Assembly: GCA_002305475.1 (NCBI GenBank)
Contig: DBRB01000019.1
Coordinates: 56,022-120,021 of the forward strand
From: a candidate division WWE3 bacterium UBA1379
GTDB taxonomy: Bacteria > Patescibacteriota > WWE3 > UBA101185 > UBA10185
Direction of reading: 5' to 3'
DNA: 64,000 nucleotides
Shown: piece by piece, positions 1 through 64,000 of the stretch
Position numbering within the stretch: the stretch's first letter is position 1
How the letters are laid out: each line of letters begins with the position of its first letter
Notes under the pieces: model-generated
What the model was told of the DNA's origin: nothing
Seen by the model: the letters and a program-made list of their open reading frames with translations, nothing else
The model's database searches: none
Program-made: the position numbers and the translations under genes

Positions 1-500
1 TCCGATCTGGAAATTGAATTTCCACCGCTTAAAAGTCCCGATAATCTAATCTTGATTCCTTTTGCTCCTCTTTCAATTGCAGAATTAGCAGCTGATAAAG
101 CAACCTTCCTATATGGATGACGTCGCTTAAGCTGTCTGTATATGTAGTCCGCAACCAGCTGGGCTTCTATTTCCGGAACTTTTACTTCTTCCGCTGTCAG
201 CTTTATTTTGGATTTTGTAATCTTTTTTAGTTCTTTTTCTACTTCTTCAACACCGCTTCCACCTCTTCCGATAACAAGACCCGGTTTTGAAACTCTCACA
301 GTAATGTTTATCTCATTTACGGATCTTTCAATGATTACTTCTTTTAAACCTGCTGATTCATATTTTTCTTTCAGATATTCTCTGATCTTTCTGTCTTCCA
401 GCATCATATTCGCATATTGCTTAGGATCCGAATACCACTTGGATACCCAGTCTTTTGAAATGCCTATTCTAAATCCTGTTGGATGTATTTTCTGACCCAT
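1..500 (-). CDS. rpsC: 30S ribosomal protein S3, 5' portion (gene runs off the window start)
   Basis: Reverse-complement from ATG at 498-500 reads MGQKIHPTGFRIGISKDWVSKWYS...KPGLVIGRGGSGVEE (KH domain GRGG motif). Sits directly downstream of L22 in the conserved S10-operon order. The plus-strand ORF 208..495 is its antisense shadow. Confidence 0.9.
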   Translation of the reverse strand, partial: MGQKIHPTGFRIGISKDWVSKWYSDPKQYANMMLEDRKIREYLKEKYESAGLKEVIIERSVNEINITVRVSKPGLVIGRGGSGVEEVEKELKKITKSKIKLTAEEVKVPEIEAQLVADYIYRQLKRRHPYRKVALSAANSAIERGAKGIKIRLSGLLSGGNSISRS

Positions 501-502
501 AA

Positions 503-910
503 TTAATCCTTCTTTGAAGAAGCTTTTGAAACTTTCTTCTTATCCGCCTTTTTAACCGGCTGTTCTGCCTGTTTCGGCGATAAACCAACTATAATATGAC
601 TTCTTCTTTTCAATAACGGGCTGAATCTACCTCTTCCTACAAACATACCTCTTTTTAATACTATTCCTCCGCTTACCTGTAGATCGGATACCACCAAATC
701 ATCTGATTTTAAATTCAGATTGTGCCTGGCGTTTGCCTCGGCGGAATTTAAGGTCTTTAAGACCAGATCTGATGCTTTAGTCGGATCCAATGTCAGAATC
801 AGCTTGGCTTCTGTGACACTCTTACCCCGCACTAAATCCATAACCGGAGCTACCTTCTTCGGTGAGATTAATGCATTGCTTAATTTTGCATATACTGTCG
901 CTTTATTCAT
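503..910 (-). CDS. rplV: 50S ribosomal protein L22 with K-rich C-terminal tail
   Basis: 135-aa ORF. Operon position between S19 and S3. Typical L22 core (…LVLKTL…NARHN…VSDL…VSGG…LKR…PRAKGRA-like) plus a basic tail. Confidence 0.9.
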   Translation of the reverse strand: MNKATVYAKLSNALISPKKVAPVMDLVRGKSVTEAKLILTLDPTKASDLVLKTLNSAEANARHNLNLKSDDLVVSDLQVSGGIVLKRGMFVGRGRFSPLLKRRSHIIVGLSPKQAEQPVKKADKKKVSKASSKKD

Positions 911-918
911 ACAACTCC

Positions 919-1191
919 TTAGGCGGTTCCTTTCTTGGAAGAATGACCCCTAAACTTTCTGGTGTGTGAGAATTCACCGAGTTTATGACCTACCATAGCT
1001 TCAGTTACATACACCGGTAAAAACTGCTTTCCATTATGCACTTCAAAAGTCATACCAACCATCTGAGGAACAATAGTGGACCTTCTTGACCATGTCTTAA
1101 TGGGCTTCTTCTGACCGGAAGCTACCATCTTTTCCACCTTTTCCATTAACTTCTCATCTATATAAATTCCTTTTTTCAGTGATCTTGACAT
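919..1191 (-). CDS. rpsS: 30S ribosomal protein S19
   Basis: 90 aa. MSRSLKKG…[15 protein letters not shown]…HNGKQF…GHKLGEF matches S19 signature blocks. Lies between L2 and L22. Confidence 0.95.
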
Positions 1192-1211
1192 ATACTTTTT
1201 TTAAAAGTCAT

Positions 1212-2042
1212 TTAGACTTTTCTACCCTTTCTGGACTTAACTATAGTCCTTGAAGTGTATTTTCTTCTTCTGGTTTTCTTACCTCTGGTTTGCCATCCCC
1301 ACGGAGATTTTGGAGCAGGCATACCGATACCGTTGTCTTTATAAGAACCGGCATGGGGATGATCTGAAGGATTAGCCATAGCTACACCCCTCACATGAGG
1401 TCTTCGACCCATATACTTCTGTTTGCCTGCTTTTCCTAATTGGGTGTTTCTCAAGTCCGCATTGCTTAAAACCCCTACCGTAGCATAACAAATTCCCAGT
1501 ACTTTTTTAACCTCTCCGCTCGGAAGTTTGATATTAACGTATTTTCCCTCTTTTGCCAAGATCTGAGCGCTGTTTCCGGCCCCTCTTACTATCTGACCAC
1601 CTCTTCCCGGATTTATTTCAATATTATGGACATTAGCTCCTAAAGGAATTCTTTCTAGTGGAAGATTATTGCCCACCGCTACCTCTGCATCAGGTCCTGA
1701 TACAACTTTCATTCCTTTCTGCAGTCCTTCCGGAGCCAGAATATATCTTTTTTCTCCGTCGGTATAACTTAAAAGTGCAATGCTAGGTCCTCTGTTTGGG
1801 TCATACTGAATAGAAGAAACAGTAGCTTCAATACCGTGCTTACCTCTCTTAAAATCAACGATTCTATAGTGTTTTGCTGCACCTCTTCTTCGGTGTCTTG
1901 AAGAGATTTTTCCATTGTTTCTTCCCACATGCCCTTTAAGAGCAATAGTTAATGATTTTTCGGGCGTAACATCATCAACCTCTCTGACGAGTGTTTTTCT
2001 GGTTCTTATTCCTGCACTTGTAGGTTTATATTTTTTAATCAT
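1212..2042 (-). CDS. rplB: 50S ribosomal protein L2
   Basis: 276 aa. G-rich L2 core and C-terminal …GGGEGK/HPHGGG-like region (…SDHPHAGS…). Operon position. Confidence 0.95.
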   Translation of the reverse strand: MIKKYKPTSAGIRTRKTLVREVDDVTPEKSLTIALKGHVGRNNGKISSRHRRRGAAKHYRIVDFKRGKHGIEATVSSIQYDPNRGPSIALLSYTDGEKRYILAPEGLQKGMKVVSGPDAEVAVGNNLPLERIPLGANVHNIEINPGRGGQIVRGAGNSAQILAKEGKYVNIKLPSGEVKKVLGICYATVGVLSNADLRNTQLGKAGKQKYMGRRPHVRGVAMANPSDHPHAGSYKDNGIGMPAPKSPWGWQTRGKKTRRRKYTSRTIVKSRKGRKV

Positions 2043-2059
2043 ATGTTTATTCCCTCTGA

Positions 2060-2344
2060 TTACTTTTCGGCAAACAAATCTATAGTTTGTCCTTCTTTTA
2101 ATTTCACGATAGCTTTTTTCCAGTTTCCGCTGTTTCCAAATCGTGAGGTTTTAGCAATTCTTCTCTTTTTTCCGCGTACAATCATAGTATGCACATCCAT
2201 AACATCAACACCATAAGTTCGTTCAACTTCATTTACAACTGCTCCCTTTGAAGCCTGCATATTGACCATAAAGGCGTACTCACCCGGGTTTCTCAGGCTT
2301 TTTTCCGTTACTATCGGTTTTTTAATTACATTATTAATTCTCAT
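2060..2344 (-). CDS. rplW: 50S ribosomal protein L23
   Basis: 94 aa. Sits between L4 and L2. …VIKKPIVTEKS…YAFMVNMQASK… is typical L23. Confidence 0.9.
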   Translation of the reverse strand: MRINNVIKKPIVTEKSLRNPGEYAFMVNMQASKGAVVNEVERTYGVDVMDVHTMIVRGKKRRIAKTSRFGNSGNWKKAIVKLKEGQTIDLFAEK

Positions 2345-2961
2345 TAATATTTTTCCTGTACGGTTTTCACCGCATCTTTTACAAATAAAACATTTCTGGC
2401 TTCTAAAATATCATAGGCATTTAAGGTTCCGGCTTCGGTAGTCTTTATACCTTTTATATTCCTAGCACTTTTTACAGCATTCGGATTGGAACCGTTGATC
2501 ACAATCAATGTTTTTCCGTTCAGTTTGAGATTTTCGAGTATATTTAAAATTTCTTTGGTTTTGGGCATTTCCATATCAATACTATCCAAAACGGTCATTC
2601 TGTTTTCCTTAGCCAAAATGGATAAGGCTGATTTCATTGCCATCTGCTTGATTTTTTTCGGCAGCGTTAATGTCCAATCTTTAGGTTGTGGGCCGTGAGC
2701 AACACCTCCATGCCTCCACAATGGATTTCTGCTGGATCCAACTCTTGCCCGTCCGGTTCCTTTTTGTCTCCAGGGCTTAGTTCCACCCCCGGATACTTCA
2801 CCTCTTGATTTTGTAGAGGACGTACCCTGACGCTGATTAGCCCGGTAGACTCTGATATACTGTTTAATCACTTCAAGGTTCGGTTCAATACCGAATACCT
2901 CTTTTTTTAGAGTAATTTCTTCTACCTTATTTCCTTTTTTATCTAATACTTGTACTTTCAT
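2344..2961 (-). CDS. rplD: 50S ribosomal protein L4
   Basis: 205 aa. …GGGTKPWRQKGTGRAR…G…R.P.WR.GGVAHGP… is the L4 signature loop. Its 4-bp overlap with rplW is typical. Confidence 0.95.
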   Translation of the reverse strand: MKVQVLDKKGNKVEEITLKKEVFGIEPNLEVIKQYIRVYRANQRQGTSSTKSRGEVSGGGTKPWRQKGTGRARVGSSRNPLWRHGGVAHGPQPKDWTLTLPKKIKQMAMKSALSILAKENRMTVLDSIDMEMPKTKEILNILENLKLNGKTLIVINGSNPNAVKSARNIKGIKTTEAGTLNAYDILEARNVLFVKDAVKTVQEKY

Positions 2962-2964
2962 ATT

Positions 2965-3399
2965 TTATTCAAGAACTTTAATAGTTACTTTAGAATTTCT
3001 GGCACCGGGAACCGGTCCTAAAACCATAACCTGTTTGTTTTCACTATCTATCTTCACAATCTTTGAGCCTTTTACCGTAACTTTCTCATTACCCATTCTT
3101 CCGGCCATTTTTTTACCTTTTAATACTCTGCCGGGAGTCTGAGAACCGATGGATCCAGCTGATCTTTGTTTATTGGATTGCCCTCTGGTTGCTTCACCGA
3201 CACCGGCAAAATTCCAGCGCTTCATAACACCGGCAAATCCTTTACCTTTTGAAGTTCCTGTAATTAATATTTTCTTGTTTTCTAATTCAGGAGAAAGGTT
3301 TTCAGAGGAGGACTGCAAAATGGTAACCGGAACAACAATTCCATTGTCCATAAAAATCTGAGTCATATTCATTTTTATTCCAGTTATTGTATTTTCCAT
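2965..3399 (-). CDS. rplC: 50S ribosomal protein L3 (reduced, ~135-144 aa). Start ambiguous among 3426/3399/3372/3366.
   Basis: …GIKMNMTQIF…TSKGKGFAGVMKRWNF…QTPGRV…GKKMAGRMG… are conserved L3 blocks. An internal ~60-aa segment present in E. coli L3 is absent. Confidence 0.85.
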   Translation of the reverse strand: MENTITGIKMNMTQIFMDNGIVVPVTILQSSSENLSPELENKKILITGTSKGKGFAGVMKRWNFAGVGEATRGQSNKQRSAGSIGSQTPGRVLKGKKMAGRMGNEKVTVKGSKIVKIDSENKQVMVLGPVPGARNSKVTIKVLE

Positions 3400-3530
3400 A
3401 CTTTTTCCACAAATAACCCGGCGCACCGGAGTATATCAAAATTCTATTGGTTAATCCCAACTTTAATAATTCTATTAATACTCTCAAAATACTTGTACCT
3501 CCTTTTTAAAAACTTCAGGTGAAGTCATTC

Positions 3531-3857
3531 TTATGCCATCTTGATTGTTATCCCAACCCCGGCAGGAAGACTTAAATGGGATAAGCTGTCAATGGTTGAT
3601 GGTGTCGGATTCATAATATCCAGTACTCTTTTATGTGTTCTTAATTCAAACTGTTCTCTTGATCTCTTATCAATATGCGGTCCTCTGATTACTGTAAATC
3701 TTTCGATTTTTGTCGGCAAAGGAATCGGGCCGATAACCTTGGCACCTGTTCGAATAGCTGTATCTACAATCTTGGAACAGCTTAAATCCATAATTCTGCT
3801 GTCATAGCTGTTTAATTTTATTCTGATCTTTGATTCTTGTTTTTTTCCTGTTGCCAT
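3531..3857 (-). CDS. rpsJ: 30S ribosomal protein S10
   Basis: 108 aa. …IRIKLNSYD…RTGA…GPIPLPT…[12 protein letters not shown]…REQFE.RTHKRV.DI… is a canonical S10. Confidence 0.95.
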
Positions 3858-3909
3858 ATGTCATGAAAGGAGTCCCGTTTCCGGGACTCCCCCCTTAAAA
3901 TCAATCTAA

Positions 3910-5088
3910 TTAAGCAATCACCTTGGTAACAACACCTGCACCGACAGTGTGACCACCTTCTCTGATAGCAAATCGAAGACCTTCTTCCATAGCTACCGGA
4001 GTAATCAGTTTAACCTTAAATGAAGTGTTATCACCGGGCATAACCATTTCCACACCTTCCTTAAGTGTAATCTCACCGGTCACGTCAGTAGTTCTTAAAT
4101 AGAACTGTGGTCTGTATCCACTGAAGAATGGTTTCTGACGTCCGCCTTCTTCCTTGGAAAGGATGATGACTTCAGCTTCGAATTCTGTATGAGGTTTGAC
4201 AGATCCCGGTTTGGCTAAAACCTGACCTCTTTCAATCTGATCTCTTTCAACACCTCTTAATAGGATACCTACATTGTCACCGGCCTGACCTTCATTCATC
4301 TGCTTCTTGAACATTTCAACACCTGTGACTACGGATTTTCTGGTTTCTTTAATACCGACGATTTCTACTTCTTCGTTGATGCTAATCTTACCTCTTTCTA
4401 CTCTTCCGGTTGCCACAGTTCCTCTACCCATGATAGAGAAAACATCTTCCACCGGCATCAAGAATGGTTTATCCAGTTCTCGGACTGGATCCGGAATATA
4501 GGAATCTACAGCATCCATTAAGTCTTCGATAGCTTTTACAGATTCAGGATCTCCTTCTAAAGCTTTAGCAGCTGATCCTTTAATAACAGGAGCATTTTCT
4601 CCGTCAAATCCGTACTTTGTTAAAAGTTCGCGGACTTCTAGTTCAACGAGGTCTAAAATTTCTTTATCGGCAACCATGTCAGTCTTGTTCATAAAGACAA
4701 CCATTGCCGGTACGTTAACCTGTTTAGCTAAAAGAATGTGTTCTCTGGTTTGAGGCATAGGTCCGTCAGGAGAGGACACAACAAGAATTGCTCCATCCAT
4801 CTGAGCAGCACCGGTAATCATGTTCTTGATATAGTCAGCATGTCCCGGAGCGTCAATGTGAGCGTAGTGTCTTTTATCTGTTTCGTACTCGACGTGAGTG
4901 ATATTAATGGTAATACCTCTTTCACGTTCTTCAGGAGCCTTATCGATAGAATCGTAAGCTCTGAATTCCGCTTTGCCTTTTCCAGCGAGAACTTTAGTAA
5001 TAGCAGCCGTTAATGTCGTCTTACCATGATCAACGTGACCTATGGTTCCGATATTAACGTGTGGTTTTGTTCTTTCAAATGTAGCCAT
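3910..5088 (-). CDS. tuf: Elongation factor Tu
   Basis: 392 aa. [30 protein letters not shown] motifs present. Lies downstream of fusA as in the str operon. Confidence 0.97.
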
Positions 5089-5624
5089 ATTATTCCTTTC
5101 AGGCTATCGCGGATTTTCAAATAACTTATATTCCGCGAACTAAAAAACTTAATACTCTGTTTTTAAATTTACTTATAACATAGAACATTTTCAGCTTTAT
5201 GCAATAGGCTTTCGAATTCTAACACATCTTTTACGTTTTATGAACCCCTTTTTTGCTTAAGGACACTGATTTTTATCCTTTTTAAGATTCTACGTTTTTT
5301 AGTGTTGTTAATTTGATAGTCTATTCAACCATAAATTACTACGCTGGACAGTAAACCAGATTTGAAGTAGAAAATCAAGTATTTCATAGAGTAGGTAAGG
5401 TTATGAAACAAAGTTTGATTTACCAATTTTCTAGTACCCTATAGTAATGAGATGTTTTCTTCTATCAACAACTCTAATCTCATTAATTGGGGGGTTTAAC
5501 TACTCTTTAAAACACGATAAATTAAGAAATACTAGTACACTGAATGATTTAACAATCAAGGATAACTTACAAATAATAAAAATTTAGAATTTAATTCCAT
5601 CAATGTTTCTGATAGATTTATATT

Positions 5625-7124
5625 ATGAGTTTGTCATTTACATCACTTTCATCACAAGAAGAATATTCAGAAGAAACAATGGATGAGTTAGTCAGAAAAT
5701 TTGAATTGGCAGAAGATGGACCAATCAACTTTACTAAAAATTTACATAAAATGTTTTCTGCACCCGAGGGATTAACTGAAAAAAAACAAGATCGAGTACA
5801 GCAATATGCCGAAGAAATATTAGGAGGTATTAATAGTGTCGTGAATAATAATAGAAAGGAATTGCAGGATTTTTTAAAAGAAAATGTTGCAACAGAAAGG
5901 CTTAACTCAAAAACCTTGCCGGAATTTGTTAAACAAACAGAGGATGCCATAGATTCATTGCGGTTTTTAGATAGTATTTTTGAAAATTCCCACAATGAAA
6001 CTTTATATGTAAATGCTATGAACTATGTAGACGGAGGATTAATTATTTCCTTGCATAAAGAAGATTGGAGTGATTGGCAGATTGGATCGAAAAGAATAAA
6101 TAGAGTTGAAATAAGTATAAAAACTTCTTCCGAACAAAAATCACAGGATTATACAATGCTTCAGCTGGGATTCAATCTATATAATATAAATGAAGAAGTT
6201 ACATCATTAAGAGCGGATATTCATCCGATTAGAAGACAGCAAATACAACCCGAAATAGTTAGTGATCAGCAAAATTACCAGGTACAATTAGATATAGAAC
6301 ATGATACTAATGAATCGTTTGTTCATAATAAACATATAGAACTCAAATCCATAAACCAGGGACAGATAATCAGCAATTTTAGAATGATTCAGCAGGTATT
6401 CCTGATTAACTTTGTAGAAAATTACCTTAATAAATCATCAACAAAACTCATAATGAACAGAGAAATAAGAGAACTAATAGAAAAAGAGTATAGTAAGGAA
6501 AAAAATCTACTAGGGTTAAACTCAAAATCAGGTGATTACCAAGCTAAACCGCCTAACCAACATCTTGTGGAAAGATTAGCAGATGATGAAAATATAATAA
6601 ATACAAACTTTCAAGTAGGCGAATATATTGCAAAATTACTAAAAAAACGTCTACCCAGTAAATTTGATGATAACCAATCACGTGAAGAAAAACAAATGGC
6701 ACAAGAAACTTTCGATAACTTAAAACCTAATGACGTGGTTACTATATGGTTTTTGAACCTGAGAAATGAACCAATAACTAAAAACAATAAACATAAGATT
6801 GAAAAAGAATACGGCGTAAATTCAGATAAAGGACAAACCTTACAAGAATCTAAAGATTTGTATGACTATACCTTAGGAATGAATATTTCACTTGAAGATA
6901 TGATAAAACAAATACATCAGCAGGCGACAGAACAAACTGAATATAATACGCTTCTAGAATTAATATCAGAAATTGAAAATGATGATATAAAAGAGGAAGA
7001 TAAATCAGAATATATCCGTCAAATAATTGCCTTATATTATGCAAAAATATATTTTGACGATGCAATTAAGAGCATAGAGGAAGAAAGTAATAAAGCAACT
7101 GTGTATATTCCTAAAAAGCGTTAA
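5625..7124 (+). CDS. Hypothetical acidic, coiled-coil-rich protein (499 aa) with no recognizable domain
   Basis: Uninterrupted 1.5-kb ORF in ~30% GC DNA, unlikely by chance given AT-rich stop codons. Lies opposite-strand between tuf and fusA. No catalytic motifs recognised by eye. Confidence 0.6.
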   Translation: MSLSFTSLSSQEEYSEETMDELVRKFELAEDGPINFTKNLHKMFSAPEGLTEKKQDRVQQYAEEILGGINSVVNNNRKELQDFLKENVATERLNSKTLPEFVKQTEDAIDSLRFLDSIFENSHNETLYVNAMNYVDGGLIISLHKEDWSDWQIGSKRINRVEISIKTSSEQKSQDYTMLQLGFNLYNINEEVTSLRADIHPIRRQQIQPEIVSDQQNYQVQLDIEHDTNESFVHNKHIELKSINQGQIISNFRMIQQVFLINFVENYLNKSSTKLIMNREIRELIEKEYSKEKNLLGLNSKSGDYQAKPPNQHLVERLADDENIINTNFQVGEYIAKLLKKRLPSKFDDNQSREEKQMAQETFDNLKPNDVVTIWFLNLRNEPITKNNKHKIEKEYGVNSDKGQTLQESKDLYDYTLGMNISLEDMIKQIHQQATEQTEYNTLLELISEIENDDIKEEDKSEYIRQIIALYYAKIYFDDAIKSIEEESNKATVYIPKKR

Positions 7125-7244
7125 ATTATTTTAATACAGATTCTTCTAACCTATAGTTGACATAAGTCGCTGTATAACCTATAATATAACTATCTTCTCC
7201 CTACTGAGGTAATATGTTTACAAAAAACAGAAACCTCCAATTGA

Positions 7245-7645
7245 ATAGTGCCAAAAAGGCCTTTGGCTTTGTTGGCACATGGCAGGGAGAGCAGCCACGA
7301 AACGCCAGTACGCGTGTATGGGGTACACGTCAGTATAGGCGCTTTGAGCGCTGCTAACCCTGGGATGCAGTAGTATCTCCTGCATCGCCCACTTATGGGA
7401 GAGATACAATGATTATGCCTTATATGAAGGCATAATGCCTGGCTGAGAACATTTGCCTTAGAGCATGTTCCAGTCTAGGTATAGACAATGGCTGATAGCT
7501 ATTGGAAGGGATGATCCTAGATCTTACAAATACCGCGAGGTAAGCCAGGATTTGAACAACCAAGAAAACCTACTAATGATTCCCATATATCATAACTTGC
7601 GAGGGAATCACTGTAGTAGACTGCTTAAAGCCAGAAAATTACACG
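7245..7645. ncRNA. Candidate structured non-coding RNA of unknown class; strand not determined (plus strand slightly favoured)
   Basis: A ~400-nt island visibly far GC-richer (estimated >50% by eye, not computed) than the ~35% GC neighbourhood. Many perfect local stems: GTGCCAA…TTGGCAC (7246-7280) enclosing palindrome AAGGCCTT; CGTGTA-TGGGG-TACACG (~7311-7329); GGCGC-TTTGA-GCGC (~7338-7352); GATGCAG-N9-CTGCATC (~7364-7386); ATTATGCC-N9-GGCATAAT (~7413-7438). Followed by a 9-bp perfect hairpin AAAGGCCGG…CCGGCCTTT (7671-7709). No conserved motifs of RNase P, tmRNA, SRP, 6S or tRNA found. Confidence 0.35.
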
Positions 7646-7737
7646 GATACCTTTTTTGTATTCGTGTCTAAAGGCCGGAACAGGATTTTACATCCCTACC
7701 GGCCTTTATCATTTGATAAACGATTTTAGATTAAGGG

Positions 7738-7770
7738 ATAAAAAATCCCGGAACTAAGTCCGGGATTTCG
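7738..7770 (-). terminator. Rho-independent terminator downstream of fusA
   Basis: Minus strand reads CGAAATCCCGGACTTAGTTCCGGGATTTTTT: a 7-bp GC stem (ATCCCGG/CCGGGAT) followed by a U-run, 23 nt after the fusA stop. Confidence 0.75.
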
Positions 7771-7792
7771 TGTTATTCGATTTGATAATTCT

Positions 7793-9868
7793 TTACTTTC
7801 CGCTTTTGACCAATTCAGCAACGTTTGCCGGAACTTCAGCATAGTGGCTCGGTTCCATGGTAAAAGAAGCCCTTCCCTGAGACATACCCCTAAGTTCAGT
7901 TGCATATCCAAACATTTCAGCTAAAGGAACCTTAGCGCTGATTGCTCTGGCATTACCCCTTGTTTCCGTACCCTCAATCTGGCCTCTCTTTGAGGAAAGA
8001 TTTCCGATAACATCACCCATAAATTCTTCAGGTGTTACAACCTCAACTTTCATGATAGGTTCTAAAAGATACGGACGGGCTTTATTCTGTGCATTCTTGA
8101 ATGCTTCAGCAGCAGCCATCTTAAATGCCATTTCGGAAGAGTCAACATCATGGTATGAACCGTCTATTAGAGTAAATTTCACATCCACTACCGGATATCC
8201 TGCTACCACACCGGTTTCTGCAGCATCACGCAAACCTTTTTCTACAGGAGCGATGTATTCTCTTGGAATAGAACCTCCAACAATCTTGTTTTCAAATTCG
8301 ATGCCAGCCCCTCTTTCCAATGGTTCCATTGTAATAACCACATGACCATACTGTCCGCGTCCACCGGATTGTCTGATGTGTTTTCCTTCCACTTCCACTT
8401 TGTCCTTAATGCTTTCTCGGTAAGCAACTTGTGGTTTACCTGTGTTTACTTCAACATTAAATTCTCTTCTCATACGATCAACGATAATATCCAAATGCAA
8501 TTCACCCATACCATAAAGAACCGTTTCTCCAGTTTCTGCATCCGATTTAACCTTTAAAGTAGGATCTTCTTCCAAAAGTTTTTTGAGAGATTCCCCGAGT
8601 TTATCTCGGTCTGCCTTAGTCTTAGGTTCAACAACTAAACCGATAACCGGTTCGGCAAAACTGATTGCTTCCAGAGTGACGAATTTTCCTTCTTCACACA
8701 ACGTATCTCCTGTAGTTGCTTCAACACCGATGACAGCACCTATTTCCCCCGCTTTCAGTTCCTTCACTTCTTCTCTATGATTTGCATGCATTAACAAAAG
8801 TCGACCAATTCGTTCTTTTTTGTCTTTGGTTGAGTTATAGACATAGGAACCTGCACTAATCATTCCTGAATATACTCGGACATAGGTTAATCTTCCAACA
8901 TATGGATCTGTCTGAACCTTAAATGCCAAAGTAACCATCTGTTCAGATGAATCAGGATTCACTTCAACAGGATTTCCGTCCTTGTCATAACCAAGGATAT
9001 GTCCGACGTCTTTAGGAGATGGGAGAAAATCTATCACACCGTCCAGCATTTTCTGCACCCCGACATTTGCCAATGATGCTCCGGCATAAACGGGAAATAG
9101 CTCATGGGCGATGGTAAGTTTTCTGATACCTGCTTTCAGATCTTCAACAGTAATTTCTTCACCACCTAGATACTTTTCGATTAAAGCGTCATCACCTTCT
9201 GCTACCTTTTCCACCAGAATTTTTCTGTATTCCTCCGTTTTTTCCTGCATATCTTGAGGTATCTGAATCTCTACTACATCAGCACCCAGTTTCCCTTCGA
9301 ATCTGTATGCTTTTCTTTCAATCAGATCGATAACGGAATTAAACTCACCTTCCAAGCCGATCGGAAGCTGAACAGCAACAGCATTTTTAGTCAGACGCTC
9401 ATGAATAGATTTTAAGGACATGTAGAAATCCCCCCCGACTTTATCCAGTTTATTTGCAAAAAAGAGAAGGGGAACATGATATTTTTCCGCCTGTCTGAAA
9501 ACAGTCTCTGACTGAGGTTCAACACCCTGTGAAGAGTCCAGTAAAATTACTCCTCCATCTAATACACGAAGTGATCTTTCAACTTCAGCAGTGAAGTCAA
9601 CGTGTCCAGGAGTATCAATAATATTAATTCGATGATCTTTCCAGAAACAGGTAGTAGCAGCGGATGTAATGGTAATACCCCGCTCTCGTTCCTGTGCCAT
9701 CCAGTCCATCTGGGCCGCACCTTCATGAGTCTCACCTATTTTATGAGACCTTCCGGTGTAATAAAGCACCCGTTCGGTAGTCGTGGTTTTTCCCGCATCA
9801 ATATGTGCGATAATACCAATATTTCTGATCCTCTCCAGAGGATATGTTTTGTTCATTGTGTCTGCCAT
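7793..9868 (-). CDS. fusA: Elongation factor G
   Basis: 691 aa. [25 protein letters not shown]-domain motifs. Placed between rpsG and tuf. Confidence 0.97.
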
Positions 9869-10086
9869 ATGTATAATTCCTTTTTAGTTTGTAACTTCTT
9901 GTTTCAATTAATCAAATAAGACCTAGCAAATATACAATATTTTCCGAAAAATTGCTATATTTCGCAACAATCCTATACTAGTAGTATTCTATTCTTGTAT
10001 TAAATTGTATTTAAGGCTAGTGGTTTACTTTTTTGTAACTTGTGTATAAAGGCTCCCTTTCGGGAGCCTTCTTGTTTTCTCAACCT

Positions 10087-10272
10087 TTATGCTTCTACAG
10101 TTTCCTCAGCAGGCTTTGCCTGTCTAGATAGCTTCAGGATATAGGAAAATCCTGCAAGCAAGATCACAGCTCCGACAAATACGAAATACATATTACCGGT
10201 TTTCTGCGACAACATCAGGAAAAATGTACCTCCAAAGGAAGTGAAATAAATAAGGATTCTTTGTAGAGACAT
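10087..10272 (-). CDS. Small predicted membrane protein (61 aa, two hydrophobic helices)
   Basis: ORF between rpsG and fusA. Two ~20-aa hydrophobic stretches (ILIYFTSFGGTFFLML; YFVFVGAVILLAGFSYIL). Followed by a perfect hairpin AAGGCTCCC-TTTC-GGGAGCCTT at 10050-10072. Coding status unverified. Confidence 0.35.
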   Translation of the reverse strand: MSLQRILIYFTSFGGTFFLMLSQKTGNMYFVFVGAVILLAGFSYILKLSRQAKPAEETVEA

Positions 10273-10439
10273 ATATTAGATTTTTTCATCTTCCACAGTA
10301 TAAAAAAGGGGAAAATGATACTCCTTAAAAATAGATGCGACCAAGCATCAATTTACAACAACCCGCAGCTGATGCGGAGGATAATAGCGGTTAGCATGTT
10401 CATACATGCAAATGGGTGAACGTATAGTTCACGGATAAA

Positions 10440-10907
10440 TTAGAAACGACCGAAATGGGCGAATGCTCGGTTGGCTTCAGCCATCTTGTGGGTGTCATCT
10501 CTTTTCTTAATCGCATTCCCGACACCTTCTTTTGCATTCTTCAGTTCTTCGTAGAGTTTTTCTTCCATGGCTTTACCTCGCCTATTTCGTGCTGCACCTA
10601 TAATCCATCTGATAGCCAATGCTTCGGATCTGTCATGCTTGACAGGAGTAGGAACCTGATATGTGGCTCCGCCAACTCTTCTGGAACGCACTTCCTGTTG
10701 AGGCATTACATTCTTTACTGCTTCTTCAAACATCTGCAAAGCAGTCTTTTTGTCTTCCGCCAGTCTGCTGATAGCTCTATAAACAATATTTCGTGCCAAG
10801 TTTTTTTCCCCATCCAACATTACCACATTTATCATGCGGCTGACTGTTTTGGATTTGAAAACCGGATCCACTTCAACTTGTCTTTTTTGTACTTTTTTAC
10901 CTCGCAT
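10440..10907 (-). CDS. rpsG: 30S ribosomal protein S7
   Basis: 155 aa. …DPVFKSK.V…INV.M.DGKK…A.RIVY.A… N-terminal and …RW… C-terminal S7 blocks. Follows rpsL. Confidence 0.95.
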   Translation of the reverse strand: MRGKKVQKRQVEVDPVFKSKTVSRMINVVMLDGEKNLARNIVYRAISRLAEDKKTALQMFEEAVKNVMPQQEVRSRRVGGATYQVPTPVKHDRSEALAIRWIIGAARNRRGKAMEEKLYEELKNAKEGVGNAIKKRDDTHKMAEANRAFAHFGRF

Positions 10908-10912
10908 ATGTT

Positions 10913-11326
10913 TTAAGCTTTAGGCTTCTTGGCTCCGTAAACCGATCTGGAAGTTTTTCTGTTCTGTACTCCCTGCAGATCAAAGGAACCTCGAACAATT
11001 GTATACTTGATGCCGGGCAGATCCTTGACTCTACCCCCGCGGACTAGAACCACGGAGTGTTCCTGCAGATTATGTCCTTCACCGGGAATATAGGCTGTAA
11101 CCTCCCTTTTGTTGGATAAACGCACACGCACAACTTTTCGCAAAGCTGAGTTAGGCTTTTTCGGAGTCTGAGTTTTTACCTGTAGACAGACACCCTTTTT
11201 AAAAGGAGAGTCATGCTTAATTGCTACACGCTTTCTGGTATTGTATACCTCCGTCAAAGCTTTAGCCTTAGTCTTTTTATTTTTTGCTTTTCTACTTTTT
11301 CTTAATAATTGGTTAATTGTCGGCAT
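10913..11326 (-). CDS. rpsL: 30S ribosomal protein S12
   Basis: 137 aa. [10 protein letters not shown]…[26 protein letters not shown]…[33 protein letters not shown] is a near-canonical S12. Confidence 0.97.
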
Positions 11327-11349
11327 TTAATAATCTTTACAAACTTCTT

Positions 11350-14300
11350 TTAATCCAATTTTGCTTCAGGACCGGTCGGAATTAAACGTCCAATAATTAC
11401 GTTTTCTTTCAGTCCAATTAGCTTATCGACTTTACCAGAGGCGGCTGCATCGGTCAAGACATTGCTTGTCTGAATAAATGAAGCAGCTGATAAGAAGCTG
11501 TCGGTATTCAATGAAGCTTTTGTGATACCCAGCAGCTGAACCTTAGCACTGGCAGGAGTACCGCCCGCGGCTAATACTCTTTCATTTTCTTCTTCAAAGC
11601 TAGCTTTTGTTACAACCTCGCCTACCAAAAAGTCGGTATCACCGGACTCTTCAATTCTGACATTGTTAAACATCTGTCTGACGATGACCTCAATGTGTTT
11701 ATCATTCAAAGACACACCCTGTGAAGAGTATACTTTCTGAATTTCGTTAATGATATAGCGTTTGGTTTCTTCTACTCCGACTGTTCTGAGAAGATCGGTT
11801 AGATCAAGGTGTCCGGATGTCAGTTTTTCACCCTTGGCTACCAGTTGTCCATCTTGAACTACAATTTCAGCAACCGGATCCACCATGTATTCAGCTGTCT
11901 GAATTTCATCAGAAGGATCGGTGGCAATCACCACGATTTTTCTTTCATCACCAGATGTAGAAATCTTTACGGTACCGGTAATTTCACTCATGATAGACAG
12001 GAATTTCGGAGCTCTTGCTTCAACAATTTCCTCAACTCTGGGCAACCCTTGGGTAATATCTTTTCCTGCAATTCCTCCCGTATGGAATGTTCTTAATGTC
12101 AGCTGTGTACCCGGTTCACCGATGGATTGAGCGGCTGCCACACCAACTGCCGTTCCAATTTCAACATCTTTTCTGGTAACAAGATCCAAACCGTAACACT
12201 TTGAACAAATACCTCTTCGGGTTTCACATCCCATCGGAGATCTGAGAATAATTTTGTCCACTTCAGCCTGTTGAATAGTTTTTATATTATCTGGTGTCAA
12301 TAATGTACCGGCTTTTAAGATTACCTTGCCATTAGCTTTCACATCCTGAGCAAGATATCTTCCGGAAACTCTTTCTGCAAATTTCTGCAAAAGTGTTTCT
12401 TCATCCAGTTTAATTTCTCGACCTCTATTTGTACCGCAGTCATACTCTCTTACTAATACGTCCTGGGCAACATCCACCAGTCTTCTGGTCAAATAACCTG
12501 CATCTGCAGTCTTTAGACCCTTATCAACCAAACCTTTTCTTGCACCACGTCCTGATACGAAATATTCCAAACCCGATAATCCGGTCTTGTAGTTGCCTAG
12601 AATCGGCAGCTGCACCAGATGTCCGGTAGGATCTGAAACCAGACCCTTGACTCCTGCAATCTGTTTAACCTGATCTCTGGATGCTCTGGTTGAACCGGAT
12701 TTAACAAGCACTTTCACAGGGTTGTCTTCCGGAAGGCTGCTCCAGACAGCATTATCAATTTCTGCAGTAACCTGATTCCACGCATCTTCAGTTAATCTCT
12801 GTGCTTCAGCTCTGGTTATTAAACCTCGCTTAAAGTTCTTATCGATTTCTGCAACCGCCTGGTATCCTTTTGCGATGATTTCATCTCTGGATTGAGGAAT
12901 CTTGATATCATCCAAAGAGACGGACTGACCGGATACGGTTCCGTATTTCAGACCCAGATCTTTTAGATCGTCAATCAATTTGGTAATTACTTCATTTGAT
13001 TCTCTTTCAAAAGCCTGAGCAAGCAATGCCTTAATACCGCTTTTAGTCATTTCTTTATTTATGAACCCAAAAGACTGTGGAATTATTTCATTGAATAAGA
13101 CTCTTCCCGGTGTAGTTTCCACTAATTCCCCTTTGATGTTTACCTTAACACGCTGTCTTAAGGAGATCCTGTCACCTTTATGCATGCTGAGGTAATAAAG
13201 AAGTTCATCTTGATCAGCAAACACGGTTTCATGTAGCGGCAGATTCTCATCCACAGATGTCATGTAATAAGTACCGAAAAGCATAATTTTAGTAGGTACT
13301 GACATCGGTGACCCATCAGAAGGATTAAGCAGATTATTTGTAGAAATAATCTTATTTCGTGCTTCATTCTTTGCCGCTTCGGATAACGGAAGATGAACAG
13401 CCATCTGGTCTCCGTCAAAGTCAGCATTAAATCCTGAACAGACACAAAGGTGCAGTCTGATGGCATTGCCTTCAATTAGTTTGGGATAGAATGCCTGAAT
13501 ACCTAATCTCCAAAGTGTAGGAGCTCTGTTTAAGAGAACCGGATGATCTTTGACCACTTCTTCAAGAATATCCCATACTTCTGCAGAACGGGCTTCAATA
13601 AAGAACTTTGCGCTTTTCACATTAGGAGCATATCCTCTGCTTAATATTTCTCTTAAGACAAATGGCTTGAATAATTCCAGAGCCATTTCTTTTGGAAGAC
13701 CACATTCATTCAGCTTTAAGTTAGGACCATTGATAATCACACCTCGTCCTGAGTAGTCGACTCTTTTACCAAGAAGGTTCAATCTGAAAATACCCTGCTT
13801 TCCTTTAAGCATATCGGAAAGGGATCTTAATTCTTTCTTACCTCTTGCCAGTCTGGTCTTTTGTCTTTGCTTGGAGGAATCAAATAGGGCATCCAGAGAT
13901 TCCTGAAGCATTCTTTTTTCGTTTCTAATAATTATTTCCGGGGCACCCAGATCTAAAAGCCTCTTAAGTCGATTATTTCTGTTAATAAGTCTTCTGTATA
14001 GTTCATTCAAATCGGATGAAGCAAATCTTCCGCCTTCCAGCTGAACCAGAGGTCTAAGATCAGGCGGGATAACCGGTACTACTGACAAGATCATTCTTGA
14101 CGGTTCTATTCCGGCTCTTCTGAACTGTTCAACTACTTTTAATCTCTTTGCCAGTTTGGATGCTTTCTGACCGCGGGCATTTTCCAGTTCTTCCCTAAGC
14201 TGGGAAGCCAATTCATTCAGATCCATCTTAGAAAGGATACCTTCTAATGCTTCGGCTCCGATCTCCATCTTAGTGAAGATCTTCAGATAGTCGCTTAAAT

Positions 14301-15030
14301 TAACGTATTCGTTATCGGATAAAACAGAGTACAACTCTACGCTTTCAATTTTCTTTTGGATCAGTTTAAAATGCTTCTCATAATCTTTCAGTTTCTTATC
14401 AAAGGACGCTCTAAGTGTCTGAATTCTCTGGCGCAGTTTGATGGACTCTTCCTGAGCCTTAAAGTCATCTTTCTTTTTAGATAATTCCTCCAACATTTTT
14501 TCAAAGTCTTTAGACTGTCTTTCATATTCTTTTTCCACTTCTGCTTTTGCTTCTGCCAGATCCTCTTCTACTTTTGAAATTGCCTGAGCTTTTTTAGTTC
14601 CATCAAACTGAGTGACGATAAAGGAAGAGAAATAAATCACGGATTCTATATTTCTTGGAGAAATATCCAGCAGTAATGCCATTTTTGAAGGAATACCGCG
14701 GAAGAACCAGACATGAGCAGCCGGACTGGCCAATTCTATATGACCCATTCTTTCTCTTCTGACTCTTGAGTGGGTAACTTCTACACCGCATTTATCGCAG
14801 ATGACGCCTTTATATCGGATACCTTTATACTTGCCGCAGTAACATTCATAATTTTTTACCGGACCGAAAATCTGCTCGTCGAATAAACCATATTTTTCCG
14901 CTTTGAATGTACGGTAATTAATGGTTTCCGGTTTTGTCACTTCCCCGAATGACCAGGATCTGATCTCTTCCGGAGAAGCCAAGTATATTCTTATTGAATC
15001 AAAATCTTTTAAATCACTTAAATATTTCAT
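11350..15030 (-). CDS. rpoC: DNA-directed RNA polymerase subunit beta'
   Basis: 1226 aa. Zn-finger CxxC…CxxC near the N-terminus. NADFDGDQMAVH catalytic loop. Trigger-loop and bridge-helix regions present. Confidence 0.97.
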   Translation of the reverse strand: MKYLSDLKDFDSIRIYLASPEEIRSWSFGEVTKPETINYRTFKAEKYGLFDEQIFGPVKNYECYCGKYKGIRYKGVICDKCGVEVTHSRVRRERMGHIELASPAAHVWFFRGIPSKMALLLDISPRNIESVIYFSSFIVTQFDGTKKAQAISKVEEDLAEAKAEVEKEYERQSKDFEKMLEELSKKKDDFKAQEESIKLRQRIQTLRASFDKKLKDYEKHFKLIQKKIESVELYSVLSDNEYVNLSDYLKIFTKMEIGAEALEGILSKMDLNELASQLREELENARGQKASKLAKRLKVVEQFRRAGIEPSRMILSVVPVIPPDLRPLVQLEGGRFASSDLNELYRRLINRNNRLKRLLDLGAPEIIIRNEKRMLQESLDALFDSSKQRQKTRLARGKKELRSLSDMLKGKQGIFRLNLLGKRVDYSGRGVIINGPNLKLNECGLPKEMALELFKPFVLREILSRGYAPNVKSAKFFIEARSAEVWDILEEVVKDHPVLLNRAPTLWRLGIQAFYPKLIEGNAIRLHLCVCSGFNADFDGDQMAVHLPLSEAAKNEARNKIISTNNLLNPSDGSPMSVPTKIMLFGTYYMTSVDENLPLHETVFADQDELLYYLSMHKGDRISLRQRVKVNIKGELVETTPGRVLFNEIIPQSFGFINKEMTKSGIKALLAQAFERESNEVITKLIDDLKDLGLKYGTVSGQSVSLDDIKIPQSRDEIIAKGYQAVAEIDKNFKRGLITRAEAQRLTEDAWNQVTAEIDNAVWSSLPEDNPVKVLVKSGSTRASRDQVKQIAGVKGLVSDPTGHLVQLPILGNYKTGLSGLEYFVSGRGARKGLVDKGLKTADAGYLTRRLVDVAQDVLVREYDCGTNRGREIKLDEETLLQKFAERVSGRYLAQDVKANGKVILKAGTLLTPDNIKTIQQAEVDKIILRSPMGCETRRGICSKCYGLDLVTRKDVEIGTAVGVAAAQSIGEPGTQLTLRTFHTGGIAGKDITQGLPRVEEIVEARAPKFLSIMSEITGTVKISTSGDERKIVVIATDPSDEIQTAEYMVDPVAEIVVQDGQLVAKGEKLTSGHLDLTDLLRTVGVEETKRYIINEIQKVYSSQGVSLNDKHIEVIVRQMFNNVRIEESGDTDFLVGEVVTKASFEEENERVLAAGGTPASAKVQLLGITKASLNTDSFLSAASFIQTSNVLTDAAASGKVDKLIGLKENVIIGRLIPTGPEAKLD

Positions 15031-15033
15031 ATT

Positions 15034-18000
15034 TTATTCCTCCGCTTCCTCCTGTAAATCCTCTACGTCTGATAATTCCGATTGAACTTCATCTGTATCA
15101 ACGGCTTTTTCCGTTACTTCCGCATATTCGGACTCTGTCTGTTCGGATTCTGTTTCATCTCCGCTTCCGCCTAATGCTTCCAAACCCAAACCTAATCCGT
15201 TCATCTGTCGAACCAACAGTTTGAAGGTTTCAGGAATTGTTGATTCAGGAATTTCTTTACCCTGTATCATGGCACTATATGCCTGGGTTCTTCCAACCAG
15301 GTCATCTGATTTAATGGTCAGCATTTCTTTAAGTACATGTGCTGCACCATATGCTTCCAATGCCCACACTTCCATTTCCCCGAATCTCTGACCGCCAAAC
15401 TGTGCCTTACCACCCAACGGCTGCTGAGTAATCAATGAGTAAGGACCGGTTGATCTTGCATGCATCTTTTCCTCTGACATATGAATAAGCTTTAATAGAT
15501 AGGTATCACCGACCACAATTTCGTTTTCAAATGGTTCGCCTGTTCTACCGTCAATCAGACATAATTTACCGGAAACTGGAAGTCCAGCCTTCTGGAGTTC
15601 TGTTGCGATTTCATCTTCGTCTATAGTTTCCAAAGAAGGAATCACATATCTTTTATTCAGTATCTTAGCTGCTGTTCCTAACGGCGCTTCCAGAATCTGA
15701 CCAACATTCATACGTTTTAAAACTGCCTCGGATGAGAAAATGACATCCACGGATGAACCATCCGGTAGTCTTGGCATATCGATAGCAGGAACGATTGCTG
15801 AAATGACACCTTTGTTACCGTGTCTTCCTGCAAGTTTGTCCCCAATCATGATTTTTCTTTGCTGAGCTACATAAACGGTAATTTCTTCCAACACACCTGC
15901 CGGTAACTCTTCATTTTCTTTACGGGAAACTCTCTTCACACCGATTACCACACCGTGTTCACCGTGAGGCATAGTCAAAGAATTATCGCGTACATCCTTG
16001 GCTTTTTCCCCAAAGATTGCTCTAAGAAGTCTTTCTTCTGCCGATAAGTCAAGCTCACCCTTAGGAGCGATTTTTCCAACCAAAATATCGCCGGATTTTA
16101 CTTTTGAACCGATGGCAACAATTCCATTTTCATCCAGATTTCTTAAGGCTTCTTCTGAAACATTAGGAATATCTCTGGTGATTTCTTCCGGACCTAGTTT
16201 TGTTTCCAAAACTGATACAGTGTAATCCGACACATGAATGGATGTCAGAATGTCTTCTTTTACTAAACGATCTGAAATGACAATTCCGTCTTCAAATTCG
16301 AATCCTTCCCAGATCATGTAGGCAACCTTAACGTTAGTTCCGATTGACAGTTCACCATCATCCACACCGGGTCCTTCAATTAAGATATCGCCTTTTTTCA
16401 CTTTCTGATCGGGATTTACTTTTACATACTGGTTGTAACAGGTATCCAGATTTGATTTCTGGAATTTAGAGGGGTGGTATTCTGCTTTTTTACCGTTGGC
16501 ATATTTAACAACCACACGGTTTCCTTCAGCTACCAATACTTCTCCGTCAGCTTCTGCCTTAGTTACAGCATAAGCATTTTCAGCTACAACATCTTCAATA
16601 CCGGTACCAACCAAAGGGGCTTCTGGTATTACCAAAGGTACTGCCTGAGACATCTGCTGGGTACCCATTAATGCTCTAGAAACGTCATCATTCTGTAAGA
16701 AAGGAATCAAACCTGCTGAGATAGATACAATCTGGCGGGGAACAACTTCAATATATTCTGCCAAGGATGCATCTCCCAAACTGAAGTTTCCTCCTCTACG
16801 AAGAGGGATTTGTTTATCTAAAATATAGCCTTTTTCATCCACATTTACGGAAGCATCGGTGATGTATTTGTTATCTTCATCATAAGCTGCAAGATATACA
16901 ACTTCATTTGTAACCCGTATTCTTCCGTCTGTTTCTTTCTCTAATTTATAGTAAGGAGTTTCCAAAAACCCAAACTTATTTACTCTGGCATACATTGCCA
17001 TGTAGTTAATTAAACCGATGTTCGGACCTTCAGGAGTTCTAACCGGACAAATTCTACCAAAAGAAGAATAGTGAACATCTCTGACTGCCATACTAGCTCT
17101 TTCCTTGGTTAACCCTCCCGGACCCATGACTGATAATCTTCTTAAGTGATCAAGAGATGTTAAAGGATTCTGCTGATCCTGCATTTGTGATAATGCACCG
17201 CTGGCGAAAAAGCTGTGAATATTGGCTGCCACGGCACGTGGTGAAATGAGAACAGACGGTTCTGGAAGTTCATCTCTGGGCTGCAGGCTCATTTTTTCCT
17301 TGATATTTTTCTCCATTCTCAAAAAACCGATTCTAATCTGATTCTGCAGCAGTTCTCCCACACCTTTGACTCTTCTGTTACCTAAATGATCAATGTCACT
17401 AATATCACCTAGACCGTTATTAAGCTCAATAATTCTGGAAATTATTTTTATTAAATCCTCAAGCTGTAATAGTCTGTGCTCGGGATCGTTAGGAATATTT
17501 AAACCTAAAACCTGATTCGCTTTGAATCTTCCGACTTCACCAAGGCTATATCTTCTCTTGTTGAAAAACATGGATTCAACCAAAGCTCTTGCATTCTCTA
17601 ATACGAGAGGTTCACCCGGTCTCATTTTTCTGTATATTTCGATACATGCTTCGTCGTATGTGGTTGAGGGATCCTTTGATAATGTAGATTCCGTATAGTT
17701 TATTTCAGGATTTGTTTCTACCTCTTTAAAAGCATTTCGGATATCATCGTCTGATTCTAATCCGAATACTCTTAACAGAGTTGTGATGGTAATTTTTCTT
17801 TTTCTGTCAATTTTGACGCTGATCACACCACTTCTGGCAGTTTCAATTTCCAGCCAGACACCGTTTTTAGGAAGTACTTTTGCACCGGCTAAAAACTGCC
17901 CGGTGATAGGGGAATTTGCGCCTGTAAATAAAACACCTTCAGATCGGATGAGCTGATTAATCACAACTCTTTCCACACCGTTTATAACAAAGGTGCCGTG

Positions 18001-18330
18001 CTCAGTCATTAATGGAATATCACCCATGTAAATAACCTGTTTCTTATTCTTTTTTGCAATCGGATCTTCAATTTTTGCGGTTAAATACCAAGGGGCATCG
18101 TAGGTCCTTCCTGTATGAAGAGCCTGTTCTACCGAGATGTTTTCTTTCTGAATCTCCGGATTTGACAAGGTGAGAACCCATCCGCGACCGGAGTAGTCTT
18201 CTATTATCCCGAGTTCTTCCAAAATTTCATTAATTCCCTGATTTTTCAGCCAATCGAATGACTCTTTTTGGACAGAAGAGAGGTTTGGCAGGGGTAGAAT
18301 ATTTTTTCTTTTTGAAAAGGTATGGCGCAT
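15034..18330 (-). CDS. rpoB: DNA-directed RNA polymerase subunit beta (short form, 1098 aa) with an acidic C-terminal tail
   Basis: Rif-cluster region (…GALSQ…DQ.NPL…RRLSV.GPGGL…) present. GEMEVWALEAYGAA C-terminal motif. Immediately upstream of rpoC. Confidence 0.97.
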   Translation of the reverse strand: MRHTFSKRKNILPLPNLSSVQKESFDWLKNQGINEILEELGIIEDYSGRGWVLTLSNPEIQKENISVEQALHTGRTYDAPWYLTAKIEDPIAKKNKKQVIYMGDIPLMTEHGTFVINGVERVVINQLIRSEGVLFTGANSPITGQFLAGAKVLPKNGVWLEIETARSGVISVKIDRKRKITITTLLRVFGLESDDDIRNAFKEVETNPEINYTESTLSKDPSTTYDEACIEIYRKMRPGEPLVLENARALVESMFFNKRRYSLGEVGRFKANQVLGLNIPNDPEHRLLQLEDLIKIISRIIELNNGLGDISDIDHLGNRRVKGVGELLQNQIRIGFLRMEKNIKEKMSLQPRDELPEPSVLISPRAVAANIHSFFASGALSQMQDQQNPLTSLDHLRRLSVMGPGGLTKERASMAVRDVHYSSFGRICPVRTPEGPNIGLINYMAMYARVNKFGFLETPYYKLEKETDGRIRVTNEVVYLAAYDEDNKYITDASVNVDEKGYILDKQIPLRRGGNFSLGDASLAEYIEVVPRQIVSISAGLIPFLQNDDVSRALMGTQQMSQAVPLVIPEAPLVGTGIEDVVAENAYAVTKAEADGEVLVAEGNRVVVKYANGKKAEYHPSKFQKSNLDTCYNQYVKVNPDQKVKKGDILIEGPGVDDGELSIGTNVKVAYMIWEGFEFEDGIVISDRLVKEDILTSIHVSDYTVSVLETKLGPEEITRDIPNVSEEALRNLDENGIVAIGSKVKSGDILVGKIAPKGELDLSAEERLLRAIFGEKAKDVRDNSLTMPHGEHGVVIGVKRVSRKENEELPAGVLEEITVYVAQQRKIMIGDKLAGRHGNKGVISAIVPAIDMPRLPDGSSVDVIFSSEAVLKRMNVGQILEAPLGTAAKILNKRYVIPSLETIDEDEIATELQKAGLPVSGKLCLIDGRTGEPFENEIVVGDTYLLKLIHMSEEKMHARSTGPYSLITQQPLGGKAQFGGQRFGEMEVWALEAYGAAHVLKEMLTIKSDDLVGRTQAYSAMIQGKEIPESTIPETFKLLVRQMNGLGLGLEALGGSGDETESEQTESEYAEVTEKAVDTDEVQSELSDVEDLQEEAEE

Positions 18331-18579
18331 TAGTTTAATTTATTGCTACGACAAGTTGCCGTAAAAGCAGATCCCTTATATTAATTTTATTACTATTAAA
18401 TACAAAAAAGCACGGGGAAACCGTACCTATGTGAGGTGTGATCAACACCCAGGTGTAATAACTCACCTGATTTGCGACAGTGCGTACCTTATCATAGCGT
18501 ATTAACATTGTCAACATCAACACCCGACGTAGTGTCTTATAATTTCAATTTATGAGAACGCGCTGTTTAGCAAGGCATT

Positions 18580-19131
18580 TTACCATAAAAACCCCATTTT
18601 GTTAACAGGCCAGAATCTGAGAATCGCTTTTCCGACAATCCGATCCTTGTTTACAGGCCCGAAATACCTTGAATCGGCAGAATTGCCACGGTTATCCCCT
18701 AAAACAAAGTACTCATCCTCCTCAATTTTCTGAAACCTTCCTTCGCGAAGTGAAGTACCTCCATTTGTACAGGTCCCACTTCCCAGATAGGGCTCTTCCA
18801 GTTTTGAAGTTTTGCCATCCACTGAAATATAGACTTCACAGTCCATAATTTTAATCATTTCTCCGGGAAGACCGACTACTCTTTTTATATAGTCAATACT
18901 ATCACTGTCCGGCGGATGCAATACTACGACATCCCCTCGTTCAAAGTCATCAAAGTGTTTCGTCACTTTTTCTACAAGTACCCGTTCTCCCGTGTGAAAA
19001 TTCGGCTCCATGCTTTGACCCCATACCTGCTCGGGTAACGCTACCCACATATACAAAACCAATATCACAATCAAGGAACTAATAAATGTCTCCAGAAGCT
19101 CCAATATCAAATTTTTTATCTCATTCTGCAC
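18580..19131 (-). CDS. lepB: Signal peptidase I (S26 family, P-type)
   Basis: 183 aa. N-terminal TM. SMEP (Ser box), YIKRVVGLPGE (Lys box) and GDNRGNSADSRYFG (box E) present. Confidence 0.85.
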   Translation of the reverse strand: MQNEIKNLILELLETFISSLIVILVLYMWVALPEQVWGQSMEPNFHTGERVLVEKVTKHFDDFERGDVVVLHPPDSDSIDYIKRVVGLPGEMIKIMDCEVYISVDGKTSKLEEPYLGSGTCTNGGTSLREGRFQKIEEDEYFVLGDNRGNSADSRYFGPVNKDRIVGKAILRFWPVNKMGFLW

Positions 19132-19176
19132 AGGAAAATGATAACATTATTTAATTAAAATTGTGTACACCTATAT

Positions 19177-20760
19177 ATGGCAAAACTAACAAAGTCTGAA
19201 AAAAAGCAGCTAAAAAAAGCAAGAACCATCAACAAGCTGCAAAATCCGACTGCGCCGACTGAAGTTGTTTCCTACAACCTTACTCATGTATTTGAATTTC
19301 TCAAAGCCAATGTATTATTCTGCGGTGTTCTGGCTTTGATCGTATTTGCCGTATATTTCCGGATGCTTTTTGCCAGCTTTGTTTCTGCCGACGATCTTGC
19401 CGGTTATGTTAATAATCCTGAGATAAGGCAAATAACTATTAATAATAAGTCACCTAATATTAACTACTTATATTATTCAATAATGTATTTTCTGTTTCAG
19501 ACCAATGCAGCCGCCCTGCATTTTGGATCTATCTTTCTTCATATAGTGATCACAATATTGGTACTGGTTTTTACTTATCTGTTGTTCGGGAAAAAAATCT
19601 CCTTATATTCCACACTGCTGTTTGCCGTTCATCCGGTAAATTCCGAAACAGTATCCTGGATCAGCGGCCATGGATATTTATTTGTCACGCTTATGCACCT
19701 GCCGATTCTTATTTTATATCTGTTATTTAGACGCAGTCAGAAAGTAATTTATCTTATTCTTTCACTAGCGGTTTTTACATTTGCAGTATTCATCAACAAA
19801 CACCCCTGGTCAACGGTTATAGTAGGTGTTGTCTGTCTGATTGAATTTTTTATTTTGGAAGAAAAAATCCGTTTGAAATCCATCCAACGAGTCTCACCCT
19901 TTATTTTAATATCTATCCCCGCATCTGTTTTTATTTTCTACGAAGCAGCTAAACAACGTCTGACTGTACTTAAAACTGTGTATGATTTTAATCATACCGA
20001 AGCTACCCCTCTTCTTCAAAGAATCCCATATACAGTATACAAAACAGTTTATCTGCTCATATTCCCCAGAAAACTCAGTATCTTTCATGAAGGAGAAAAC
20101 ATCAGCATATACTTTTATCTTTATATGATCATTCTGACGATTACTTCAGTTGCTTTGATTTTCTTCCTTCTGAAATTCAAAACAAGAAAAGGAGCAGGTC
20201 TGATTATGATGATCTTTGCATCCATCCTGCCAGTATTTAGTCCTATTCAGGTAGGTTTTTTTATTGCAGAAAGATATTTGTATTTTGCATCGATCTTTTT
20301 TTGTTTACTGATAGTAATTACTATTGAAAAAATTGAAGCTGCATACAATAAGAAAAATATCCTAACTTGGATGATTCTGATCCTTTTTACCGTGTATTCA
20401 GTCAGAACATTTATCAGAACGGGGGACTGGCAGAACTCAAAAGCGCTATGGGAAGCCACCTCTAAGGTAGCCGTAAACAGTCCCAGAGTATATAACAATC
20501 TCGGAGATGCTTATGCTAATGAACAAAACTATCCAGCTTCTATTGCATCTTTCCAAAAAGCAATTGAGTTGAATCCCACCTATGTAGATGCAACACATAA
20601 CCTGGCAAATACTTATCTGCAGGCGGGACAGTATGACTTAGCTTCAGAGCTGTTTAAAAAAGCTTTGGAATTAAATCCAGAATATGAGGGGGCAGAAAGG
20701 GCTAAGACTGTTTTAGAAGCTTTGCAAAATAGAAACCTGAATACAGATGGTCAGGAATAA
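19177..20760 (+). CDS. Polytopic membrane protein with C-terminal TPR repeats (putative glycosyltransferase/PMT-like)
   Basis: 527 aa. ~10 hydrophobic helices followed by ~3 TPR-like repeats (NLGDAYANEQNYPASIASFQKAIELNP…). Function inferred from architecture only. Confidence 0.45.
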   Translation: MAKLTKSEKKQLKKARTINKLQNPTAPTEVVSYNLTHVFEFLKANVLFCGVLALIVFAVYFRMLFASFVSADDLAGYVNNPEIRQITINNKSPNINYLYYSIMYFLFQTNAAALHFGSIFLHIVITILVLVFTYLLFGKKISLYSTLLFAVHPVNSETVSWISGHGYLFVTLMHLPILILYLLFRRSQKVIYLILSLAVFTFAVFINKHPWSTVIVGVVCLIEFFILEEKIRLKSIQRVSPFILISIPASVFIFYEAAKQRLTVLKTVYDFNHTEATPLLQRIPYTVYKTVYLLIFPRKLSIFHEGENISIYFYLYMIILTITSVALIFFLLKFKTRKGAGLIMMIFASILPVFSPIQVGFFIAERYLYFASIFFCLLIVITIEKIEAAYNKKNILTWMILILFTVYSVRTFIRTGDWQNSKALWEATSKVAVNSPRVYNNLGDAYANEQNYPASIASFQKAIELNPTYVDATHNLANTYLQAGQYDLASELFKKALELNPEYEGAERAKTVLEALQNRNLNTDGQE

Positions 20761-21607
20761 CTCTTTTTTGTTCAATTAGTGAAATATAGGGAAAATTTTT
20801 TAAAACCCAGCCCACTACTTCTTCATTTTCTTCTACACTGAATGTGCATGTGGAATAGACAGCACTTCCGCCCGGTCTAAGCATTTTTAATCCTGCGGAT
20901 AGAAGTCTTTTCTGCAGCTTCGCCAATCTTATTGCGTTTTTCTTATTCCACATTTTCAGACTGTTTGGATTACAAAAACAGATTAACCCTTCATTTGTAC
21001 AGGGTGCATCTATTAATACTTTATCAAAATATTCTAAAAGCTGCGGATGATTTCTGTCAATAAACGAACCGTCCTCCATCAGCAGTTGAACGTTTTTCAC
21101 ACCTAGATTCTCAAGATTTTTCTGTAGAGCAAAAAAACGTGAACGGTTGTTTTCCACGGCAGTAATCTTTGACTGATTGTTTGAAATTTCTGCAATCTGA
21201 GAAGTCTTGCTTCCTGGTGCAGCACACAGATCCAATATCTTTTCACCGGGTTTTGGATCCAATTCAAATACAGGCAACATGCTGGACAAACGCTGGATAT
21301 ATATTTCCCCATTTTTAAATTCCGGTGTATCTGATAAACGCTTTTCTGAATTTTTAATGTAATAAGAATTATTCAAAAGAGCGGGTAAAATTTCAAAGCC
21401 TGCTTCATTAAGTTTGTTTAGTACTTTTTCAGGTTCGGCTTTAAGTGTATTTACTCTAAAAACCGTAGGCTTCTCAACCTCTATACTTTTAATAACCTCA
21501 TCTACTTCCTCTTTATATATGGTTTTCAGCTTTTCAATAAACTTTTCCTTTTTTATCTGAAGTTCATTTTCCGAATTACCGGAAGATTGTTTTTTTGACA
21601 TGGGCAT
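20702..21607 (-). CDS. rRNA cytosine-C5 methyltransferase, RsmB/RsmF (NOL1/NOP2/Sun) family
   Basis: 301 aa. SAM motif ILDLCAAPGSKT. Catalytic DAPCTNEG (DAPCSG-like) and …YSTCT… cysteine motif. Confidence 0.75.
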   Translation of the reverse strand: MPMSKKQSSGNSENELQIKKEKFIEKLKTIYKEEVDEVIKSIEVEKPTVFRVNTLKAEPEKVLNKLNEAGFEILPALLNNSYYIKNSEKRLSDTPEFKNGEIYIQRLSSMLPVFELDPKPGEKILDLCAAPGSKTSQIAEISNNQSKITAVENNRSRFFALQKNLENLGVKNVQLLMEDGSFIDRNHPQLLEYFDKVLIDAPCTNEGLICFCNPNSLKMWNKKNAIRLAKLQKRLLSAGLKMLRPGGSAVYSTCTFSVEENEEVVGWVLKNFPYISLIEQKRVIPDHLYSGFYFAKLLKQS

Positions 21608-21707
21608 ATTATACGAGGTGATTACTAATGTGTAATTTTAACGGACGTGTATTTGCAGATTAATCGAATCTACCTATATAATACAAATATCAAAAGGAAG
21701 TATTCAT

Positions 21708-22124
21708 ATGAGAATCGGAATTATCGGTAGTATGCAACATACAGAAAAAATGATTGAGCTAAAAGGTATTCTAATAGAAATGGGTCATGATGCTTTTCTA
21801 ACCAAATTGGCAGATCCTTTTATCGGTAAAACAGACGAAGAAATTGAGAAAATAAAAATTTACCAAAAACAACATATGGATGCAATAAGAGAATTTTGGA
21901 AGCAAATGCAAGGGGCGGATGCTGTACTAGTTGCTAACTACACTAAAAATGGAATTCAGAATTATATAGGAGGTAATACTTTGATGGAAATCGGTTTTGC
22001 TCATGTTCTACAGCAGAAAATATTTTTATTAAACCCAATTCCGGATATTCCATATTACAGATCTGAAATCGAAGCCGTAAACCCTGTTATTCTATATGAA
22101 GATTTAACTAAAATAAGTGTATAA
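21708..22124 (+). CDS. Nucleoside 2-deoxyribosyltransferase-like (Rossmann-like) small protein
   Basis: 138 aa. MRIGIIGSM N-terminal strand and …GGNTLMEIGFAHVLQQKIFLL… resembling the NDT catalytic-Glu region. Weak, by-eye similarity only. Confidence 0.35.
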   Translation: MRIGIIGSMQHTEKMIELKGILIEMGHDAFLTKLADPFIGKTDEEIEKIKIYQKQHMDAIREFWKQMQGADAVLVANYTKNGIQNYIGGNTLMEIGFAHVLQQKIFLLNPIPDIPYYRSEIEAVNPVILYEDLTKISV

Positions 22125-22134
22125 AAGAGTTTGT

Positions 22135-24723
22135 CTATTGCCTACCGTGGCAGTTCTTATACTTTTTACCACTACCGCACGGACACGGATCATTACGCCC
22201 AACTTTCTCTTTACTAGAAACCACACTCTCTACTTTTATTTCCCTACCGGCAGGATCCAACACTTTTACCGGATTGGTTGAAGCCGCCTGCATTTCCTCC
22301 GCTACACCTGTTTCAATTTCTCCATGCTGATAACTAGCATCAGCAGGTATTTGAAGTTTTCTCTTATCCAGTGTCTGTTCGAGCTCAGAAGCATCAACTT
22401 TCTGGATATTCTGAAGCTGGTCTAATCTTTCCCCGATTTCTCCATAGATTTTTGCAATTAGAATTTCAAAGTTTTCATGACCTTCTCTCTTATATTCCAC
22501 CATCGGGTCACGCTGGGCATAACCCCTTAACCCGATACCCTCTCTTAAGTGATCCATATCCACCAGATGCTGCATCCATAAAACATCAACCACTCTTAAA
22601 CTGACATGGGAGACAATATTCAGCCATAAGTCTTTACCCAGTCTTTCGGATAACTCATTCCATCTGTCATTCCCAAAATCGGAATTCTGATTCAGTTTCT
22701 GCAAAAACCAGTTTTCGTGTGTTAAGTCCCCTTCTCCCAGTTCCAGAATTCTTCTTCTTAGTTTATAAACAACATCTCTATGAACATTTATCACGTCATC
22801 CATTTCCACAACTTGTTTTCGTCTGTCAAAGTTAAACCCCTCAACTTTTCTCTGAGCATTCTCAATTGCCCGGCTTACTATTCCCGCTTCCAGTGGCGTA
22901 TTCTCATCCATACCAAAACGGTTCATGATGTTTTCCACCTGAGCTCCACCGAATATTCTCATCAACTCATCCTGAAGTGAGATATAGAATCTGGAAGAAC
23001 CGGGATCTCCTTGTCTTCCTGAACGTCCACGCAATTGATTGTCTATTCGTCTGGATTCATGTCTTTCAGTTCCGATCACATGCAAACCTCCAGCTTCCCT
23101 TACTTCTTCCTGCTCTTTTGGATCAGCAGGATCTCCTCCTAAAATAATATCCACCCCTCTACCTGCCATATTGGTGGATACAGTCACTGAACCTTTTCGA
23201 CCAGCCTGAGCAATAATCAATGCTTCCTTTTCATGATTTTTTGCATTTAATATTTCATGGGGAACATTTCTTCTTTTTAGGAGCTCATGTAACAGTTGGG
23301 ATTTTTCTACTGATGTTGTACCCACCAAAACCGGCTGTCCCACTTCATGCCTTTCCACAATTTCATCCGCTACCGCTCTGAATTTTGCAGCTTCTGTTTT
23401 ATACACCAGATCATTCAAATCTTTTCGAGAAGTGGGTTTATGTGTGGGTATTGCCACCACATCTAATTTATAAATCTTGTAAAACTCTTCCGCTTCCGTC
23501 ATTGCCGTACCGGTCATGCCAGCAAGTTTGGAATACATTCTGAAGTAATTCTGATAAGAGATTTCCGCCAGGGTTTTTGATTCCTGCTGAATCTCCACCC
23601 CTTCTTTTGCTTCTATTGCCTGATGGAGGCCATGTGAATATCTGTTAGACGGTAATAACCGACCGGTGAATTGATCTATAATTACCACCTTTCCGTCCTT
23701 AACTACATAATCCTTGTCTTTTTCATATAACGCCTGAGCAATCAGAGCCTGCTCAATCAAATGCACCATTTCAAAATCCTGTTCATAAAGATTTCCCACA
23801 CCAAGCATTTTTTCTACTCTTCTCACACCAAGATCAGTAAGTGTGGCATTACGGAATTTTTCATCCACATCATAATCCGTTCCTTTTAATAATGTGCGGA
23901 CAATGTTATATGCCTGATGATATCTGTCAGAAGCTTTAGCATCTGAGGTGGAAATAATCAGCGGAGTTCTAGCTACATCAATTAAGATAGAATCAACTTC
24001 ATCAACAATAGCAAAATTATGAACACCCCATTCCCCTCTCGGATTAGTCTGAACCATATCTTTGAGTCGGTGAGTCATATTATCGCGAAGATAATCAAAA
24101 CCAAATTCATGATTTGTACCGTATACAATATCGCACTGATAAGACTGTTGTCTTGGCACTTCCCTCAAATGAATTGCGTATTCATCCTGAAATTCCTGAC
24201 CTTCATATAATGGATCATAGAGAAAAGATCTTTCCTGCATAATTACCCCAACATGCAGACCTAGGTAATCATATAAAGGACCCATCCATCCCGCACCATG
24301 TCTGGACAGATAATCATTAGGAGTAACCAGGTGAACACCATTTCCGGTGAGTGCATTTAGATATAATGGAAGAGTAGCAGTTAAAGTTTTTCCTTCACCG
24401 GTTTTCTGTTCAGCAATTTTACCCTGATGCAATACAATACCCGCCATCAGCTGAACATCAAAATGTCTCATATGCAGAACTCGTTTACTAGCTTCTCTAA
24501 CCAGAGCAAAAGCTTCAGGCAAGATTTTATCCAGATACTTTTTCTGCTCCTCATCATTAAGTTCTTTCAGGTCGCTTTGCCATTTATTAGTTTTCTCCTT
24601 GATATCTTCCTCAGATAATTCAGATATCAAAGATTCAAAAGAATTTATCTTTTCCACAATCGGGCTAAGCCTACTTATTTGTTTTTCGTTTGAGTCAAAA
24701 AGGTTTTTGAACAAATTAACCAT
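22135..24723 (-). CDS. secA: Preprotein translocase ATPase SecA (start taken at internal ATG 24721-24723; the ORF extends to 24840)
   Basis: DEAD-like Walker A (…MKTGEGKTL…). SecA preprotein cross-linking and helical scaffold regions. C-terminal zinc-binding CPCGSGKKYKNCHG. The N-terminus MVNLFKNLFDSNEKQ matches the typical SecA start. Confidence 0.95.
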   Translation of the reverse strand: MVNLFKNLFDSNEKQISRLSPIVEKINSFESLISELSEEDIKEKTNKWQSDLKELNDEEQKKYLDKILPEAFALVREASKRVLHMRHFDVQLMAGIVLHQGKIAEQKTGEGKTLTATLPLYLNALTGNGVHLVTPNDYLSRHGAGWMGPLYDYLGLHVGVIMQERSFLYDPLYEGQEFQDEYAIHLREVPRQQSYQCDIVYGTNHEFGFDYLRDNMTHRLKDMVQTNPRGEWGVHNFAIVDEVDSILIDVARTPLIISTSDAKASDRYHQAYNIVRTLLKGTDYDVDEKFRNATLTDLGVRRVEKMLGVGNLYEQDFEMVHLIEQALIAQALYEKDKDYVVKDGKVVIIDQFTGRLLPSNRYSHGLHQAIEAKEGVEIQQESKTLAEISYQNYFRMYSKLAGMTGTAMTEAEEFYKIYKLDVVAIPTHKPTSRKDLNDLVYKTEAAKFRAVADEIVERHEVGQPVLVGTTSVEKSQLLHELLKRRNVPHEILNAKNHEKEALIIAQAGRKGSVTVSTNMAGRGVDIILGGDPADPKEQEEVREAGGLHVIGTERHESRRIDNQLRGRSGRQGDPGSSRFYISLQDELMRIFGGAQVENIMNRFGMDENTPLEAGIVSRAIENAQRKVEGFNFDRRKQVVEMDDVINVHRDVVYKLRRRILELGEGDLTHENWFLQKLNQNSDFGNDRWNELSERLGKDLWLNIVSHVSLRVVDVLWMQHLVDMDHLREGIGLRGYAQRDPMVEYKREGHENFEILIAKIYGEIGERLDQLQNIQKVDASELEQTLDKRKLQIPADASYQHGEIETGVAEEMQAASTNPVKVLDPAGREIKVESVVSSKEKVGRNDPCPCGSGKKYKNCHGRQ

Positions 24724-25032
24724 AACGTTTTGCATTATATCACTAATAAGTTTAGGGTTTAACCTAGTTCCACCTGTTTTTTGCTGATAAATCCTAACTA
24801 ATAAATGCAACAGGCATTGAATTATTAGATTAAATAACATGTTTTAGGAATAAACCTGGGTTAATCCTTGGAAATCCAGATGTTAAAACATATTATTTTA
24901 AGTTTGATGTAATCCATAAAAATCGAACACAAAAACTATTTATACGACAGCATTTATTGCATGCAATAAATGCTGTTAAATAAACCTTGTATTAGTAAGT
25001 AATAAAGGGATAGGACTAGGATAAACCCGAAT

Positions 25033-25842
25033 TTAGAGCAAAATAATAAGTAATACGGCTAAAGCCACACGATAAAAGATAAAAGGATATAAGCTTCTGC
25101 TTTTTAAGATAGACATTAGTATTCTGAAAGCAACAATTCCGCTTAGAAAACTGGATAGAAATCCGATTAATATCATACCCAGGTTACCGATAGTAAAATC
25201 ACTGACATTACCTATTAACTGATAAATTCCTGCTCCCAATATGATCGGTACAGACATCAAAAAAGAAAATCTGGCTGCGGTTTCCCTGTTCATCCCCGTA
25301 ATCATACCTCCCGAGATAGTAGAACCGGATCTGGAAAATCCTGGGAACAAAGCCAGGCACTGAAAAAATCCGATAATGATACCTTTACCCAGTGACAGGT
25401 ATTCCGCTTTCTTAACTCTTTTATACTGGATTTCGGCGATAACCATAAGCATACTGCCCAAAAGCAGAAACTCAATTACACTTACCGTATCCCTGAATAC
25501 TGTTTCAAAGATATCCTCAAACAGAAAACCGATAACCGCTGCGGGTATCGTACCCAATAATAATGAGATAGCGGTCAACCCATCATGATCATAGTTTTTT
25601 AAGTTAAGCTGGTTTTTTGATAAACATGATATTAATGAGAGTGTGAGTTTTTTCAGATCTTTAAAGAAATAAACAATCACTGCCAGAGCTGTTCCTAAAT
25701 GAAGGGTCGTATCAAAAAACAACGGCTGCTGCTCCCAGTTAAATATCTGAGGAAAAATTATTAAATGTCCTGAAGAAGATATGGGTAAAAATTCTGTAAG
25801 TCCCTGGACTATTCCCAGGGCCAGTGCCTGAAAAACGTTCAC
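25033..25842 (-). CDS. uppP: Undecaprenyl-diphosphatase
   Basis: 269 aa. 8 TM. GLTEFLPISSSGHL and …SRSGSTISG… signature motifs of BacA/UppP. Confidence 0.9.
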   Translation of the reverse strand: MNVFQALALGIVQGLTEFLPISSSGHLIIFPQIFNWEQQPLFFDTTLHLGTALAVIVYFFKDLKKLTLSLISCLSKNQLNLKNYDHDGLTAISLLLGTIPAAVIGFLFEDIFETVFRDTVSVIEFLLLGSMLMVIAEIQYKRVKKAEYLSLGKGIIIGFFQCLALFPGFSRSGSTISGGMITGMNRETAARFSFLMSVPIILGAGIYQLIGNVSDFTIGNLGMILIGFLSSFLSGIVAFRILMSILKSRSLYPFIFYRVALAVLLIILL

Positions 25843-26535
25843 TTAGCTCACCCTCCCATAAATCAAAATGTTGTCCGAATTTGTTCTTCCCGCTATTGTC
25901 AAAGTGTCAACATTATCAAAAAATTGCTGAACGTTCTCAATAAATTCATTCACATCATCCTGATGTTTGGACAGATATAGTCTGTTGAATACAGCCAATC
26001 CACCCGGCATAAGCATTTTTTTCAGTGAAGCAAAAAAATTCCCGGAGTTACCAAGATCCGGATATGTTTCTCCACAGAACACATCCACAATTACGGTCTG
26101 AAAGGAGTGAAGTTTCAAATCATATTTTTCCGGTTCAACAATCACTCTACAGGCATCCTCACATATAATTCTATGATTAGGAATTTCATCAATCTTGAAA
26201 AATCCCTTGGCGATATCAATCATCACCTTGTCGATTTCCACACTGACAATTCTGATGCCGGGAAAAGCACGGGAGATTAGATGCTGCATAGTTCCTCCTG
26301 CCAGACCAAGGATTAAGATACTGTTTAATTCCGGCATCTGTTCTTTTAATAGTTCTACCATTCTCCCAAACACAATCTTTTTTGCAGTATTGGAATCCCA
26401 GCTGACGGACTGTACTACACCATTGGCTACAAGTTTTAAGGTCTGGCCTACCTGCCAAACCTCAACATTTCCGTTATATTGTGAATTTGCCTGAAATATT
26501 ACTTTGGGTATCTTGAGGTTATCAAAAATACTCAT
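25843..26535 (-). CDS. Spermidine-synthase-like SAM-dependent aminopropyl/methyl-transferase (short form)
   Basis: 230 aa. ILILGLAGG (GGGDGG-like), VEIDKVMIDIAK (VEID.VI), VIVDVF…LKKMLMPGGLAV blocks resemble the SpeE fold. Lacks the N-terminal tetramerisation domain. Confidence 0.55.
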   Translation of the reverse strand: MSIFDNLKIPKVIFQANSQYNGNVEVWQVGQTLKLVANGVVQSVSWDSNTAKKIVFGRMVELLKEQMPELNSILILGLAGGTMQHLISRAFPGIRIVSVEIDKVMIDIAKGFFKIDEIPNHRIICEDACRVIVEPEKYDLKLHSFQTVIVDVFCGETYPDLGNSGNFFASLKKMLMPGGLAVFNRLYLSKHQDDVNEFIENVQQFFDNVDTLTIAGRTNSDNILIYGRVS

Positions 26536-26544
26536 GCTAATATC

Positions 26545-27819
26545 CTAACCCTTGCGTGCAATTTTTTCCATTCCAATATATTTCTGCAGTACCTCCGGCA
26601 CCATAATCGAGCCATCCTCCTGCTGATAATTCTCCATTACAGCAGCCATTAAACGGGGTGTAGCCGCCACCGTATTGTTTAATGTATGGACATATTTTAT
26701 TTTCCCGTTTTTCGTTTTATATCTGATGTTTAATCTTCTGGACTGGAAATCCAAAAAGTATGAATCGGAATGTGTTTCCCGATATTTATTCTGAGACGGG
26801 AACCAAGTTTCAACATCGTATTTCTTTCTCTGTCCGGCACCCATGTCTCCGCTACACATTAAAAGAACCTGGTAGGGAAGTTTCATACCCTGAAGAATTG
26901 ACTCCACATATCCGAGCATATTTTCATGCCACTGTCTGGATATTTCCTCATCAGCAGGAACTAGTACTACCTGTTCCACTTTATTAAACTGGTGAATTCG
27001 GAAAATTCCCCTTGTATCTTTACCGTGACTGCCAACTTCTCTTCTAAAACAAGGACTGATTCCCACCATCTTTATCGGAAGATCTTTCTCATCCAGCACC
27101 TCACCGGCATAATACGATGTTACCGGGACTTCAGCGGTTCCGATTAATGCCATTCCATCCTGTGTTCGGTAATGATCTTCCTCTCCCCAAGGGAAATATC
27201 CTGTGCCTGTAAAAAATTCAGGTTTAACCATCCAGGGAACAGTTACAGGTTCAAAACCCTGCTGCATCATAAAATCAAGAGCGTATCTTAGTATTGCCTG
27301 TTCCAGAAGGACTGCTTCATTCTTCAAAAAATATCCTCTGAAACCTCCGATTTTTGCTCCTCGTTCGGTATCGATTAAATTAAGGGATATTCCCAACTCA
27401 AGGTGATCCTTTGGCGTGAATGTGAAATTGTGCGGCTCCCCAACCGTACGAACTATCTTGTTACCTTCTTCATTTTCTCCATACGGAACATCCGAAGCGG
27501 GAGGGTTTGGTACCCATAGCATCGTTTCATCAATCTGGACTTTAAGATTCTTTAATTCCTCTTCCAACCTATTTAATTCGTTTTTTACTTCTGTTGCTTC
27601 CTGAATCAGCTTCTCCCTTGCATTATCATCTACTTTTGATATGTTTTCAGATAGCTGATTTCTTAAAGCGCGATGGGTTTCCACTTGTCTTAGAGTATCT
27701 ACATAGGATTTATCTAATTCCAGTAATTTATCAATATCTACTGTGGAGGACAGTTGTTTATCGGCAATAGCTTTTTTAACTAAATCCGGGTTTTCTCTTA
27801 TATATTTAATGTCCAGCAT
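26545..27819 (-). CDS. serS: Seryl-tRNA synthetase
   Basis: 424 aa. N-terminal coiled-coil arm. Class II motifs (…FRRE…, …GSGLAVGRTL-like…, YDVETWFP…). Confidence 0.93.
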   Translation of the reverse strand: MLDIKYIRENPDLVKKAIADKQLSSTVDIDKLLELDKSYVDTLRQVETHRALRNQLSENISKVDDNAREKLIQEATEVKNELNRLEEELKNLKVQIDETMLWVPNPPASDVPYGENEEGNKIVRTVGEPHNFTFTPKDHLELGISLNLIDTERGAKIGGFRGYFLKNEAVLLEQAILRYALDFMMQQGFEPVTVPWMVKPEFFTGTGYFPWGEEDHYRTQDGMALIGTAEVPVTSYYAGEVLDEKDLPIKMVGISPCFRREVGSHGKDTRGIFRIHQFNKVEQVVLVPADEEISRQWHENMLGYVESILQGMKLPYQVLLMCSGDMGAGQRKKYDVETWFPSQNKYRETHSDSYFLDFQSRRLNIRYKTKNGKIKYVHTLNNTVAATPRLMAAVMENYQQEDGSIMVPEVLQKYIGMEKIARKG

Positions 27820-27964
27820 AAAGGTATTTTAGTAGATTTTATGCTCTTTGCAATGTTTTTTGCCAATCTGAAACACAATTATGTCAATTATAATATTGAT
27901 CGGATATAAAAATAGCCGATTATATATAGCAATTCCCAAAACATCCTGATATAATCACCTGTGC

Positions 27965-28186
27965 ATGAATTCAACAAAGACAGTAATAATTAAAGACGGT
28001 TTGGTAAAGGAAGCCATGATGGGTGGTTTATTCAAAGTGGAATTTCCTGATGAGACTATTGCAATAGCTTCATTATCTGGTAAAATGCGTAAGTTCAAAA
28101 TAAGAATTCTCCCTGGAGACAGGGTTAAAGTGGAGTTTTCTCCACACGATCTTACACGCGGTAGAATTTCCTATCGATTAAGATAA
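27965..28186 (+). CDS. infA: Translation initiation factor IF-1
   Basis: 73 aa. S1-like OB fold. …GGLFKVEF.D…I.A..SGKMRK..IRILPGDRVKVE.SPHDLTRGRI.YR matches IF-1. Confidence 0.93.
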   Translation: MNSTKTVIIKDGLVKEAMMGGLFKVEFPDETIAIASLSGKMRKFKIRILPGDRVKVEFSPHDLTRGRISYRLR

Positions 28187-28287
28187 GTATTATTCTTAAT
28201 GAGCGGGAGGTGCAATAGCACCTTTTAATTTGGAATAGAAAAGTTAAGGTTTAGTAAGAATTTTTCTCTATAAGAGAAAGACATAAT

Positions 28288-28404
28288 ATGAAAGTACGAT
28301 CATCGATAAAACCAATTTGCAGAGAGTGTAAAATTATCAAGCGCGGGGGCGTTCTGAGAGTTATTTGTAAAAGAAACCCCAAACATAAACAAAGACAAGG
28401 ATAA
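28288..28404 (+). CDS. rpmJ: 50S ribosomal protein L36 (38 aa; absent from the ORF track because it is shorter than 60 aa)
   Basis: Translated by hand as [39 protein letters not shown]-x2-C…C-x-N/H zinc ribbon. Sits between infA and rpsM as in the spc/alpha operon. Confidence 0.9.
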
Positions 28405-28407
28405 AAT

Positions 28408-28794
28408 ATGGCACGTTTTGCAGGAACAGAAATACCGAATGATAAAAGAATAGAAGCAGGACTGACTTATATATATGGTATAGGTCCGACTCTTTCAAAG
28501 AAGATTCTGACTACTGCAGGTATTGACTTGAATACAAGAGTCCGGGATTTAACAGAAGCTGATTTTGCAAAAATTAGAACAAGTATTGCAGAATTTAACA
28601 TTCCTGTAGAGGGTGAGCTGAAAAGAATCGTTTCTCAGAATATACGAAGATTAATAGAAACAGGATCATACAGAGGTACAAGACATAAAGCGGGTCTTCC
28701 TGCGAGAGGTCAGAGAACCAGAAGCAATGCTCGAACCAGAAAAGGCAAGAAGAAGACCGTAGGAGGAATGAAGAAAAAATTAACTAAGAAATAA
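28408..28794 (+). CDS. rpsM: 30S ribosomal protein S13
   Basis: 128 aa. MARFAGTEIPNDKR…YIYGIG…. Confidence 0.95.
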   Translation: MARFAGTEIPNDKRIEAGLTYIYGIGPTLSKKILTTAGIDLNTRVRDLTEADFAKIRTSIAEFNIPVEGELKRIVSQNIRRLIETGSYRGTRHKAGLPARGQRTRSNARTRKGKKKTVGGMKKKLTKK

Positions 28795-28818
28795 TGATTA
28801 GAAATTAAAAGGAATACT

Positions 28819-29205
28819 ATGGCTACAAGAACTAGCAAAAAAACAAAAGAAAAGACAATACCAACAAGCGGAAGAGTATATATTACTGCAGGATTTAACA
28901 ATACAATTATTACCATAACTGATCCAGAAGGTAATACTCTTTTTACAGGCAGCGCGGGAAGTGCAGGTTTTAAGGGTTCAAGAAAAGCAACTCCTTATGC
29001 CGCAACCAAATCCGCAGAAGCAATTGCCGTAAAGGCTCATCAGAAGGGACTGAAAGAAGTTGCTGTGTTCGTAAAAGGTCCGGGTATGGGAAGAATTTCT
29101 TCCATTAAAGCTTTAAAAACTGCCGGACTGAATGTTGTATCAATTTCCGATGTCACACCCATTCCTCATAACGGGTGCAGACCTAAGAAAAGAAGAAGAG
29201 TATAA
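28819..29205 (+). CDS. rpsK: 30S ribosomal protein S11
   Basis: 128 aa. …[22 protein letters not shown]…[16 protein letters not shown]… is a canonical S11. Confidence 0.95.
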
Positions 29206-29208
29206 GAT

Positions 29209-29811
29209 ATGGCCAGATACAAGGACGCAAAATGCAGATTATGCCGACGAGAAGGAACAAAATTGTTTCTTAAAGGTGCCAAATGTGAAAGTGAAAAGTG
29301 TACATTGGTAAAAAGACCGCAGGCCCCAGGACAGCACGGCACATCACGAAAGAGATTATCTGAATATGGAGTTCAGTTAAGAGAAAAACAAAAAGTAAAA
29401 AGACTTTACGGTGTTTTGGAAAAACAGTTTAAGAAATATGTTGATTCATCATTAAAGTCTTCAGGAGTATCAGGTGAAATTCTGCTTCAGGAACTGGAAA
29501 AAAGACTTGATAATCTGGTGTACAGAAGCGGATTTGCTACATCCAGAGCACAAGCAAGACAGCTTATTAGATCAGGTGCATTTACGGTTAACGGTAAAAA
29601 AATTACCATTCCTTCGATGCAGTTGAACGAGGGAGATATTATAAAACCGGTCAGTTTTGATAAAATTCATCTCAGAGAAGGATTTGTAATGCCGGGATGG
29701 CTTGAAGCTAATGTTAAAGAAAAACAGGTTAAGTTTGCCAAACTTCCAACCATGGAAGATTTATCTGAAATAGTTAAGGTTCAGTTAGTTATTGAGTTCT
29801 ACTCAAGATAA
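29209..29811 (+). CDS. rpsD: 30S ribosomal protein S4
   Basis: 200 aa. MARYKDAKCRLCRREG zinc-ribbon-like N-terminus. …QLREKQK.KR.YGV.EKQF… S4 domain. Confidence 0.95.
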   Translation: MARYKDAKCRLCRREGTKLFLKGAKCESEKCTLVKRPQAPGQHGTSRKRLSEYGVQLREKQKVKRLYGVLEKQFKKYVDSSLKSSGVSGEILLQELEKRLDNLVYRSGFATSRAQARQLIRSGAFTVNGKKITIPSMQLNEGDIIKPVSFDKIHLREGFVMPGWLEANVKEKQVKFAKLPTMEDLSEIVKVQLVIEFYSR

Positions 29812-29829
29812 AAAGGAGCAATTTTTAAT

Positions 29830-30774
29830 ATGTTAGTCAACCCAAATGATTTAAAAATATCAGTCCTTTCAGAAGAAGGGAACAAGGGGGTATTTGCACT
29901 GGATCCTCTGCCTGCAGGTTTCGGTCATACTGTTGGTAATTCTTTAAAAAGAACTTTACTGACATCCCTTGAAGGTTCTGCCGTCACTCAGATAAAAATT
30001 TCCGGTGCTGATCATCAGTTCACTACGCTTAACGGTGTTAAGGAAGATGTAGTGGAAATAACTTTAAATCTGAAGAAGATCAGATTTATCAACCATTCTT
30101 CCAACCCGGTAGCTGCCACCATTAATAAAAAAGGTCCCGGTGCGGTAACAGCAGGTGATATTGAAGCATCATCCGAACTGGAAATAATTAATAAAGATCT
30201 GGTAATTGCCAATTTAAACGATAAGAATTCTACATTTAAAGCCGAACTAGTTGTAGAAAGCGGTGCCGGATACTCTCCGATGGAAGATAGACAGACTTCC
30301 AAAATCGGCGTAATCGTACTGGATGCTCTCTTTTCTCCGGTAGTGAATGCTCATTATGAAGTAGAACCTACCCGTTTTGGTAAAGTTACCGGTCTGGATA
30401 AAGTAACCTTGACTGTGGAAACAGACGGGAGCATCACCGCAAAAAGTGCCTTCATCAAAGCAGCACACATCCTGAAAGAATATTATGCTAAACTCAGTGA
30501 CTGGTCAGGTGAAACTATCGTAGAACCTGTAGAACAGACTCCTGCTTATATCGAAGCAGGAATCAAGAGTAATCGGGTAAAAGGTCATGAAGCAACTGCT
30601 GTTGAAGAGCTTCCGTTGCCTACCAGAACAATTAATGCCCTAAAGAAACAGGGTATTGAAACACTTGGTGATATTGTGAGCAAGAGTGATGACGAGCTGG
30701 CTGATATAAAAAACCTGGGTGAAAAGTCAGTTGATGAAATTAAAAAATTATTAAAGAAAGAAGGTTATAGATAA
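29830..30774 (+). CDS. rpoA: DNA-directed RNA polymerase subunit alpha
   Basis: 314 aa. N-terminal dimerisation domain (…PL..GFGHTVGNSLRR-like…). C-terminal alphaCTD helix-hairpin-helix (…LPLPTRTINALKKQGIETLGDIV…). Confidence 0.95.
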   Translation: MLVNPNDLKISVLSEEGNKGVFALDPLPAGFGHTVGNSLKRTLLTSLEGSAVTQIKISGADHQFTTLNGVKEDVVEITLNLKKIRFINHSSNPVAATINKKGPGAVTAGDIEASSELEIINKDLVIANLNDKNSTFKAELVVESGAGYSPMEDRQTSKIGVIVLDALFSPVVNAHYEVEPTRFGKVTGLDKVTLTVETDGSITAKSAFIKAAHILKEYYAKLSDWSGETIVEPVEQTPAYIEAGIKSNRVKGHEATAVEELPLPTRTINALKKQGIETLGDIVSKSDDELADIKNLGEKSVDEIKKLLKKEGYR

Positions 30775-30787
30775 CCTTTAGCAAGTC

Positions 30788-31309
30788 ATGATACATAGAG
30801 TCAAAGAAAAAAAATTAGGACGTGATGCATCACACAGAAAGGCTTTAATCAAAAACCTTTCCACTTCCTTAGTGGTGAATAAAAAAGTTGAAACCACTCT
30901 GGCTAAGGCTAAATACGTCCGACCCTATGTAGAAAGACTAATCACAAGAGCCAAAAAGGGTAATGATTTTAATACGGTAAAATTCATCAAAGGTAAACTG
31001 ACTACCAACGATGCGGTCAAAATATTGCTAGGAGAAGTAGCTCCTTTGTTTGAAAAAAGACAGGGGGGATATACAAGAATTGTTCAATTACCAGAAAGAA
31101 AAGGTGATAATGCCAAGATGGCACGACTTGAGCTGGTAATAGAAAAACCTAAAAAGACCAAAAAAGAAGAGGAAACTGAAGCAAAAACTAAAAAAAGCAC
31201 AGCAAAAAAGACCGTGAAAAAAGAAATTGAAGCTGCTCAAACAGCTGAAGAAACTATCGAAACAGAAGAAATTAAAGAAGATGTAATAGAAGAAGAGAAA
31301 GCTGAGTAA
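30788..31309 (+). CDS. rplQ: 50S ribosomal protein L17 with a K/E-rich C-terminal extension
   Basis: 173 aa. MIHRVKEKKLGRDASHRKALIKNL…TTLAKAK..RPYVE.LIT L17 core. ~55-aa low-complexity tail. Confidence 0.9.
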   Translation: MIHRVKEKKLGRDASHRKALIKNLSTSLVVNKKVETTLAKAKYVRPYVERLITRAKKGNDFNTVKFIKGKLTTNDAVKILLGEVAPLFEKRQGGYTRIVQLPERKGDNAKMARLELVIEKPKKTKKEEETEAKTKKSTAKKTVKKEIEAAQTAEETIETEEIKEDVIEEEKAE

Positions 31310-31311
31310 TT

Positions 31312-31731
31312 ATGCAAAAAACATACGCACCAAATCCGAATAAAATTGAAAAGAGCTGGCATTTTATTGACGCACAAGGTCAGGTATTGGGAAGGCTGGC
31401 AACCGATATTGCTTCCAAACTTATGGGTAAAAACAAAGCTATTTTTGCACCCAATGAAGATCTGGGAGATAAGGTTGTAGTCACTAATGCATCAAAAATT
31501 GCAGTAACCGGAAACAAAATGAAAAACAAAGTTTACTATCATCACACCGGATATCCCTCAGGTTTAAGATCCGAGACTATGGAAAAATTAATGGCAAGAA
31601 AACCGGAAGAAGTTTTAAGAAAAGCGGTGTTGGGCATGCTTCCAAAAAATAAATTAAGAAAAGTCAGAATGGCCAACTTATATATTTACAAAGATTCTGA
31701 GCACCCTCATCAGGCTCAGGAAAAGAAATAA
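31312..31731 (+). CDS. rplM: 50S ribosomal protein L13
   Basis: 139 aa. MQKTY…WHFIDA.GQVLGRLAT.IA..L.GK…GD.VVV.NA.KI..TG.K is a canonical L13. Confidence 0.95.
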   Translation: MQKTYAPNPNKIEKSWHFIDAQGQVLGRLATDIASKLMGKNKAIFAPNEDLGDKVVVTNASKIAVTGNKMKNKVYYHHTGYPSGLRSETMEKLMARKPEEVLRKAVLGMLPKNKLRKVRMANLYIYKDSEHPHQAQEKK

Positions 31732-31749
31732 TCATTTGGAAGAAATCTT

Positions 31750-32175
31750 ATGGCTAAAGAAACTGTAAATAAAAAGAAGAATAATTTAATCACCGGAACA
31801 GGTAGAAGAAAAACTGCGGTTGCCAGAGTATTTTTAAACACTGAAAAAGGCGACTTTACCATAAACGGAACGGATGTATCAAAGTATTTCCCTACAGAAA
31901 CTGAAAAAGTTGCCTGGATGAAACCGTTTCATACCGTAGGTGTATCACATCCTACCTCACAATTCAGCGGATCGGTCCTCGTTACGGGTTCCGGCAAGTC
32001 GGCACAGCTTCAGGCGGTAGTACATGGTATCTCCAGAGCACTGGCGGAAATAAGCGATGACTATGCAAAAGCACTAAGAAGAGCAGGTCTTTTAACTAGA
32101 GATCCAAGAATGGTAGAAAGAAAGAAATACTTTCTCAGAAAAGCAAGAAAATCTCCTCAGTATTCCAAGCGTTAA
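31750..32175 (+). CDS. rpsI: 30S ribosomal protein S9
   Basis: 141 aa. …TGRRKTAVARV…GG…QA.A..HGISRAL… and C-terminal …RDPRMVERKK.GLRKARK..QYSKR. Confidence 0.95.
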   Translation: MAKETVNKKKNNLITGTGRRKTAVARVFLNTEKGDFTINGTDVSKYFPTETEKVAWMKPFHTVGVSHPTSQFSGSVLVTGSGKSAQLQAVVHGISRALAEISDDYAKALRRAGLLTRDPRMVERKKYFLRKARKSPQYSKR

Positions 32176-32178
32176 TAT

Positions 32179-32511
32179 TCAGGAGACATATCTGTCGACT
32201 GTATTAAAAAAATCATTCAGTGCCTGCTGAAGTATTGCAATTTTATTTTTTACTTCAGTCTTTTTCCGGTGGTTTTCCACCAGTAGACTGACATCGTATA
32301 CTTCAGAAATCTTTTCCATTATTATTATAGAAGGAATAATTCGTCCTGTTTCATAGGCGGAGATGGTTTTACCGCTTAAACCGATTTTCTTTCCGAATTT
32401 ATTCTGTGACATATTCCTATTATTTCTTACTTCCCTGATTTTATTTCCGATTGTTTCTCCTGGTTTTATCTGCATAAAGTTGCTTTCTAACTTAAATAGA
32501 TAATAAGGCAT
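32179..32511 (-). CDS. XRE-family helix-turn-helix transcriptional regulator
   Basis: 110 aa. IGNKIREVRNNRNMSQNKFGKKIGLSGKTISAYETGRIIPS is a classic HTH_3 signature. Divergent from radC. Confidence 0.8.
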   Translation of the reverse strand: MPYYLFKLESNFMQIKPGETIGNKIREVRNNRNMSQNKFGKKIGLSGKTISAYETGRIIPSIIIMEKISEVYDVSLLVENHRKKTEVKNKIAILQQALNDFFNTVDRYVS

Positions 32512-32545
32512 TGTAATATATATTGCAATAACCTATATTAGATAC

Positions 32546-33244
32546 ATGGCCGGTCTACAAATTCGGGATATACACCCGGAAAGCAAACCAAGAGAAAGGC
32601 TTTTACACTCTGGACCGGCCAGTCTGTCCGATATTGAGCTTTTAGCAATCATCCTGGGATCAGGAGGAAAGAATGTTTCTGTTCTAGAGTTGGCTTCTAT
32701 CATCCTAAAAAAATTTGACGGTTTTAAAGGGTTAATTAATGCTGATATTCAAGAGTTGAAAAATTTTAAGAATGTCGATTTGGCTAAAGCATCAGCCATT
32801 AAAGCGTGCTGTGAAATCGGTCTTAGAATCAACAGAAATAAAGATGAGACAAAGAGATTGATACAGAAACCTGCGGATATACATGAAATACTCCTGCCGT
32901 ATCTTTATCAAAAAGCCCAGGAACATCTGTATCTTATTTCTCTGGATTCAAGAAACAGAGTAATATCAAAAGATTTAGTTACCGTAGGCACCGTAAATGA
33001 AACCCTTTTTCATCCCAGGGAAATTTTCAGGCTGGCACTGCAGAAAAATGCCTCCTCTATTGCTCTTGCACACAACCATCCCTCAGGCGATTCGACACCT
33101 AGTACGGAAGACATCAGAGTTACACACAGAACGGCAAAAGCGGGGGCTCAGCTGGGAATTGCTCTTTTGGATCATGTCATTATTACTGACCACAGTTTTA
33201 CTAGTATCAAGTCCATGAATCTGCTCAATCCAGACAATTGTTAA
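32546..33244 (+). CDS. radC: RadC-family JAB/MPN domain protein (UPF0758)
   Basis: 232 aa. N-terminal HhH-like LSDIELLAIILGSG. C-terminal JAMM motif HNHPSGDSTPSTED. Confidence 0.88.
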   Translation: MAGLQIRDIHPESKPRERLLHSGPASLSDIELLAIILGSGGKNVSVLELASIILKKFDGFKGLINADIQELKNFKNVDLAKASAIKACCEIGLRINRNKDETKRLIQKPADIHEILLPYLYQKAQEHLYLISLDSRNRVISKDLVTVGTVNETLFHPREIFRLALQKNASSIALAHNHPSGDSTPSTEDIRVTHRTAKAGAQLGIALLDHVIITDHSFTSIKSMNLLNPDNC

Positions 33245-33276
33245 ATTTCAAAAATAAAAGGAGGTGAAAACAATTT

Positions 33277-33864
33277 ATGAAAAAAATCATTGCAGGGTAT
33301 GTAATTCTGATTTGTCTGCTGATTGCATCCCTGAGCGTAACCTATGCGGCATTCAGCGATAAAGGTAAATATACCGGATCAACATTTAATGTGGCGACTA
33401 CGGATCTTAAACTTCTGAATGATATTACACTGGGTACGGACAGCGGGAATCTTGTTGACGAAAAACCGGGACCGACTTTTAACAATGTGACATCGGATTG
33501 GTGGGCGGACTATCCGATTAAGATTTATAACAATGCATCTACGGCTCTTGATCTAATCTCTTATGCCAACTATACAACAGCGAATGATCCGAGAAATCTC
33601 AGAGAATCAATTTACTGTGAAATTTTCGAATGGAATGACAATAATGCCAATGGTATTGCAGAAACCGAAGAAATCGGTAATTCAGTGGGATCCAACACCA
33701 TACTGAGGTGGAAAAATGACGGACAGCCGATCGGCATAATAAATATGGGGGAAGTTAAAGGATATATCTTAAGATTCTGGACAACCAGCACCTTTTCATC
33801 AACCAATCAAGGTGAAAGAGCAGTTTTTGATTTTGAGTTTCATGCAATCGGAAAATCCAGTTAA
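33277..33864 (+). CDS. Secreted protein with a SipW-cognate-class (TasA/camelysin-type) signal peptide
   Basis: 195 aa. N-terminus MKKIIAGYVILICLLIASLSVTYAAFSD…TFNVATTDLKL fits the AAFxD…F…GTLDL pattern of the TasA/CalY family. No other domain recognised. Confidence 0.5.
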   Translation: MKKIIAGYVILICLLIASLSVTYAAFSDKGKYTGSTFNVATTDLKLLNDITLGTDSGNLVDEKPGPTFNNVTSDWWADYPIKIYNNASTALDLISYANYTTANDPRNLRESIYCEIFEWNDNNANGIAETEEIGNSVGSNTILRWKNDGQPIGIINMGEVKGYILRFWTTSTFSSTNQGERAVFDFEFHAIGKSS

Positions 33865-33977
33865 TATTTATAACAATGAAAAGCATCCTGTCTGTTTGGG
33901 CGGCAGGCAGGGTGTTTTTCCCGCTTCCATAGTTTTTTTATTTAGCTTCCGTTATAAAAATCTGATATGCTTTAAAC

Positions 33978-36617
33978 ATGACAAGACTGCCCGAAAAAAT
34001 TCTTTTTTTCCTTAACTGGTGGGCTGTTCACGCTCCTAAAAGATTATATGCAATCGGTAAAAGAGCGGTAGTCTTAATCAACAACAACATTTCTTTTACT
34101 TTAAACCTCAGATTACTTTTTACCCCTATCTTCGGAGATTATACAAAGACTGGACGAATTATTGGATTTATCTTCAGATTAACTTCAGTATCTGCCAGTC
34201 TGATTTTCCTTCTTATATTATGGATAGTATCCCTTCTGCTTCCCATAATCTGGTGGATTCTGCCGTTTTTTGGAGCCTTTTACTTTAAACTCTGGATAAT
34301 ACCTCTGATAATTTTTGCGTTTTTGATCTTTTTCGTGGCAAAGGAAAACACACCAGCTAAAAAAGTGAAAGAAGTTTCAGAAAACAATCCCGAGAAAACC
34401 TTCAGGCCTACCGCATATCACTATCTTATGCGTCTAAGATCCGAAGCCGCATCGTGTATACCTGCACTTCTAAAAGAACCGCAGATCAAGTATCTGTTGG
34501 AAAAAGCGGAGCTGATGAATGAGGTAGTATGTAAGACAAACGGAAATTCGCAATTCTGTCAAATTACCAAGGATTTCCCCCAGGCATTAAGTAGTGTTAA
34601 ATCCATAAATACAGAAAACCTGGCTAAAACCGCATACAATTACGCAAAATCCAACCAAAGCAGATATATTGAATTGGAACATATCTTTTTGGCAGTACTG
34701 GACAATATCCCAGAAATTGAAAATATTCTATCAACAGTCAATTCTAAATTGGAATACGTTGAAAGAACATCCGAGTGGCTGGTATCGGAAAGAGAAGCGG
34801 CAGCAAAAAGATATTTCTGGCAGGAGGATTACCAGCTTCCGCTAATGGGGGGAATCGGAAAAACCATGACCGGAAGAGTAACTCCGATTCTGGATTCATA
34901 TTCCGAAGACTTTACCAAACAGGTAAAAAACGGACGTCTGAAAAAAATCATCGGCAGAGAGGAAGAAATAAAAAAAGTTGCTGAAATCCTCAGTAGTTCT
35001 GCAAGAAATGTGCTGCTTATCGGCGAACCGGGAAGCGGAAAAACCTCCATTGTCAGAGGTCTGTCTCATAAGATTGTAGGCGGAGTTCAGTACCCTGCCT
35101 TAAAATTTAAACGCCTGGTCAGTATGGATACCGGATCATTAATTGCGGGAACAAAGTCCGCCGGAGATATATCAGATCGTATAAATAGGATTTTTGATGA
35201 AGTAAAAAAATCGGGGGATATCATCGTTTTTATAGATGAAATACATTCACTGGTCACTGCATCTACCGATTCTGGATCAGAAGCTTCCAACATATTCTCT
35301 CTTCTGGAAAAACAACTGCAAAGCAATATCCAGTTTATCGGAGCTACAAACGTAGAAAATTACCGCAAATATATTGAACCAAACGGTGCATTCTCCAGAC
35401 TTTTTGAAAGAGTAGATATCCCCGAATCCCCCCCGCAGGATACACTGGAAATATTAAAATTTGTGACAAAACATACAGAAAATGAAAATCATATTTCCGT
35501 CACCTACCCCGCTCTGTTAAAAATCATAGAACTTTCGGAGAAACTGATTCATGAAAGAGTACTACCAGATAAAGCCATAGATATTCTAAACAGGACAGCT
35601 TCCGCGGTTACACACGCACATAAATATCTTACATCCGAGGATGTCGCCCGGGAAATATCACATGTCACTCATATCCCTGTAACAACTATTACCTTAAATG
35701 AATCGGAAAAACTTCTACGCATCGAAGATGAGTTAAGGGAGCATGTCATCGGGCAGGATGAAGCCATTATTCAGATCGGGGCGGCACTAAAACGAGCCAG
35801 GGCAGGAATTAGAAATGAGAAAAAACCTATTGCCAGCTTTCTTTTTGTGGGTACCACCGGAGTAGGAAAAACGGAAACGGCCAAAGCTTTAGCAAGAGTA
35901 TATTTTGACGATGAAAAAGCGATGATCAGACTGGATATGTCCGAATATCAGCAGGATGACAGTATTAACCGCCTAATCGGAACTCCTAACGGCCAAAGCA
36001 AAGGAATATTAACCGAAGCGGTAAGAACCAAACCATTTGCCTTAATTCTTCTGGATGAAATTGAAAAAGCCAACCCGAATATCCTTTTAACCTTCTTACA
36101 AGTTTTGGATGACGGGCGTTTGACGGATTCCTCAGGCAGGGTCATTGATTTCACTAACACTATCATTATTGCCACTAGTAATGTCGGTACTCGTGGTATC
36201 CAGGAAATATCCGCTAGGGGAGGTGCATTTGATGAAATGTCTGCTTCCGCGATGAAAGAAATCCAAAACCGGTTTGCTCCTGAATTTCTAAACCGTTTCA
36301 ATGGAATTATTGTCTACAAACCGCTGGATAAAGACTCTGTAACCCAGATTGCAAATCTGATGCTGAATAAGGTAAAAAAAATGGCGGTGGAAAAAAGAAT
36401 CAATGTCTCTTTTAAAATGGAACTGGTTACTGAACTGGTCAAACAGGGATACAATCCGGAATGGGGAGCTAGACCCCTGGCGAGAGTGATTGAAAATACG
36501 GTGGAAACTTATCTGGCTATGAAGCTTTTGGCAAATGAAATAAAAATGGGAGACACAATCGAGCTGGGTCTGGAAGCAATTAACGGTAAATCACCAAATC
36601 AAACCGGACAGATGTAA
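33978..36617 (+). CDS. Membrane-anchored two-ring Clp/Hsp100-family AAA+ ATPase (ClpC/ClpB-like)
   Basis: 879 aa. Residues ~1-130 hold 3-4 hydrophobic helices. Clp_N-like repeat (…LEHIFLAVLD…). D1 Walker A GEPGSGKTS. D2 Walker A GTTGVGKTETAKALA and Walker B/sensor LILLDEIEKANPNILLTFLQVLDDGRLTDSSGRVIDFTNTIIIATSN. Short middle linker. No obvious IGF/IGL ClpP-docking tripeptide. Confidence 0.8.
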   Translation: MTRLPEKILFFLNWWAVHAPKRLYAIGKRAVVLINNNISFTLNLRLLFTPIFGDYTKTGRIIGFIFRLTSVSASLIFLLILWIVSLLLPIIWWILPFFGAFYFKLWIIPLIIFAFLIFFVAKENTPAKKVKEVSENNPEKTFRPTAYHYLMRLRSEAASCIPALLKEPQIKYLLEKAELMNEVVCKTNGNSQFCQITKDFPQALSSVKSINTENLAKTAYNYAKSNQSRYIELEHIFLAVLDNIPEIENILSTVNSKLEYVERTSEWLVSEREAAAKRYFWQEDYQLPLMGGIGKTMTGRVTPILDSYSEDFTKQVKNGRLKKIIGREEEIKKVAEILSSSARNVLLIGEPGSGKTSIVRGLSHKIVGGVQYPALKFKRLVSMDTGSLIAGTKSAGDISDRINRIFDEVKKSGDIIVFIDEIHSLVTASTDSGSEASNIFSLLEKQLQSNIQFIGATNVENYRKYIEPNGAFSRLFERVDIPESPPQDTLEILKFVTKHTENENHISVTYPALLKIIELSEKLIHERVLPDKAIDILNRTASAVTHAHKYLTSEDVAREISHVTHIPVTTITLNESEKLLRIEDELREHVIGQDEAIIQIGAALKRARAGIRNEKKPIASFLFVGTTGVGKTETAKALARVYFDDEKAMIRLDMSEYQQDDSINRLIGTPNGQSKGILTEAVRTKPFALILLDEIEKANPNILLTFLQVLDDGRLTDSSGRVIDFTNTIIIATSNVGTRGIQEISARGGAFDEMSASAMKEIQNRFAPEFLNRFNGIIVYKPLDKDSVTQIANLMLNKVKKMAVEKRINVSFKMELVTELVKQGYNPEWGARPLARVIENTVETYLAMKLLANEIKMGDTIELGLEAINGKSPNQTGQM

Positions 36618-36703
36618 AGATATTCTCAAATCAAAACTCAGGTTTTCTGTAAGAAAACAGATAAAATCCATGTATAATACCCCCTAGTAGGAGTTGATTT
36701 TTA

Positions 36704-37711
36704 ATGCACGAAGAACAGAAACAAAGATTGGAAAAACTGAAAAATTCTCTTTTTATTGATGAAAAAAGGATTAAAATCCAGGAATTACAGGAAAGAATGA
36801 ATGATGAAAGCACCTGGAAAAACTGGGAAGAAGGTCAAAAAGTAGCACAGGATCTGGCAGGTCTGCAAAAAGACGTGGAAGACTATGAAATGCTGGAACT
36901 GTTGGCGGAAGAAGGTAACCCCGAGGAATTCGATAAAGAATTAAAAAAAGTAGAGCAGAAAACTTTCCTGTCGGGAAAACATGACAAAGGAAACGCCTTG
37001 TTGTCCATTCATGCCGGTCAGGGAGGAACAGAAGCGATGGACTGGACTGCGATGCTATTGAGAATGTATCTGATGTATGCGGAAAAGAAAGGCTGGAAAA
37101 CCACAGAAATAAACAGCCAAGCCGGTGAAGAAGCAGGTCTGAAAACCGTAACGATAGAAGTTGAGGGTCCTTATGCGTACGGATTTTTGAAAAATGAATC
37201 GGGAGTTCACAGACTGGTCAGACAATCCCCTTTTAATGCCAATGATTTAAGACAGACTTCTTTTGCGTTGGTGGAAGTAATCCCGGTAGTGGATGAGTCC
37301 ATTGATATTGAGATCAAAGATGAGGATATTGAATTTGAAGCATTCAGAGCGGGAGGACACGGGGGTCAGAATGTTAATAAGGTTTCCACTGCAGTAAGAA
37401 TTAGACATAAACCAACCGGGATCGTGGTGGAAAATCAGACAGAGCGATACCAGCTGAAAAATCGTGAAAAAGCTATGCAGGTTCTGAAATCAAAACTATA
37501 TGCTTTGGAACTGCAGAAAATGGAAGAGGAAAAAAGAAAGCTGAAGGGTGACTACAAAGCACCGGGTTGGGGTAATCAGATCAGAAATTACGTTTTACAC
37601 CCTTATAAACTGGTCAAAGATCTAAGAACAGATCTGGAAAGTGTTCATCCGGAAGAAATATTAAACGGTAATCTGGATGAATTTGTGGATGCTGAAATAA
37701 GACTGCGGTAA
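36704..37711 (+). CDS. prfB: Peptide chain release factor 2 (no programmed frameshift)
   Basis: 335 aa. SPF tripeptide (…RQSPFNAN…) and GGQ motif (…[10 protein letters not shown]…). The ATG has an AGGAG RBS upstream. No CTT TGA C frameshift site found upstream. Confidence 0.88.
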
Positions 37712-37714
37712 ATA

Positions 37715-37876
37715 CTATCCTATCAGGCCAACAATGTCCTCTAAACCGATATTTAGTAGATGCATTGCCACAAGGACTGCAGTGGAAAATACCGCATAAG
37801 CAAAGATTTTTACAAGATCAATCTTGATTTGTTTAATGGGAAGTCTGTATTTATCTTCTTTTACTGCTTTAGACAT
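37715..37876 (-). CDS. Small single-TM protein (53 aa, hand-translated; absent from the ORF track)
   Basis: ATG at 37874-37876 (minus), TAG stop at 37715-37717. MSKAVKEDKYRLPIKQIKIDLVKIFAYAVFSTAVLVAMHLLNIGLEDIVGLIG. Basic N-terminus plus one C-terminal hydrophobic helix. Lies 45 bp downstream of the RodZ-like gene on the same strand. Confidence 0.3.
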   Translation of the reverse strand: MSKAVKEDKYRLPIKQIKIDLVKIFAYAVFSTAVLVAMHLLNIGLEDIVGLIG

Positions 37877-37921
37877 ATTTTCTATATTAACATAAACTAA
37901 CTAGCAGTTATCAGCAGAAAA

Positions 37922-38668
37922 TCAGTTTTCCTCAGTAGAAACTGATTCGGATGACTGAGTGCTTTCACCTATCACGACTGCTTTTGATAATTCCTGAAGC
38001 AGACGGAGTTCTTGGGCAGTTTTATCCGGTCTATAAATTACGGTTCTGATATCTTCCGTTTTCTTATTTAATTTATTTACCGCAAGAAAATTCAGATTGT
38101 TAATTCCTTCTTTCAATTTCACGGACACGGCAAAACTTCCGTTCGGGTTTAATGTAACTTTTTGGTTGTTAATAAATACCTCGGTATCCAGATCCGCCTG
38201 ACCGGTAATATCCAACATATCATTGTCCATCACCTGATTATTTACCGGATTAGATATTTCCAAGCGTGGGTTGCCGGTATAGGTACGATACTGGTAAAAA
38301 AGATATCCGAAAAAAACGATAATTAACAAGGATACTGATACGGCAAGCACTAATGTGGGAGTTAATACCATTTTTGCCGATTCCAGAGGTTTTAACTTAA
38401 CCATCTTTTTATCGGCATCCCTTTCAAACGACGGTTCATATTCCCTTCTCCAAAGTGCAGTCACTTCAGAAACAGGTAGCTCCAGAAAATCAGAATATAT
38501 TTTCAAAAAACCTTTAGCGTGAACCTTGCCTTCAAATATCGAATAATCATCGTCTTCCAACGCTTTCAGATACTTAGGATGGATTTTAATAAATTTGTGT
38601 ACATCCTGAAGTGACAGCTTTTTCTTTTCCCTTTCAGCACGCAGAGCGCTTCCTACAGATTTGGTCAT
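37922..38668 (-). CDS. RodZ-like cytoskeleton protein (HTH + single TM + extracytoplasmic domain)
   Basis: 248 aa. N-terminal XRE-like HTH (LSLQDVHKFIKIHPKYLKALEDDDYS). TM LTPTLVLAVSVSLLIIVFFGYLFY. C-terminal beta-rich domain. Confidence 0.55.
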   Translation of the reverse strand: MTKSVGSALRAEREKKKLSLQDVHKFIKIHPKYLKALEDDDYSIFEGKVHAKGFLKIYSDFLELPVSEVTALWRREYEPSFERDADKKMVKLKPLESAKMVLTPTLVLAVSVSLLIIVFFGYLFYQYRTYTGNPRLEISNPVNNQVMDNDMLDITGQADLDTEVFINNQKVTLNPNGSFAVSVKLKEGINNLNFLAVNKLNKKTEDIRTVIYRPDKTAQELRLLQELSKAVVIGESTQSSESVSTEEN

Positions 38669-38694
38669 ATATGATATTATCTAGATTTTATCGT

Positions 38695-40914
38695 TTAAAA
38701 ATCATCAAATGAAGGTGAATCCTCAGGATCCTCCAAAGAGGGCAGATCGTTGTTTTTAATCAAAACTTCTCTTGGTTTTGCACCGTTTGCTGGACTAATG
38801 ATACCCTTTTCTTCCAGTTCATCCAATATTCTGGCTGCTCTGGCATACCCAATGGATAAACGACGTTGTAAAAGAGAGGCGGAAGCTTTACCGCTGGAAG
38901 TGACGATCTCCACTGCTTCATTAAACAGCTCATCAACATTATCTCCTCCTGCGGCAATACTTTTTTCGCTTCTCTCCGCCTTATCAGTCATTTCAAATAT
39001 CTTCGACTCATATTCCGGAGGAACTCCCTGACTCTTAAGATAATTCACCAAATTGACAATTTCCTTATCGGTTACAAAAGCACCCTGCAATCGGGTTGGT
39101 TTAGGAGCATCAGGAGGAACATACAGCATATCCCCCTTACCTAAGAGCTTTTCCGCTCCGGGCTGATCTATGATAACCCTTGAGTCTATCTGGCTTGCCA
39201 CATTAAAGGCAACACGGCTAGGAATATTTGCTTTAATAAGTCCCGTAATAATATTAGTTGAAGGTCTTTGTACTGCCAGTACCAGATGAATACCTGTTGC
39301 CCGTGCCAACTGAGCGATACGAATAATGCTCTTTTCCACCGCTGCCGGGTCAACAATCATAATTTCCGCAAGTTCATCTACTACCACCACGATGTAAGGC
39401 AGAACCTGAAAACCTGACTTTTCATTGTATGATTCAATATTTCTGGCTTTAGCCGTCTCAAATAACTTATATCTGCGTTCCATTTCTACCACTGCCCACT
39501 TAAACGCCGAAGGAGCCTTATCAACATCTGTAATAACCGGAGTCAGTAAGTGAGGAATATCATTGTAATGAATGAGCTCGGTTCGCTTGGGATCCATGAA
39601 GATAAATTTCACTTCCTGAGGACTTGCCCTAAAAAGTATGGAGAATATTATGTTATGCAAAAATACTGATTTACCGGATCCCGTTGCTCCTGCCACTAAA
39701 AGGTGAGGCATTTTGGCTATATCATAAACATAAGTCTGCCCTCCCACATCCTTACCCAGTACAATTCCTAATTTTGACTTCTGAGCTTTCATAGGCTCTG
39801 AGGTCAACAAAGGCTTAAAATATACCGGTGCTCTTGTCGTATTAGGAACCTCAATACCGATCAAAGCTTTGCCCGGAATAGGTGCTTCAATACGCACGGA
39901 ACCGGTAGGGGATGCTAATGCCAGAGCAAGGTCATACTGCAACGCCGCAATTTTTGAGATCTTTGTACCTGTTGCCGCATCCAAAGAGTACTGAGTAACT
40001 GAAGGACCGTGTTTGACATCAGCTACTTCCACGTCAATACCGAATGATTTGAGTGTCTGTGTGATTATTTTTGAACGTTCGTTGGTGTTGCCCCGATCAA
40101 TTACTACTTCTGGTGGATCGGTCAAAAGATCCAAAGGAGGAAGCTCCCACACCCTATCGCTGTAAGGTAGATTGGGTATCAGGGATACTACCTGTGTAGG
40201 ATCAGTCTTACCCATGGGTATTGAGGTAGGAGCAGCAGCCTGCTGTGGTTCTGATAGTGAAGGTATGATTTCGATTTTCGGTTCTTTCTGCCCGACACCG
40301 TGATGCTCTATTTTATGTGATGTGCTGCTGTCCTGGTCATCCGATTCATCCGAAAACATGGCTGCACCGCTGGTGATGGTAATATCCGGATGCACTTCCT
40401 GTTTGGCATCCTTCCCTTTTCCTGTCAATCCCTTGATTTCCCCTACCGCATTTACAAAAAATGCGGTTATCTGATCAAGATTAAAATCAGAAACCAAAAT
40501 AAAAGATATTACCAGACCAGCAAGCAGGATTAAATATGCCCCATACATACTCACAGAAGACTCGAGGAATTCCCATAAACCATCACCGAAACTACCGCCT
40601 TTTGAAATACCCGATAAAAACACTAAAAAACCGATTAAACCTGACAGAACACGGGGATTCTTGTACTTCATCTTTAGTGTGCTGATTAATAAAAAACCAA
40701 CCAGAAGAGATATAACGGGAATAAAAATGGAAGCAAATCCAAAAGCACCGGTTAAAGTTTCATTTATTTCTGCATTAATAGAGTAATTTTTAGCAAAAAA
40801 AGAAATCAGAGACAATCCTGAAAACAGAATAAAAAAAACAGCACCGAAAGATTTTATTGTCTCGGTTTTAACGACATTTTTTAATTTAAATTTCTTTTTC
40901 CTTCCGCGAGGCAT
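38695..40914 (-). CDS. ftsK: DNA translocase FtsK/SpoIIIE
   Basis: 739 aa. N-terminal TM helices. Walker A LVAGATGSGKS. Walker B VVVVDELAEIM. C-terminal gamma winged-helix (…SASLLQRRLSIGYARAARILDELEEKGII…). Confidence 0.93.
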   Translation of the reverse strand: MPRGRKKKFKLKNVVKTETIKSFGAVFFILFSGLSLISFFAKNYSINAEINETLTGAFGFASIFIPVISLLVGFLLISTLKMKYKNPRVLSGLIGFLVFLSGISKGGSFGDGLWEFLESSVSMYGAYLILLAGLVISFILVSDFNLDQITAFFVNAVGEIKGLTGKGKDAKQEVHPDITITSGAAMFSDESDDQDSSTSHKIEHHGVGQKEPKIEIIPSLSEPQQAAAPTSIPMGKTDPTQVVSLIPNLPYSDRVWELPPLDLLTDPPEVVIDRGNTNERSKIITQTLKSFGIDVEVADVKHGPSVTQYSLDAATGTKISKIAALQYDLALALASPTGSVRIEAPIPGKALIGIEVPNTTRAPVYFKPLLTSEPMKAQKSKLGIVLGKDVGGQTYVYDIAKMPHLLVAGATGSGKSVFLHNIIFSILFRASPQEVKFIFMDPKRTELIHYNDIPHLLTPVITDVDKAPSAFKWAVVEMERRYKLFETAKARNIESYNEKSGFQVLPYIVVVVDELAEIMIVDPAAVEKSIIRIAQLARATGIHLVLAVQRPSTNIITGLIKANIPSRVAFNVASQIDSRVIIDQPGAEKLLGKGDMLYVPPDAPKPTRLQGAFVTDKEIVNLVNYLKSQGVPPEYESKIFEMTDKAERSEKSIAAGGDNVDELFNEAVEIVTSSGKASASLLQRRLSIGYARAARILDELEEKGIISPANGAKPREVLIKNNDLPSLEDPEDSPSFDDF

Positions 40915-40944
40915 TGAGGGTATATTATCAAAGTAATAGTGTAA

Positions 40945-42093
40945 TTACCACTCTGTAGATTTGTTTGCTAAATCGATATAAACTGACCTCACTCTTTCCG
41001 TAAGTGGACGTCTTTGTTCTGATGAATTAACCAATACTTCATCTTTTAAAGTTCCTTCTTTATAATCTGTGGCTATCGTTGTTTTAGCTATATGATTTAT
41101 TTCTTCAAAAGTAAAGGGTATTTTTTGAATAATCACTTTATATCCAGCTGATGTTAATATTTCACCAAGTTCAGCTAGACCTTCATTAGAAATATCTTTA
41201 GGGAATCTCAATACTACTAGAGCATCTGTTGATGAAAAAGGAATAAAATCCAGATTATTACGAACTAATTCGTCATCTAACCTATCGTTTAAAGCCCTAA
41301 CAAAATCAAGATGTCCTTCCAGATCAAGCCCTAACAGTTTGGTACCTCGTTGAGTATTATCTTTTGATTCTGGTCCAGTTACATTCTGCAGCCATCTGCT
41401 TCTGAAAATACGGGTCTTGTCACCTTCTTTGTCCGTTGCTTCCCCGTTCAAATTATTTCTTAAACTACGCAAATAATCACCAAACTCCTCAGGAGTATAA
41501 GAAAACATTTCTAATGTACCTATTGGAAAGAAAATATTTTCTTGTTCTCTTGTAATTAGAGCATCAGGATCTACGTAAGGCCTGCCATATGCTTGTTTAA
41601 AACTCTCATCAAACCATTCGAGTGACACGGGCTTAGTTGCCTGAAGAACAACATCACGAGACGATGCATCTTCCTTCTTATCTGTAATCGGTGGAAATAT
41701 GTTTGGATCTACAACATAAACACTTTCAAGATCCTCAATAGTAACTGTATTCGAAACAAAACACGTGGCACATTCATTTAGTTGCAATGCACCAGATAAC
41801 CTTTCACCAAAAAAGCCTCTAAGCTGTGGTTTAATTATTTCAGCTAGTTCTTCCTCTTTCAACATATTTTGAGAACCAGTGAAGGATCTCAAATGTCTCT
41901 CCAATGCTCCTCTTATTCTACCGTATCCACCAAACCGATTATTTCCTCGCCACTCCCAAGTCGGATTAAATGCTTTTTTGACTGCATTTCTCCTTGAAGA
42001 ATCTGACTCTGCAGCAGAAAGTTCACTTTTTAACCCAACTCTATCTATTTTATCATTGGATTCTTCTAAGAGAGGGTTTTCATCTCTACTCAT
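40945..42093 (-). CDS. Hypothetical soluble protein (382 aa) with no recognisable domain
   Basis: Long ORF tightly packed between rnj (upstream) and ftsK (downstream) on the same strand. No TM and no motifs recognised. Confidence 0.55.
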   Translation of the reverse strand: MSRDENPLLEESNDKIDRVGLKSELSAAESDSSRRNAVKKAFNPTWEWRGNNRFGGYGRIRGALERHLRSFTGSQNMLKEEELAEIIKPQLRGFFGERLSGALQLNECATCFVSNTVTIEDLESVYVVDPNIFPPITDKKEDASSRDVVLQATKPVSLEWFDESFKQAYGRPYVDPDALITREQENIFFPIGTLEMFSYTPEEFGDYLRSLRNNLNGEATDKEGDKTRIFRSRWLQNVTGPESKDNTQRGTKLLGLDLEGHLDFVRALNDRLDDELVRNNLDFIPFSSTDALVVLRFPKDISNEGLAELGEILTSAGYKVIIQKIPFTFEEINHIAKTTIATDYKEGTLKDEVLVNSSEQRRPLTERVRSVYIDLANKSTEW

Positions 42094-42108
42094 ATATATC
42101 CAGTATAC

Positions 42109-43989
42109 CTACACATCCATACCATGCACAATCACCATCGGATTACGCCCGGTCTCTTTGTATAGAAATCTTCCGACATCTTTTTCTATCTTGCCTTTTA
42201 CTGCACCCCAGTCGTGTTTGAAAACCACATCAGTAGTAATATCACCGTTTACTGCATTAATTTCTACCAAATCACTTCCCTGGTCTTTTTTTTGCTTATC
42301 TTTCTTTCGGTTTTTCTTGCCGCCATTATCCTGATTTATCTGATTCCCATTCATCTTGTCAATAATTCTTCCAATTACATCCTTGGATCTGTTCATCAGT
42401 TCTTTTGATTCACGGACATAAATAAATCCGCGGGTAATTACCTCAATCTTATCTCTCAGTATTACCCCACCTCTCATCGGAACAACCACCACAAAAACCC
42501 CATCCGTAGACAACTGCTCGCGATCTTTTATTACCATCGGGCCGATTCCGGCCACCGAAGAACCATCAATGAGAATCTGCTTTAAAGTCAGACGTTCACC
42601 TCTTTTCGCATGACCGTCCGAAAATTCCACACTTTCTCCCTCCAGAAGTTCAAAGACACTGTTTTTATCAAATCCCAGTTTGGATACCAGATCCCTATAA
42701 GCTCTAGCTTTTGTTACTGTTCCTCCTATCGGAATAAAGTATTTAGGCCGGACAATGGAAGCGATAGTAGTTAAATCACCTTTAGGACCATGACCGGAAA
42801 CATGAAGATTCTCCTGAATCTTACTGTAGATTACTTCAGCTCCTCTTAAGGTCAACTGATCCATCAGTCTTTCCACATCTTCTTCCACACCGGGTGGGTT
42901 AGGATCGGCAGAAAAGACCACTAAACTATCCTGTTCCAATACAATGTTTGAATGTTCCCCTCTTGCTACTCTGTCCAAGGCAGAGCCCTGCTGTCCATAA
43001 CATCCGGCTATAATATAGACCAGATCTTTTTGTAGATAACGCATAGCATCTTCATCAGTAATAAACGCATCGTCAGGAAAAGGGAGATATCCAAGACCTC
43101 TGGCAACCCGTACACTCTGATCTATGGATCTTCCGGATAATGCCACTTTACGCTCCATTTTTAATGCTGCATCCGTAATCTGATATATTCTGGAAATATT
43201 TGAAGATATGGTTGTTACCATAATCTGTCTGTCGCTTGCCTGCTCAAAAAGTTCATGGAAAGTTGAGGAAAGACTTGTTTCCGATTTTGAATACCCATCG
43301 GTTGTTGCTCCCAGACAGTCGGACAATAGACATAAAACACCTTTTTCTCCAAATTCGGCTATTTTTGCCAGATCAATCGGTTTATCCAGAACCGGCGTCC
43401 AGTCTATTTTATAATCCGCCATATGAAGCACCATCCCAACAGGAGTTTTAATTGCCAGTCCCATTGAAGAGGGAACAGAGTGATTGACTCTAAATCCCGA
43501 AACGGTAAATGATCCGACCGTTACTTCTTCACCCTCCGAAGTCAATAAATGAAAACTGATATTCTCTCCAATACCTGAAAACCTTTTTTCTTTCAGACGT
43601 TCACCGATAAACCCCTGTACTAGTTTGTTCCCATAAATGGGTACGTTTACCTGTTTTAGCAGGTAGGGGATTGCTCCTATATGATCTTCATGACCATGTG
43701 TAATAAACAAACCTTTAAAACGGTGGGCATTCTCCACCAGATAGGTCATATCCGGAATCACAACATCCACACCAAGCATTTCTGAATCGGGATATCCGAT
43801 ACCGCAATCTACCGCGATAATATCGTCACCATATTCATATATGGTCATGTTTTTTGTGACACTTTCCGTACCGGAAAGCGTAATTATCTTTAATTTTTTG
43901 TCTTGTTCAGGGTTGTTTAAATTATCAATAGAAAAACTTCCCTGATTGATATTTATATTTTTCATCTTATCTGTGTTAATAAATTTCAT
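42109..43989 (-). CDS. rnj: Ribonuclease J (metallo-beta-lactamase/beta-CASP) with N- and C-terminal extensions
   Basis: 626 aa. HGHEDH motif (FITHGHEDHIG). Beta-CASP region. K-rich insertion/extension near the C-terminus. Confidence 0.88.
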   Translation of the reverse strand: MKFINTDKMKNININQGSFSIDNLNNPEQDKKLKIITLSGTESVTKNMTIYEYGDDIIAVDCGIGYPDSEMLGVDVVIPDMTYLVENAHRFKGLFITHGHEDHIGAIPYLLKQVNVPIYGNKLVQGFIGERLKEKRFSGIGENISFHLLTSEGEEVTVGSFTVSGFRVNHSVPSSMGLAIKTPVGMVLHMADYKIDWTPVLDKPIDLAKIAEFGEKGVLCLLSDCLGATTDGYSKSETSLSSTFHELFEQASDRQIMVTTISSNISRIYQITDAALKMERKVALSGRSIDQSVRVARGLGYLPFPDDAFITDEDAMRYLQKDLVYIIAGCYGQQGSALDRVARGEHSNIVLEQDSLVVFSADPNPPGVEEDVERLMDQLTLRGAEVIYSKIQENLHVSGHGPKGDLTTIASIVRPKYFIPIGGTVTKARAYRDLVSKLGFDKNSVFELLEGESVEFSDGHAKRGERLTLKQILIDGSSVAGIGPMVIKDREQLSTDGVFVVVVPMRGGVILRDKIEVITRGFIYVRESKELMNRSKDVIGRIIDKMNGNQINQDNGGKKNRKKDKQKKDQGSDLVEINAVNGDITTDVVFKHDWGAVKGKIEKDVGRFLYKETGRNPMVIVHGMDV

Positions 43990-44006
43990 AACTTAATATT
44001 TTTGAT

Positions 44007-44648
44007 TTAAAAAAGACCGGTTTGTCCGTCGTCTTTTGGTAATTTATTCATACCTCCCGGCTGCCGGGACTCCGACAGTTTAACCTTTGCTTCCTTTAAC
44101 ATTACAGGAATTTTCAGAAAATCTTCTTGCATAGCCTTGAACATTTCCGGATTTCTGAGAGCGGCGGCAGGGTGGTAAATGGGGTAAACCATATAATCAC
44201 CTAACTTTAACATTCTACCATGATCTCTGGAAATTTTACCATCAGGATAAAAATAGTTCATGGCAAACCGTCCCAGAGTCACTATCAATGCAGGTTTTAT
44301 CAGCTTTAATTGCATAGCCAAATACAATTCACAGGCTGCAATTTCATCTGGTAGTGGGTCGCGGTTTTCCGGAGGACGATGTTTAATAATATTTCCGATC
44401 CAAACATCTTCACGTTTGTAGTCGATTTTTTTCAGCATTGTTTCAAGAAGATTTCCGGCCCTGCCCACAAATGGTCTTCCTGTTTTATCTTCCACAGCAC
44501 CCGGAGCTTCTCCAACAAAAGCCAGATCAGCATCAATATTTCCTTCTCCTGGCACGCCGTGTTTAGCAGTCTTATATAATCGGCATTTCCGACAGTTATG
44601 AACATTTTTTGCTATTTGCTCCATTAACTCTTTTTTATTCCCCGTCAT
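44007..44648 (-). CDS. Uracil-DNA glycosylase, family 4 (Fe-S type)
   Basis: 213 aa. N-terminal Cys cluster (CRKCRL…). GEAPGAVEDKTGRPFVGRAG motif A. IYHPAAALRN motif B. Confidence 0.88.
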   Translation of the reverse strand: MTGNKKELMEQIAKNVHNCRKCRLYKTAKHGVPGEGNIDADLAFVGEAPGAVEDKTGRPFVGRAGNLLETMLKKIDYKREDVWIGNIIKHRPPENRDPLPDEIAACELYLAMQLKLIKPALIVTLGRFAMNYFYPDGKISRDHGRMLKLGDYMVYPIYHPAAALRNPEMFKAMQEDFLKIPVMLKEAKVKLSESRQPGGMNKLPKDDGQTGLF

Positions 44649-45037
44649 ACAGATGCTTTCCTTTTATCAATAACCCACCTAAGCACGAAATAAAATATGG
44701 CATTGCATAATATCAATAAAATATAAATAAATAAATTTTCAGTATCTACACTCAATAATTCCATAACTAATAACCATGCTACTGAAGCAATAAAACTTGC
44801 AGGTACAACATATATAAAACCTGCGGGAAAAATAATAAGATCATCAATAAAAGCATTCTCAGATTAAACCTGATTATAAATAAAGCTGAGGAGTTATCAT
44901 CTGCTAAAAACTGAACACAAGGAGGATAGTACGATAAAAAATGTAGTGCGTAGGACAGTAAAACCAGCAGTAAATAACCATACAATAAGCGAAATCTCCA
45001 CATCTTTAAGTAGTTTTGTTTTAGCATATTACTGTCT

Positions 45038-46126
45038 CTACTTAGGTAGATAATACTTCAGATTCTCCTGCGTTAAATATACTCCCTGTGATTTTCCGCT
45101 CACAATTTCCAAAGCTACCTTTCTACAGATTGCTTCCAGCGTCCTTCCCAAACTTCTTATACCACTGTCATATCCAAAAGGTCTAACAATTCCCGGCCAT
45201 AGATTAGGATCAATCTGCAGCTCACCTTCCTTCAGTCCGGTCCGTTCATATATTTTAGGGAGTAAATAATCTCTGGCAATCACGATTTTTTCATCATCGG
45301 TATAGGAAGGCATTTTAATCACTTCCATACGATCCATCACCGGTGTAGAGATCGTTCCCGTATTGTTTGCCGAACAGATGAATAATACCTCGGATAGATT
45401 AACCGGAAAATCCACATAATGATCCCGGAATTCCGGGTTCTGGTTAGGATCAAGTATTTCCAAAAGTGTAGCCATAACATCAGCTCTCAAACCGGTTTCC
45501 CCGCTGGCTTTTTCAATTTCATCCAGAAGAATTAAGGGGTTACGCACTTTTGTTTTTATCAGTGCTTTGATAATCTGACCCGGTTCAGCTTCAGGATAAA
45601 CTTTGCTTCTTCCTCTTAATTCCAGGGTAGATCCGATAGCACCGATTGATATACGGACAAATTCCCTACCCAAGGCTTCCGCAACCGACATCGCCAGCGT
45701 AGTTTTACCAATACCCTGAAGTCCTACCAGAAGCAAGATTGGTGTTTTTGCCGTAATATCCCCCCCTCTTTCTTTGATCAACTTAAGAGTAGCCAGATAT
45801 TCAATAATACGATCCTTAACCCACTCCATCCCGAAATGGTTTTTATCCAGTATCTTTTTAGCTTCTTCTAAATCCAAAGTATCTTCAGTACGTGTTACCC
45901 AGGGAATGGAAGTGACAACATCGATATAACGGGCTAAAGTATCAAATTCCTCCGCATAATGCCCGATTTGCGCCATACGGTTTAAACGCTCAAGCATCTG
46001 ATTTAGACGCTCTCTTAAAAGATCAGGCATCCCTTCAGTCTGTTCTACTTTGTCGGATAAACTTTTCAGTTCTTTAAATAAAAAGTCATCTTGTTTTTGA
46101 ATATCAATAGTTTTTGTATCTGTCAT
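45038..46126 (-). CDS. Lon-like AAA+ ATPase module lacking the LAN N-domain and the S16 protease domain
   Basis: 362 aa. Walker A GLQGIGKTTLAMSVAEALGREFVRISIG (compare Lon [24 protein letters not shown]). Walker B NPLILLDEIEKAS. Sensor-2 region SLGRTLEAICRKVA (compare Lon RNLEREI.K.CRK). The ORF ends right after the AAA+ alpha-helical lid, so no Ser-Lys protease domain follows. Confidence 0.7.
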   Translation of the reverse strand: MTDTKTIDIQKQDDFLFKELKSLSDKVEQTEGMPDLLRERLNQMLERLNRMAQIGHYAEEFDTLARYIDVVTSIPWVTRTEDTLDLEEAKKILDKNHFGMEWVKDRIIEYLATLKLIKERGGDITAKTPILLLVGLQGIGKTTLAMSVAEALGREFVRISIGAIGSTLELRGRSKVYPEAEPGQIIKALIKTKVRNPLILLDEIEKASGETGLRADVMATLLEILDPNQNPEFRDHYVDFPVNLSEVLFICSANNTGTISTPVMDRMEVIKMPSYTDDEKIVIARDYLLPKIYERTGLKEGELQIDPNLWPGIVRPFGYDSGIRSLGRTLEAICRKVALEIVSGKSQGVYLTQENLKYYLPK

Positions 46127-46148
46127 ATTTCAAAAGAATTCTGCAAAT

Positions 46149-47099
46149 CTATTGGATAACCAGCTCATTGTATCCCGTACTTAGGATAATTTCGAGATCC
46201 TGTTTAGCTCTGTCTGATCCATATTTCTCAACTATATTAGAAAGATCCTTTTTTATATCATCATTAAAAAACATTATCAGTAAATGCCCTTCCCGAGGTA
46301 GTACCGCTTTAGCTGTTGCATACTTTTGGTTTAAACCAAGATTCGTTTCCTTCTTTTGACCTGCTGATTCTGACTGCTCAATTAATGCATCGTTTGTTGC
46401 CATTAATAATTTATCTTCTATCACCTTATGCTTAAAACTTCCCTCAAATCCTTCCAGCAATTCAATAATTTTCTTATCCACACCATCGGTTTCTTTTAGC
46501 AAAGTTACAGCACCCCATTCCAGATTCCCTTCATTCCTTAAAGCATAGATAACAAACGGGTCATCCAATAATAGATTAAAGAGTTTAAGATAAACTGCTT
46601 CTTCTGTTGTATTCAGGTAAGTATTGGAAAAGTCTTTATAGCTGTGACCCTCAATATAAAGCTCGGCATCTTTAGGCACAAAGTCTAAAAGACTATGCGT
46701 ATTAAAAATTTTGGAAGGCCATGTGTAACCAAACTGCAGAGTATTGGGAACAGCAGCTACATTGTTTTCCATAATAATCCGATTGATTCTCACGGACTGG
46801 CTGTTACTGCGGTAAATGAGAACAATATTGATCAGAACAGATATTCCCGCCACAATAAGAATCAGGCTTCTTTTCAGATCCTGGTTGTCCAGAATAAACC
46901 CCAGATGCTTTTGAATCTGCTGACTGATCATACCTGAAAAAAAGGACTTACCGGATGACTGAGGAATATATCGTGTGATCTGTGTAATCACAGGTTGTCT
47001 TACCAGATTGGCATCAAGAGGATTGGCACAGCTAGCACAAAAGTAGTATTCATTATTACCTAAAATTGATTTGCACTTGGGGCAGACTCTTACAGACAT
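46149..47099 (-). CDS. Zinc-ribbon / single-TM / extracytoplasmic-domain protein of unknown function
   Basis: 316 aa. N-terminal CPKC…CASC zinc ribbon. One TM (SLILIVAGISVLINIVLIY). ~220-aa C-terminal domain. Lies 23 bp upstream of the Lon-like gene (likely operon). Confidence 0.55.
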   Translation of the reverse strand: MSVRVCPKCKSILGNNEYYFCASCANPLDANLVRQPVITQITRYIPQSSGKSFFSGMISQQIQKHLGFILDNQDLKRSLILIVAGISVLINIVLIYRSNSQSVRINRIIMENNVAAVPNTLQFGYTWPSKIFNTHSLLDFVPKDAELYIEGHSYKDFSNTYLNTTEEAVYLKLFNLLLDDPFVIYALRNEGNLEWGAVTLLKETDGVDKKIIELLEGFEGSFKHKVIEDKLLMATNDALIEQSESAGQKKETNLGLNQKYATAKAVLPREGHLLIMFFNDDIKKDLSNIVEKYGSDRAKQDLEIILSTGYNELVIQ

Positions 47100-47180
47100 T
47101 AAAAATATGATATCACAATAATCCGTTAACTAAGTAATATTTTTACCGGCAAACTGCTAAATATTAAATTTTGTATTGGT

Positions 47181-47223
47181 AAAAAACGGGGAAAAGAAAC
47201 ACCCCCTCATAATGAGAGGGTGT
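47181..47223 (-). terminator. Rho-independent terminator downstream of pnp
   Basis: Minus strand: stem CCCTC/GAGGG (with extra flanking pairs) around loop ATAATGA, followed by TTCTTTTCCCCGTTTTTT, just after the pnp stop (47251). Confidence 0.6.
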
Positions 47224-47250
47224 CTTGTTATTCCTAATAATAAAAAGGGC

Positions 47251-49470
47251 TTAGTACCTTTTTCCCCGATCCCTAAAACCTCTGTTATTTCCCCTTCCAC
47301 CGCGGTTATTTCGTTCTCCTCTTGCGGGTCTTCCGCGATATCCTTCAGCATCAGCATTGCTATTGGAAGCACCGGGTTCCAGAGCTTTCTTGGATAAGCT
47401 AACCTTACCGTCTCGGGTAGTTTCAATCACTTTTACCGTAACGGCATCTCCAACTTTTAATACATCATGAACTGAAGATACGTATGAATTGGAAATTTCA
47501 CTGACATGTAAAAGACCCTGCTTTCCGGGAAGTATTTCCACAAAAGCTCCGAAATCCACTAATTCTTTTACAACACCTTCATAAACGTCTCCGACTTTAA
47601 CATCCTCGACCATTGCATTCACCAGATCAATAGCTTTTTTAGCGTCTTCTTCATTAATAGCTGAAGCGGTTACTGTGCCGTCTTCATCAATTGCCAACTC
47701 TGCTCCGGTTCTTTCCTGAAGCTCTTTAATGGTTCTTCCTCCAGAACCGATAATCAATCCGATCTTTTCCACGGCTATGGTTGTAGTAAATGACTTAGGA
47801 GCATACTGAGATACTTTATTCTTCGGTTCTTTGATGGTTTTTTCCATTTCATCAAGAACATGCATTCTTCCTTCTTTTGACTGTTCCATGATTTTCGGAA
47901 GCAATGCAAAAGGTATACCTTTGGCTTTGATATCTGCCTGAATGGCAGTGACACCATTTCTGGTTCCCGTCATCTTAAAGTCCATAAATCCGAAAGCATC
48001 CTCAAGATATGCCAGGTCAGTCATAATCAGCTGCTTGGACATATCATCATTCACAATCAGACCAACCCCCACACCTGCCACCATTTCTTTGATAGGTACA
48101 CCGGCATCCATTAATGCCAAAGTTGATCCGCAGGTTGCAGCCATGGAGCTGGAACCGCTGCTAGATAATGTCTCTGACATCAGAATGATAGTGTATGGAA
48201 ATTCTCTTTGGGTAGGAATTACCGGTCTTAGTGCTTTTTCAGCAAGCATACCGTGACCTATCTCCCTAGATCCGGGAGCTCCTACTCTTCCGGTTTCACC
48301 GACCGAATACGGAGGAAAGTTGTAGTAGTGAATGTATCTTTTGGTAGTTTCTCCGTACATGTTCTGAATAAACAATTCCAGTGAAGGAGAACCTAAAGTA
48401 GCTACTGTCATCACCTGAGTGACACCTCTGGAGAAGATAGCACTTCCGTGAGTTCTGGGAAGGACACCGATTTCAGTGGTGATAGGTCTGATATCCTTAA
48501 CACCGCGTCCGTCAGGTCTTTTTCCTTCATCCAAAATCATGTGCTGCAATGCATGTTTCTCCACTTCGGAAAAAGCTTTAGCCATATCTGCTTTCTTGTA
48601 TTTACCTTCATATTTGGTAATTATTTCCGTCAACAGATTTTCCTGAGCATCTTTAAGTTTTGTCTTGTCAAACCCCTGGCTTAACATTTCCAGAATCCTG
48701 GGTTTAGCAATTTCTTCCACATCCTTCATTAACTGCAGATCCAGCGTTTTTGAAACATATGCCTGTTTTTTCCCCTCAGGGTTTACTGCCTTGGCAAATT
48801 CATCAATGAAAGATACCAAAGAAGCGCTTTCCCTTCTGGCAAATTCCATGGCACCAAGAATCTTTTCCTCGGGGACAATCTTTGCTTCTGCTTCTACGGC
48901 TAAAAATCTTTGGTCTTCATCCACGAAGGAAATCATCATCTCCAGTTCACTTTTTTCATCCAGATCTTTAAGTGTAGGGTTCAGTTTGTAATCTCCGTCA
49001 AAAAATCCGACTCTTGCTGAAACCATGGGACCTTCCCATGGAATATCAGATGCATGTAAACAAGCTGAGGTTGCAATCATACTTAAAAATTCAGGATCGG
49101 ATGACTCATCTAAAGACAATACGGTAGCAATCACCTGCACTTCATCCCCAAAATCAGAAGGAAAGAGAGGTCTGATTGCATGATCAATCAATCTGCGGGT
49201 AACTACTGCTTCATCAGTAGGCTTACCATCTCTTTTCACAAAACGTGAAGTTTTTATTGACCCACTGGCATAAAGTTTTTCTTCATAAACAACTGTCAGA
49301 GGGAAAAAGTCTGTATCTGCAGCTGCGGGAGCGGTTACTGCTGTTACAAGAACAACTGTATCACCATAAGTAGCCTTAACAGCCATGTTGGCTTGCATAG
49401 CAAGCTTGCCTGTTTCCAAAATCAGAGGTTTACCTCCAAAATTGATTTCTTTTTTAATATATTTATTCAT
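47251..49470 (-). CDS. pnp: Polynucleotide phosphorylase with an Arg/Gly-rich C-terminal tail
   Basis: 739 aa. Two RNase PH domains, KH (…GSGGRTIKEL…) and S1 domains. Tail GYRGRPARGERNNRGGRGNNRGFRDRGKRY. Confidence 0.95.
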   Translation of the reverse strand: MNKYIKKEINFGGKPLILETGKLAMQANMAVKATYGDTVVLVTAVTAPAAADTDFFPLTVVYEEKLYASGSIKTSRFVKRDGKPTDEAVVTRRLIDHAIRPLFPSDFGDEVQVIATVLSLDESSDPEFLSMIATSACLHASDIPWEGPMVSARVGFFDGDYKLNPTLKDLDEKSELEMMISFVDEDQRFLAVEAEAKIVPEEKILGAMEFARRESASLVSFIDEFAKAVNPEGKKQAYVSKTLDLQLMKDVEEIAKPRILEMLSQGFDKTKLKDAQENLLTEIITKYEGKYKKADMAKAFSEVEKHALQHMILDEGKRPDGRGVKDIRPITTEIGVLPRTHGSAIFSRGVTQVMTVATLGSPSLELFIQNMYGETTKRYIHYYNFPPYSVGETGRVGAPGSREIGHGMLAEKALRPVIPTQREFPYTIILMSETLSSSGSSSMAATCGSTLALMDAGVPIKEMVAGVGVGLIVNDDMSKQLIMTDLAYLEDAFGFMDFKMTGTRNGVTAIQADIKAKGIPFALLPKIMEQSKEGRMHVLDEMEKTIKEPKNKVSQYAPKSFTTTIAVEKIGLIIGSGGRTIKELQERTGAELAIDEDGTVTASAINEEDAKKAIDLVNAMVEDVKVGDVYEGVVKELVDFGAFVEILPGKQGLLHVSEISNSYVSSVHDVLKVGDAVTVKVIETTRDGKVSLSKKALEPGASNSNADAEGYRGRPARGERNNRGGRGNNRGFRDRGKRY

Positions 49471-49646
49471 TTTTTCCTTTCACGGTAAATCTTGCCTGGG
49501 TACAGGGTTTTATTCTGCCGGCAGACCTGAATGTAAATAAGGGGATTAAGAGATGCAATACTGAGCACGTTATGTTTCCTGCACAATATTTCACACCTTA
49601 ATCCCAAGATTCACCTTAAATTAACTTTACAACAATACTAAAATAA

Positions 49647-49916
49647 TTACTTAGACAGCTCCAGTTTTTCAACCAAAGCAGTATATCTGTCTTCATCTTT
49701 TGATTTAAGATAGGACAGAAGTCTTCTTCTTTTATTAACCATCTGCAAAAGACCTCTTCTTGAGTGATTGTCTTTCTTATGATTTTTCAGATGATCGGTT
49801 AATCGTGCGATCTGTTCGGACAACAATGCTACCTGGACTTCTGGAGAGCCTGTATCACCTTCGTGAACCCTGCTGGTTCTTATTATTTGTGCTTTTTTAT
49901 CCTTAACTAATGCCAT
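49647..49916 (-). CDS. rpsO: 30S ribosomal protein S15
   Basis: 89 aa. …[39 protein letters not shown] is a canonical S15. Lies upstream of pnp as in E. coli. Confidence 0.95.
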
Positions 49917-49985
49917 AATTTTATTCTCCGGACGGAAAAATTAGTGGAGCAGGTTCATTCAAACGTAGCTATATTAGCAAAAAAC

Positions 49986-50660
49986 CTATTTGTGATCAAC
50001 CCTTTTCTCCCTATAAGTCATTCCGGTCAGAAGGGCTTTAGCTGCTTTAGTAGTGGGAACCAATCCCCATTCATATGCATTCTTATATATCACAAGACTC
50101 AAACTCTCGGATGAGGGGTCTATCAAAGCCGCATCTCCATATTTTGTATTTTGCTCGGTATTATCAATATTTATTATCTTGGCAGATCTTATTTCCTGCT
50201 CCAGTTCTCTATAAGTGCTACCCAGATCCTCGGCATCCAGTACACCTATCGTAATAATAAGATCAAAATTAAATCCGCTAACTGTTGCTCTTACTCTATT
50301 ATCAATGTCAAAATCCCTAGAAATAGGACCGACTTTTAAAATCAGAACGTCATTTTCCGTTGAATAATGCACTTTAGCTGCCGGGGTTCCTGCATAATCT
50401 ATCAAAACAAGCAACTCTCTTTCGGTAATATTGGAAACCACATCTTCCTTTGCTATCAGGTCTTCACAGATATCAGGACATTTTCCGGGGTAGATGAACG
50501 ATACTTTCTTCTCTTTGGCGGTCAGCATATGATAAAGACCAACGCCTGCAGAAAAAGCATCCGGTCCGGCAACTTTTGAGGGAATAATGGCAATATGTTT
50601 TGCCCCATCAATCAAGCCGGTGATTTTTTTATCAATGTTAGTATCAAGCAATTCAACCAT
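49986..50660 (-). CDS. DHH-family phosphoesterase-like protein with a degenerate DHH motif (NrnA-like N-domain only)
   Basis: 224 aa. HIAIIPSKVAGPDAFSAGVGLYHML resembles DHH motif I/II. The expected DHH triad position reads NIDNT. No DHHA1 domain. Confidence 0.4.
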   Translation of the reverse strand: MVELLDTNIDKKITGLIDGAKHIAIIPSKVAGPDAFSAGVGLYHMLTAKEKKVSFIYPGKCPDICEDLIAKEDVVSNITERELLVLIDYAGTPAAKVHYSTENDVLILKVGPISRDFDIDNRVRATVSGFNFDLIITIGVLDAEDLGSTYRELEQEIRSAKIINIDNTEQNTKYGDAALIDPSSESLSLVIYKNAYEWGLVPTTKAAKALLTGMTYREKRVDHK

Positions 50661-50839
50661 ATTAATTTTTATCGGGCGTTTATTTTTAGCAGAATATTCC
50701 TATGTAACTATAGGATAAGTAAATACCTTTCTTCATTTCTTCAAGACAGGTGATTATATCAAATCAAAACTATAGGGTCAATGCTTTAATTTGGCGCTTA
50801 TCCCATGACGTCACGTAGATAGTCTGTTATAGTGTTTAT

Positions 50840-51730
50840 ATGCAGGATAGATTTACCTATAAAGAATTCTTGAAAAAGTATAAAGATGATGACATCTGTC
50901 TTGAGGAAATCAAAAATCTGCGCTTCCCTGGTGGCATTACCTGCTCTTCCTGCAAAAAGATCACCAACCACTACCGTATAAAAAGCAAAAAAGTCTATTC
51001 ATGCGAATTTTGTGGAACTCAGGTGAGTCCTTTAGCAGGAACAATCTTCCATAAATCCTCCACGTCATTACAAGACTGGTTTATGGCAATCTACCTTATG
51101 ACTCAAACGAGAAGCGGCACCTCTGCTAAGCAACTACAGCTCATGCTTGGTGTTACCTATAAAACAGCGTGGAGAATGTACAAACAAATTAGAACCCTCA
51201 TGGCTGAAAATTCCGTCACTCCTCTTAATGGAGATGTTGAAATAGATGAAACATACATAGGCGGAGAGGGAATGAATCGGAGATTTAAACCACATTTTAA
51301 CGAAATCCCCAAAGAAGCTGTTATGGGCATGCTCCAAAGGGGTGGAAAAACATATCTTAAACATATTAAAGGAACTGGCAAATGGTATTTGATCGAACAA
51401 ATCAAAACTCATGTTGACCCAGTTGCAAGGCTTATCACCGATGAACTCGCTGCTTACAGAAATCTACCCAAACATGGTTACACGCTTCACGATGTTGTAA
51501 ACCACTCAGAAACGTATGTGGCTGGAGGTATACACACCAACAATATCGAAAACGTGTGGTCTATTATCAAGCGAGGAATATACGGAGTCTACCGAAATGT
51601 TTCGAAAAAATACCTGCAAGCCTATATTGACGAATACGCCTTTAGGTTTAACTACCGCAATCAAGATGAAAATATGTTCTACACACTTCTCAGACAAGTG
51701 GTTAACGTGAGGTTGGTTTCAGTTTTTTAA
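50840..51730 (+). CDS. IS1595-family (ISXO2-like) DDE transposase with N-terminal zinc ribbon
   Basis: 296 aa. CSSCKK…CEFCG zinc ribbon. DDE-domain region. C-terminal …KYLQAYIDEYAFRFNYRNQ matches the IS1595-family …YL(D/Q)E(F/Y).FR(F/Y)N.R signature. ~80-85% identical to ORF 61462..62355. Confidence 0.8.
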   Translation: MQDRFTYKEFLKKYKDDDICLEEIKNLRFPGGITCSSCKKITNHYRIKSKKVYSCEFCGTQVSPLAGTIFHKSSTSLQDWFMAIYLMTQTRSGTSAKQLQLMLGVTYKTAWRMYKQIRTLMAENSVTPLNGDVEIDETYIGGEGMNRRFKPHFNEIPKEAVMGMLQRGGKTYLKHIKGTGKWYLIEQIKTHVDPVARLITDELAAYRNLPKHGYTLHDVVNHSETYVAGGIHTNNIENVWSIIKRGIYGVYRNVSKKYLQAYIDEYAFRFNYRNQDENMFYTLLRQVVNVRLVSVF

Positions 51731-51851
51731 CACCAACCGATTTTTTTAATATGTCTTCAAAAGGTTTTATCTCCTCTTTGAGGTTGTTTTCTTTCTTTAG
51801 GTTTTCCATTTCTTGAGTAAAAGCCTTTTTCTTCTGGTTAATAGATTTCAT
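51704..51851 (-). CDS. Small conserved antisense ORF at the IS1595 3' end (~49 aa), copy A
   Basis: Hand-translated MKSINQKKKAFTQEMENLKKENNLKEEIKPFEDILKKSVGVKKLKPTSR. Overlaps the transposase 3' end convergently. A paralogous ORF is present in IS copy B with conserved residues (QEME.LK, KKLKP.SR). Confidence 0.35.
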
Positions 51852-51854
51852 ATT

Positions 51855-54800
51855 TTATTTATTCTTCTTTTTTAATTTTACAACTATAACCACCAGAATA
51901 ACTATAACAAAAGTTAAGATTCCGATAATTCCATATGATAATGGTGAGATTGAAAGTGGTTTTTCTTGGACGGTAACATTAAGAGCAAACTCCTTAACAT
52001 CTCCCTCTAGATTTATTGATTGTTCACCTACAAATCTGCCGTAGGCAATAATGACTCGGTGGTCACCTGGTTCTACATTATAAAATTCTGCGATACCATC
52101 GCCATCTGTGGTAGTTTCTTGGACTTTTGAGTGCATTGTAACTTTGGCTCCGACTACTGCATCGCCTTTAGTATCAGATACTTTTACTTTGACTTTATAT
52201 CCTTCAGCCTTATCAATAATTTCCGTAGACTTTTCCTGATCCTCTTGACTGTTATTACAATTTATTTTGAGTTCCCAACCACTATTGAGATTATTTGATG
52301 ACCCAAGTGAAGGGTACTTGCCTTTGTTTTGTTCAATTATCTCCTTGTATTTATTGCCGTCTCCCAGTTTCTCCTGAGCTATCGACCACAAACTATCACC
52401 TGATTTGACTGTATATGTTTGACAAGAATTAGCTTGAGTTGACTTCTCTTCTGCAATTGATGTTAATTCAGAATTTGTTATCTCTAAATTGTTTGCAGAA
52501 ACATAACCCCAGGTTTTGGCTGAGATTTCTTGGGACCAATTACCAGCGGCACAGCCATTACCGGCCCTAATCCTAAAGTAGTATCTTGTATTAGGTGAAA
52601 GAGACTTAACCAAATATTCTCTTGTGCCTTTATCTCCAATTGTTGTTGCTCCCCAAATATATTTCCCTGGTTCGGTGCCAAACTCCAGGGCATAGTGTTC
52701 GACTGGGTCACTAGCAGAACCAAATTGCAATAAAATAGAATCGGTGCCTCTGGCAGTTGCTCCCCAGAGTAGCGGTGTACTTCCTGGCGCAGTTTTATCA
52801 CAACTAGGGGCGGAAGCAGAAGAATTACTGCTTGAGGAAGAATCTGAACTGTTGGCATTGATCGTAACTGTGTTTATCGTATCTGTACCACTAGAGGAAT
52901 AGGCGGACGAATTTTCTGCCAGGTCAGCCGATTTGACTCGAAAATACCAGGTTCCATCAGCAAGAGCAGTAGAATGGGTATATGAATTTGTTGTTGAAGT
53001 GTCTGTATTTGAATCACAACCTGTAAAACCAGAGTTAGAACACCACTGAACTGAATAGGGGGAAGTAGACAAACCGGAACCGGTATCAGTTGATGCTGTC
53101 CAAGACCAGGTTGGGGTATTGTCAGTGGTTAATGAGGCAGTCGATGGAGTTCCGGGAGTGGTAGGTGCAGTTGTATCTAAGGTAAACGCTCCGGTATTGT
53201 AGGATGAACCCTGATTTGTTAACGAGTCTCTATACTGCACATATACTGTCCTTGATCCTTCAGTAGTTCCACAGCCGTAAGCTGCAGCTCCCGGCTTGAT
53301 ATCAAAATCAGTTTTGGGAGTAGCATACGCTTCCCAGGCAGTCCAGGTGGCATTGTCGCAAGAAAAGCGCATCTGCGCTCCGGTTACACCCACCCCCGCA
53401 TCGGCAATGGTTAATGCAAGGGAGGGAGTATTATCGTTGGTTGGATCAGTTGCCTGAATGATTGTCCCTGTCGGTCCGGTCGTATCAAAATTTGTAGAAT
53501 CACTGACAATACCTGATTCATTTCCCAGTGCATCCTTCAGTTTTGCGCTGATTGTCTTTGCTCCGTTTATTATGCTGCAGCCTGTTGCTCCTGTAGTGAT
53601 GTCAAAAGAGGAAATGGTATCAGAGTATGCCATCCAGGCAGACCAGTTAGTGCCGCCGTTACAGGAGAAAGCAGCATGCGTCGGTGTACCTGTCTGGGTT
53701 ATCGCAATTGAAGGAGTAGAATCATTGGTGTATCCTCCAGTGTCTGTAATAGCAATAGAGGTTAAGGCAGGTCCTGTGACGTTCCAGGTTACAGAATTAT
53801 CTGAAGTTGTTGATGCATTATTAGGATTGCCGGCTGCGTCATGGGCTTTATCTGCAGCAACACTTACCGTAACTGTTCCTGATCCGGTCATTCCCGATAC
53901 TGCCACATTGTACGTCGTTCCTGATCCCGTAACTGTCGCTGTGGTTGCCCCGGCTGTCCCTCCTAAAGTAACATCACCGGTGGTAAAGTCAGAAACAGAC
54001 TCTGAAAATTCAACAGTAAAATTAATCGGTGAGACATTGGTTGGATCTGACTGTCCCACAGCCTGGTTGATGGTTACATCAGGATTAGTAGTATCAACCG
54101 TCAGTGTCCCTTCTGATTCTTCACTTTCATTACCTGCCAAATCTATGGCTTTGACAAAGAAGTTGTAAATGCCTTCTGCCAGGTTGGTAACCACATTAGT
54201 TAATGCTGTTGTCCCTGAGGTAATTGCTGACCCTGTTGTCCTCCAGGCATACTGCAATACACCTGACACTGCATCGGTCGCCGCCGACCAGGTCCAAGTT
54301 TGCGAAGTCTGGTTGGTTGGAGAGGCAGGTGTAGGTAAAGGAGTGCCAGGTGTACTTGGCGCTCCGGTATCCACTTTGACAGTATTAGCTCCAGTGTAAG
54401 TTGCTTGTTGAGATAGATTATCTGAAACAAGGTGGCGATATTGATAGCAGTTTCCTGAACTAACATCAGTATCTATTAAATTTGGGTAGCTGCCGCTAGG
54501 AGAGATAGCTGAAAAGCTACCGTAAATAGTACATATTCCTAAAATTAAGGGCGCAGATCTTCTCTGAATAATTCTTGATGAGGTATTTACTCCGGAGCCT
54601 GTGCCGTCTGAACCGTCTGCAACAGTTAAAGAAACGGAAGCTATCGTATAGTAACCATCAGTGTAGGTCATTGATCCTCCTGTCGGAGCAGTCGTGTCAT
54701 AAACTGTTGAATCAGAAGCAGTAGATGACTCATTACCTGCTAAGTCCTTCAGCTTTGCAGTTATCGCTTTTGATCCATCGGAAGACGTACAGCCTGTTGC

Positions 54801-57800
54801 ACCATTAGTGACATCAAAAGAAGAGATAGTATCTGAGTATGCAATCCAGGAAGACCAGTTAGTGCCTCCGTTACAGGAGAATGCTACGTGAGTTGGTGAG
54901 CCTGAAGAATTTATGTTAATGGTCGGAGTTGAATCGTTCGTATAGCCCGAAGAATCAGAAATGGTAACTGAAGTTAACGTCGGTGCGGTTTCATCATTTA
55001 GCAGAATTATTGCATCCTCAGACTCTAAAGTAATCGAGCCTACTTCACTGCCGTCATTATATCTGGTTGTTGTTTCTAATCTCACAGCATCGGCAACTAC
55101 AGTACCTGTAGTTCCGGCTCCTGAAAAGACAACACTAGAAGTATCAGTAGTTGTGAAATTGTATGTTCCCAATTCATGCCAGCCTACTGAACCGGTTGTC
55201 TCGTTTAATGTAGTCGTATCTGTACTCCCTGCATGATTTATCGTTACGGAGACATTAGCCCGGTTACTTCCGCTTGGAGCAACCCAAGCATATACAACGT
55301 AATTCCCGTCATACTCAATCACCGGGTTATATGTGACAGTAGCTGCCGGATTACTGCCGGTAATAGTTTTAAAAGTACTGCCGAATTGGTTTGGATAGGA
55401 GGTGCTGGTAGATGCAGTATTGGTCCAACCGCCTGATACCACTGTGGTTGAGTCATCATCATCTACCCGGGTGTAATACAAGGGTGCCTGATTACCGTTA
55501 AGTTTTACATAATTTGTACCGAAAATGGATGTTAAATCAATTGTTTTTTCTTCCGGAGTAATATTTACCAACACTCTACCGTTATCGAATGGTCTAGTCC
55601 ATACTCCGATCGTCCCCTCTTGAAACTTAATGTCATCAAAATAAATATCTCCTTCGCTTGTACCAAGATCAATTGTTAACCTCCCTTGATTACTGTTATT
55701 TACCGTTCCTTTCATTATTAGATAAAAATGCTGCCATTCTGTAGTCAAATTAGCTCTTCCATACTTTAAATCAGAATCAAAAGCGGTATCATACTCCCAA
55801 GGATTGACTTGGCGTTGGACTCGCGTGCCACTTAATGTTCTTGCTGGATTAGCTTTTGCCCAGAAAGATAAAGTGTAATATTTATCCACTTCTATGGTTA
55901 AGTTGTTTTGGTAAAAAACAATATAATGCGATCCATCTCCAGCCGGATTCCCCGCAGGAATAGAGATATGCGCTCCCGGTCCGCCGCTAATTCCACCAGT
56001 AGCATCAATGCTTAATGGATTTACAGAGACTCCAGCTCCTGCGGCTTCCAGTGACCAATTGCTTGTTCCGCTGCTGAAATCTCCATTAGCAATATCATCC
56101 GTGCTGCTTAATGTTGGTATCGCTAATGCAGCATCTGCGGTTGGCTGACCTAAATAACCGGTGGTTGTGTAGTCTCCTTGTGTACCATACTCGTCATACC
56201 AATAATTATGTCCATATGAGTAAGGCGACAAATCATACGAAAAGACTCCGTTACCCATTAAAGCTGTAACCAGTCCAAACCTCAGTCTTTTGTAGTCACT
56301 ACCCGCCTCATTGATCATTGCGGTGGGCATATTAGTTACACCTGGCCCGTATTTGCTAGCTATAGCTGCTAAGGAGTTAGTGTTTAAATCCACGATCACA
56401 GGTGTTTGCTCGCCATTACTGATCCAATTTTTATAGTAATTAACGGTATCAATCCAAGGTGAAGGATAATAATCATCTATGTAATTTCTTACGTCATTTT
56501 CTAAAAATCTCCCATTTTCCCACGTACCATAGCTAATAGGTGAACCATTTCCAATGATAATTGCATTAGGGATGGCAGCTCTGATTTGAGCTAAAGCACT
56601 TTCCACTCCGGCTTGATAGGCTGCATTTAGAGTTGCTGTGTTATCTGCTACTCCATCGAGATCCGAATCAATATCTGGTCCGATGGTATTAGTTATAGTT
56701 GTGCCTACCATATCCCAAAACCACCCATCAAAAGCCAAATTGGTCTCCTCCCAATTGTCTACAGCCTGATTAACTAATTGCGTCACACAATAAGCATTAG
56801 TCAGGTTATACATAGGATTCCCGTATGTTCCATTAGTCAGTATTGTCCCTGAGGTATTTCTAAACATACATGGGTAACCAGGATCACCGGGTGAAGCGTT
56901 TAACCATGTACTGTAAACATTATGTGCAAGATAGGAACCGGCCTGGCCATACGTTAAATCCTGGGTCATCAATACTTTTGCCTTGGAATTAATTGCCCTA
57001 ATCGCATTTGCTCTAGATTGGGCGGTGGCATTACTTGACCAGGATATCCACGTATTGTAGCCTGCGAAATAATCATTTTGATACGACCCTCCGTAAGACC
57101 CCCATTGGTTATACAGCCTAGGATATCCAGCATCAAAGGTCCCCATCTTTCTTAACTGGGTGGTAACTTCCATGCTGTCGGCCGATCTTCCGGTAGCTGG
57201 AGTGTCATCGCATCGAACATAAAAGGTTCGAGTGGTAATAGTATTCCAATTACTAATTGAGGTACTGTGCGCAGTTGTTCCCTGACCAGTTGTAAAATTA
57301 TTGGTCATACTGGCATATGGAGTATCAGGCGATTCGCTATAACGGCAATTTGCATTAGCCCAGGTAGTTAAACTAAGGGTTGCAGAAGATGTATCTGAAC
57401 TTAATAAACGGTATGACGGTGACAATGAACTCAGTGCGGGGGTGTAATAATATGGTCCCAGATCAAGAGTGTCATTAGCAACATCTGCACTGTTATAACT
57501 CTTAACATGAAGATAATAGGGAATCGAAGAATCCGTACCTGTAGTCAAAGTTAAAGTACCGCTGGTCCATTGAGTTTCTGATTCATTCCATACATGGGTA
57601 GCTGAATTGTCCCATGCCCACCTGAGGTACTGGATCGCACCAGCACCGAAACCTGCGCCATTTGTTACCACATAAGTATTGGGCAAAGTATGTTCTATGG
57701 TTATATTTGACAAAGTTGGAGCCGTGGATAGGGTTGTATATGTAGCATTAGACGAGGGGGAAGAATTTCCATAGGAATTATAGGCGACAACTCTGCGAGT

Positions 57801-60605
57801 ATAGGAAGTATTTGCTGTTAAACTTGATTCTTCACAGTTAACCTCGTTACCCGTTCCGCTGGATGGGGAAGACACGGTGCAAACTGTATTATTTGATAAG
57901 TCCTTTACATAAAAACCATCTTCATTTGAAGCATTATCAATCCAGGACCATGTAATACTGTCGGAGTCAGCAGAATCTCCGGAAAAACTTGTTGGTGGTT
58001 GAGGAGTTGATGATTGAAAATCCAAAGAAAAGCTGGAAAGGTTTGGAGTATTCACTCCATCAGAACTTGCCAGCGTAACGTAATACTGTAAGTACCTATG
58101 ACCGTCAGTAACGCAGTTATTGGAGGAAATGTCGCTACCAGACGATATCGGATCACATCCCGAAAAAGCGGGAGCATCTGACATATCTGAATTATTCGAA
58201 GTACGTACCCTGACCGAGGTCGTAGTGTTGGCTGGCGTACCGGCAGTGTATGTTAAATTGTTCCAAGTCGTGGCCTGTTCAGTATCGAATATGGACGAAG
58301 TCAAAGTGCCACTAGATGCATAAGCTTTATATAAACTAATATCGTCAACATAAACAGTTTTCCCGCCTTTAATTTTTAAACCATAATCACGAGTAGCATT
58401 AGCACCGGTTAGTGTGCCCGTTAACAGATACCAACCGTCTCTTATAAGAGCGTAGGACGTGGTGACAGTACCGCCACTATAATAAAGCTCGGCATCGGAA
58501 TCAGTCACAGCCGAACCTGTTGTATATACACTGGCATTAAGTGTATATGTGCTTGTATCTCCCACATTTACTGATTGGCCAAAAACACCATTACCTTCTG
58601 CTGCGATAACTTTAGCAGACCCGGCACCATTAAGTTTGGTTGTGGCGTCCTGGCTTATTGTCGGTTCTTCCTGTGGGGCTGCATGTACCGGCCAGTTAAT
58701 AAAACCATCAAGAGTATTTTCTGAGTAAGTTGAGAAAAGACCATGATTAGTGTTATTGATGATACTGGAGTCGGAAACAGTAGCTGAACCTATAAAACTG
58801 TCGTTATAGTAAACATTGTATGTTGTGCCGTTTTTAATAACTCTCAACTTCCTTTCAGCCACATACCCTGAAGCATAATTAATGAGTGTCGTATAATGAC
58901 CATCCACCACTTTTTCCAGTTTAGTTCTGGATACGCCATCGTTGTAAACAATAACAAAATTCTGAGGGTTTGAGGTGCTATCAAGATTTAATACAATACC
59001 TGCTTGAGTGTAAGCAGTAACTGTAGGGAGTATTTCAATATTCACATCAGGTGTCGTGTACGAACTGGTTGCAAACAGGGAAGTCAAACTCATTTGTTTT
59101 AATGAAACATCATCATAATAATAGGTATGACCATTCGTTGCGGAAAACAGACCTACTTGGTAGGTAGTTTGTTCGTTTCCAGCAGTATTTATCGTATGTC
59201 CGGTACCTAATAGATTAGTAAAAGTTCCTGCGGATGTACTACGATCTACAATCTTTGTCCAAGGATTATTCTGCATTACCAATTGTGAAGACAAACCGTT
59301 CGTTCCATTAGACTGTACCCAAGAGTTATACAAATACCAATTTCCTAAACCAAGTGTTATGTTCTTTCGGATATTGCTCGCACTGGTAGTAGAAACACAT
59401 TTACTGGAATGAGTCGGACTATTATAAACAGCCGCATCCGATGTATAAGTACAATTACTAGTGCTCCAGCCTGTAGGGGGAGACCCTGTTTCCATATCGC
59501 CGTTAGTAATAAGTTCTGAGCCCAAAGTAGGTGAGTTTTTAGCTTTATTACCGGAAACAGTCCAGGTCGCCGTATCAAATGTCCATGTTTTTTGGGTAAC
59601 AGTTTGAGAATCAGGACCCGTGGTTTCAGTATTACCTAAAGCGCCATCTGTCCGGTTAAATGTATCATAGGCCAAAAGATTAACGGGTGTATCTTTTAAT
59701 GTGTATACTCTGATGTTATCCACTGTAAAAACTGCAGTCGTAGATTGTGCTTGAATCCATGGTCTCTCGTTGCTGTTACCCGTATTCGAAACCCACAACA
59801 AGGTCCAGTTTGTGTATGATCCCCCTTTGATATACCAAGCTAACCCGTTTGCTCTCATCATTGACGCTATCTGGTATGTTGTTCCAGCAGTATATGCACC
59901 GACATTTGAAACCGAAACGCCATTGATGTATATACCCAATATTCCACTGCTTAATAAATTCAAAGATTCAGTCATTACACCACTGGTTCCGGTACTCCAG
60001 CCAATAGATGCCCCACCATTGGTATCTGCTGGGGTAATATTAGCAATTAATGTCAAGCCGGAAGTTCGTGGTTGCGAAGCATAATAAACGCCGTCGTTTA
60101 CCGCGGCTCCGGTTGCAAAACTGAGAACGCCACCCGCAGTGATAGTAATCTTACTGTTGGTGTCAATAACAGTTCTTGTTCCTGGACCCGGTTCAGCTGG
60201 GGTGCCGTTAACACTCCCAGCATCCCTTTGAGTCGTATACTGATCGTATAATGCATAGCTTCCTGTACTCCACCCGGATATATCCGAGTCAAAAGTTGTA
60301 TTAGTTAGCTTTTCTACACCACCGAGTTTTATTTGGTTGGGTGTTGAGAAGACTACATTTGAAGATGTATTAAACTTGGTGACGTCAGAATAAGTAGTTT
60401 GGCCACTCCCGCCTACCCAGTTAGTCTGTGACCAGGGTGAGGATGCTGCGTAAACCGGAGTTACAAAAAGTAAAAAATTCTGAATAATTATATAAAAAGT
60501 GAGAAGAACAGTTGTTAGAAGATGGCGAAACCGTTTACTTAATCTTAATTTTGATAGAGAAACGGTAGCATTTTTCGATAATAATGATCTAATATCGAAG
60601 CCCAT
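51855..60605 (-). CDS. Giant cell-surface protein (2916 aa): N-terminal signal/TM, Thr/Ser-rich Ig/FN3-like repeats, possible glycoside-hydrolase-like TIM-barrel region, LysM, CarbopepD_reg-like domain, C-terminal TM anchor
   Basis: N-terminal hydrophobic LLTTVLLTFYIIIQNFLLFVTPVYA. Two ~100-aa near-identical internal repeats (…SDSSGYTNDSTPTININSSG…FSCNGGTNWS… and …TDTGGYTNDSTPSIAITQTG…FSCNGGTNWS…). FN3-like PTTPGTP…TWSW segments. LysM-like YTVKSGDSLWSIAQEKLGDGNKYKEIIEQN. GYKVKVKVSD…GAKVTM…TTDGDGIAEF (CarboxypepD_reg-like). C-terminal IIGILTFVIVILVVIVVKLKKKNK. Confidence 0.85.
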   Translation of the reverse strand: MGFDIRSLLSKNATVSLSKLRLSKRFRHLLTTVLLTFYIIIQNFLLFVTPVYAASSPWSQTNWVGGSGQTTYSDVTKFNTSSNVVFSTPNQIKLGGVEKLTNTTFDSDISGWSTGSYALYDQYTTQRDAGSVNGTPAEPGPGTRTVIDTNSKITITAGGVLSFATGAAVNDGVYYASQPRTSGLTLIANITPADTNGGASIGWSTGTSGVMTESLNLLSSGILGIYINGVSVSNVGAYTAGTTYQIASMMRANGLAWYIKGGSYTNWTLLWVSNTGNSNERPWIQAQSTTAVFTVDNIRVYTLKDTPVNLLAYDTFNRTDGALGNTETTGPDSQTVTQKTWTFDTATWTVSGNKAKNSPTLGSELITNGDMETGSPPTGWSTSNCTYTSDAAVYNSPTHSSKCVSTTSASNIRKNITLGLGNWYLYNSWVQSNGTNGLSSQLVMQNNPWTKIVDRSTSAGTFTNLLGTGHTINTAGNEQTTYQVGLFSATNGHTYYYDDVSLKQMSLTSLFATSSYTTPDVNIEILPTVTAYTQAGIVLNLDSTSNPQNFVIVYNDGVSRTKLEKVVDGHYTTLINYASGYVAERKLRVIKNGTTYNVYYNDSFIGSATVSDSSIINNTNHGLFSTYSENTLDGFINWPVHAAPQEEPTISQDATTKLNGAGSAKVIAAEGNGVFGQSVNVGDTSTYTLNASVYTTGSAVTDSDAELYYSGGTVTTSYALIRDGWYLLTGTLTGANATRDYGLKIKGGKTVYVDDISLYKAYASSGTLTSSIFDTEQATTWNNLTYTAGTPANTTTSVRVRTSNNSDMSDAPAFSGCDPISSGSDISSNNCVTDGHRYLQYYVTLASSDGVNTPNLSSFSLDFQSSTPQPPTSFSGDSADSDSITWSWIDNASNEDGFYVKDLSNNTVCTVSSPSSGTGNEVNCEESSLTANTSYTRRVVAYNSYGNSSPSSNATYTTLSTAPTLSNITIEHTLPNTYVVTNGAGFGAGAIQYLRWAWDNSATHVWNESETQWTSGTLTLTTGTDSSIPYYLHVKSYNSADVANDTLDLGPYYYTPALSSLSPSYRLLSSDTSSATLSLTTWANANCRYSESPDTPYASMTNNFTTGQGTTAHSTSISNWNTITTRTFYVRCDDTPATGRSADSMEVTTQLRKMGTFDAGYPRLYNQWGSYGGSYQNDYFAGYNTWISWSSNATAQSRANAIRAINSKAKVLMTQDLTYGQAGSYLAHNVYSTWLNASPGDPGYPCMFRNTSGTILTNGTYGNPMYNLTNAYCVTQLVNQAVDNWEETNLAFDGWFWDMVGTTITNTIGPDIDSDLDGVADNTATLNAAYQAGVESALAQIRAAIPNAIIIGNGSPISYGTWENGRFLENDVRNYIDDYYPSPWIDTVNYYKNWISNGEQTPVIVDLNTNSLAAIASKYGPGVTNMPTAMINEAGSDYKRLRFGLVTALMGNGVFSYDLSPYSYGHNYWYDEYGTQGDYTTTGYLGQPTADAALAIPTLSSTDDIANGDFSSGTSNWSLEAAGAGVSVNPLSIDATGGISGGPGAHISIPAGNPAGDGSHYIVFYQNNLTIEVDKYYTLSFWAKANPARTLSGTRVQRQVNPWEYDTAFDSDLKYGRANLTTEWQHFYLIMKGTVNNSNQGRLTIDLGTSEGDIYFDDIKFQEGTIGVWTRPFDNGRVLVNITPEEKTIDLTSIFGTNYVKLNGNQAPLYYTRVDDDDSTTVVSGGWTNTASTSTSYPNQFGSTFKTITGSNPAATVTYNPVIEYDGNYVVYAWVAPSGSNRANVSVTINHAGSTDTTTLNETTGSVGWHELGTYNFTTTDTSSVVFSGAGTTGTVVADAVRLETTTRYNDGSEVGSITLESEDAIILLNDETAPTLTSVTISDSSGYTNDSTPTININSSGSPTHVAFSCNGGTNWSSWIAYSDTISSFDVTNGATGCTSSDGSKAITAKLKDLAGNESSTASDSTVYDTTAPTGGSMTYTDGYYTIASVSLTVADGSDGTGSGVNTSSRIIQRRSAPLILGICTIYGSFSAISPSGSYPNLIDTDVSSGNCYQYRHLVSDNLSQQATYTGANTVKVDTGAPSTPGTPLPTPASPTNQTSQTWTWSAATDAVSGVLQYAWRTTGSAITSGTTALTNVVTNLAEGIYNFFVKAIDLAGNESEESEGTLTVDTTNPDVTINQAVGQSDPTNVSPINFTVEFSESVSDFTTGDVTLGGTAGATTATVTGSGTTYNVAVSGMTGSGTVTVSVAADKAHDAAGNPNNASTTSDNSVTWNVTGPALTSIAITDTGGYTNDSTPSIAITQTGTPTHAAFSCNGGTNWSAWMAYSDTISSFDITTGATGCSIINGAKTISAKLKDALGNESGIVSDSTNFDTTGPTGTIIQATDPTNDNTPSLALTIADAGVGVTGAQMRFSCDNATWTAWEAYATPKTDFDIKPGAAAYGCGTTEGSRTVYVQYRDSLTNQGSSYNTGAFTLDTTAPTTPGTPSTASLTTDNTPTWSWTASTDTGSGLSTSPYSVQWCSNSGFTGCDSNTDTSTTNSYTHSTALADGTWYFRVKSADLAENSSAYSSSGTDTINTVTINANSSDSSSSSNSSASAPSCDKTAPGSTPLLWGATARGTDSILLQFGSASDPVEHYALEFGTEPGKYIWGATTIGDKGTREYLVKSLSPNTRYYFRIRAGNGCAAGNWSQEISAKTWGYVSANNLEITNSELTSIAEEKSTQANSCQTYTVKSGDSLWSIAQEKLGDGNKYKEIIEQNKGKYPSLGSSNNLNSGWELKINCNNSQEDQEKSTEIIDKAEGYKVKVKVSDTKGDAVVGAKVTMHSKVQETTTDGDGIAEFYNVEPGDHRVIIAYGRFVGEQSINLEGDVKEFALNVTVQEKPLSISPLSYGIIGILTFVIVILVVIVVKLKKKNK

Positions 60606-60701
60606 AAGCGTAATCTTTCAGTAAAGATCTTACTCGGGCTTCGTGAGCCTCAAAACTCACAGGTAATTATCTTGTGAATTTGTAATTAAATACTAGTACA
60701 T

Positions 60702-61145
60702 TTAAGAAGAAAATTCAACTTCTTCACCTAGAAAAAAGGCGATTTCTTTGTTATTGTCCAAAAATGGCTCTATGTGAAGGCGTACATTATATGATTTACC
60801 GGATTTCGTTTTGTTTTGCAAATCTACGGTAACTGACTTTTTCATTATTAGCTTACTCCACATATTTTTGTAAAACGAATCAGGCATTTGTTTCCCCCAT
60901 ATAGATGGCTTTTTGCCAATCACTTCAGAAAGTGCATAACCTGTTACTTCTTCCATTTTTTTGTTGATGGAGAGAATAGTGCCGTTTTTGTCGGTAATAA
61001 TTATTTGGCGCTCAGCTTCCAAGTCAAAAGATGTGATTGAACCGCACCTATGGCATTTGATAGAAATTGCAGAAGAATATGTTTCTGAAGCTAATAATTT
61101 TTCGCATTTGCGACATCGATATTCCTTTTGTGATTTTGGATTCAT
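60702..61145 (-). CDS. Zinc-ribbon + PAS domain small protein
   Basis: 147 aa. CRKCEKL…CHRCGS zinc ribbon. PAS-like core IIITDKNGTILSINKKMEEVTGYALSEVIGKKPSIWG…VRLHIEPFLD. Confidence 0.6.
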   Translation of the reverse strand: MNPKSQKEYRCRKCEKLLASETYSSAISIKCHRCGSITSFDLEAERQIIITDKNGTILSINKKMEEVTGYALSEVIGKKPSIWGKQMPDSFYKNMWSKLIMKKSVTVDLQNKTKSGKSYNVRLHIEPFLDNNKEIAFFLGEEVEFSS

Positions 61146-61284
61146 TACTAGTAATTATAGTCTTTTATATCTGATTTTATTCATTTTCTTACGATTGTGG
61201 TATTTAGGAGATGTACTGATTGTGACTTTGGATAGTCTAATATTTTGCATATACGATAATTTGTAATGGTGGTATAGTATCCCC

Positions 61285-61420
61285 CCCTATATATAAGGAA
61301 TAAGAGGGGAAAGTAAAAATGAGAAATGCCTTAATATCGGTCTAAATCGAAATGTTTCATTACCTACCGGTAGGCTAATTTTACGTTACGTTAGGGGATA
61401 GGTACCTTTAATTTGGCAAT
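61285..61420. repeat. ~140-bp dispersed repeat, copy 1, with palindrome CCTACCGGTAGG and a tiny RBS-preceded ORF
   Basis: ~85-90% identical by eye to 63745..63880 (TAAGGAATAAGAGGGGAAA…ATATCGGTCTAA…TTACCTACCGGTAGGCTAATTTTACGTTACGT…GGGATAGGT.CCTTTAATTT). Confidence 0.8.
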
Positions 61421-61461
61421 TATCCCTTGACATCACGTAACTAATCTGTTATTGTATATAC

Positions 61462-62355
61462 ATGCAAGACAGATTTACCTACAAAGAATTCCTGAAAAAA
61501 TATAAAAATGATGATATCTGTCTTGAAGAAATAAAAAATCTTCGTTTTCCCGAGGGTATTAACTGTTCTTCCTGCAAAAAGATCACTAATCACTACCGGA
61601 TTAAAAGTAAAAAGGTCTACTCTTGTGAATTTTGTGGTACTCAGGTGAGTCCTCTGGCTGGGACGATTTTCCATAAATCTTCAACCTCTTTACAAGACTG
61701 GTTTATGGCGATCTACCTCATGACCCAAACAAGAAGTGGTACATCATCAGCTAAGCAGCTACAACGCATGCTCGGTGTTACCTATAAGACAGCATGGAGA
61801 ATGTACAAGCAAATTCGCACCATCATGGCTGAGAATTCAGTTACTCCACTAGATGGAGAGGTTGAAATAGATGAAACTTATATTGGTGGAAAAGGGATGA
61901 ACAGGAGGTTTAAGCCACATTTCAACGAAATTCCAAAAGAAGCAATAATGGGGATGCTGCAACGAGGTGGTAAAACGTATCTCAAACACATCAAAGGAAC
62001 TGGAAAATGGTATTTGATTGAGCAAATCAAAACCCACGTTGATCCAATTGCAAGACTAATCACTGATGAACTGGCGGCATATAGAAATCTACCTCAACAT
62101 GGCTATATGCTTCATGATGTAGTAAATCACTCAGAAACTTATGTTGTAGGTGATATTCACACCAACAATATTGAGAATGTCTGGTCGATTATCAAAAGAG
62201 GCATTTATGGAGTTTATCGGAATGTTTCCAAGAAATATCTACAAGCCTATATCGATGAATACGTATTTAGGTTCAACTGCCGCAATCAAGATGAAAATAT
62301 GTTTTACACACTACTGAGACAAGTAGTTAACGTGAGGATGGTTTCGGTTTCTTAG
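61462..62355 (+). CDS. IS1595-family (ISXO2-like) DDE transposase, paralog B
   Basis: 297 aa. Collinear with and ~80-85% identical to 50840..51730. Same zinc ribbon and …YIDEYVFRFNCRNQ C-terminus. Confidence 0.8.
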   Translation: MQDRFTYKEFLKKYKNDDICLEEIKNLRFPEGINCSSCKKITNHYRIKSKKVYSCEFCGTQVSPLAGTIFHKSSTSLQDWFMAIYLMTQTRSGTSSAKQLQRMLGVTYKTAWRMYKQIRTIMAENSVTPLDGEVEIDETYIGGKGMNRRFKPHFNEIPKEAIMGMLQRGGKTYLKHIKGTGKWYLIEQIKTHVDPIARLITDELAAYRNLPQHGYMLHDVVNHSETYVVGDIHTNNIENVWSIIKRGIYGVYRNVSKKYLQAYIDEYVFRFNCRNQDENMFYTLLRQVVNVRMVSVS

Positions 62356-62476
62356 TGATCACAGCTTTTTTCAAAACCTCTCCAAACGATTTTTCTTCTT
62401 CTATTAGTTTATCTTCTGTTTTTAATCTTTCCATTTCTTGAGCAAAGGATTTCCTTTTTTGATTTTGAGTTTTCAT
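62328..62476 (-). CDS. Small conserved antisense ORF at the IS1595 3' end, copy B
   Basis: Hand-translated MKTQNQKRKSFAQEMERLKTEDKLIEEEKSFGEVLKKAVITKKPKPSSR. Paralog of 51704..51851. Confidence 0.35.
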
Positions 62477-62480
62477 AATA

Positions 62481-63647
62481 TTATTTTCCGATAGCAATTA
62501 ATTCATATTCTTTTTCCAAGTCGTCAATTTGTATATCCAACCTTGCGGGAACCTGTTTAAGAAAAGTTGAAACACGCGTATTTGAGTTCATCGTCATGAA
62601 ATCGGATTGGCCACTTAAATCGGCCGCAGTTGCTAATGATGTACCCATTATTTTTGGCCAAGCATCATCACCAACATTCGATAATCGACGTCTTAATGCA
62701 TCCCAATATCTTGCCCCTGAGTAGTATGTTGTGTCTCTATGAGTTGCAACATCGTATGGAAGTGGATTATCCAAGAGATCTCTAAAGGAGGGGGATTTTC
62801 TTAGTTGCCTACCATCCTCGCCTAGAGCACCTGCAATACCTTCATATATTGGGTTATCGGATCCTAATTTCAGAAGTTCAATCAACGTTGTATCAGTAAT
62901 ACCATGGCTGCCTTCATGTTGTGCGGTAAGCAATAATTTATCAGTCATGCTTTGAGTTTCGCCTGCTCGAACTGCTCTAGCTGCATAAGAAAAATAATCA
63001 TGACCTCTTGGTTTATCGTGACGATGTAGTCGTGATCCCAAAATTACTCCTCGCTCATTAATTTTTGCCCATGCAGGAATTCTATCTAAAAGTGCTCCGA
63101 TAAAATTGAAGTCTTCCCAAACTTTCGGACTATCAAAGTGTGAAGGCAGTGCAACTACAAGAAACCCATCATTTTCATTGATTAAATCTGAATGTCTTTG
63201 GACAACATCCCCAACTATTTTTGCCTGAGTTTCAGATAAATATTTCTTTGCGTCTCGAAAATAGGAATTGTGTTTTCTTCTGTATGCTTGCATCCTTCCG
63301 ATGTACTTATCCATTGCGGCTAAGCAGGTATCTGCATTCCATGTAATCCCATTATCGACACCTTCAAATGTTGCAAACTCATCTTGCATTCTTAAGAAAT
63401 CTTTATGGGGAACGAAAACTCCACCTGATACGGTCTGAGGTTGCCACTCTGTACCACGAAGCTTACCCGCTCTAAACAAAGCCCCAATATGACCATGTAT
63501 TACGGAAAACAATGGGTTATCTGAGGCATCACCATGATGTAAGTCACGTAAAGCAACTTTTACTTCTAAATAATATGGCTCGAATTTAGGAGTTCTATCT
63601 AAAATACTTGATAATTTTTGTTGTTCCAAACTATCTAACATAATCAT
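62481..63647 (-). CDS. Hypothetical protein (388 aa) with an HExxH-like motif (HEGSH); possible metallopeptidase-like, GC-shifted cargo gene
   Basis: Long ORF abutting the IS copy B right end. Composition visibly GC-richer than neighbours. Only recognisable feature is …TAQHEGSHGITD…. Confidence 0.5.
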   Translation of the reverse strand: MIMLDSLEQQKLSSILDRTPKFEPYYLEVKVALRDLHHGDASDNPLFSVIHGHIGALFRAGKLRGTEWQPQTVSGGVFVPHKDFLRMQDEFATFEGVDNGITWNADTCLAAMDKYIGRMQAYRRKHNSYFRDAKKYLSETQAKIVGDVVQRHSDLINENDGFLVVALPSHFDSPKVWEDFNFIGALLDRIPAWAKINERGVILGSRLHRHDKPRGHDYFSYAARAVRAGETQSMTDKLLLTAQHEGSHGITDTTLIELLKLGSDNPIYEGIAGALGEDGRQLRKSPSFRDLLDNPLPYDVATHRDTTYYSGARYWDALRRRLSNVGDDAWPKIMGTSLATAADLSGQSDFMTMNSNTRVSTFLKQVPARLDIQIDDLEKEYELIAIGK

Positions 63648-63744
63648 CTGAATTATATCAGTTTAAGGATTCGTAAGTAGGATGAAGACTAATTTATATA
63701 AGCGAATACTGAATACTTTATTGAATCTCTTTTCACCTCTCCCT

Positions 63745-63880
63745 TATTTATAAGGAATAAGAGGGGAAAATGAAAATAACAATTGCCGTTATATCGGTCT
63801 AATTCGAAAATTCTTATTACCTACCGGTAGGCTAATTTTACGTTACGTCAAGGGATAGGTGCCTTTAATTTCGAATTGAA
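63745..63880. repeat. ~140-bp dispersed repeat, copy 2
   Basis: See 61285..61420. Sits ~100 bp upstream (on the minus strand) of the 388-aa gene. Contains the same CCTACCGGTAGG palindrome and a mini-ORF ending …ISV*. Confidence 0.8.
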
Positions 63881-64000
63881 AAAGTAAGAAATTTGCATAA
63901 AATAGTGAAAACAAAACCGATTAACGAACTTCTATCCACTGCCCTTCGGCAATTCCTTCAAAGATAGGTTTGAGTAATACTCCGCATTCATTATCCTTAC

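Follow-up and report, generated by a model that had tools for sequence, protein, structure and literature searches.

The fusA-tuf junction of a candidate division WWE3 genome as a probable accessory slot holding an acidic orphan gene and a candidate structured RNA gene

In the classical str/S10 organisation of E. coli, rpsL-rpsG-fusA-tufA is followed by rpsJ and the genes beyond it, and tufA is additionally served by secondary promoters located inside or after fusA. The synteny of fusA and tuf is often treated as fixed, and the block is used as a marker in binning and in phylogeny. Hypervariable islands of accessory genes, or turnover hotspots, between conserved core genes are nonetheless a general concept. 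Among the large bacterial RNAs whose roles are unknown or only lately coming to light, OLE, GOLLD, ROOL, HEARO and raiA are all represented in Rfam, and HEARO accompanies IscB. Structured noncoding RNA (ncRNA) candidates are sought by the GC-IGR/DIMPL approach, as outlined in its reports, among the long GC-rich intergenic regions of AT-rich genomes (PMC6429828, PMC8723152, PMC11109978).

The locus considered here lies in a window of 64,000 nucleotides (64 kb), meaning the whole stretch of DNA that was analysed, and the best named relatives of its fusA belong to candidate division WWE3. Gene order (rpoB-rpoC-rpsL-rpsG-fusA ... tuf-rpsJ-rplC-rplD) is that of the classical str/S10 arrangement, with rpsJ, rpsG, rpsL and rpoC flanking the tuf/fusA pair, and a start of tuf from its own promoter is common to both. 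The WWE3 locus differs in that fusA is strongly terminated, tuf belongs with the S10 genes and opens a separate downstream unit (tuf-rpsJ-rplC...), and 2.7 kb of DNA predicted to be transcribed from the opposite strand lies between the two. The gap covers 5089-7792 (2,704 bp between genes assigned by Pfam) and is identical in a second assembly, Logan SRR5321211; tuf is 85% identical to that of WWE3 locus L002. The initial annotation had described a separation of about 2.7 kb, an AT-rich spacer of 536 bp (5089-5624, GC 0.278), an acidic 499-aa ORF on the opposite strand and a clean fusA terminator, all of which were confirmed. At the tuf and fusA ends of the gap the features are:

3910-5088, minus strand: tuf (EF-Tu), with Pfam GTP_EFTU, D2 and D3 domains (E 2e-65)
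5089-5385, minus strand: conserved tuf promoter and 5' leader region (nhmmer, alignment, promoter scan)
5108-5137, minus strand: tuf leader hairpin
5244-5216, minus strand: P2, putative tuf promoter, TTCATA-17-TAGAAT with TG upstream (promoter scan)
5378-5350, minus strand: P1, putative tuf promoter, TTGATT-17-TTTACT with TGG upstream
7735-7770, minus strand: fusA intrinsic terminator, hairpin and T-run at 7743-7768 (terminator scan)
7793-9868, minus strand: fusA (EF-G), with Pfam GTP_EFTU, EFG_III, EFG_IV and EFG_C domains

The fusA terminator lies, by prediction, 23 nt beyond the fusA stop codon; it reads AAATCCCGGA-CTTAGT-TCCGGGATTT followed by TTT, and the scan assigns it a hairpin of 10 pairs, 5 of them GC. 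At the other end, the promoter and leader region occupies the ~300 bp of the AT-rich spacer that are nearest to tuf, and a Shine-Dalgarno-like GAAAGGA stands immediately 5' of the tuf ATG. A stretch at about 5204-5402 is conserved 5' of tuf in loci L082-L085 by nhmmer, and alignment of the close WWE3 relatives (fusA 78-84% identical), L084 included, reveals two invariant tuf-upstream blocks. The motif of block 1 is present 5' of tuf in L002, L082-L085, L095 and L096 and in altered form in L097, L002 and L097 being more distant WWE3 relatives than the close set. The fusA-tuf gap of L084 is 225 bp, yet both blocks are kept. These blocks may be read as promoters P1 and P2. Because tuf has its own conserved promoters and fusA its own terminator, the junction appears to be a transcription-unit boundary in this clade; the long gap, the terminator and the putative promoters do not fit a contiguous fusA-tuf (str) operon, in which the two genes would be tens to ~200 bp apart and co-transcribed.

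The expectation that fusA and tuf are usually adjacent was borne out: in most of the loci compared, 30-200 bp separate the two genes. Among WWE3 relatives, empty junctions are found in L084, L097 (365 bp) and L002 (127 bp), and in five of the eight related loci the slot is filled with differing contents of 2.4-3.8 kb (L082 2.86 kb, L083 3.76 kb, L085 2.68 kb, L095 2.68 kb, L096 2.4 kb). The contents are mostly acidic orphans on the opposite strand. Three of them, L085_454, L096_321 and L083_497, are mutually related (E 1e-19 to 1e-31), share homology over their N-terminal ~280 aa and are termed orphan family A. Other Patescibacteria show gaps of 0.5-3.6 kb at the junction with unrelated genes, including pilin-like genes, an antitoxin and orphans. 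Set against fusA identity, occupancy is patchy and fits repeated gain and repeated loss alike. With hypervariable islands the slot shares fixed flanks, content that differs among close relatives and low-GC orphans; in contrast to them it has no integrase, tRNA or att-type features, and family A and the C-terminus of ORF499, the 499-aa protein, appear to have been vertically inherited while diverging in place.

The gene for ORF499 and its parts are placed as follows:

5386-5624, plus strand: ORF499 upstream region
5549-5577, plus strand: candidate ORF499 promoter, TTAACA-17-AATAAT (promoter scan, 10/12 matches)
5625-7124, plus strand: ORF499, acidic soluble protein of 499 aa
5715-6569, plus strand: N-terminal alpha/beta domain of ORF499, aa ~31-315 (homologs P0122-P0127)
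6591-7055, plus strand: C-terminal helical region of ORF499, aa 323-477, common to the L085 slot orphan

By our own estimate, a 499-codon open frame in DNA of 30% GC would arise by chance with a probability of about 1e-18. Promoter-like sites in the region are as many as in shuffles, leaving the candidate ORF499 promoter weakly supported, and the ATG has no obvious Shine-Dalgarno sequence. The protein has a pI of 4.98, a net charge of -25 and no hydrophobic segment; the three family A orphans and the homologs of its N-terminal domain are likewise acidic and without a transmembrane segment. Its gene has a GC content of 0.30 against 0.42 in the neighbours, and a GC3 of 0.23 against 0.33. No match was found in Pfam, NCBIfam, PHROG or PADLOC, and word-indexed protein searches, with the single sequence or with a 7-sequence profile, returned ORF499 itself as the sole match. 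An exhaustive phmmer search of 1.84e9 representatives yielded six homologs (E 1.8e-7 to 1.1e-4), so the earlier statement that no domain is recognisable holds for curated libraries and fails for distant homologs. The alignment of these seven sequences has 18 invariant columns and the shared motifs FLDxFC, VEIxxRTGE, TPMQLNFRF, SLRxDMH, QVDA and FxxLQxxFLxNF, placing the N-terminal domain of ORF499 in an uncharacterised acidic family (P0122-P0127) that has no Pfam entry and is sparse and scattered through CPR-like genomes. The neighbourhoods of homologs in L086-L089 have no common neighbour gene and no RNA, and homolog P0123 has tRNA genes on either side, a location typical of islands.

Modelled with AF2 from that alignment, the N-terminal domain reaches a pLDDT of 81.7 and a pTM of 0.83. 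The description of the protein as a coiled coil is not upheld for the N-terminal 300 aa, which model confidently as an alpha/beta domain; long helices are predicted solely in the low-confidence C-terminal half. Structure prediction thus delivers a confident N-domain model, yet Foldseek gave no match for ORF499 in the PDB or BFVD. The acidic protein p32/gC1qBP (MAM33) resembles the model in having N-terminal helices, an antiparallel sheet of ~7 strands and C-terminal helices; 1p32 and 6szw are among the weak Foldseek matches (E 0.6-1.1, TM <=0.25), a superposition that is not significant and does not place ORF499 in the p32/MAM33 fold. Residues 323-477 match aa 300-447 of L085_454 (E 1e-9 to 1e-11 by BLASTP and phmmer), with significance confined to a small, local, synteny-restricted database, and ORF499 has no match to the N-terminal region common to family A. 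ORF499 thereby appears to be a partial, mosaic relative of family A, combining an N-domain of the CPR-scattered family with a C-terminus from a slot orphan. As its C-terminus is homologous to the L085 slot gene, the opposite-strand gene is likely to be a fast-evolving one that was inherited, at least in part, and not a new insertion.

Between ORF499 and fusA lies a GC-rich island with these predicted features:

7157-7185, plus strand: predicted sigma-70 consensus promoter, TTGACA-17-TATAAT (12/12 matches)
7192-7716, plus strand: candidate ~520-nt structured ncRNA (fold energy, promoter)
7191-7406, plus strand: 5' domain, a 10-bp long-range helix closing four hairpins
7283-7362, plus strand: ~35-bp rod, one of the four 5'-domain hairpins
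7408-7713, plus strand: 3' domain, a string of 8-10-bp hairpins
7535-7538, plus strand: GCGA tetraloop in a 3'-domain hairpin
7669-7716, plus strand: terminator-like hairpin with a U-rich tail, UAAAGGCCGG...CCGGCCUUUA, then UCAUUUGA (read from sequence and fold)

The hairpin-dense element reported at ~400 nt is present; measured from its promoter through its terminator, it is about 520 nt long. At 7200-7400 its GC content reaches 0.50, where the window as a whole averages 0.39, and it is ~10 points above that of flanking non-coding DNA. The promoter has an AT-rich stretch upstream and a predicted start near 7192, and the first helix of the predicted fold follows it after 5-6 nt. No other perfect TTGACA-17-TATAAT occurs in the 64 kb; when one mismatch is tolerated, two matches are found against 0.81 expected. 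The 526-nt stretch 7190-7715 has a minimum free energy of -197 kcal/mol on the plus strand (z -9.8 against dinucleotide shuffles) and a z of -9.0 on the minus strand; as both strands fold almost equally well, assignment to the plus strand rests mainly on the promoter. In a 240-nt sliding fold scan of the whole 64 kb, windows of the island rank 1, 2 and 3 of 532, the first 240 nt, which include no terminator, having a z of -7.2 (rank 1/532). Most helices consist of perfect Watson-Crick pairs, with 12 G-U pairs in the plus-strand fold and 7 in the minus-strand fold. The terminator-like hairpin faces the fusA terminator and was passed over by the consensus terminator scan, its loop being branched and longer than 8 nt. 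The island has no ORF longer than 68 aa, and its small ORFs have no family match and are buried in strong helices; one of them, at 7214-7357, encodes a basic peptide of 47 aa, with GAGG 4 nt 5' of its ATG. The sequence from the ORF499 stop (7124) to the island is free of terminators. Tandem and direct repeats are absent from 7150-7760, and when the 3' end of ORF499 is compared with the island, the best direct repeat shared by the two spans 21 nt and is 76% identical. On fold energy and promoter, the island is best read as a candidate lineage-specific ncRNA gene.

Relatives of the island were sought widely. Searched by nhmmer with either the island or the entire gap as query, 96 fetched loci yielded only the query itself and the tuf leader, and a covariance model built from the one sequence of the 5' domain recovered only itself over 39 sources (525 kb). 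No match was found by blastn of the island against phages and plasmids or with six exact 21-26-mers against viral contigs, and one 20-mer gave five matches to metagenome contigs, all of them chance matches in high-GC contigs where the similarity went no further. No homolog in which compensatory changes might be sought was thus found among the loci and the phage, plasmid, viral and metagenome collections searched, and homologs of either ORF499 domain have no such element downstream. GC-rich patches in two other loci were rejected as relatives, that in L003 being a scaffold N-run beside a membrane-protein gene and those in L086 being tRNAs. Degenerate tRNA genes were likewise dismissed, as the T-loop-like GTTCAAATCC on the minus strand is, by eye, without a pairing stem. 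Among the sequences searched, the island therefore appears to be a candidate RNA gene unique to this genome. It bears the signature given in the GC-IGR/DIMPL reports, a long GC-rich intergenic region in which promoter and terminator bracket a fold; the classes accepted in those accounts had multiple homologs with covariation, whereas the island is a single sequence with no Rfam match to them. Like OLE, GOLLD, ROOL, HEARO/omega RNA and raiA, it is longer than 400 nt, multi-domain, hairpin-rich and, by prediction, independently transcribed; unlike them, it has no covariance-model match (E<=10) and no signature gene.

In the explanation that we favour as probable, the 2.7-kb gap is a variable accessory slot at a pre-existing transcription boundary, holding ORF499 and a lineage-specific RNA gene. 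Transcription of fusA would stop at its own intrinsic terminator, and that of tuf-rpsJ-... would start at its own conserved P1 and P2 and run through the leader. Core-gene expression would be undisturbed by the DNA in between, so the site would tolerate turnover. Both occupants would be transcribed away from tuf and toward fusA: ORF499 as a rapidly evolving, acidic, cytoplasmic mosaic protein, and the RNA gene as a stable, highly structured product of ~520 nt with a perfect sigma-70 promoter and a hairpin with a U-rich tail. With no terminator between ORF499 and the RNA promoter, the island probably also forms the 3' end of ORF499 transcripts. The promoters and terminators presumably function as such, the island would act as RNA on the plus strand, and ORF499 and the RNA are likely to have separate functions. 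The best guess for the latter is an abundant trans-acting RNA, since its promoter matches the consensus, it is GC-enriched within an AT-rich genome and a helix closes off its 5' end.

The initial annotation had proposed an insertion or accessory module inside a core operon, and one form of this is that a mobile element or horizontally acquired cassette carrying ORF499 and the RNA recently split a contiguous fusA-tuf operon. Such an origin would agree with the GC and GC3 of ORF499 lying far under those of its neighbours, the lack of the island in every relative, the empty junction in some close relatives and the tRNA-flanked position of P0123. However, neither the gap nor the island is bounded by terminal inverted repeats or target duplications: a repeat search of 4900-8000 turned up only short pairs of low identity, as is usual in AT-rich DNA, and none of these at the borders. 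Pfam, PHROG and PADLOC detected no transposase, integrase or phage-like gene in the gap, and its contents matched no phage or plasmid by blastn or tblastn and nothing in viral contigs by exact pattern, leaving no mark of an IS, transposon, integrative element or prophage. The tuf promoters are moreover older than the gap content, and the homology of the ORF499 C-terminus to the L085 slot orphan points to inheritance in place. A recent cassette is accordingly quite unlikely: accessory content is borne out, and a discrete insertion breaking the operon is not, since the junction was already a boundary, the slot is variable and that C-terminus is shared. Conservation of the ORF and the island in close relatives, with an assignable housekeeping function, had been named as evidence against insertion; a related orphan does occupy the same place in relatives, the GC island is found in none, and no housekeeping role is assignable to the slot contents.

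Other alternatives concern the island itself. It could be non-functional, either a decaying relic, for instance of some lost element or gene, or a set of DNA palindromes and bidirectional terminators between convergent genes, with a coincidental or leftover promoter, and its status as a singleton in the collections searched, the near-equal folding of both strands, the mostly perfect Watson-Crick helices and its position where transcription converges, a setting in which hairpins build up, all fit this. We consider it unlikely, as the folding energy over 526 nt exceeds what terminators explain and is already marked in the first 240 nt, GC is enriched over flanking DNA, the sole perfect -35/-10 pair of the window falls exactly at the 5' edge, and tblastn gave no signal for a pseudogene remnant of any slot protein. 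There is less chance still that, instead of forming a gene in its own right, the island is a structured 3' UTR or a cis-acting stabiliser or regulator of the ORF499 mRNA, or else an mRNA for small basic peptides such as the one of 47 aa. Continuity with the ORF499 stop and the GAGG before the ATG at 7214 favour this, but the perfect promoter between ORF499 and the island argues for independent transcription, the small ORFs are buried in helices and have no family match, and nothing similar follows the homologs of either ORF499 domain. Least probable is a highly divergent known RNA (RNase P, tmRNA, 6S, SRP, group I/II intron, omega, bridge or tracr-type). Its size, GC enrichment and strong promoter do recall stable housekeeping RNAs, and the 64-kb window holds no RNase P, tmRNA, SRP or 6S gene; the canonical RNA genes are, however, probably elsewhere in the genome. 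Rfam 15 at gathering score gave no match anywhere in the window, with RNase P, tmRNA, 6S, SRP, OLE, GOLLD, ROOL, HEARO, raiA, group I/II introns and riboswitches covered, and at E<=10 with permissive filters the 2.7-kb gap and the 611-nt island gave chance-level matches only (at most 23 bits, unrelated small families, E at least 0.9). ARAGORN found no tRNA or tmRNA in the island, and no RNase P P4 motif, tRNA-like end or group II domain V was seen by eye. The island adjoins only ORF499 and fusA, and no TnpB, IscB, IS110, Cas or TIGR-Tas partner of a guide RNA (CRISPR/tracrRNA included) is beside it; a reverse transcriptase, which a retron or diversity-generating retroelement would have, is missing from the gap, and TIGR or CRISPR arrays were ruled out, no repeats being present.

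A bolder reading, tentative and doubtful at present, is that with the island a new class of ncRNA in Patescibacteria, large, stable and structured, has come to light for the first time, expressed from a consensus promoter and perhaps working with the fast-evolving acidic slot proteins. Such a partnership might serve, for example, in host or phage interaction of these episymbiotic bacteria, and the missing relatives would then be owed to a barely sampled lineage. If expressed and conserved, the island would join a very short list of bacterial ncRNAs longer than 400 nt; for now it is a candidate, one copy without covariation support. In WWE3 and other Patescibacteria the fusA-tuf junction would be a tolerated landing or turnover site for accessory genes because it marks the boundary between a terminator and a promoter. 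Acidic orphans that evolve fast are concentrated in the slot; in tiny episymbiont genomes they are candidates for interaction functions. On the far side of fusA, the rpsG-fusA junction is opened up as well, with a small membrane-protein ORF and then a terminator lying within it.

The genes rpoB-rpoC-rpsL-rpsG-fusA lie on the minus strand and are followed, after a gap at 5089-7792, by tuf-rpsJ-rplC-rplD and onward (ORF list and Pfam matches, with gene calls also taken from an identical Logan contig, SRR5321211). The initial annotation placed fusA and tuf 2.7 kb apart, in agreement with the measured 2,704 bp, and the parts it described in the gap are all present; the GC-rich element among them was given as ~400 nt and is instead ~520 nt long. 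The features of the junction are as follows:

3910-5088, minus strand: tuf
536 bp within the gap: AT-rich spacer, GC 0.278
5625-7124, plus strand: ORF499, the opposite-strand 499-aa ORF, GC 0.304, GC3 0.226
~7192-7716, plus strand: GC-rich, hairpin-dense island
7743-7768, minus strand: fusA terminator, hairpin with T-run
7793-9868, minus strand: fusA

The values for ORF499 are lower than those of fusA and tuf (GC 0.42, GC3 0.33).

The nearest named EF-G matches belong to candidate division WWE3, and tuf shares 85% identity with its counterpart in WWE3 GW2011_GWC2_41_23 (L002). In the 80 species-representative genomes retrieved with EF-G, fusA-tuf spacing is mostly 30-200 bp, and in many Patescibacteria it is 0.4-3.6 kb; within this sample, interruption of the junction is common among Patescibacteria. 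The wider patescibacterial gaps hold co-directional pilin-like genes with an N_methyl motif, a Phd/YefM antitoxin, and orphans. Gap proteins whose N-termini carry type IV pilin-like methylation motifs are found in L005 (8207-9346) and L006 (2726-5519), both co-directional, and the Phd/YefM-like antitoxin, also co-directional, lies at 4686-5048 of L028.

Closest relatives, ranked by EF-G identity, with the size and content of the fusA-tuf gap
L082: 84%, 2.86 kb, three genes
L083: 83%, 3.76 kb, three genes
L084: 82%, 225 bp, empty
L085 / L095: 80%, 2.68 kb, two opposite-strand orphans
L096: 78%, 2.4 kb, two opposite-strand orphans
L097: 77%, 365 bp, empty
L002: 73%, 127 bp, empty

The gaps of relatives vary from 127 bp to 3.76 kb with differing content, which makes the junction a variable slot that recurs among them rather than a one-off break. 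Orphan genes in such slots are ordinary. In L003, a 'Saccharibacteria' MAG contig with 73% EF-G identity, no tuf is present within 6 kb downstream, and a 100-nt N-run adjoins a high-GC membrane-protein gene (entry coordinates 10684-10783 and 12032-12100); the contig may be a scaffolding chimera. It also holds a DUF3800-IX RNA (Rfam, 61 bits).

By nhmmer, the ~300 bp of AT-rich spacer nearest to tuf are retained in front of tuf in relatives, and two invariant blocks are seen in the alignment, the second of which was also recovered by the promoter scan:

5378-5350, minus strand: block 1, CTTGATTTTC-N-AAATCTGGTT(A/T)ACT
5244-5216, minus strand: block 2, GGGGTTCATAAA-CGTAAAAGATGTGTTAGAAT

From consensus and conservation, block 1 can be read as a putative promoter TTGATT-17-TTAACT and block 2 as a putative promoter TTCATA-17-TAGAAT, each with an upstream TG. 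Both occur in the close relatives L082-L085, including L084 with its compact junction; block 1 additionally extends to L095, L096 and, at greater distance, L002, with a modified version in L097. Across close WWE3 relatives both blocks (5350-5379 and 5216-5244, minus strand) are nearly invariant. Block 1 contains a GATTT...AAATC inverted repeat and might serve as the binding site of a regulator, either in place of a promoter or in addition to one. Together with the fusA terminator, the tuf-upstream blocks would make the junction a terminator-promoter boundary, and this would explain why the site tolerates variable content.

The rpsG-fusA junction (9869-10439, minus strand) is likewise opened and measures 571 bp. 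Its content is a conserved, hydrophobic small ORF of ~61 aa (MSLQRILIYFTSFGG...), then a GC-rich hairpin with a T-run and, ahead of fusA, a long AT-rich region; in the fold scan the stretch reaches a z of about -4.5. DNA of the small ORF is kept in L082, L083, L085, L095 and L096 and is absent from L084, whose rpsG and fusA are separated by 16 bp.

ORF499 is a real gene, since an open frame of 499 codons in DNA of 30% GC is not due to chance and homologs exist. A word-indexed search of 5.8e9 proteins matched ORF499 to itself only, and six relatives spanning aa 31-315 emerged from exhaustive phmmer against 1.84e9 representatives (E 1.8e-7 to 1.1e-4, 27-34% identity). The earlier statement that the protein has no recognisable domain stands for Pfam, NCBIfam, PHROG and PADLOC, none of which has a family matching it, yet distant relatives exist. 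The N-domain alignment shows 18 invariant columns and clear motifs, and the homologs are encoded at unrelated loci of other low-GC genomes, CPR in appearance, with no neighbour gene shared among these loci. In one of them, L086, the homolog (P0123) has a tRNA-Gly on one side and a tRNA-Leu/tRNA-Arg pair on the other, amid a run of small orphan ORFs; Cas1 and a large gene that gives a faint Cas12f-like match are encoded a few kb away (coordinates listed for L086: 7523-7596, 8001-9305, 10020-10199; also 13193-14170, 15011-17305).

ORF499 aa 323-477 match the C-terminal region of L085_454, an orphan protein of the same slot, which shares its N-terminal region with the slot orphans L096_321 and L083_497. 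As the N-domain matches scattered homologs and the C-terminal region matches a slot orphan, ORF499 is, judged by sequence, a mosaic of a scattered N-domain family and a slot-inherited C-terminal region. ORF499 and its relatives are all acidic (pI 4.6-5.3) and lack hydrophobic segments. The AF2 model of the N-domain is confident (pLDDT 81.7, pTM 0.83), displaying a pair of long helices, an antiparallel sheet of seven strands and two more helices, so the label 'coiled-coil' fails for the N-terminal 300 aa; helices are predicted in the C-terminal half at low confidence. Foldseek gave no significant match in PDB or BFVD, and its weak matches to p32/gC1qBP may be taken as a lead only. What is new here is an uncharacterised N-domain family, of a known kind.

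The GC-rich island lies downstream of ORF499 and is preceded by the sole perfect TTGACA-17-TATAAT within the 64 kb, 33 nt past the ORF499 stop codon and 5-6 nt ahead of the first predicted helix:

7157-7185, plus strand: predicted promoter, perfect TTGACA-17-TATAAT (promoter scan)
7191-7406, plus strand: 5' domain, a 10-bp long-range closing helix around four hairpins
7283-7362, plus strand: rod of ~35 bp among the 5'-domain hairpins
7669-7708, plus strand: last hairpin, branched, with a U-rich tail

A string of 8-10-bp hairpins follows the 5' domain in the predicted fold. For the 526 nt starting at 7190 the folding energy is -197 kcal/mol (z -9.8 for the plus strand, -9.0 for the minus strand), and in a sliding fold scan of the whole 64 kb the three best of 532 windows all fall on the island, the top one (7201-7440, z -7.2) containing no terminator. 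G-U pairs number 12 on the plus strand against 7 on the minus strand, which is weak support, and the strand assignment therefore rests mainly on the promoter. The island contains no repeats, no remnant of any slot protein and no ORF above 68 aa, and its small ORFs match no family; among these is a very basic 47-aa ORF (7214-7357, plus strand; MFTKNRNLQLNSAKKAFGFVGTWQGEQPRNASTRVWGTRQYRRFERC) inside the 5' domain, with GAGG 4 nt ahead of its ATG.

No island homolog was found in the fetched loci, which were searched by nhmmer and with a 5'-domain covariance model, nor by blastn against phages and plasmids or by six exact patterns against viral contigs, and an island 20-mer gave only random high-GC matches in metagenome contigs. 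In relatives, the space adjoining fusA is too small for an island-like element. On these results the island is lineage-specific. It is a candidate functional RNA on the grounds of thermodynamics, composition and its promoter-terminator bracket, and, being single-copy, it stays a candidate: an unmatched RNA of ~520 nt, new here and of a known kind. That the island is a singleton would also suit a palindromic relic without function, an unlikely origin. It is highly unlikely to be a 3' UTR or small-peptide mRNA alone; as no terminator separates it from ORF499, transcripts of ORF499 probably also carry the island at their 3' end. A divergent copy of a known RNA is extremely improbable: Rfam gives no island match at gathering score or at E<=10, and ARAGORN predicts no tRNA or tmRNA in it. 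The entire 64 kb holds no tRNA, tmRNA or Rfam family at gathering score. If expressed and conserved, the island RNA would be notable, because to our knowledge few bacterial ncRNAs are longer than 400 nt.

The gap as a whole is best read as an accessory slot at a transcription boundary, which would hold a fast-evolving acidic orphan (ORF499), in part inherited at this site, together with a gene, specific to the lineage, that encodes a stable structured RNA. A recently inserted mobile element is quite unlikely, as the gap has neither element ends nor mobility genes, no similar DNA was found in the phage, plasmid and viral contig collections searched, and relatives carry homologous slot sequence. 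Elsewhere in the window, GC-rich patches occur only at ~53.2-54.3 kb and 55.9 kb, and a single ORF of 2,916 aa (51855-60605, minus strand) spans them.

What the first reader, a model, noticed from the sequence alone, without database searches (positions are those of the whole stretch)
7245..7710. ~400-nt GC-rich island packed with perfect hairpins, a candidate novel structured ncRNA
In a ~35% GC genome, a 400-nt island that looks far GC-richer (estimated >50% by eye; no computation was possible) is the kind of signal given by structured RNAs. It contains at least six perfect 6-9-bp stems: GTGCCAA/TTGGCAC enclosing AAGGCCTT; CGTGTA-TGGGG-TACACG; GGCGC-TTTGA-GCGC; GATGCAG-N9-CTGCATC; ATTATGCC-N9-GGCATAAT; AAAGGCCGG-N21-CCGGCCTTT. 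I could not match the conserved cores of RNase P (GGAAAGTCCGGGC / ACAGAAACCGGCTTA), tmRNA (GATTCGACG…GGTTCGA.TCC), SRP helix 8 (GGAAGCAGCC in the right context), 6S or tRNA. Its position just downstream of the orphan ORF on the plus strand, ending in a terminator-like hairpin, suggests a plus-strand ncRNA or a highly structured 3' UTR.
Basis: seen in the sequence. Interest (0 to 1): 0.7.

Follow-up and report, generated by a model that had tools for sequence, protein, structure and literature searches.

The report
Orphan hairpin-rich non-coding RNA candidate
A roughly 0.5-kb stretch packed with stable hairpins, preceded by a textbook promoter, sits in a species-specific insertion between two translation-factor genes of an uncultured WWE3-like (CPR) bacterium; it is probably a non-coding RNA of no known family, but no relative was found, so its structure and function cannot yet be tested.

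Summary
The hairpins are real and far beyond chance. There are 10 perfect stems of at least 6 bp against 2.2±1.5 in shuffles (0/1000). The fold z-score is -8.8, the most structured place in the 64-kb window. The GC claim is overstated: 45.5% against 39.3% for the window, reaching 50% only in the first 200 nt.

The island lies in a ~2.4-kb cargo insertion between fusA and tuf of a WWE3-like Patescibacteria genome, downstream of ORF499. The only 12/12 sigma-70 consensus promoter in the window (7157-7185, +) points into it.

It matches no Rfam family, tRNA or tmRNA, and no six-frame translation hits any protein. I tested and rejected group I intron, TIGR stem-loop array, CsrB-like sponge and attC.

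No homolog turned up in the closest relatives (EF-G 82-84%), 80 species-representative genome loci, or phage and plasmid records. Exact 20-26-mer scans of viral contigs and JGI metagenomes also found none. Covariation is therefore impossible.

A second strain is 99.7% identical but lacks 74 nt that include the -10 box.

Best reading: a young, lineage-restricted structured RNA on the plus strand (confidence 0.4). The rivals, a cis-acting structured 3' region or insulator and a non-functional relic, remain open.

The parts
5625..7124 (+). ORF499: AT-rich (27-32% GC) protein gene of unknown function, immediately upstream on the same strand. No terminator separates it from the island.
   Evidence: No Pfam, PADLOC or PHROG assignment. 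Six remote homologs with a conserved N-terminal domain. No fold match.
7157..7185 (+). Consensus sigma-70 promoter TTGACA-17 nt-TATAAT; predicted transcription start near 7192.
   Evidence: 12/12. It is the only 12/12 site on either strand of the 64-kb window.
7165..7238 (+). 74-nt segment present here but absent from a 99.7%-identical strain contig (L083). It contains the -10 box, the predicted 5' end and the first hairpin (7206-7237).
7192..7768 (+). Putative non-coding transcript, about 520-580 nt, running from the predicted start to hairpin 7669-7708 or to the terminator 7743-7768.
   Evidence: Fold z = -8.8. Helix list with pair probabilities. No coding signal.
7248..7278 (+). Hairpin: GUGCCAA/UUGGCAC (7 bp) plus AAGGCC/GGCUUU (6 bp, one G-U).
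   Evidence: P = 0.96.
7283..7362 (+). 80-nt composite stem-loop (CAGGG...CCCUG, AGCAGC/GCUGCU, tip GCGUGUAU-GGG-GUACACGU). This is the GC-richest part.
   Evidence: P = 0.95-1.00.
7364..7407 (+). Hairpin GAUGCAG-N9-CUGCAUC (7364-7386). Its loop GUAUCUC (7373-7379) is perfectly complementary to GAGAUAC (7401-7407), which allows a pseudoknot or an alternative fold.
   Evidence: The pseudoknot is inferred only.
7412..7436 (+). Perfect 10-bp hairpin AUUAUGCCUU-AUAUG-AAGGCAUAAU.
7435..7482 (+). 48-nt interrupted stem-loop.
   Evidence: P = 0.79-0.99.
7486..7504 (+). 8-bp hairpin CAAUGGCU-GAU-AGCUAUUG (one G-U).
   Evidence: P = 0.96.
7519..7553 (+). Stem-loop with a GNRA (GCGA) tetraloop on UACC/GGUA. 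The outer stem has two G-U pairs.
7570..7619 (+). Stem-loop of 6 + 8 bp (CUACUA, UGAUUCCC) with an 18-nt loop.
   Evidence: P = 0.98-0.99.
7641..7667 (+). 10-bp hairpin ACACGGAUAC-CUUUUUU-GUAUUCGUGU.
   Evidence: P = 0.98.
7669..7708 (+). 10-bp stem UAAAGGCCGG/CCGGCCUUUA enclosing the small hairpin GGAU-UUUAC-AUCC. It looks like a terminator but lacks a real U-tract.
7743..7768 (.). Bidirectional intrinsic terminator. It has a U-run on the minus strand for fusA and a partial U-run on the plus strand.
   Evidence: P = 0.96.

Best explanation
The island is most likely a young, lineage-restricted non-coding RNA locus on the plus strand. It arrived as part of a ~2.4-kb cargo insertion (ORF499 plus the island, about 5400-7790) in the fusA-tuf spacer of a WWE3-related Patescibacteria genome.

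Proposed mechanism:
1. RNA polymerase starts at the consensus sigma-70 promoter (7157-7185), at about 7192. Read-through from ORF499, which has no terminator of its own, also covers the island.
2. The transcript folds as it is made into a chain of about a dozen very stable local stem-loops.
3. It ends at the 7669-7708 hairpin or at the bidirectional terminator 7743-7768, which it shares with the convergent fusA.
4. The result is a nuclease-resistant RNA of about 0.5 kb that acts as RNA, probably as a protein-binding or scaffold RNA of the cassette.

Shown: the promoter consensus, the exceptional folding potential, the lack of coding signal, the lack of any known family, and the insertion context.

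Inferred: that the island is transcribed, where the transcript ends, that it acts in trans, and any link to ORF499.
For: - Hairpin density and fold stability are far beyond shuffles and are the maximum for the window.
- The only 12/12 TTGACA-17-TATAAT site in 128 kb of searched strand lies 60 nt upstream and points into the island. My own estimate from base composition is about 0.1 such sites expected in the whole window, and about 1e-4 within 100 nt of the island.
- The organism uses sigma-70-type promoters. Relatives conserve the tuf promoter TTCATA-17-TG-TAGAAT.
- GC is raised above the flanks.
- There are 12 G-U pairs on the plus strand against 6-8 on the minus strand, and the plus-strand MFE is lower (-195.7 against -187.5 kcal/mol).
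- The single substitution between the two strains (C7516T) turns a predicted G-C pair into G-U on the plus strand. That small hairpin has a pair probability of only 0.30.
- No coding signal: no protein hit for any frame at E <= 10, no Pfam hit, and the promoter-proximal 47-codon ORF loses its start in the second strain.
- No Rfam family, tRNA or tmRNA.
Against: - No homolog was found, so there is no covariation or conservation evidence at all.
- The three closest relatives (EF-G 82-84% identical) carry other cargo or nothing at this site.
- The second strain lacks the -10 box and the first ~46 nt, and has TTGACA changed to TTGGCA. The promoter is therefore dispensable or newly gained.
- The fold is a string of local, mostly perfect hairpins with no stable long-range helix, and it folds almost as well on the minus strand. 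That also fits DNA palindromes or leftover terminators.
- ORF499's remote homologs have no such RNA next to them.
- No expression data could be consulted.
Confidence: 0.4

Rival explanations
1. The island acts in cis, as a structured 3' region or insulator. It is the 3' untranslated tail of the ORF499 transcript. Its stack of hairpins blocks 3' exonucleases and stops transcription from the inserted cassette from running antisense into the essential, convergent fusA gene. It has no trans-acting role.
For: There is no terminator between the ORF499 stop (7124) and the island. The island lies exactly between the convergent ORF499 and fusA. The structure is a chain of independent local hairpins, several of them terminator-like. 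The strain without the internal promoter keeps the hairpin region at 99.7% identity.
Against: A perfect promoter between the ORF and the hairpins, pointing at fusA, is the opposite of what an insulator needs. Most of the hairpins lack U-tracts. About 470 nt and 12 hairpins is far more than termination or stabilisation requires. Other members of the ORF499 family have no such tail.
Confidence: 0.25
2. The island is a non-functional relic. This spacer is a hotspot where foreign cassettes come and go. The island would be decaying foreign DNA, such as leftover palindromes or terminators or a non-coding end of a lost element, with an accidental or fossil promoter.
For: The fusA-tuf spacer holds different, unrelated cargo in each close relative, and nothing in others. 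The island occurs in one species only. One strain has already lost 74 nt including the promoter. Divergence between the strains is the same in the island (1/386) as in ORF499 (5/1500), so no extra constraint is visible.
Against: Decay should erode stems, yet ten are perfect, and the fold z-score of -8.8 is the extreme of the window. A 12/12 promoter in the right place and orientation is very unlikely by chance. None of the palindromes recurs elsewhere in the 64 kb. There is no similarity to the relatives' cargo genes.
Confidence: 0.25
3. The island works at the DNA level. The palindromes would act as DNA: a recombination site (attC-like), a single-strand origin, or transposon ends that mediate insertion at this hotspot.
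For: Both strands fold almost equally well. The location is a variable insertion site.
Against: The island has no attC core sites (RYYYAAC ... GTTRRRY). It has no terminal inverted or direct repeats bounding the insertion. No integrase, transposase or Rep domain was found in ORF499. The excess of G-U pairs on the plus strand points to RNA.
Confidence: 0.05
4. The island is a known RNA too diverged to recognise (RNase P, tmRNA, 6S, group I intron, possibly within a split tRNA, OLE/GOLLD/ROOL and others), or it encodes small proteins.
For: Patescibacteria carry many group I introns, some of which standard annotation tools miss (PMC13011429). By eye and from memory I saw a few short RNase P-like strings. 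A 47-codon ORF with a GAGG Shine-Dalgarno sequence starts at 7214.
Against: cmscan reports none of these families even at E <= 10 on 1 kb. ARAGORN finds nothing, with or without intron mode. The P4 strands of RNase P are absent from the sequence. RF00028 is one of the two models that PMC13011429 used to detect Patescibacteria introns, and it gives nothing here. The small ORFs have no homolog at E <= 10, and the 47-codon ORF loses its start and Shine-Dalgarno sequence in the second strain.
Confidence: 0.05

Closest known systems
Large bacterial ncRNAs found as GC-rich intergenic islands in AT-rich genomes (OLE, GOLLD, ROOL, HEARO, raiA)
   Same: It is long (about 0.5 kb), GC-enriched relative to its flanks, extremely stable in its predicted fold, non-coding, has its own promoter, and sits next to variable or mobile DNA.
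   Different: It matches none of their Rfam models. It is a single-species orphan, whereas those classes are defined by hundreds of covarying homologs. Its predicted fold is a string of local hairpins rather than a multi-domain structure closed by long-range helices.
TIGR-Tas stem-loop arrays (PMC12045711), which occur in CPR bacteria and phages
   Same: It is in a CPR genome. It is a tandem series of variable palindromic hairpins next to an unannotated protein, followed by a terminator.
   Different: The hairpin loops are 3-20 nt, so they cannot hold two 8-12-nt spacers flanked by box C (CCA) and box D (UG). The pattern CCA-N8-12-TG...CCA-N8-12-TG occurs once, at background rate, and not in a loop. 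ORF499 shows no Nop domain by Pfam or by fold search.
CsrB/RsmZ-type protein-sponge RNAs
   Same: It has a 'beads on a string' architecture of many local stem-loops driven by a strong promoter.
   Different: The loops share no motif. GGA is not enriched (10 against 7.9±2.5), and no GGA lies wholly in an unpaired stretch.
Group I introns of Patescibacteria (PMC13011429)
   Same: The phylum is the same. It is a structured RNA of a few hundred nucleotides that standard annotation might miss.
   Different: RF00028 gives no hit at E <= 10. There are no flanking exon halves of a tRNA. It is intergenic and has its own promoter.
Clusters of intergenic palindromes and terminators between convergent genes (REP/BIME-like)
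   Same: It consists of local palindromes between convergent transcription units, and some of them look like terminators.
   Different: Each palindrome is unique, and none recurs in the 64-kb window. The island is far longer and more GC-rich than a terminator pair.

Membership tests
Any Rfam 15 family (4227 models, including RNase P A/B, tmRNA, 6S, SRP, OLE, GOLLD, ROOL, HEARO, raiA and ribozymes) | Score at or above the family's gathering threshold against its covariance model | tested here: not met
   There are no hits over the whole window. At E <= 10 on 6900-7900 there are only nine matches of 12-23 bits to unrelated sRNA models. Seven of them lie on or partly over the terminator region 7636-7826, one (STnc470, 7123-7220) lies over the promoter, and one (GlsR6, 7408-7464) lies inside the island.
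tRNA / tmRNA | Cloverleaf or tRNA-like domain (T-arm and acceptor stem), plus a tag reading frame for tmRNA | tested here: not met
   ARAGORN finds no genes in the window. It also finds none in intron mode at the default threshold or in tmRNA mode at a relaxed threshold; only low-scoring calls appear for tRNA at a relaxed threshold.
Group I intron (including tRNA-inserted introns of Patescibacteria) | Conserved catalytic core recognised by RF00028, and interrupted host-gene exons on both sides | tested here: not met
   RF00028 gives no hit at E <= 10. ARAGORN finds no split tRNA. The custom model gpI_bact_tRNA.cm used in PMC13011429 was not available.
TIGR-Tas stem-loop array | Repeated units with two 8-12-nt spacers, each flanked by box C (CCA) and box D (UG), inside palindromic stems | tested here: not met
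   The pattern matches once, at background frequency, and not in a loop. The hairpin loops are 3-20 nt.
TIGR-Tas stem-loop array | An adjacent Nop-domain (Tas) protein | tested here: not met
CsrB/Rsm sponge RNA | Many GGA (ANGGA) motifs exposed in hairpin loops | tested here: not met
   There are 10 GGA against 7.9±2.5 expected, and in none are all three bases unpaired in the MFE fold.
Integron attC site | R''(RYYYAAC) and R'(GTTRRRY) core sites bracketing an imperfect palindrome | tested here: not met
   No such pair occurs on either strand of 7100-7800.
REP/MITE-like repeated palindromes | Multiple dispersed copies in the same genome | tested here: inconclusive
   There is no second copy in the 64-kb window. 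The rest of the genome was not available.
Protein-coding gene or pseudogene | A homolog at protein level, or an open frame kept between strains | tested here: not met
   No hit at E <= 10 for all stop-free segments of at least 25 codons. Pfam finds nothing. The 47-codon ORF loses its start in L083. There is no similarity to the relatives' cargo proteins.
Conserved structured ncRNA (generic criterion) | Compensatory base changes in homologs (covariation) | not testable with these tools
   The only other copy is 99.7% identical, with one substitution (G-C to G-U). No other homolog was found.
Intrinsic terminator (3' end of the transcript) | A GC-rich stem followed by a U-tract | tested here: met
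   Hairpin 7743-7768 was picked up by the terminator scan on the plus strand, and it is followed by a U-run on the minus strand for fusA. Hairpin 7669-7708 has the stem but only a weak U-tract.

The most novel reading that the evidence does not exclude
The island is the founding member of a new class of large structured RNA carried on a small mobile cassette in CPR bacteria. It would be expressed from its own strong promoter and work together with the uncharacterised ORF499-family protein as a ribonucleoprotein, for example in defence, in counter-defence, or in maintaining the cassette.
Probability: 0.1. Interest if true: 0.65.

Novelty: new variant of a known kind. Interest (0 to 1): 0.4.

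Why it matters
CPR/Patescibacteria have tiny genomes with very little non-coding DNA. A 0.5-kb, promoter-driven, exceptionally stable non-coding region wedged into the core translation (str) operon is therefore unexpected, and it is cheap to test.

If it is expressed and functional, it would add a new large RNA to a phylum in which I am aware of few described regulatory RNAs. It would also show that cargo cassettes in these reduced genomes can carry RNA genes.

If it is not functional, it is a clean example of how strongly structure statistics and a perfect promoter can point to an RNA gene without any conservation behind them.

Tried and rejected
Known RNA families
- Rfam at gathering score and at E <= 10 gave nothing meaningful.
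- ARAGORN found nothing, including in intron and tmRNA modes.

Searches for homologs, all negative
- nhmmer and blastn against 80 fusA loci from species-representative genomes.
- The three closest relatives, recovered through EF-G.
- Phage and plasmid records. Only the promoter hexamers hit Chi-like phages.
- Four exact 20-26-mers against IMG/VR.
- One 20-mer against JGI metagenomes. It gave five chance matches of 20-27 nt in contigs of 48-72% GC.

Coding
- Pfam on the two longest ORFs found nothing.
- A concatenated six-frame translation against 5.8 billion proteins found nothing at E <= 10.
- tblastn of the relatives' cargo proteins and of the neighbours of ORF499 homologs found nothing.

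ORF499 as a clue
- The word-indexed protein search found only ORF499 itself.
- A full HMMER search found six remote homologs. Their genomic contexts are unrelated to each other, and the one structured gap near a homolog turned out to be two tRNA genes.
- PADLOC and PHROGs gave nothing useful.
- The AlphaFold model was poor from a single sequence (pLDDT 35) and moderate with 7 sequences (pLDDT 64).
- The family was not found in viral contigs or phage records.

Specific ideas rejected
- TIGR stem-loop array.
- CsrB-like sponge.
- attC site.
- Group I intron or split tRNA.
- Terminal repeats bounding the insertion.

Other points
- Other CPR genomes with long fusA-tuf gaps hold a small conserved protein there, not an RNA.
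- I did not build a single-sequence covariance model. The only DNA held is the neighbourhood of the str operon in relatives, and those have no free non-coding space there.
- A literature search for the two SRA run accessions found nothing.

Full report
**What is there**

The window (39.3% GC) carries the str/S10 region on the minus strand (domains):
- rpoC, 11350-15030
- rpsL, 10913-11326
- rpsG, 10440-10907
- fusA, 7793-9868
- tuf, 3910-5088
- rpsJ, 3531-3857

The best named EF-G relatives are candidate division WWE3 (Patescibacteria/CPR). Identity is 73% to the closest species-representative genome and up to 84% in metagenomes.

Between fusA and tuf lie 2708 nt. The same gap is 127 nt in a WWE3 genome and 225 nt in the relative L086. 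This stretch holds a plus-strand ORF of 499 codons (5625-7124, 27-32% GC) and then the finding region.

**Checking the observation**

One spacer is 20 nt, not 21, and one stem is 10 bp rather than 8.

- In 7245-7710 there are 10 perfect stems of at least 6 bp, against 2.2±1.5 in 1000 dinucleotide shuffles. There are 6 of at least 7 bp against 0.57. No shuffle reached either number. No other 466-nt stretch of the window has as many.
- Folding 7192-7720 gives -195.7 kcal/mol and z = -8.8.
- In a scan of the whole window, 7201-7400 is the most structured 200-nt window (z = -5.8). All windows from 7101 to 7800 are at or below -2.5, against a window-wide mean of -0.36.
- The GC estimate was too high. 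The island is 45.5% GC, reaching 50% only in 7200-7399.

**Strand, ends and architecture**

A perfect TTGACA-17-TATAAT promoter sits at 7157-7185 on the plus strand. It is the only 12/12 site on either strand of the 64 kb. The organism uses this promoter type: a TTCATA-17-TG-TAGAAT promoter upstream of tuf is conserved in its relatives.

ORF499 has no terminator of its own, so read-through would also transcribe the island. The last large hairpin (7669-7708) lacks a real U-tract. The hairpin 7743-7768 is a bidirectional terminator shared with fusA.

The predicted structure is about 12 local stem-loops with pair probabilities of 0.8-1.0. It has no reproducible long-range helix. The loop of the 7364-7386 hairpin is perfectly complementary over 7 nt to 7401-7407, which allows a pseudoknot. 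That is inference only.

The minus strand folds nearly as well (z = -8.3). The plus-strand fold is lower in energy and has 12 G-U pairs against 6-8.

**It is not a known RNA and not coding**

- Rfam 15 gives no hit at gathering score in the window, and only noise at E <= 10.
- ARAGORN finds nothing, including in intron and tmRNA modes.
- The two longest ORFs have no Pfam match.
- All stop-free segments of at least 25 codons, concatenated, have no hit among 5.8 billion proteins at E <= 10.
- A 47-codon ORF with a GAGG Shine-Dalgarno sequence at 7214 loses both its start and the Shine-Dalgarno sequence in the second strain.

**Relatives**

A second strain (Logan contig L083) is 99.7% identical over 7239-7624, with one substitution. 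That substitution, C7516T, turns a predicted G-C pair into G-U. The same strain lacks 7165-7238 (the -10 box and the first ~46 nt of the putative RNA) and has TTGACA changed to TTGGCA. Divergence is the same in ORF499 (5/1500), so no differential constraint can be read.

Nothing else resembles the island:
- 80 fusA loci from species-representative genomes
- the three closest relatives
- phage and plasmid records
- IMG/VR exact 20-26-mers
- a JGI metagenome 20-mer, which gave only chance matches

In the closest relatives the same spacer holds unrelated cargo. L084 has three genes, L085 has three genes including a dissimilar 497-codon ORF in the equivalent position, and L086 has nothing. The conserved tuf promoter blocks map to about 5216-5251 and 5350-5385. 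The cargo here is therefore about 5400-7790, inserted right after fusA.

**ORF499**

It is not a complete orphan. A full HMMER scan of 1.84 billion representatives finds six remote homologs (E = 2e-7 to 1e-4). They share an N-terminal domain with motifs such as YTPMQLNFRFL, SLRVDMHN and FRALQxAFLxNF.

Four of their genomic contexts were recovered. They are unrelated to each other and contain no counterpart of the island. One strongly structured gap near a homolog is simply two tRNA genes.

There is no Pfam, PADLOC or PHROG assignment. A 7-sequence AlphaFold model (pLDDT 64; 80-90 in the N-terminal domain) finds no meaningful fold match. A functional link between ORF499 and the island is therefore not supported by conservation.

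**Specific hypotheses tested and rejected**

- TIGR-Tas stem-loop arrays, which are known in CPR (PMC12045711). The loops are too short, the box C/spacer/box D pattern is absent, and no Nop domain was found.
- CsrB-like sponge. There is no shared loop motif, and GGA is neither enriched nor fully unpaired.
- attC site. The core sites are absent.
- Group I intron, which is frequent in this phylum (PMC13011429). RF00028 is silent and there is no split tRNA.
- Repeated palindromic elements. There is no second copy in the window; the rest of the genome is untested.

**Interpretation**

The combination of a unique consensus promoter, GC enrichment, the most extreme fold in the window, plus-strand G-U pairs and no coding signal makes a plus-strand structured RNA the best single reading (confidence 0.4).

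Three things keep two rivals alive: the lack of any conservation, the beads-on-a-string architecture, and a strain that does without the promoter. The rivals are a cis-acting structured 3' tail or insulator between convergent genes (0.25) and a non-functional relic in an insertion hotspot (0.25). DNA-level roles, or a diverged known RNA or small proteins, are unlikely (0.05 each).

**Novelty and score**

The island belongs to no known family. In kind, it resembles the large GC-rich-island RNAs found in AT-rich bacteria, but as a single-species orphan with a simpler predicted architecture. It is worth an expression check and a nucleotide-level search of all CPR assemblies. Without these it remains a candidate. 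Interest: 0.4.

Noticed in passing
window 7165-7238; L083 1638-1653: A 99.7%-identical strain contig lacks these 74 nt (the -10 box, the predicted RNA 5' end and the first hairpin). It also has TTGACA changed to TTGGCA in the -35 box. There is only 1-nt microhomology at the junction.
   Followed up: partly
window 5089-7792; L084 8080-10941; L085 4024-7781; L086 3372-3595: The fusA-tuf spacer is a variable cargo site in this WWE3-like lineage. Each close relative holds unrelated genes there: L084 has a 3-dmu-9_3-mt-domain (PF06983) protein, an amino-acid kinase and a 379-aa unknown; L085 has two possible surface proteins (only weak or faint Pfam hits) and a 497-aa unknown. L086 and the WWE3 genome L003 hold nothing.
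   Followed up: partly
window 5216-5251 and 5350-5385 (minus strand): Two sequence blocks upstream of tuf are conserved in the close relatives. One of them (5216-5244) is a TTCATA-17-TG-TAGAAT promoter, so tuf has its own promoter whether or not the insertion is present.
   Followed up: partly
window 10087-10272 (minus strand): The unusually long rpsG-fusA gap (575 nt, against 41 nt in WWE3 L003) contains a 61-codon hydrophobic ORF. It is 47-51% identical to small ORFs at the same place in L084 and L085, so it is probably a real small membrane protein.
   Followed up: partly
window 5625-7124; P0128-P0133: ORF499 belongs to a small uncharacterised protein family with six remote homologs and a conserved N-terminal alpha/beta domain of about 270 residues. 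It has no Pfam family and no recognisable fold.
   Followed up: yes
L009, L011, L013, L021, L022, L025, L029, L045 (fusA-tuf gaps); also L006, L007, L014: Many Parcubacteria-type CPR genomes carry a conserved protein of about 90-160 aa between fusA and tuf on the operon strand. Most of them share the motif KKTGDRI(I/V)VFD. I did not identify it.
   Followed up: no
window 27967-28185 and 28289-28405: An apparent 588-nt intergenic gap with a strong fold signal (z about -5) contains the small genes infA and rpmJ. It is not a non-coding region.
   Followed up: yes
L092 10193-11170: A Cas1 gene lies about 4 kb from the ORF499 homolog P0129 in GCA_964385105.1. No array was looked for.
   Followed up: no
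window 7157-7187: The promoter segment is 90.6% identical over 31 nt to intergenic sites in about 60 Chi-like Salmonella/Escherichia phages (E = 0.6). This is most likely just a shared consensus promoter.
   Followed up: no

Follow-up and report, generated by a model that had tools for sequence, protein, structure and literature searches.

Does the 64-kb stretch of WWE3 DNA analysed here (the window) encode a Clp/Hsp100 protein that is held in the membrane, and what kind of work could such a protein perform? ATP-driven threading of polypeptides by pore-loop tyrosines is classically exemplified by the Hsp100/Clp proteins, all characterised members of which are, to our knowledge, soluble. The initial annotation placed an 879-aa protein at positions 33978-36617, and an ATG-to-stop open reading frame was found exactly there on the plus strand. 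The gene and its immediate surroundings are as follows:

33891..33911, plus strand: terminator-like hairpin and T-run in the gap that separates the Clp-like gene from the 195-aa gene upstream (consensus scan, pattern match only)
33978..36617, plus strand: complete gene of a putatively membrane-anchored Clp/Hsp100-like ATPase, 879 aa (ATG-to-stop ORF, Pfam and orthologues)
36704..37711, plus strand: prfB, encoding release factor 2, a conserved neighbour on the 3' side (NCBIfam prfB, 425 bits against a 370-bit cut-off)

An NCBI protein of 879 aa, P0110, is 100% identical to the product of this gene, and more than 110 full-length orthologues were found at 48-61% identity and 95-100% coverage. The family was revealed by an exhaustive HMMER search. 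A word-indexed search with the N-terminal 316 aa returned 1 match and the membrane-module profile returned 5, while the exhaustive search with the same 316 aa gave 103 cluster representatives, including approximately 45 full-length proteins (830-880 aa) whose alignments begin near aa 5. Over the first 150 aa, more than 140 homologues share 40-50% identity and a set of invariant residues, with the alignment running from about residue 1; in tblastn, most of the 25 related loci with enough contig gave HSPs that began at aa 1-14 and reached about aa 866. No obvious Shine-Dalgarno sequence stands ahead of the ATG, and the earliest internal Met is aa 151. An artefactual 5' extension, raised in the initial annotation as the finding that would overturn its proposal, was thus not borne out; a mis-called start codon was ruled out by the N-terminal conservation and the position of the first internal Met. 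As these homologues align over the N-terminus, and the fusion and the gene order are conserved in the relatives, we conclude that the N-terminal extension is genuine.

The order rpoA-rplQ-rplM-rpsI-HTH-RadC-195aa-[Clp-like gene]-prfB was conserved in 25 WWE3/Patescibacteria loci, a sample that represents the FTP[LI]FGDY subfamily (WWE3 and close relatives). The prfB gene lies directly 3' of the Clp-like gene in the WWE3 loci; in three out of four distant lineages, it follows the Clp-like gene either directly or after one intervening gene. In distant lineages, the Clp-like gene is located between secA and prfB, near ftsEX and an M23 peptidase gene; such conserved secA/prfB/ftsEX neighbourhoods may reflect only an ancient housekeeping gene order. 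The terminator-like pattern upstream suggests that the Clp-like gene begins its own transcript. Its neighbours in the window are ribosomal, RadC, prfB and FtsK genes. No protease gene adjoined the Clp-like gene in the approximately 33 loci examined, and tblastn with an E. coli ClpP query gave no clpP match in the 64-kb window or in the 25 related loci of 6-12 kb. Every identified carrier of the family is a member of the Patescibacteria/CPR or an unclassified 'bacterium' MAG, the breadth of the distant members resting on a few labels ('Patescibacteria group bacterium', 'bacterium').

The two ATPase rings were delimited with Pfam:

34935..35621, plus strand: AAA+ ring 1, D1 (Pfam AAA and AAA_lid_9)
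35745..36317, plus strand: AAA+ ring 2, D2, with intact catalytic motifs (Pfam AAA_2)
36324..36563, plus strand: C-terminal D2-small domain with the sensor-2 motif GARPLAR, aa 830-836 (Pfam ClpB_D2-small, 74 bits)

The matches to AAA (D1, aa 345-481, 90 bits), AAA_lid_9 (aa 487-577, 46 bits), AAA_2 (D2, aa 616-775, 180 bits) and ClpB_D2-small (aa 783-862, 74 bits) all exceeded the gathering cut-offs, which places the protein among the class-1 (double-ring) Clp/Hsp100 proteins, and the tandem arrangement agrees with the double-ring relationship that had been proposed. Judged by its sequence, the 879-aa protein is a WWE3 (Katanobacteria) member of an Hsp100/Clp-derived double-ring AAA+ family. 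For a motif census, 144 family members were scored against the ClpB and ClpC alignment columns. D1 contains the Walker A motif GEPGSGKT (aa 349-356), retained in 141/144 members, the Walker B motif VFIDEIH (aa 417-423), with the D-E pair in approximately 137/144, and the sensor-1 motif GATN (aa 455-458). The second arginine of the ClpB motif ERRF is replaced by Leu or another aliphatic residue in approximately 135/144 members (SRLFE in the query, aa 473-477). By its motifs, D1 thus keeps Walker A and B and has lost one of its two trans-acting arginines. D2 contains the Walker A motif GTTGVGKTE (aa 625-633), Walker B LLDEIEKA (aa 691-698), sensor-1 TSN (aa 733-735) and the Arg finger EFLNR (aa 769-773); the Walker A Lys, the Walker B DE pair, the sensor-1 Asn, the Arg finger and the sensor-2 Arg are each present in 144/144 members.

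The N-terminal membrane module consists of two parts:

33978..34178, plus strand: aa 1-67, the conserved cationic and putatively cytoplasmic head of the membrane module (conservation, charge, AF2)
34158..34337, plus strand: predicted hydrophobic helical hairpin, approximately aa 61-88 and 97-120, with a W92/P96 turn (hydropathy, charge pattern)

The head, for which no Pfam family was matched, carries the signature W14-W15, P20 and then L46-x-F48-x-P50-x-F-G53-D54-Y-T-x-x-G59-R60-x-x-G-F-x-x-R67. When the fused and stand-alone forms are taken together, P50 and R67 never vary, and D54 and G59 are conserved to 90% or more. The mean charge over the 144 members (K+R 8.2 against D+E 2.6) is strongly positive, and AF2 places helices at aa 4-38 and 40-45 with pLDDT above 85. 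The head is followed by two strong hydrophobic stretches at about aa 61-88 and 97-120, in which Kyte-Doolittle windows of 19 aa reach 2.8. The turn between them, with near-invariant W92 and P96, is uncharged in 144/144 members, and the flanks on both sides are positively charged; by the positive-inside rule, an N-in/C-in topology is predicted. The AF2 model (pLDDT of the membrane module 90.6) and DSSP render aa 57-123 as a single unbroken helix and not as a hairpin, so that the two-helix hairpin, which is not seen in the model, is proposed from the segment length, the W/P turn and the charge distribution. The membrane domain of approximately 130 residues described initially is therefore genuine and conserved, but in place of the 3-4 hydrophobic helices assigned to it we propose one two-helix hairpin after a cationic, non-hydrophobic head of approximately 65 aa.

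The membrane module also occurs as a separate gene of 110-140 aa in other lineages. In all four contexts examined, the stand-alone module genes (P0106, P0107, P0108 and P0109) lie directly upstream of, or overlap, a gene for a Clp-like ATPase, and these paired ATPases have a TM segment of their own. The module and the ATPase appear to form one unit, which is fused in WWE3 and encoded by separate genes elsewhere. In one of the split-form partners, the N-terminus is a zinc ribbon of the DnaJ type (CxxCxGxG), which is known to bind unfolded proteins. A degenerate second module head in the split-form ATPases ('P.L...AGR.FVR') was considered and rejected, as the HMM gave at most 9 bits and nothing significant beyond the hydrophobic segment.

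Between the membrane module and D1, two further regions were distinguished:

34395..34808, plus strand: putative divergent Clp N-terminal domain, approximately aa 140-277 (AF2/Foldseek, borderline Pfam)
34809..34916, plus strand: family-specific linker into D1, aa 278-313 (conservation)

A single Clp_N repeat at about aa 219-242 is borderline in Pfam (20.8 bits against a cut-off of 20.7). The AF2 model of the N-domain has a pLDDT of approximately 90, and its top 49 Foldseek matches in the PDB are all Clp/Hsp100 N-domains (ClpC1, the ClpC2 C-terminal domain, Hsp104, ClpB and HSP101), these matches being weak (E 0.03-1, TM-score 0.5-0.6 on target length). A Cys-x8-Cys beta-hairpin is inserted at aa 185-194, a position that is a gap in most of 32 representatives. 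The linker follows the pattern W281-Q-x-D-[YF] ... G-G-[IV]-x-[KR]-x-x-T-G-R-x-T-P-x-L-D; W281, Q282, D284, G292, G299, T302, P303, S309, D311 and T313 are invariant among 24 WWE3 sequences, and the W, D, GG and TP.LD elements are kept in distant members too. Its residues 293-302 are probably flexible (AF2 pLDDT below 50).

The sites at which Hsp100 proteins meet their partners were examined in HMMER alignments with T. thermophilus ClpB and S. aureus ClpC. The M-domain, the site where ClpB receives DnaK, is absent between D1 (end at about aa 548) and D2 (start at about aa 550) in these alignments. ClpB residues approximately 396-514 have no counterpart in the Clp-like protein, and the distance from the D1 Walker B residue E421 to the D2 Walker A residue K631 is 210 aa, which is a ClpA-like spacing; in T. 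thermophilus ClpB it is approximately 330 aa. The alignment with ClpC breaks as well, leaving about 60 ClpC residues (approximately 408-468) without a unique counterpart, so the half-length M-domain is also absent. Thus, the linker that had been called short and 'ClpC/ClpA-like, not ClpB-like' indeed carries no ClpB M-domain, but its spacing is that of ClpA and not of ClpC. The ClpP-docking site was sought in one segment of D2:

36180..36296, plus strand: segment from sensor-1 to the Arg finger, with no ClpP-docking IGF/IGL/VGF loop (alignment)

Downstream of sensor-1, the alignment to ClpB is free of gaps, whereas ClpC is longer by 9 residues, FAGFGG among them. In 132/144 members, 38 aa separate the sensor-1 Asn from the Arg finger, as in ClpB; the ClpC value is 47. 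A docking loop of the [ILVM]G[FLM] type was found in none of the 144 members; the lone tripeptide (1/144) lies inside a helical LLGLL stretch. The suggestion that a ClpP interface is missing was thereby upheld.

The known Hsp100 proteins use aromatic pore-loop residues to grip and thread polypeptides. The corresponding loops of the Clp-like protein are these:

35145..35168, plus strand: D1 pore loop without tyrosine, AGTKSAGD against AGAKYRGE in ClpB and ClpC (gap-free HMMER alignment)
35979..36005, plus strand: D2 pore-loop remnant, GTPNG----QSKG against GAPPGYVGYEEGG in ClpB (alignment)

Where aromatic pore loops read KYRG in D1 and GYVG in D2, the query reads KSAG and has GYVG deleted. The pore-Tyr column of D1 is occupied by Thr (65 members), Ser (46), Asn (15), Gly (5), Glu (4) and Ala (3), among others, and by an aromatic residue in 0/144. 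In D2, the YVGY stretch is deleted, its four columns being gaps in approximately 128/144 members; where the pore-Tyr column is occupied, the residue is Q, S, E, N or R, and again aromatic in 0/144. The two AAA+ modules, described earlier as complete, are so with respect to the motifs of ATP binding and hydrolysis, but the set required for threading is incomplete, as the pore-loop tyrosines are missing from both rings. Lysines are common in both loops: the column of K392 in D1 holds Lys or Arg in 98/144 members, and that of K675 in D2 holds Lys in 84/144, where ClpB has Gly. Changing Tyr to Ala at the pore-loop positions abolishes threading in ClpB, Hsp104 and ClpA. In p97 D1 and NSF D2, rings without aromatic loops are known, and threading is performed by the partner ring; unlike in p97 and NSF, both rings of the Clp-like protein are without aromatic loops. 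The loss of the tyrosines is no proof that translocation is lost, and the conserved loop lysines could grip another kind of substrate.

Since the pore-loop aromatics are absent from both rings in the 144 members and there is no M-domain, canonical threading of the FtsH or ClpB type is unlikely. The initial annotation had proposed an unfoldase or disaggregase, possibly working at the membrane like FtsH; the label, as it was given, is not supported by these observations. The reading that we favour, with a probability of about 0.5, is a Patescibacteria-wide, membrane-anchored, ClpP-independent and D2-driven Hsp100 derivative that remodels a membrane-proximal client and does not thread canonically. 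In such a protein, the hairpin would serve as an anchor in the cytoplasmic membrane, and a hexamer would hold its ATPase rings on the cytoplasmic face, under 12 membrane helices arranged in a ring. D2 would be the motor, operating without ClpP and without coupling to DnaK. The N-domain and the membrane module would recruit the membrane-proximal client or partner complex, and ATP hydrolysis would bring about a conformational remodelling of the client in place of processive, tyrosine-gripped threading. The oligomeric state, the topology and the ATPase activity assumed here are predicted ones, and it is possible that a partner protease, ClpP included, is encoded elsewhere in the genome and docks non-canonically. 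More tentatively, we suggest a membrane-integral Hsp100 derivative that has abandoned threading altogether, the hexamer and the small membrane subunit making up a new ATP-driven machine, either a Torsin-like remodeller or a mover of non-protein substrates through or along the 12-helix ring.

A membrane polypeptide unfoldase or extractase, similar to Msp1 or to FtsH without its protease, is unlikely, yet it is the alternative that survives best. Its non-aromatic loops, with a weaker grip, would pull membrane or secretory proteins from the bilayer or from Sec, or feed a separate protease. The overall Clp unfoldase architecture with a putative N-domain of the substrate-binding type, the complete catalytic motifs of D2, the gene position between secA and prfB near ftsEX and the M23 peptidase gene in distant lineages and the zinc ribbon of the one split-form partner are all consistent with such an activity. 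They are opposed by the lack of pore-loop aromatics in both rings, by a D2 loop that is 4 residues shorter in approximately 128/144 members, by the loss of threading that the Tyr-to-Ala changes cause in ClpB, Hsp104 and ClpA, by the missing ClpP loop and by the lack of an adjoining protease gene in the approximately 33 loci.

That the substrate is not a protein is a good deal less probable. The machine would then move or remodel a probably anionic polymer or a lipid-linked molecule (a nucleic acid or an envelope precursor), the loop lysines binding it and the 12-helix ring acting as a conduit. The lysines kept or gained in both loops, the strongly cationic head and the D2 loop deletion, which should widen the channel, point in this direction, and CPR bacteria depend on importing building blocks. 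However, the argument is one of composition, Pfam revealed no transporter domain and no domain that binds nucleic acids, it is not evident that 12 helices joined by uncharged turns would make a pore, and no conserved neighbour indicates a particular polymer.

An ordinary soluble ClpC/ClpA with a mis-called start, or a decaying pseudo-enzyme, is hardly credible: in spite of the public annotation of the orthologues as 'ATP-dependent Clp protease ATP-binding subunit ClpC/ClpA' and the ATG without an obvious Shine-Dalgarno sequence, the conserved first 150 aa contain no internal Met and are also encoded elsewhere as an independent conserved gene, the D2 catalytic residues invariant in 144/144 members are incompatible with decay, and the curated ClpA and ClpB cut-offs were missed by a factor of about 2.

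In full-text literature searches, neither a membrane-anchored Clp/Hsp100 protein nor the present family was found to have been described in CPR bacteria. For TM7x, only a generic 'predicted clp protease' has been mentioned (PMC10768705). The family departs from both rules named at the outset, being tyrosine-free and, as predicted, membrane-anchored, yet its D2 ring is under strict purifying selection. The Patescibacteria are a huge group of largely uncultured, ultra-small bacteria with minimal genomes. As these genomes are minimal and the family spans deep branches, a 2.6-kb gene that has been kept is probably important. The 'ClpC' label of the databases is probably a mislabelling of an undescribed kind of membrane machine, and the automatic 'ClpC/ClpA, Clp protease ATP-binding subunit' labels probably mislead reconstructions of metabolism and proteostasis. 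A membrane domain that had not been named before is defined by the fused or split gene pair; its clear signature offers an experimental handle. If the non-threading mechanism is true, it would widen the repertoire of the Hsp100 scaffold and provide a bacterial model for Torsin-like ATPases; a non-threading membrane machine would be the first membrane-embedded Clp/Hsp100 protein and the first without aromatic pore loops in both rings.

Among the known systems, ClpB/Hsp104 is the closest in sequence (T. thermophilus ClpB, 1qvr, E 3.5e-136). The Clp-like protein shares with it the two AAA+ rings, D2-small, the absence of a ClpP-docking loop and the 38 aa between sensor-1 and the Arg finger, and has a putative N-domain of the Clp type, but lacks approximately 120 aa (the M-domain) between D1 and D2 as well as the pore-loop tyrosines, and has the N-terminal membrane module. 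Its NCBIfam ClpB score of 577 bits, split over two stretches, lies below the equivalog cut-off (TIGR03346, 1232 bits). With ClpA, it forms one uninterrupted alignment (aa 305-865 to ClpA 169-735) and shares the 210-aa distance from Walker B to Walker A without an M-domain; it differs in having neither the IGL ClpP-docking loop nor the pore tyrosines and in its predicted membrane anchor, and scores 521 bits against the ClpA equivalog cut-off of 993 bits (TIGR02639). The likeness to ClpC lies in the double ring, a putative N-domain of the ClpC1/ClpC fold and the match to S. aureus ClpC (E 2e-135), whereas the half M-domain, the VGF/FAGFGG ClpP loop and the pore tyrosines of ClpC are all missing, and ClpC has no membrane module. 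Three further assignments were rejected: ClpV/TssH of the T6SS (450 bits against the TIGR03345 cut-off of 885, with ribosomal, RadC, prfB and FtsK neighbours), the stand-alone disaggregases ClpK/ClpG (477 and 464 bits against a cut-off of 1900) and an FtsH-type protease (no M41 or other peptidase domain among the Pfam matches, the C-terminus being ClpB_D2-small).

FtsH and Msp1 are built on one AAA ring of the classical clade, whose pore loop is aromatic; FtsH carries an M41 protease domain in addition. As in FtsH and Msp1/ATAD1, the AAA+ part of the Clp-like protein is predicted to be tethered by N-terminal TM helices and its hexamer would face the bilayer, but it is a double-ring protein of the Hsp100 type that has neither a protease domain nor aromatic pore loops. 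The closest working analogy would be offered, rather than by FtsH or ClpB, by a membrane-associated Clp-D2-like ATPase without aromatic pore loops, namely the eukaryotic Torsins. These Clp-D2-like AAA+ proteins are held at the membrane by an N-terminal hydrophobic segment, have no aromatic pore loops and remodel instead of threading; they form a single ring in the ER lumen and have no Arg finger of their own, one being supplied by LAP1 or LULL1. The Clp-like protein resembles them in its Clp-D2-like AAA+ ring, its putative N-terminal hydrophobic anchor and its lack of aromatic pore loops, a likeness that does not imply homology beyond the AAA+ clade, and differs from them in being bacterial, in having two rings and in keeping the D2 Arg finger intact in 144/144 members.

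The Clp-like ATPase gene and the domains of its product are listed here.

33978-36617, + strand: ATG-to-stop ORF of 879 aa
aa 345-481: AAA (Pfam), the first AAA+ ring, D1
aa 487-577: AAA_lid_9 (Pfam)
aa 616-775: AAA_2 (Pfam), the second AAA+ ring, D2
aa 783-862: ClpB_D2-small (Pfam)

The Kyte-Doolittle scan indicated that the protein has strongly hydrophobic stretches at approximately aa 61-88 and 97-120 and none comparable elsewhere along its 879 residues. The initial annotation, a Clp/Hsp100 double-ring ATPase with an N-terminal membrane region, was thus borne out by the ORF, by the Pfam AAA and AAA_2 matches, and by the two hydrophobic stretches. The earliest Met after the start codon is aa 151. 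With aa 1-316 as the query, exhaustive HMMER searching returned 103 cluster representatives (E ≤ 1e-3), about 45 of which were full-length proteins (830-880 aa) aligned from approximately aa 5 to aa 314. The motif FTP[LI]FGDY was found at 25 loci among the species-representative genomes scanned, all from MAGs of candidate division WWE3 or other Patescibacteria, and tblastn alignments across these loci began at aa 1-14 and reached about aa 866 where the contig permitted (44-58% identity). Searching with the full-length sequence recovered P0110, an NCBI protein identical to the query, along with more than 110 orthologues (48-61% identity, 95-100% coverage), which carry the database names ‘ClpC’, ‘ClpA’, ‘AAA family ATPase’ or ‘hypothetical’. 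As the N-terminal region is conserved in the HMMER relatives, the 25 loci and the orthologues, which align from near residue 1, an internal start shared by the homologues does not hold, and the N-terminal extension is real. An annotation artefact or a pseudo-enzyme was excluded by the conservation.

The alignments showed that the membrane module begins with a conserved, non-hydrophobic head of ~65 aa containing W14-W15, P20 and the signature L46-x-F-x-P50-x-F-G-D54-Y-T-x-x-G59-R60-x-x-G-F-x-x-R67. The head is followed by two hydrophobic helices with an 11-residue turn between them, W92 and P96 being near-invariant. Across 144 family members, the head carries a mean of 8.2 K+R versus 2.6 D+E, the turn has charged residues in none (0/144), and the 25 residues beyond helix 2 contain a mean of 5.3 K+R. 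By the positive-inside rule, this charge pattern points to an N-in/C-in hairpin, and the ATPase would therefore be located in the cytoplasm. AF2 modelled aa 1-318 and aa 1-132 confidently (pLDDT 83.9 and 90.6, respectively); the hairpin is not displayed, since DSSP assigned aa 57-123 to a single helix. The module matched no Pfam family, had no relatives among the PDB sequences, and gave Foldseek structural matches at E 2.9 or worse.

Approximately 30 of the 103 representatives were stand-alone proteins of 97-155 aa matching aa ~7-100. Four of their genes (P0106, P0107, P0108 and P0109) were inspected in context. P0106 (137 aa) overlaps the 5' end of a 930-aa Clp_N/AAA/AAA_2/D2-small gene, and 10 nt separate P0107 (118 aa) from the 836-aa Clp-like gene downstream of it. 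For P0108 and P0109, the next gene is 0-4 nt downstream and its product starts with TM segments followed by the family N-domain. As the module gene adjoins a Clp-like gene in 4/4 contexts, module and ATPase are predicted to function as a pair, fused in WWE3 and split elsewhere. The split-form product of locus L031 continues into the ‘NRAWTARPTPTLD’ linker, and the split-form ATPase of locus L029 has no pore tyrosines and a degenerate D1 Walker B. The 930-aa partner of P0106 (partial gene, L027 728-1252) opens with a DnaJ-type zinc ribbon, CDRCNG...CSKCEGLG, before the TM segments; this suggests an extra client-binding element in some family members.

The top 49/49 PDB matches to the modelled region of aa ~140-277 were the N-domains of ClpC1, ClpC, Hsp104, ClpB and HSP101, or the homologous C-terminal domain of ClpC2. 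These matches were weak (TM-score 0.5-0.6, E 0.03-1), and Clp_N gave one repeat right at the Pfam threshold; the predicted fold is Clp N-domain-like. The linker leading into D1, W281-Q-x-D-[YF]...GG-x-x-[KR]-x-x-T-x-R-x-TP-x-LD, is specific to the family. The N-domain also carries a Cys-x8-Cys beta-hairpin insert, CKTNGNSQFC (34530-34559, aa 185-194), modelled with low AF2 confidence (pLDDT ~57). Apart from this protein, only its closest relative, P0111, showed such an insert (CIKDSDSTFC); most family members have a gap there.

For the motif counts, the 144 family members were aligned to the segments of T. thermophilus ClpB and S. aureus ClpC.

Conservation of AAA+ motifs among the 144 family members
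D2 Walker A Lys: 144/144
D2 Walker B Asp-Glu: 144/144
D2 sensor-1 Asn: 144/144
D2 Arg finger: 144/144
D2 sensor-2 Arg: 144/144
D1 Walker A: 141/144
D1 Walker B: ~137/144
D1 ERRF, second Arg position: Leu or another aliphatic residue in ~135/144
D1 pore-loop Tyr (KYRG): aromatic in 0/144; T65, S46, N15 and others; AGTKSAGD in the protein studied
D2 pore loop GYVG: deleted in ~128/144, the remainder having Q, S, E, N or R in place of the Tyr; GTPNG----QSKG in the protein studied

In several distant lineages (L029 2982-5492 and representatives P0041, P0064, P0086 and P0102), the D1 Walker B motif has degenerated (for example HIPGIH, YLNDF, FAPEIH), in some cases along with Walker A, with D2 intact, which suggests that for part of the family D1 may have turned into a ring without catalysis. 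The M-domain is absent: the HMMER alignment breaks into two stretches against ClpB and ClpC and forms one against ClpA, with 210 aa from E421 to K631. The ClpP-docking loop [ILVM]G[FLM] was found in none of the 144 members, the sole incidental tripeptide lying inside a helical LLGLL stretch, and in 132/144 sensor-1 and the Arg finger are 38 aa apart, a spacing equal to that of ClpB. Both results uphold the earlier proposal that the docking loop is missing. No clpP was present within the 64-kb window or the 25 WWE3 loci.

The gene order in the window is rpoA, rplQ, rplM, rpsI, HTH regulator, RadC, 195-aa exported protein, the Clp-like gene, prfB, RodZ-like gene, FtsK and RNase J, with SecA, BacA, SerRS, EF-G, EF-Tu and PNPase farther off. 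This gene content, together with a GC of ~0.36-0.41 over most of the length, resembles what a small Patescibacteria genome would show. Other features of the window are as follows.

22135-27819, - strand: SerRS-SecA block, ~9 kb from the Clp-like gene and on the opposite strand
33277-33864, + strand: 195-aa protein, N-terminal signal or anchor ending ...SVTYAAFSD; no match in Pfam or NCBIfam
33891-33911: terminator-like hairpin between the 195-aa gene and the Clp-like gene
45038-46126, - strand: 362-aa protein matching Lon over the AAA+ core and lid alone (Pfam AAA and Lon_lid; positions 255-570 of the 795 in TIGR00763), without the Lon N-domain or protease domain
46149-47099, - strand: 316-aa gene just upstream of the Lon-like gene; no family match
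50840-51730, + strand, and 61462-62355, + strand: IS1595-family transposase genes flanking the giant ORF
51855-60605, - strand: giant ORF of 2916 aa with Golvesin_C, GHL15, fn3, LysM and Big_13 domains

The order rpoA-rplQ-rplM-rpsI-HTH-RadC-195aa-gene-prfB-(RodZ)-FtsK recurs across the 25 loci, with prfB directly 3' of the Clp-like gene in the WWE3 loci. Where a WWE3 locus extends far enough upstream, the 195-aa gene is nearly always immediately 5' of the Clp-like gene; the end of its signal or anchor resembles SipW/TasA-type signals. Distant members show secA-gene-prfB-...-ftsE-ftsX-M23 peptidase (L035), gene-Nramp-prfB-...-ftsEX-M23 (L032) and gene-MFS fragment-prfB-...-ftsEX (L034), and such an order is absent from the L033 lineage. 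That the gene neighbours housekeeping genes for secretion and division is an ancient arrangement and is not specific evidence of function. In L035 (1-5828), the Clp-like gene is directly preceded by a block of SerRS, a spermine-synthase-like gene, BacA and SecA; the location of the same block in the window indicates a probable rearrangement of an ancestral secA-clp-prfB cluster. The Lon-like protein is the window's second proteostasis-type ATPase without a protease part. The region 50840-62355 (GC 0.43-0.45 at 52-58 kb versus ~0.36-0.41 in the rest) could represent a composite transposon or a surface-protein island gained by horizontal transfer.

Together, these comparisons show a conserved ATPase family, Hsp100-derived as judged by its sequences, with a dedicated putative membrane module and an apparently intact D2 motor and without the M-domain, ClpP loop and pore tyrosines. 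Its carriers so far are only Patescibacteria/CPR or unclassified ‘bacterium’ MAGs, the breadth beyond WWE3 being drawn from sparse labels. We propose that the ATPase would act as a hexamer on the cytoplasmic membrane face, would work without ClpP and DnaK, and would spend ATP on remodelling and not on canonical threading. The loss of the pore loops in both rings makes a weak-grip membrane extractase or unfoldase rather unlikely, even with the Clp-type N-domain, the secA neighbourhood and the DnaJ-type zinc ribbon of the P0106 partner in its favour. A motor acting on an anionic substrate other than protein, for which the conserved lysines of both pore loops and the cationic head are the two bases, is improbable.

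As for the proposed membrane-bound remodelling ATPase, its AAA+ scaffold is familiar and its combination of features undescribed; in the literature we found no account of a membrane-anchored Clp/Hsp100 or of this family. New in combination are the predicted membrane integration of an Hsp100-type ATPase, a partner module, fused or split, with its own signature, and the loss of all three hallmark elements (pore tyrosines, M-domain and ClpP loop). Between sensor-1 and the Arg finger, ClpC has 47 aa including FAGFGG, in contrast to the 38 aa of most of the family. The protein scores no more than half of each NCBIfam equivalog cut-off for ClpB, ClpA, ClpV, ClpK and ClpG. Torsins are membrane-associated, Clp-D2-like and without aromatic pore loops, and the Torsin family would be the closest working analogy for this ATPase family.
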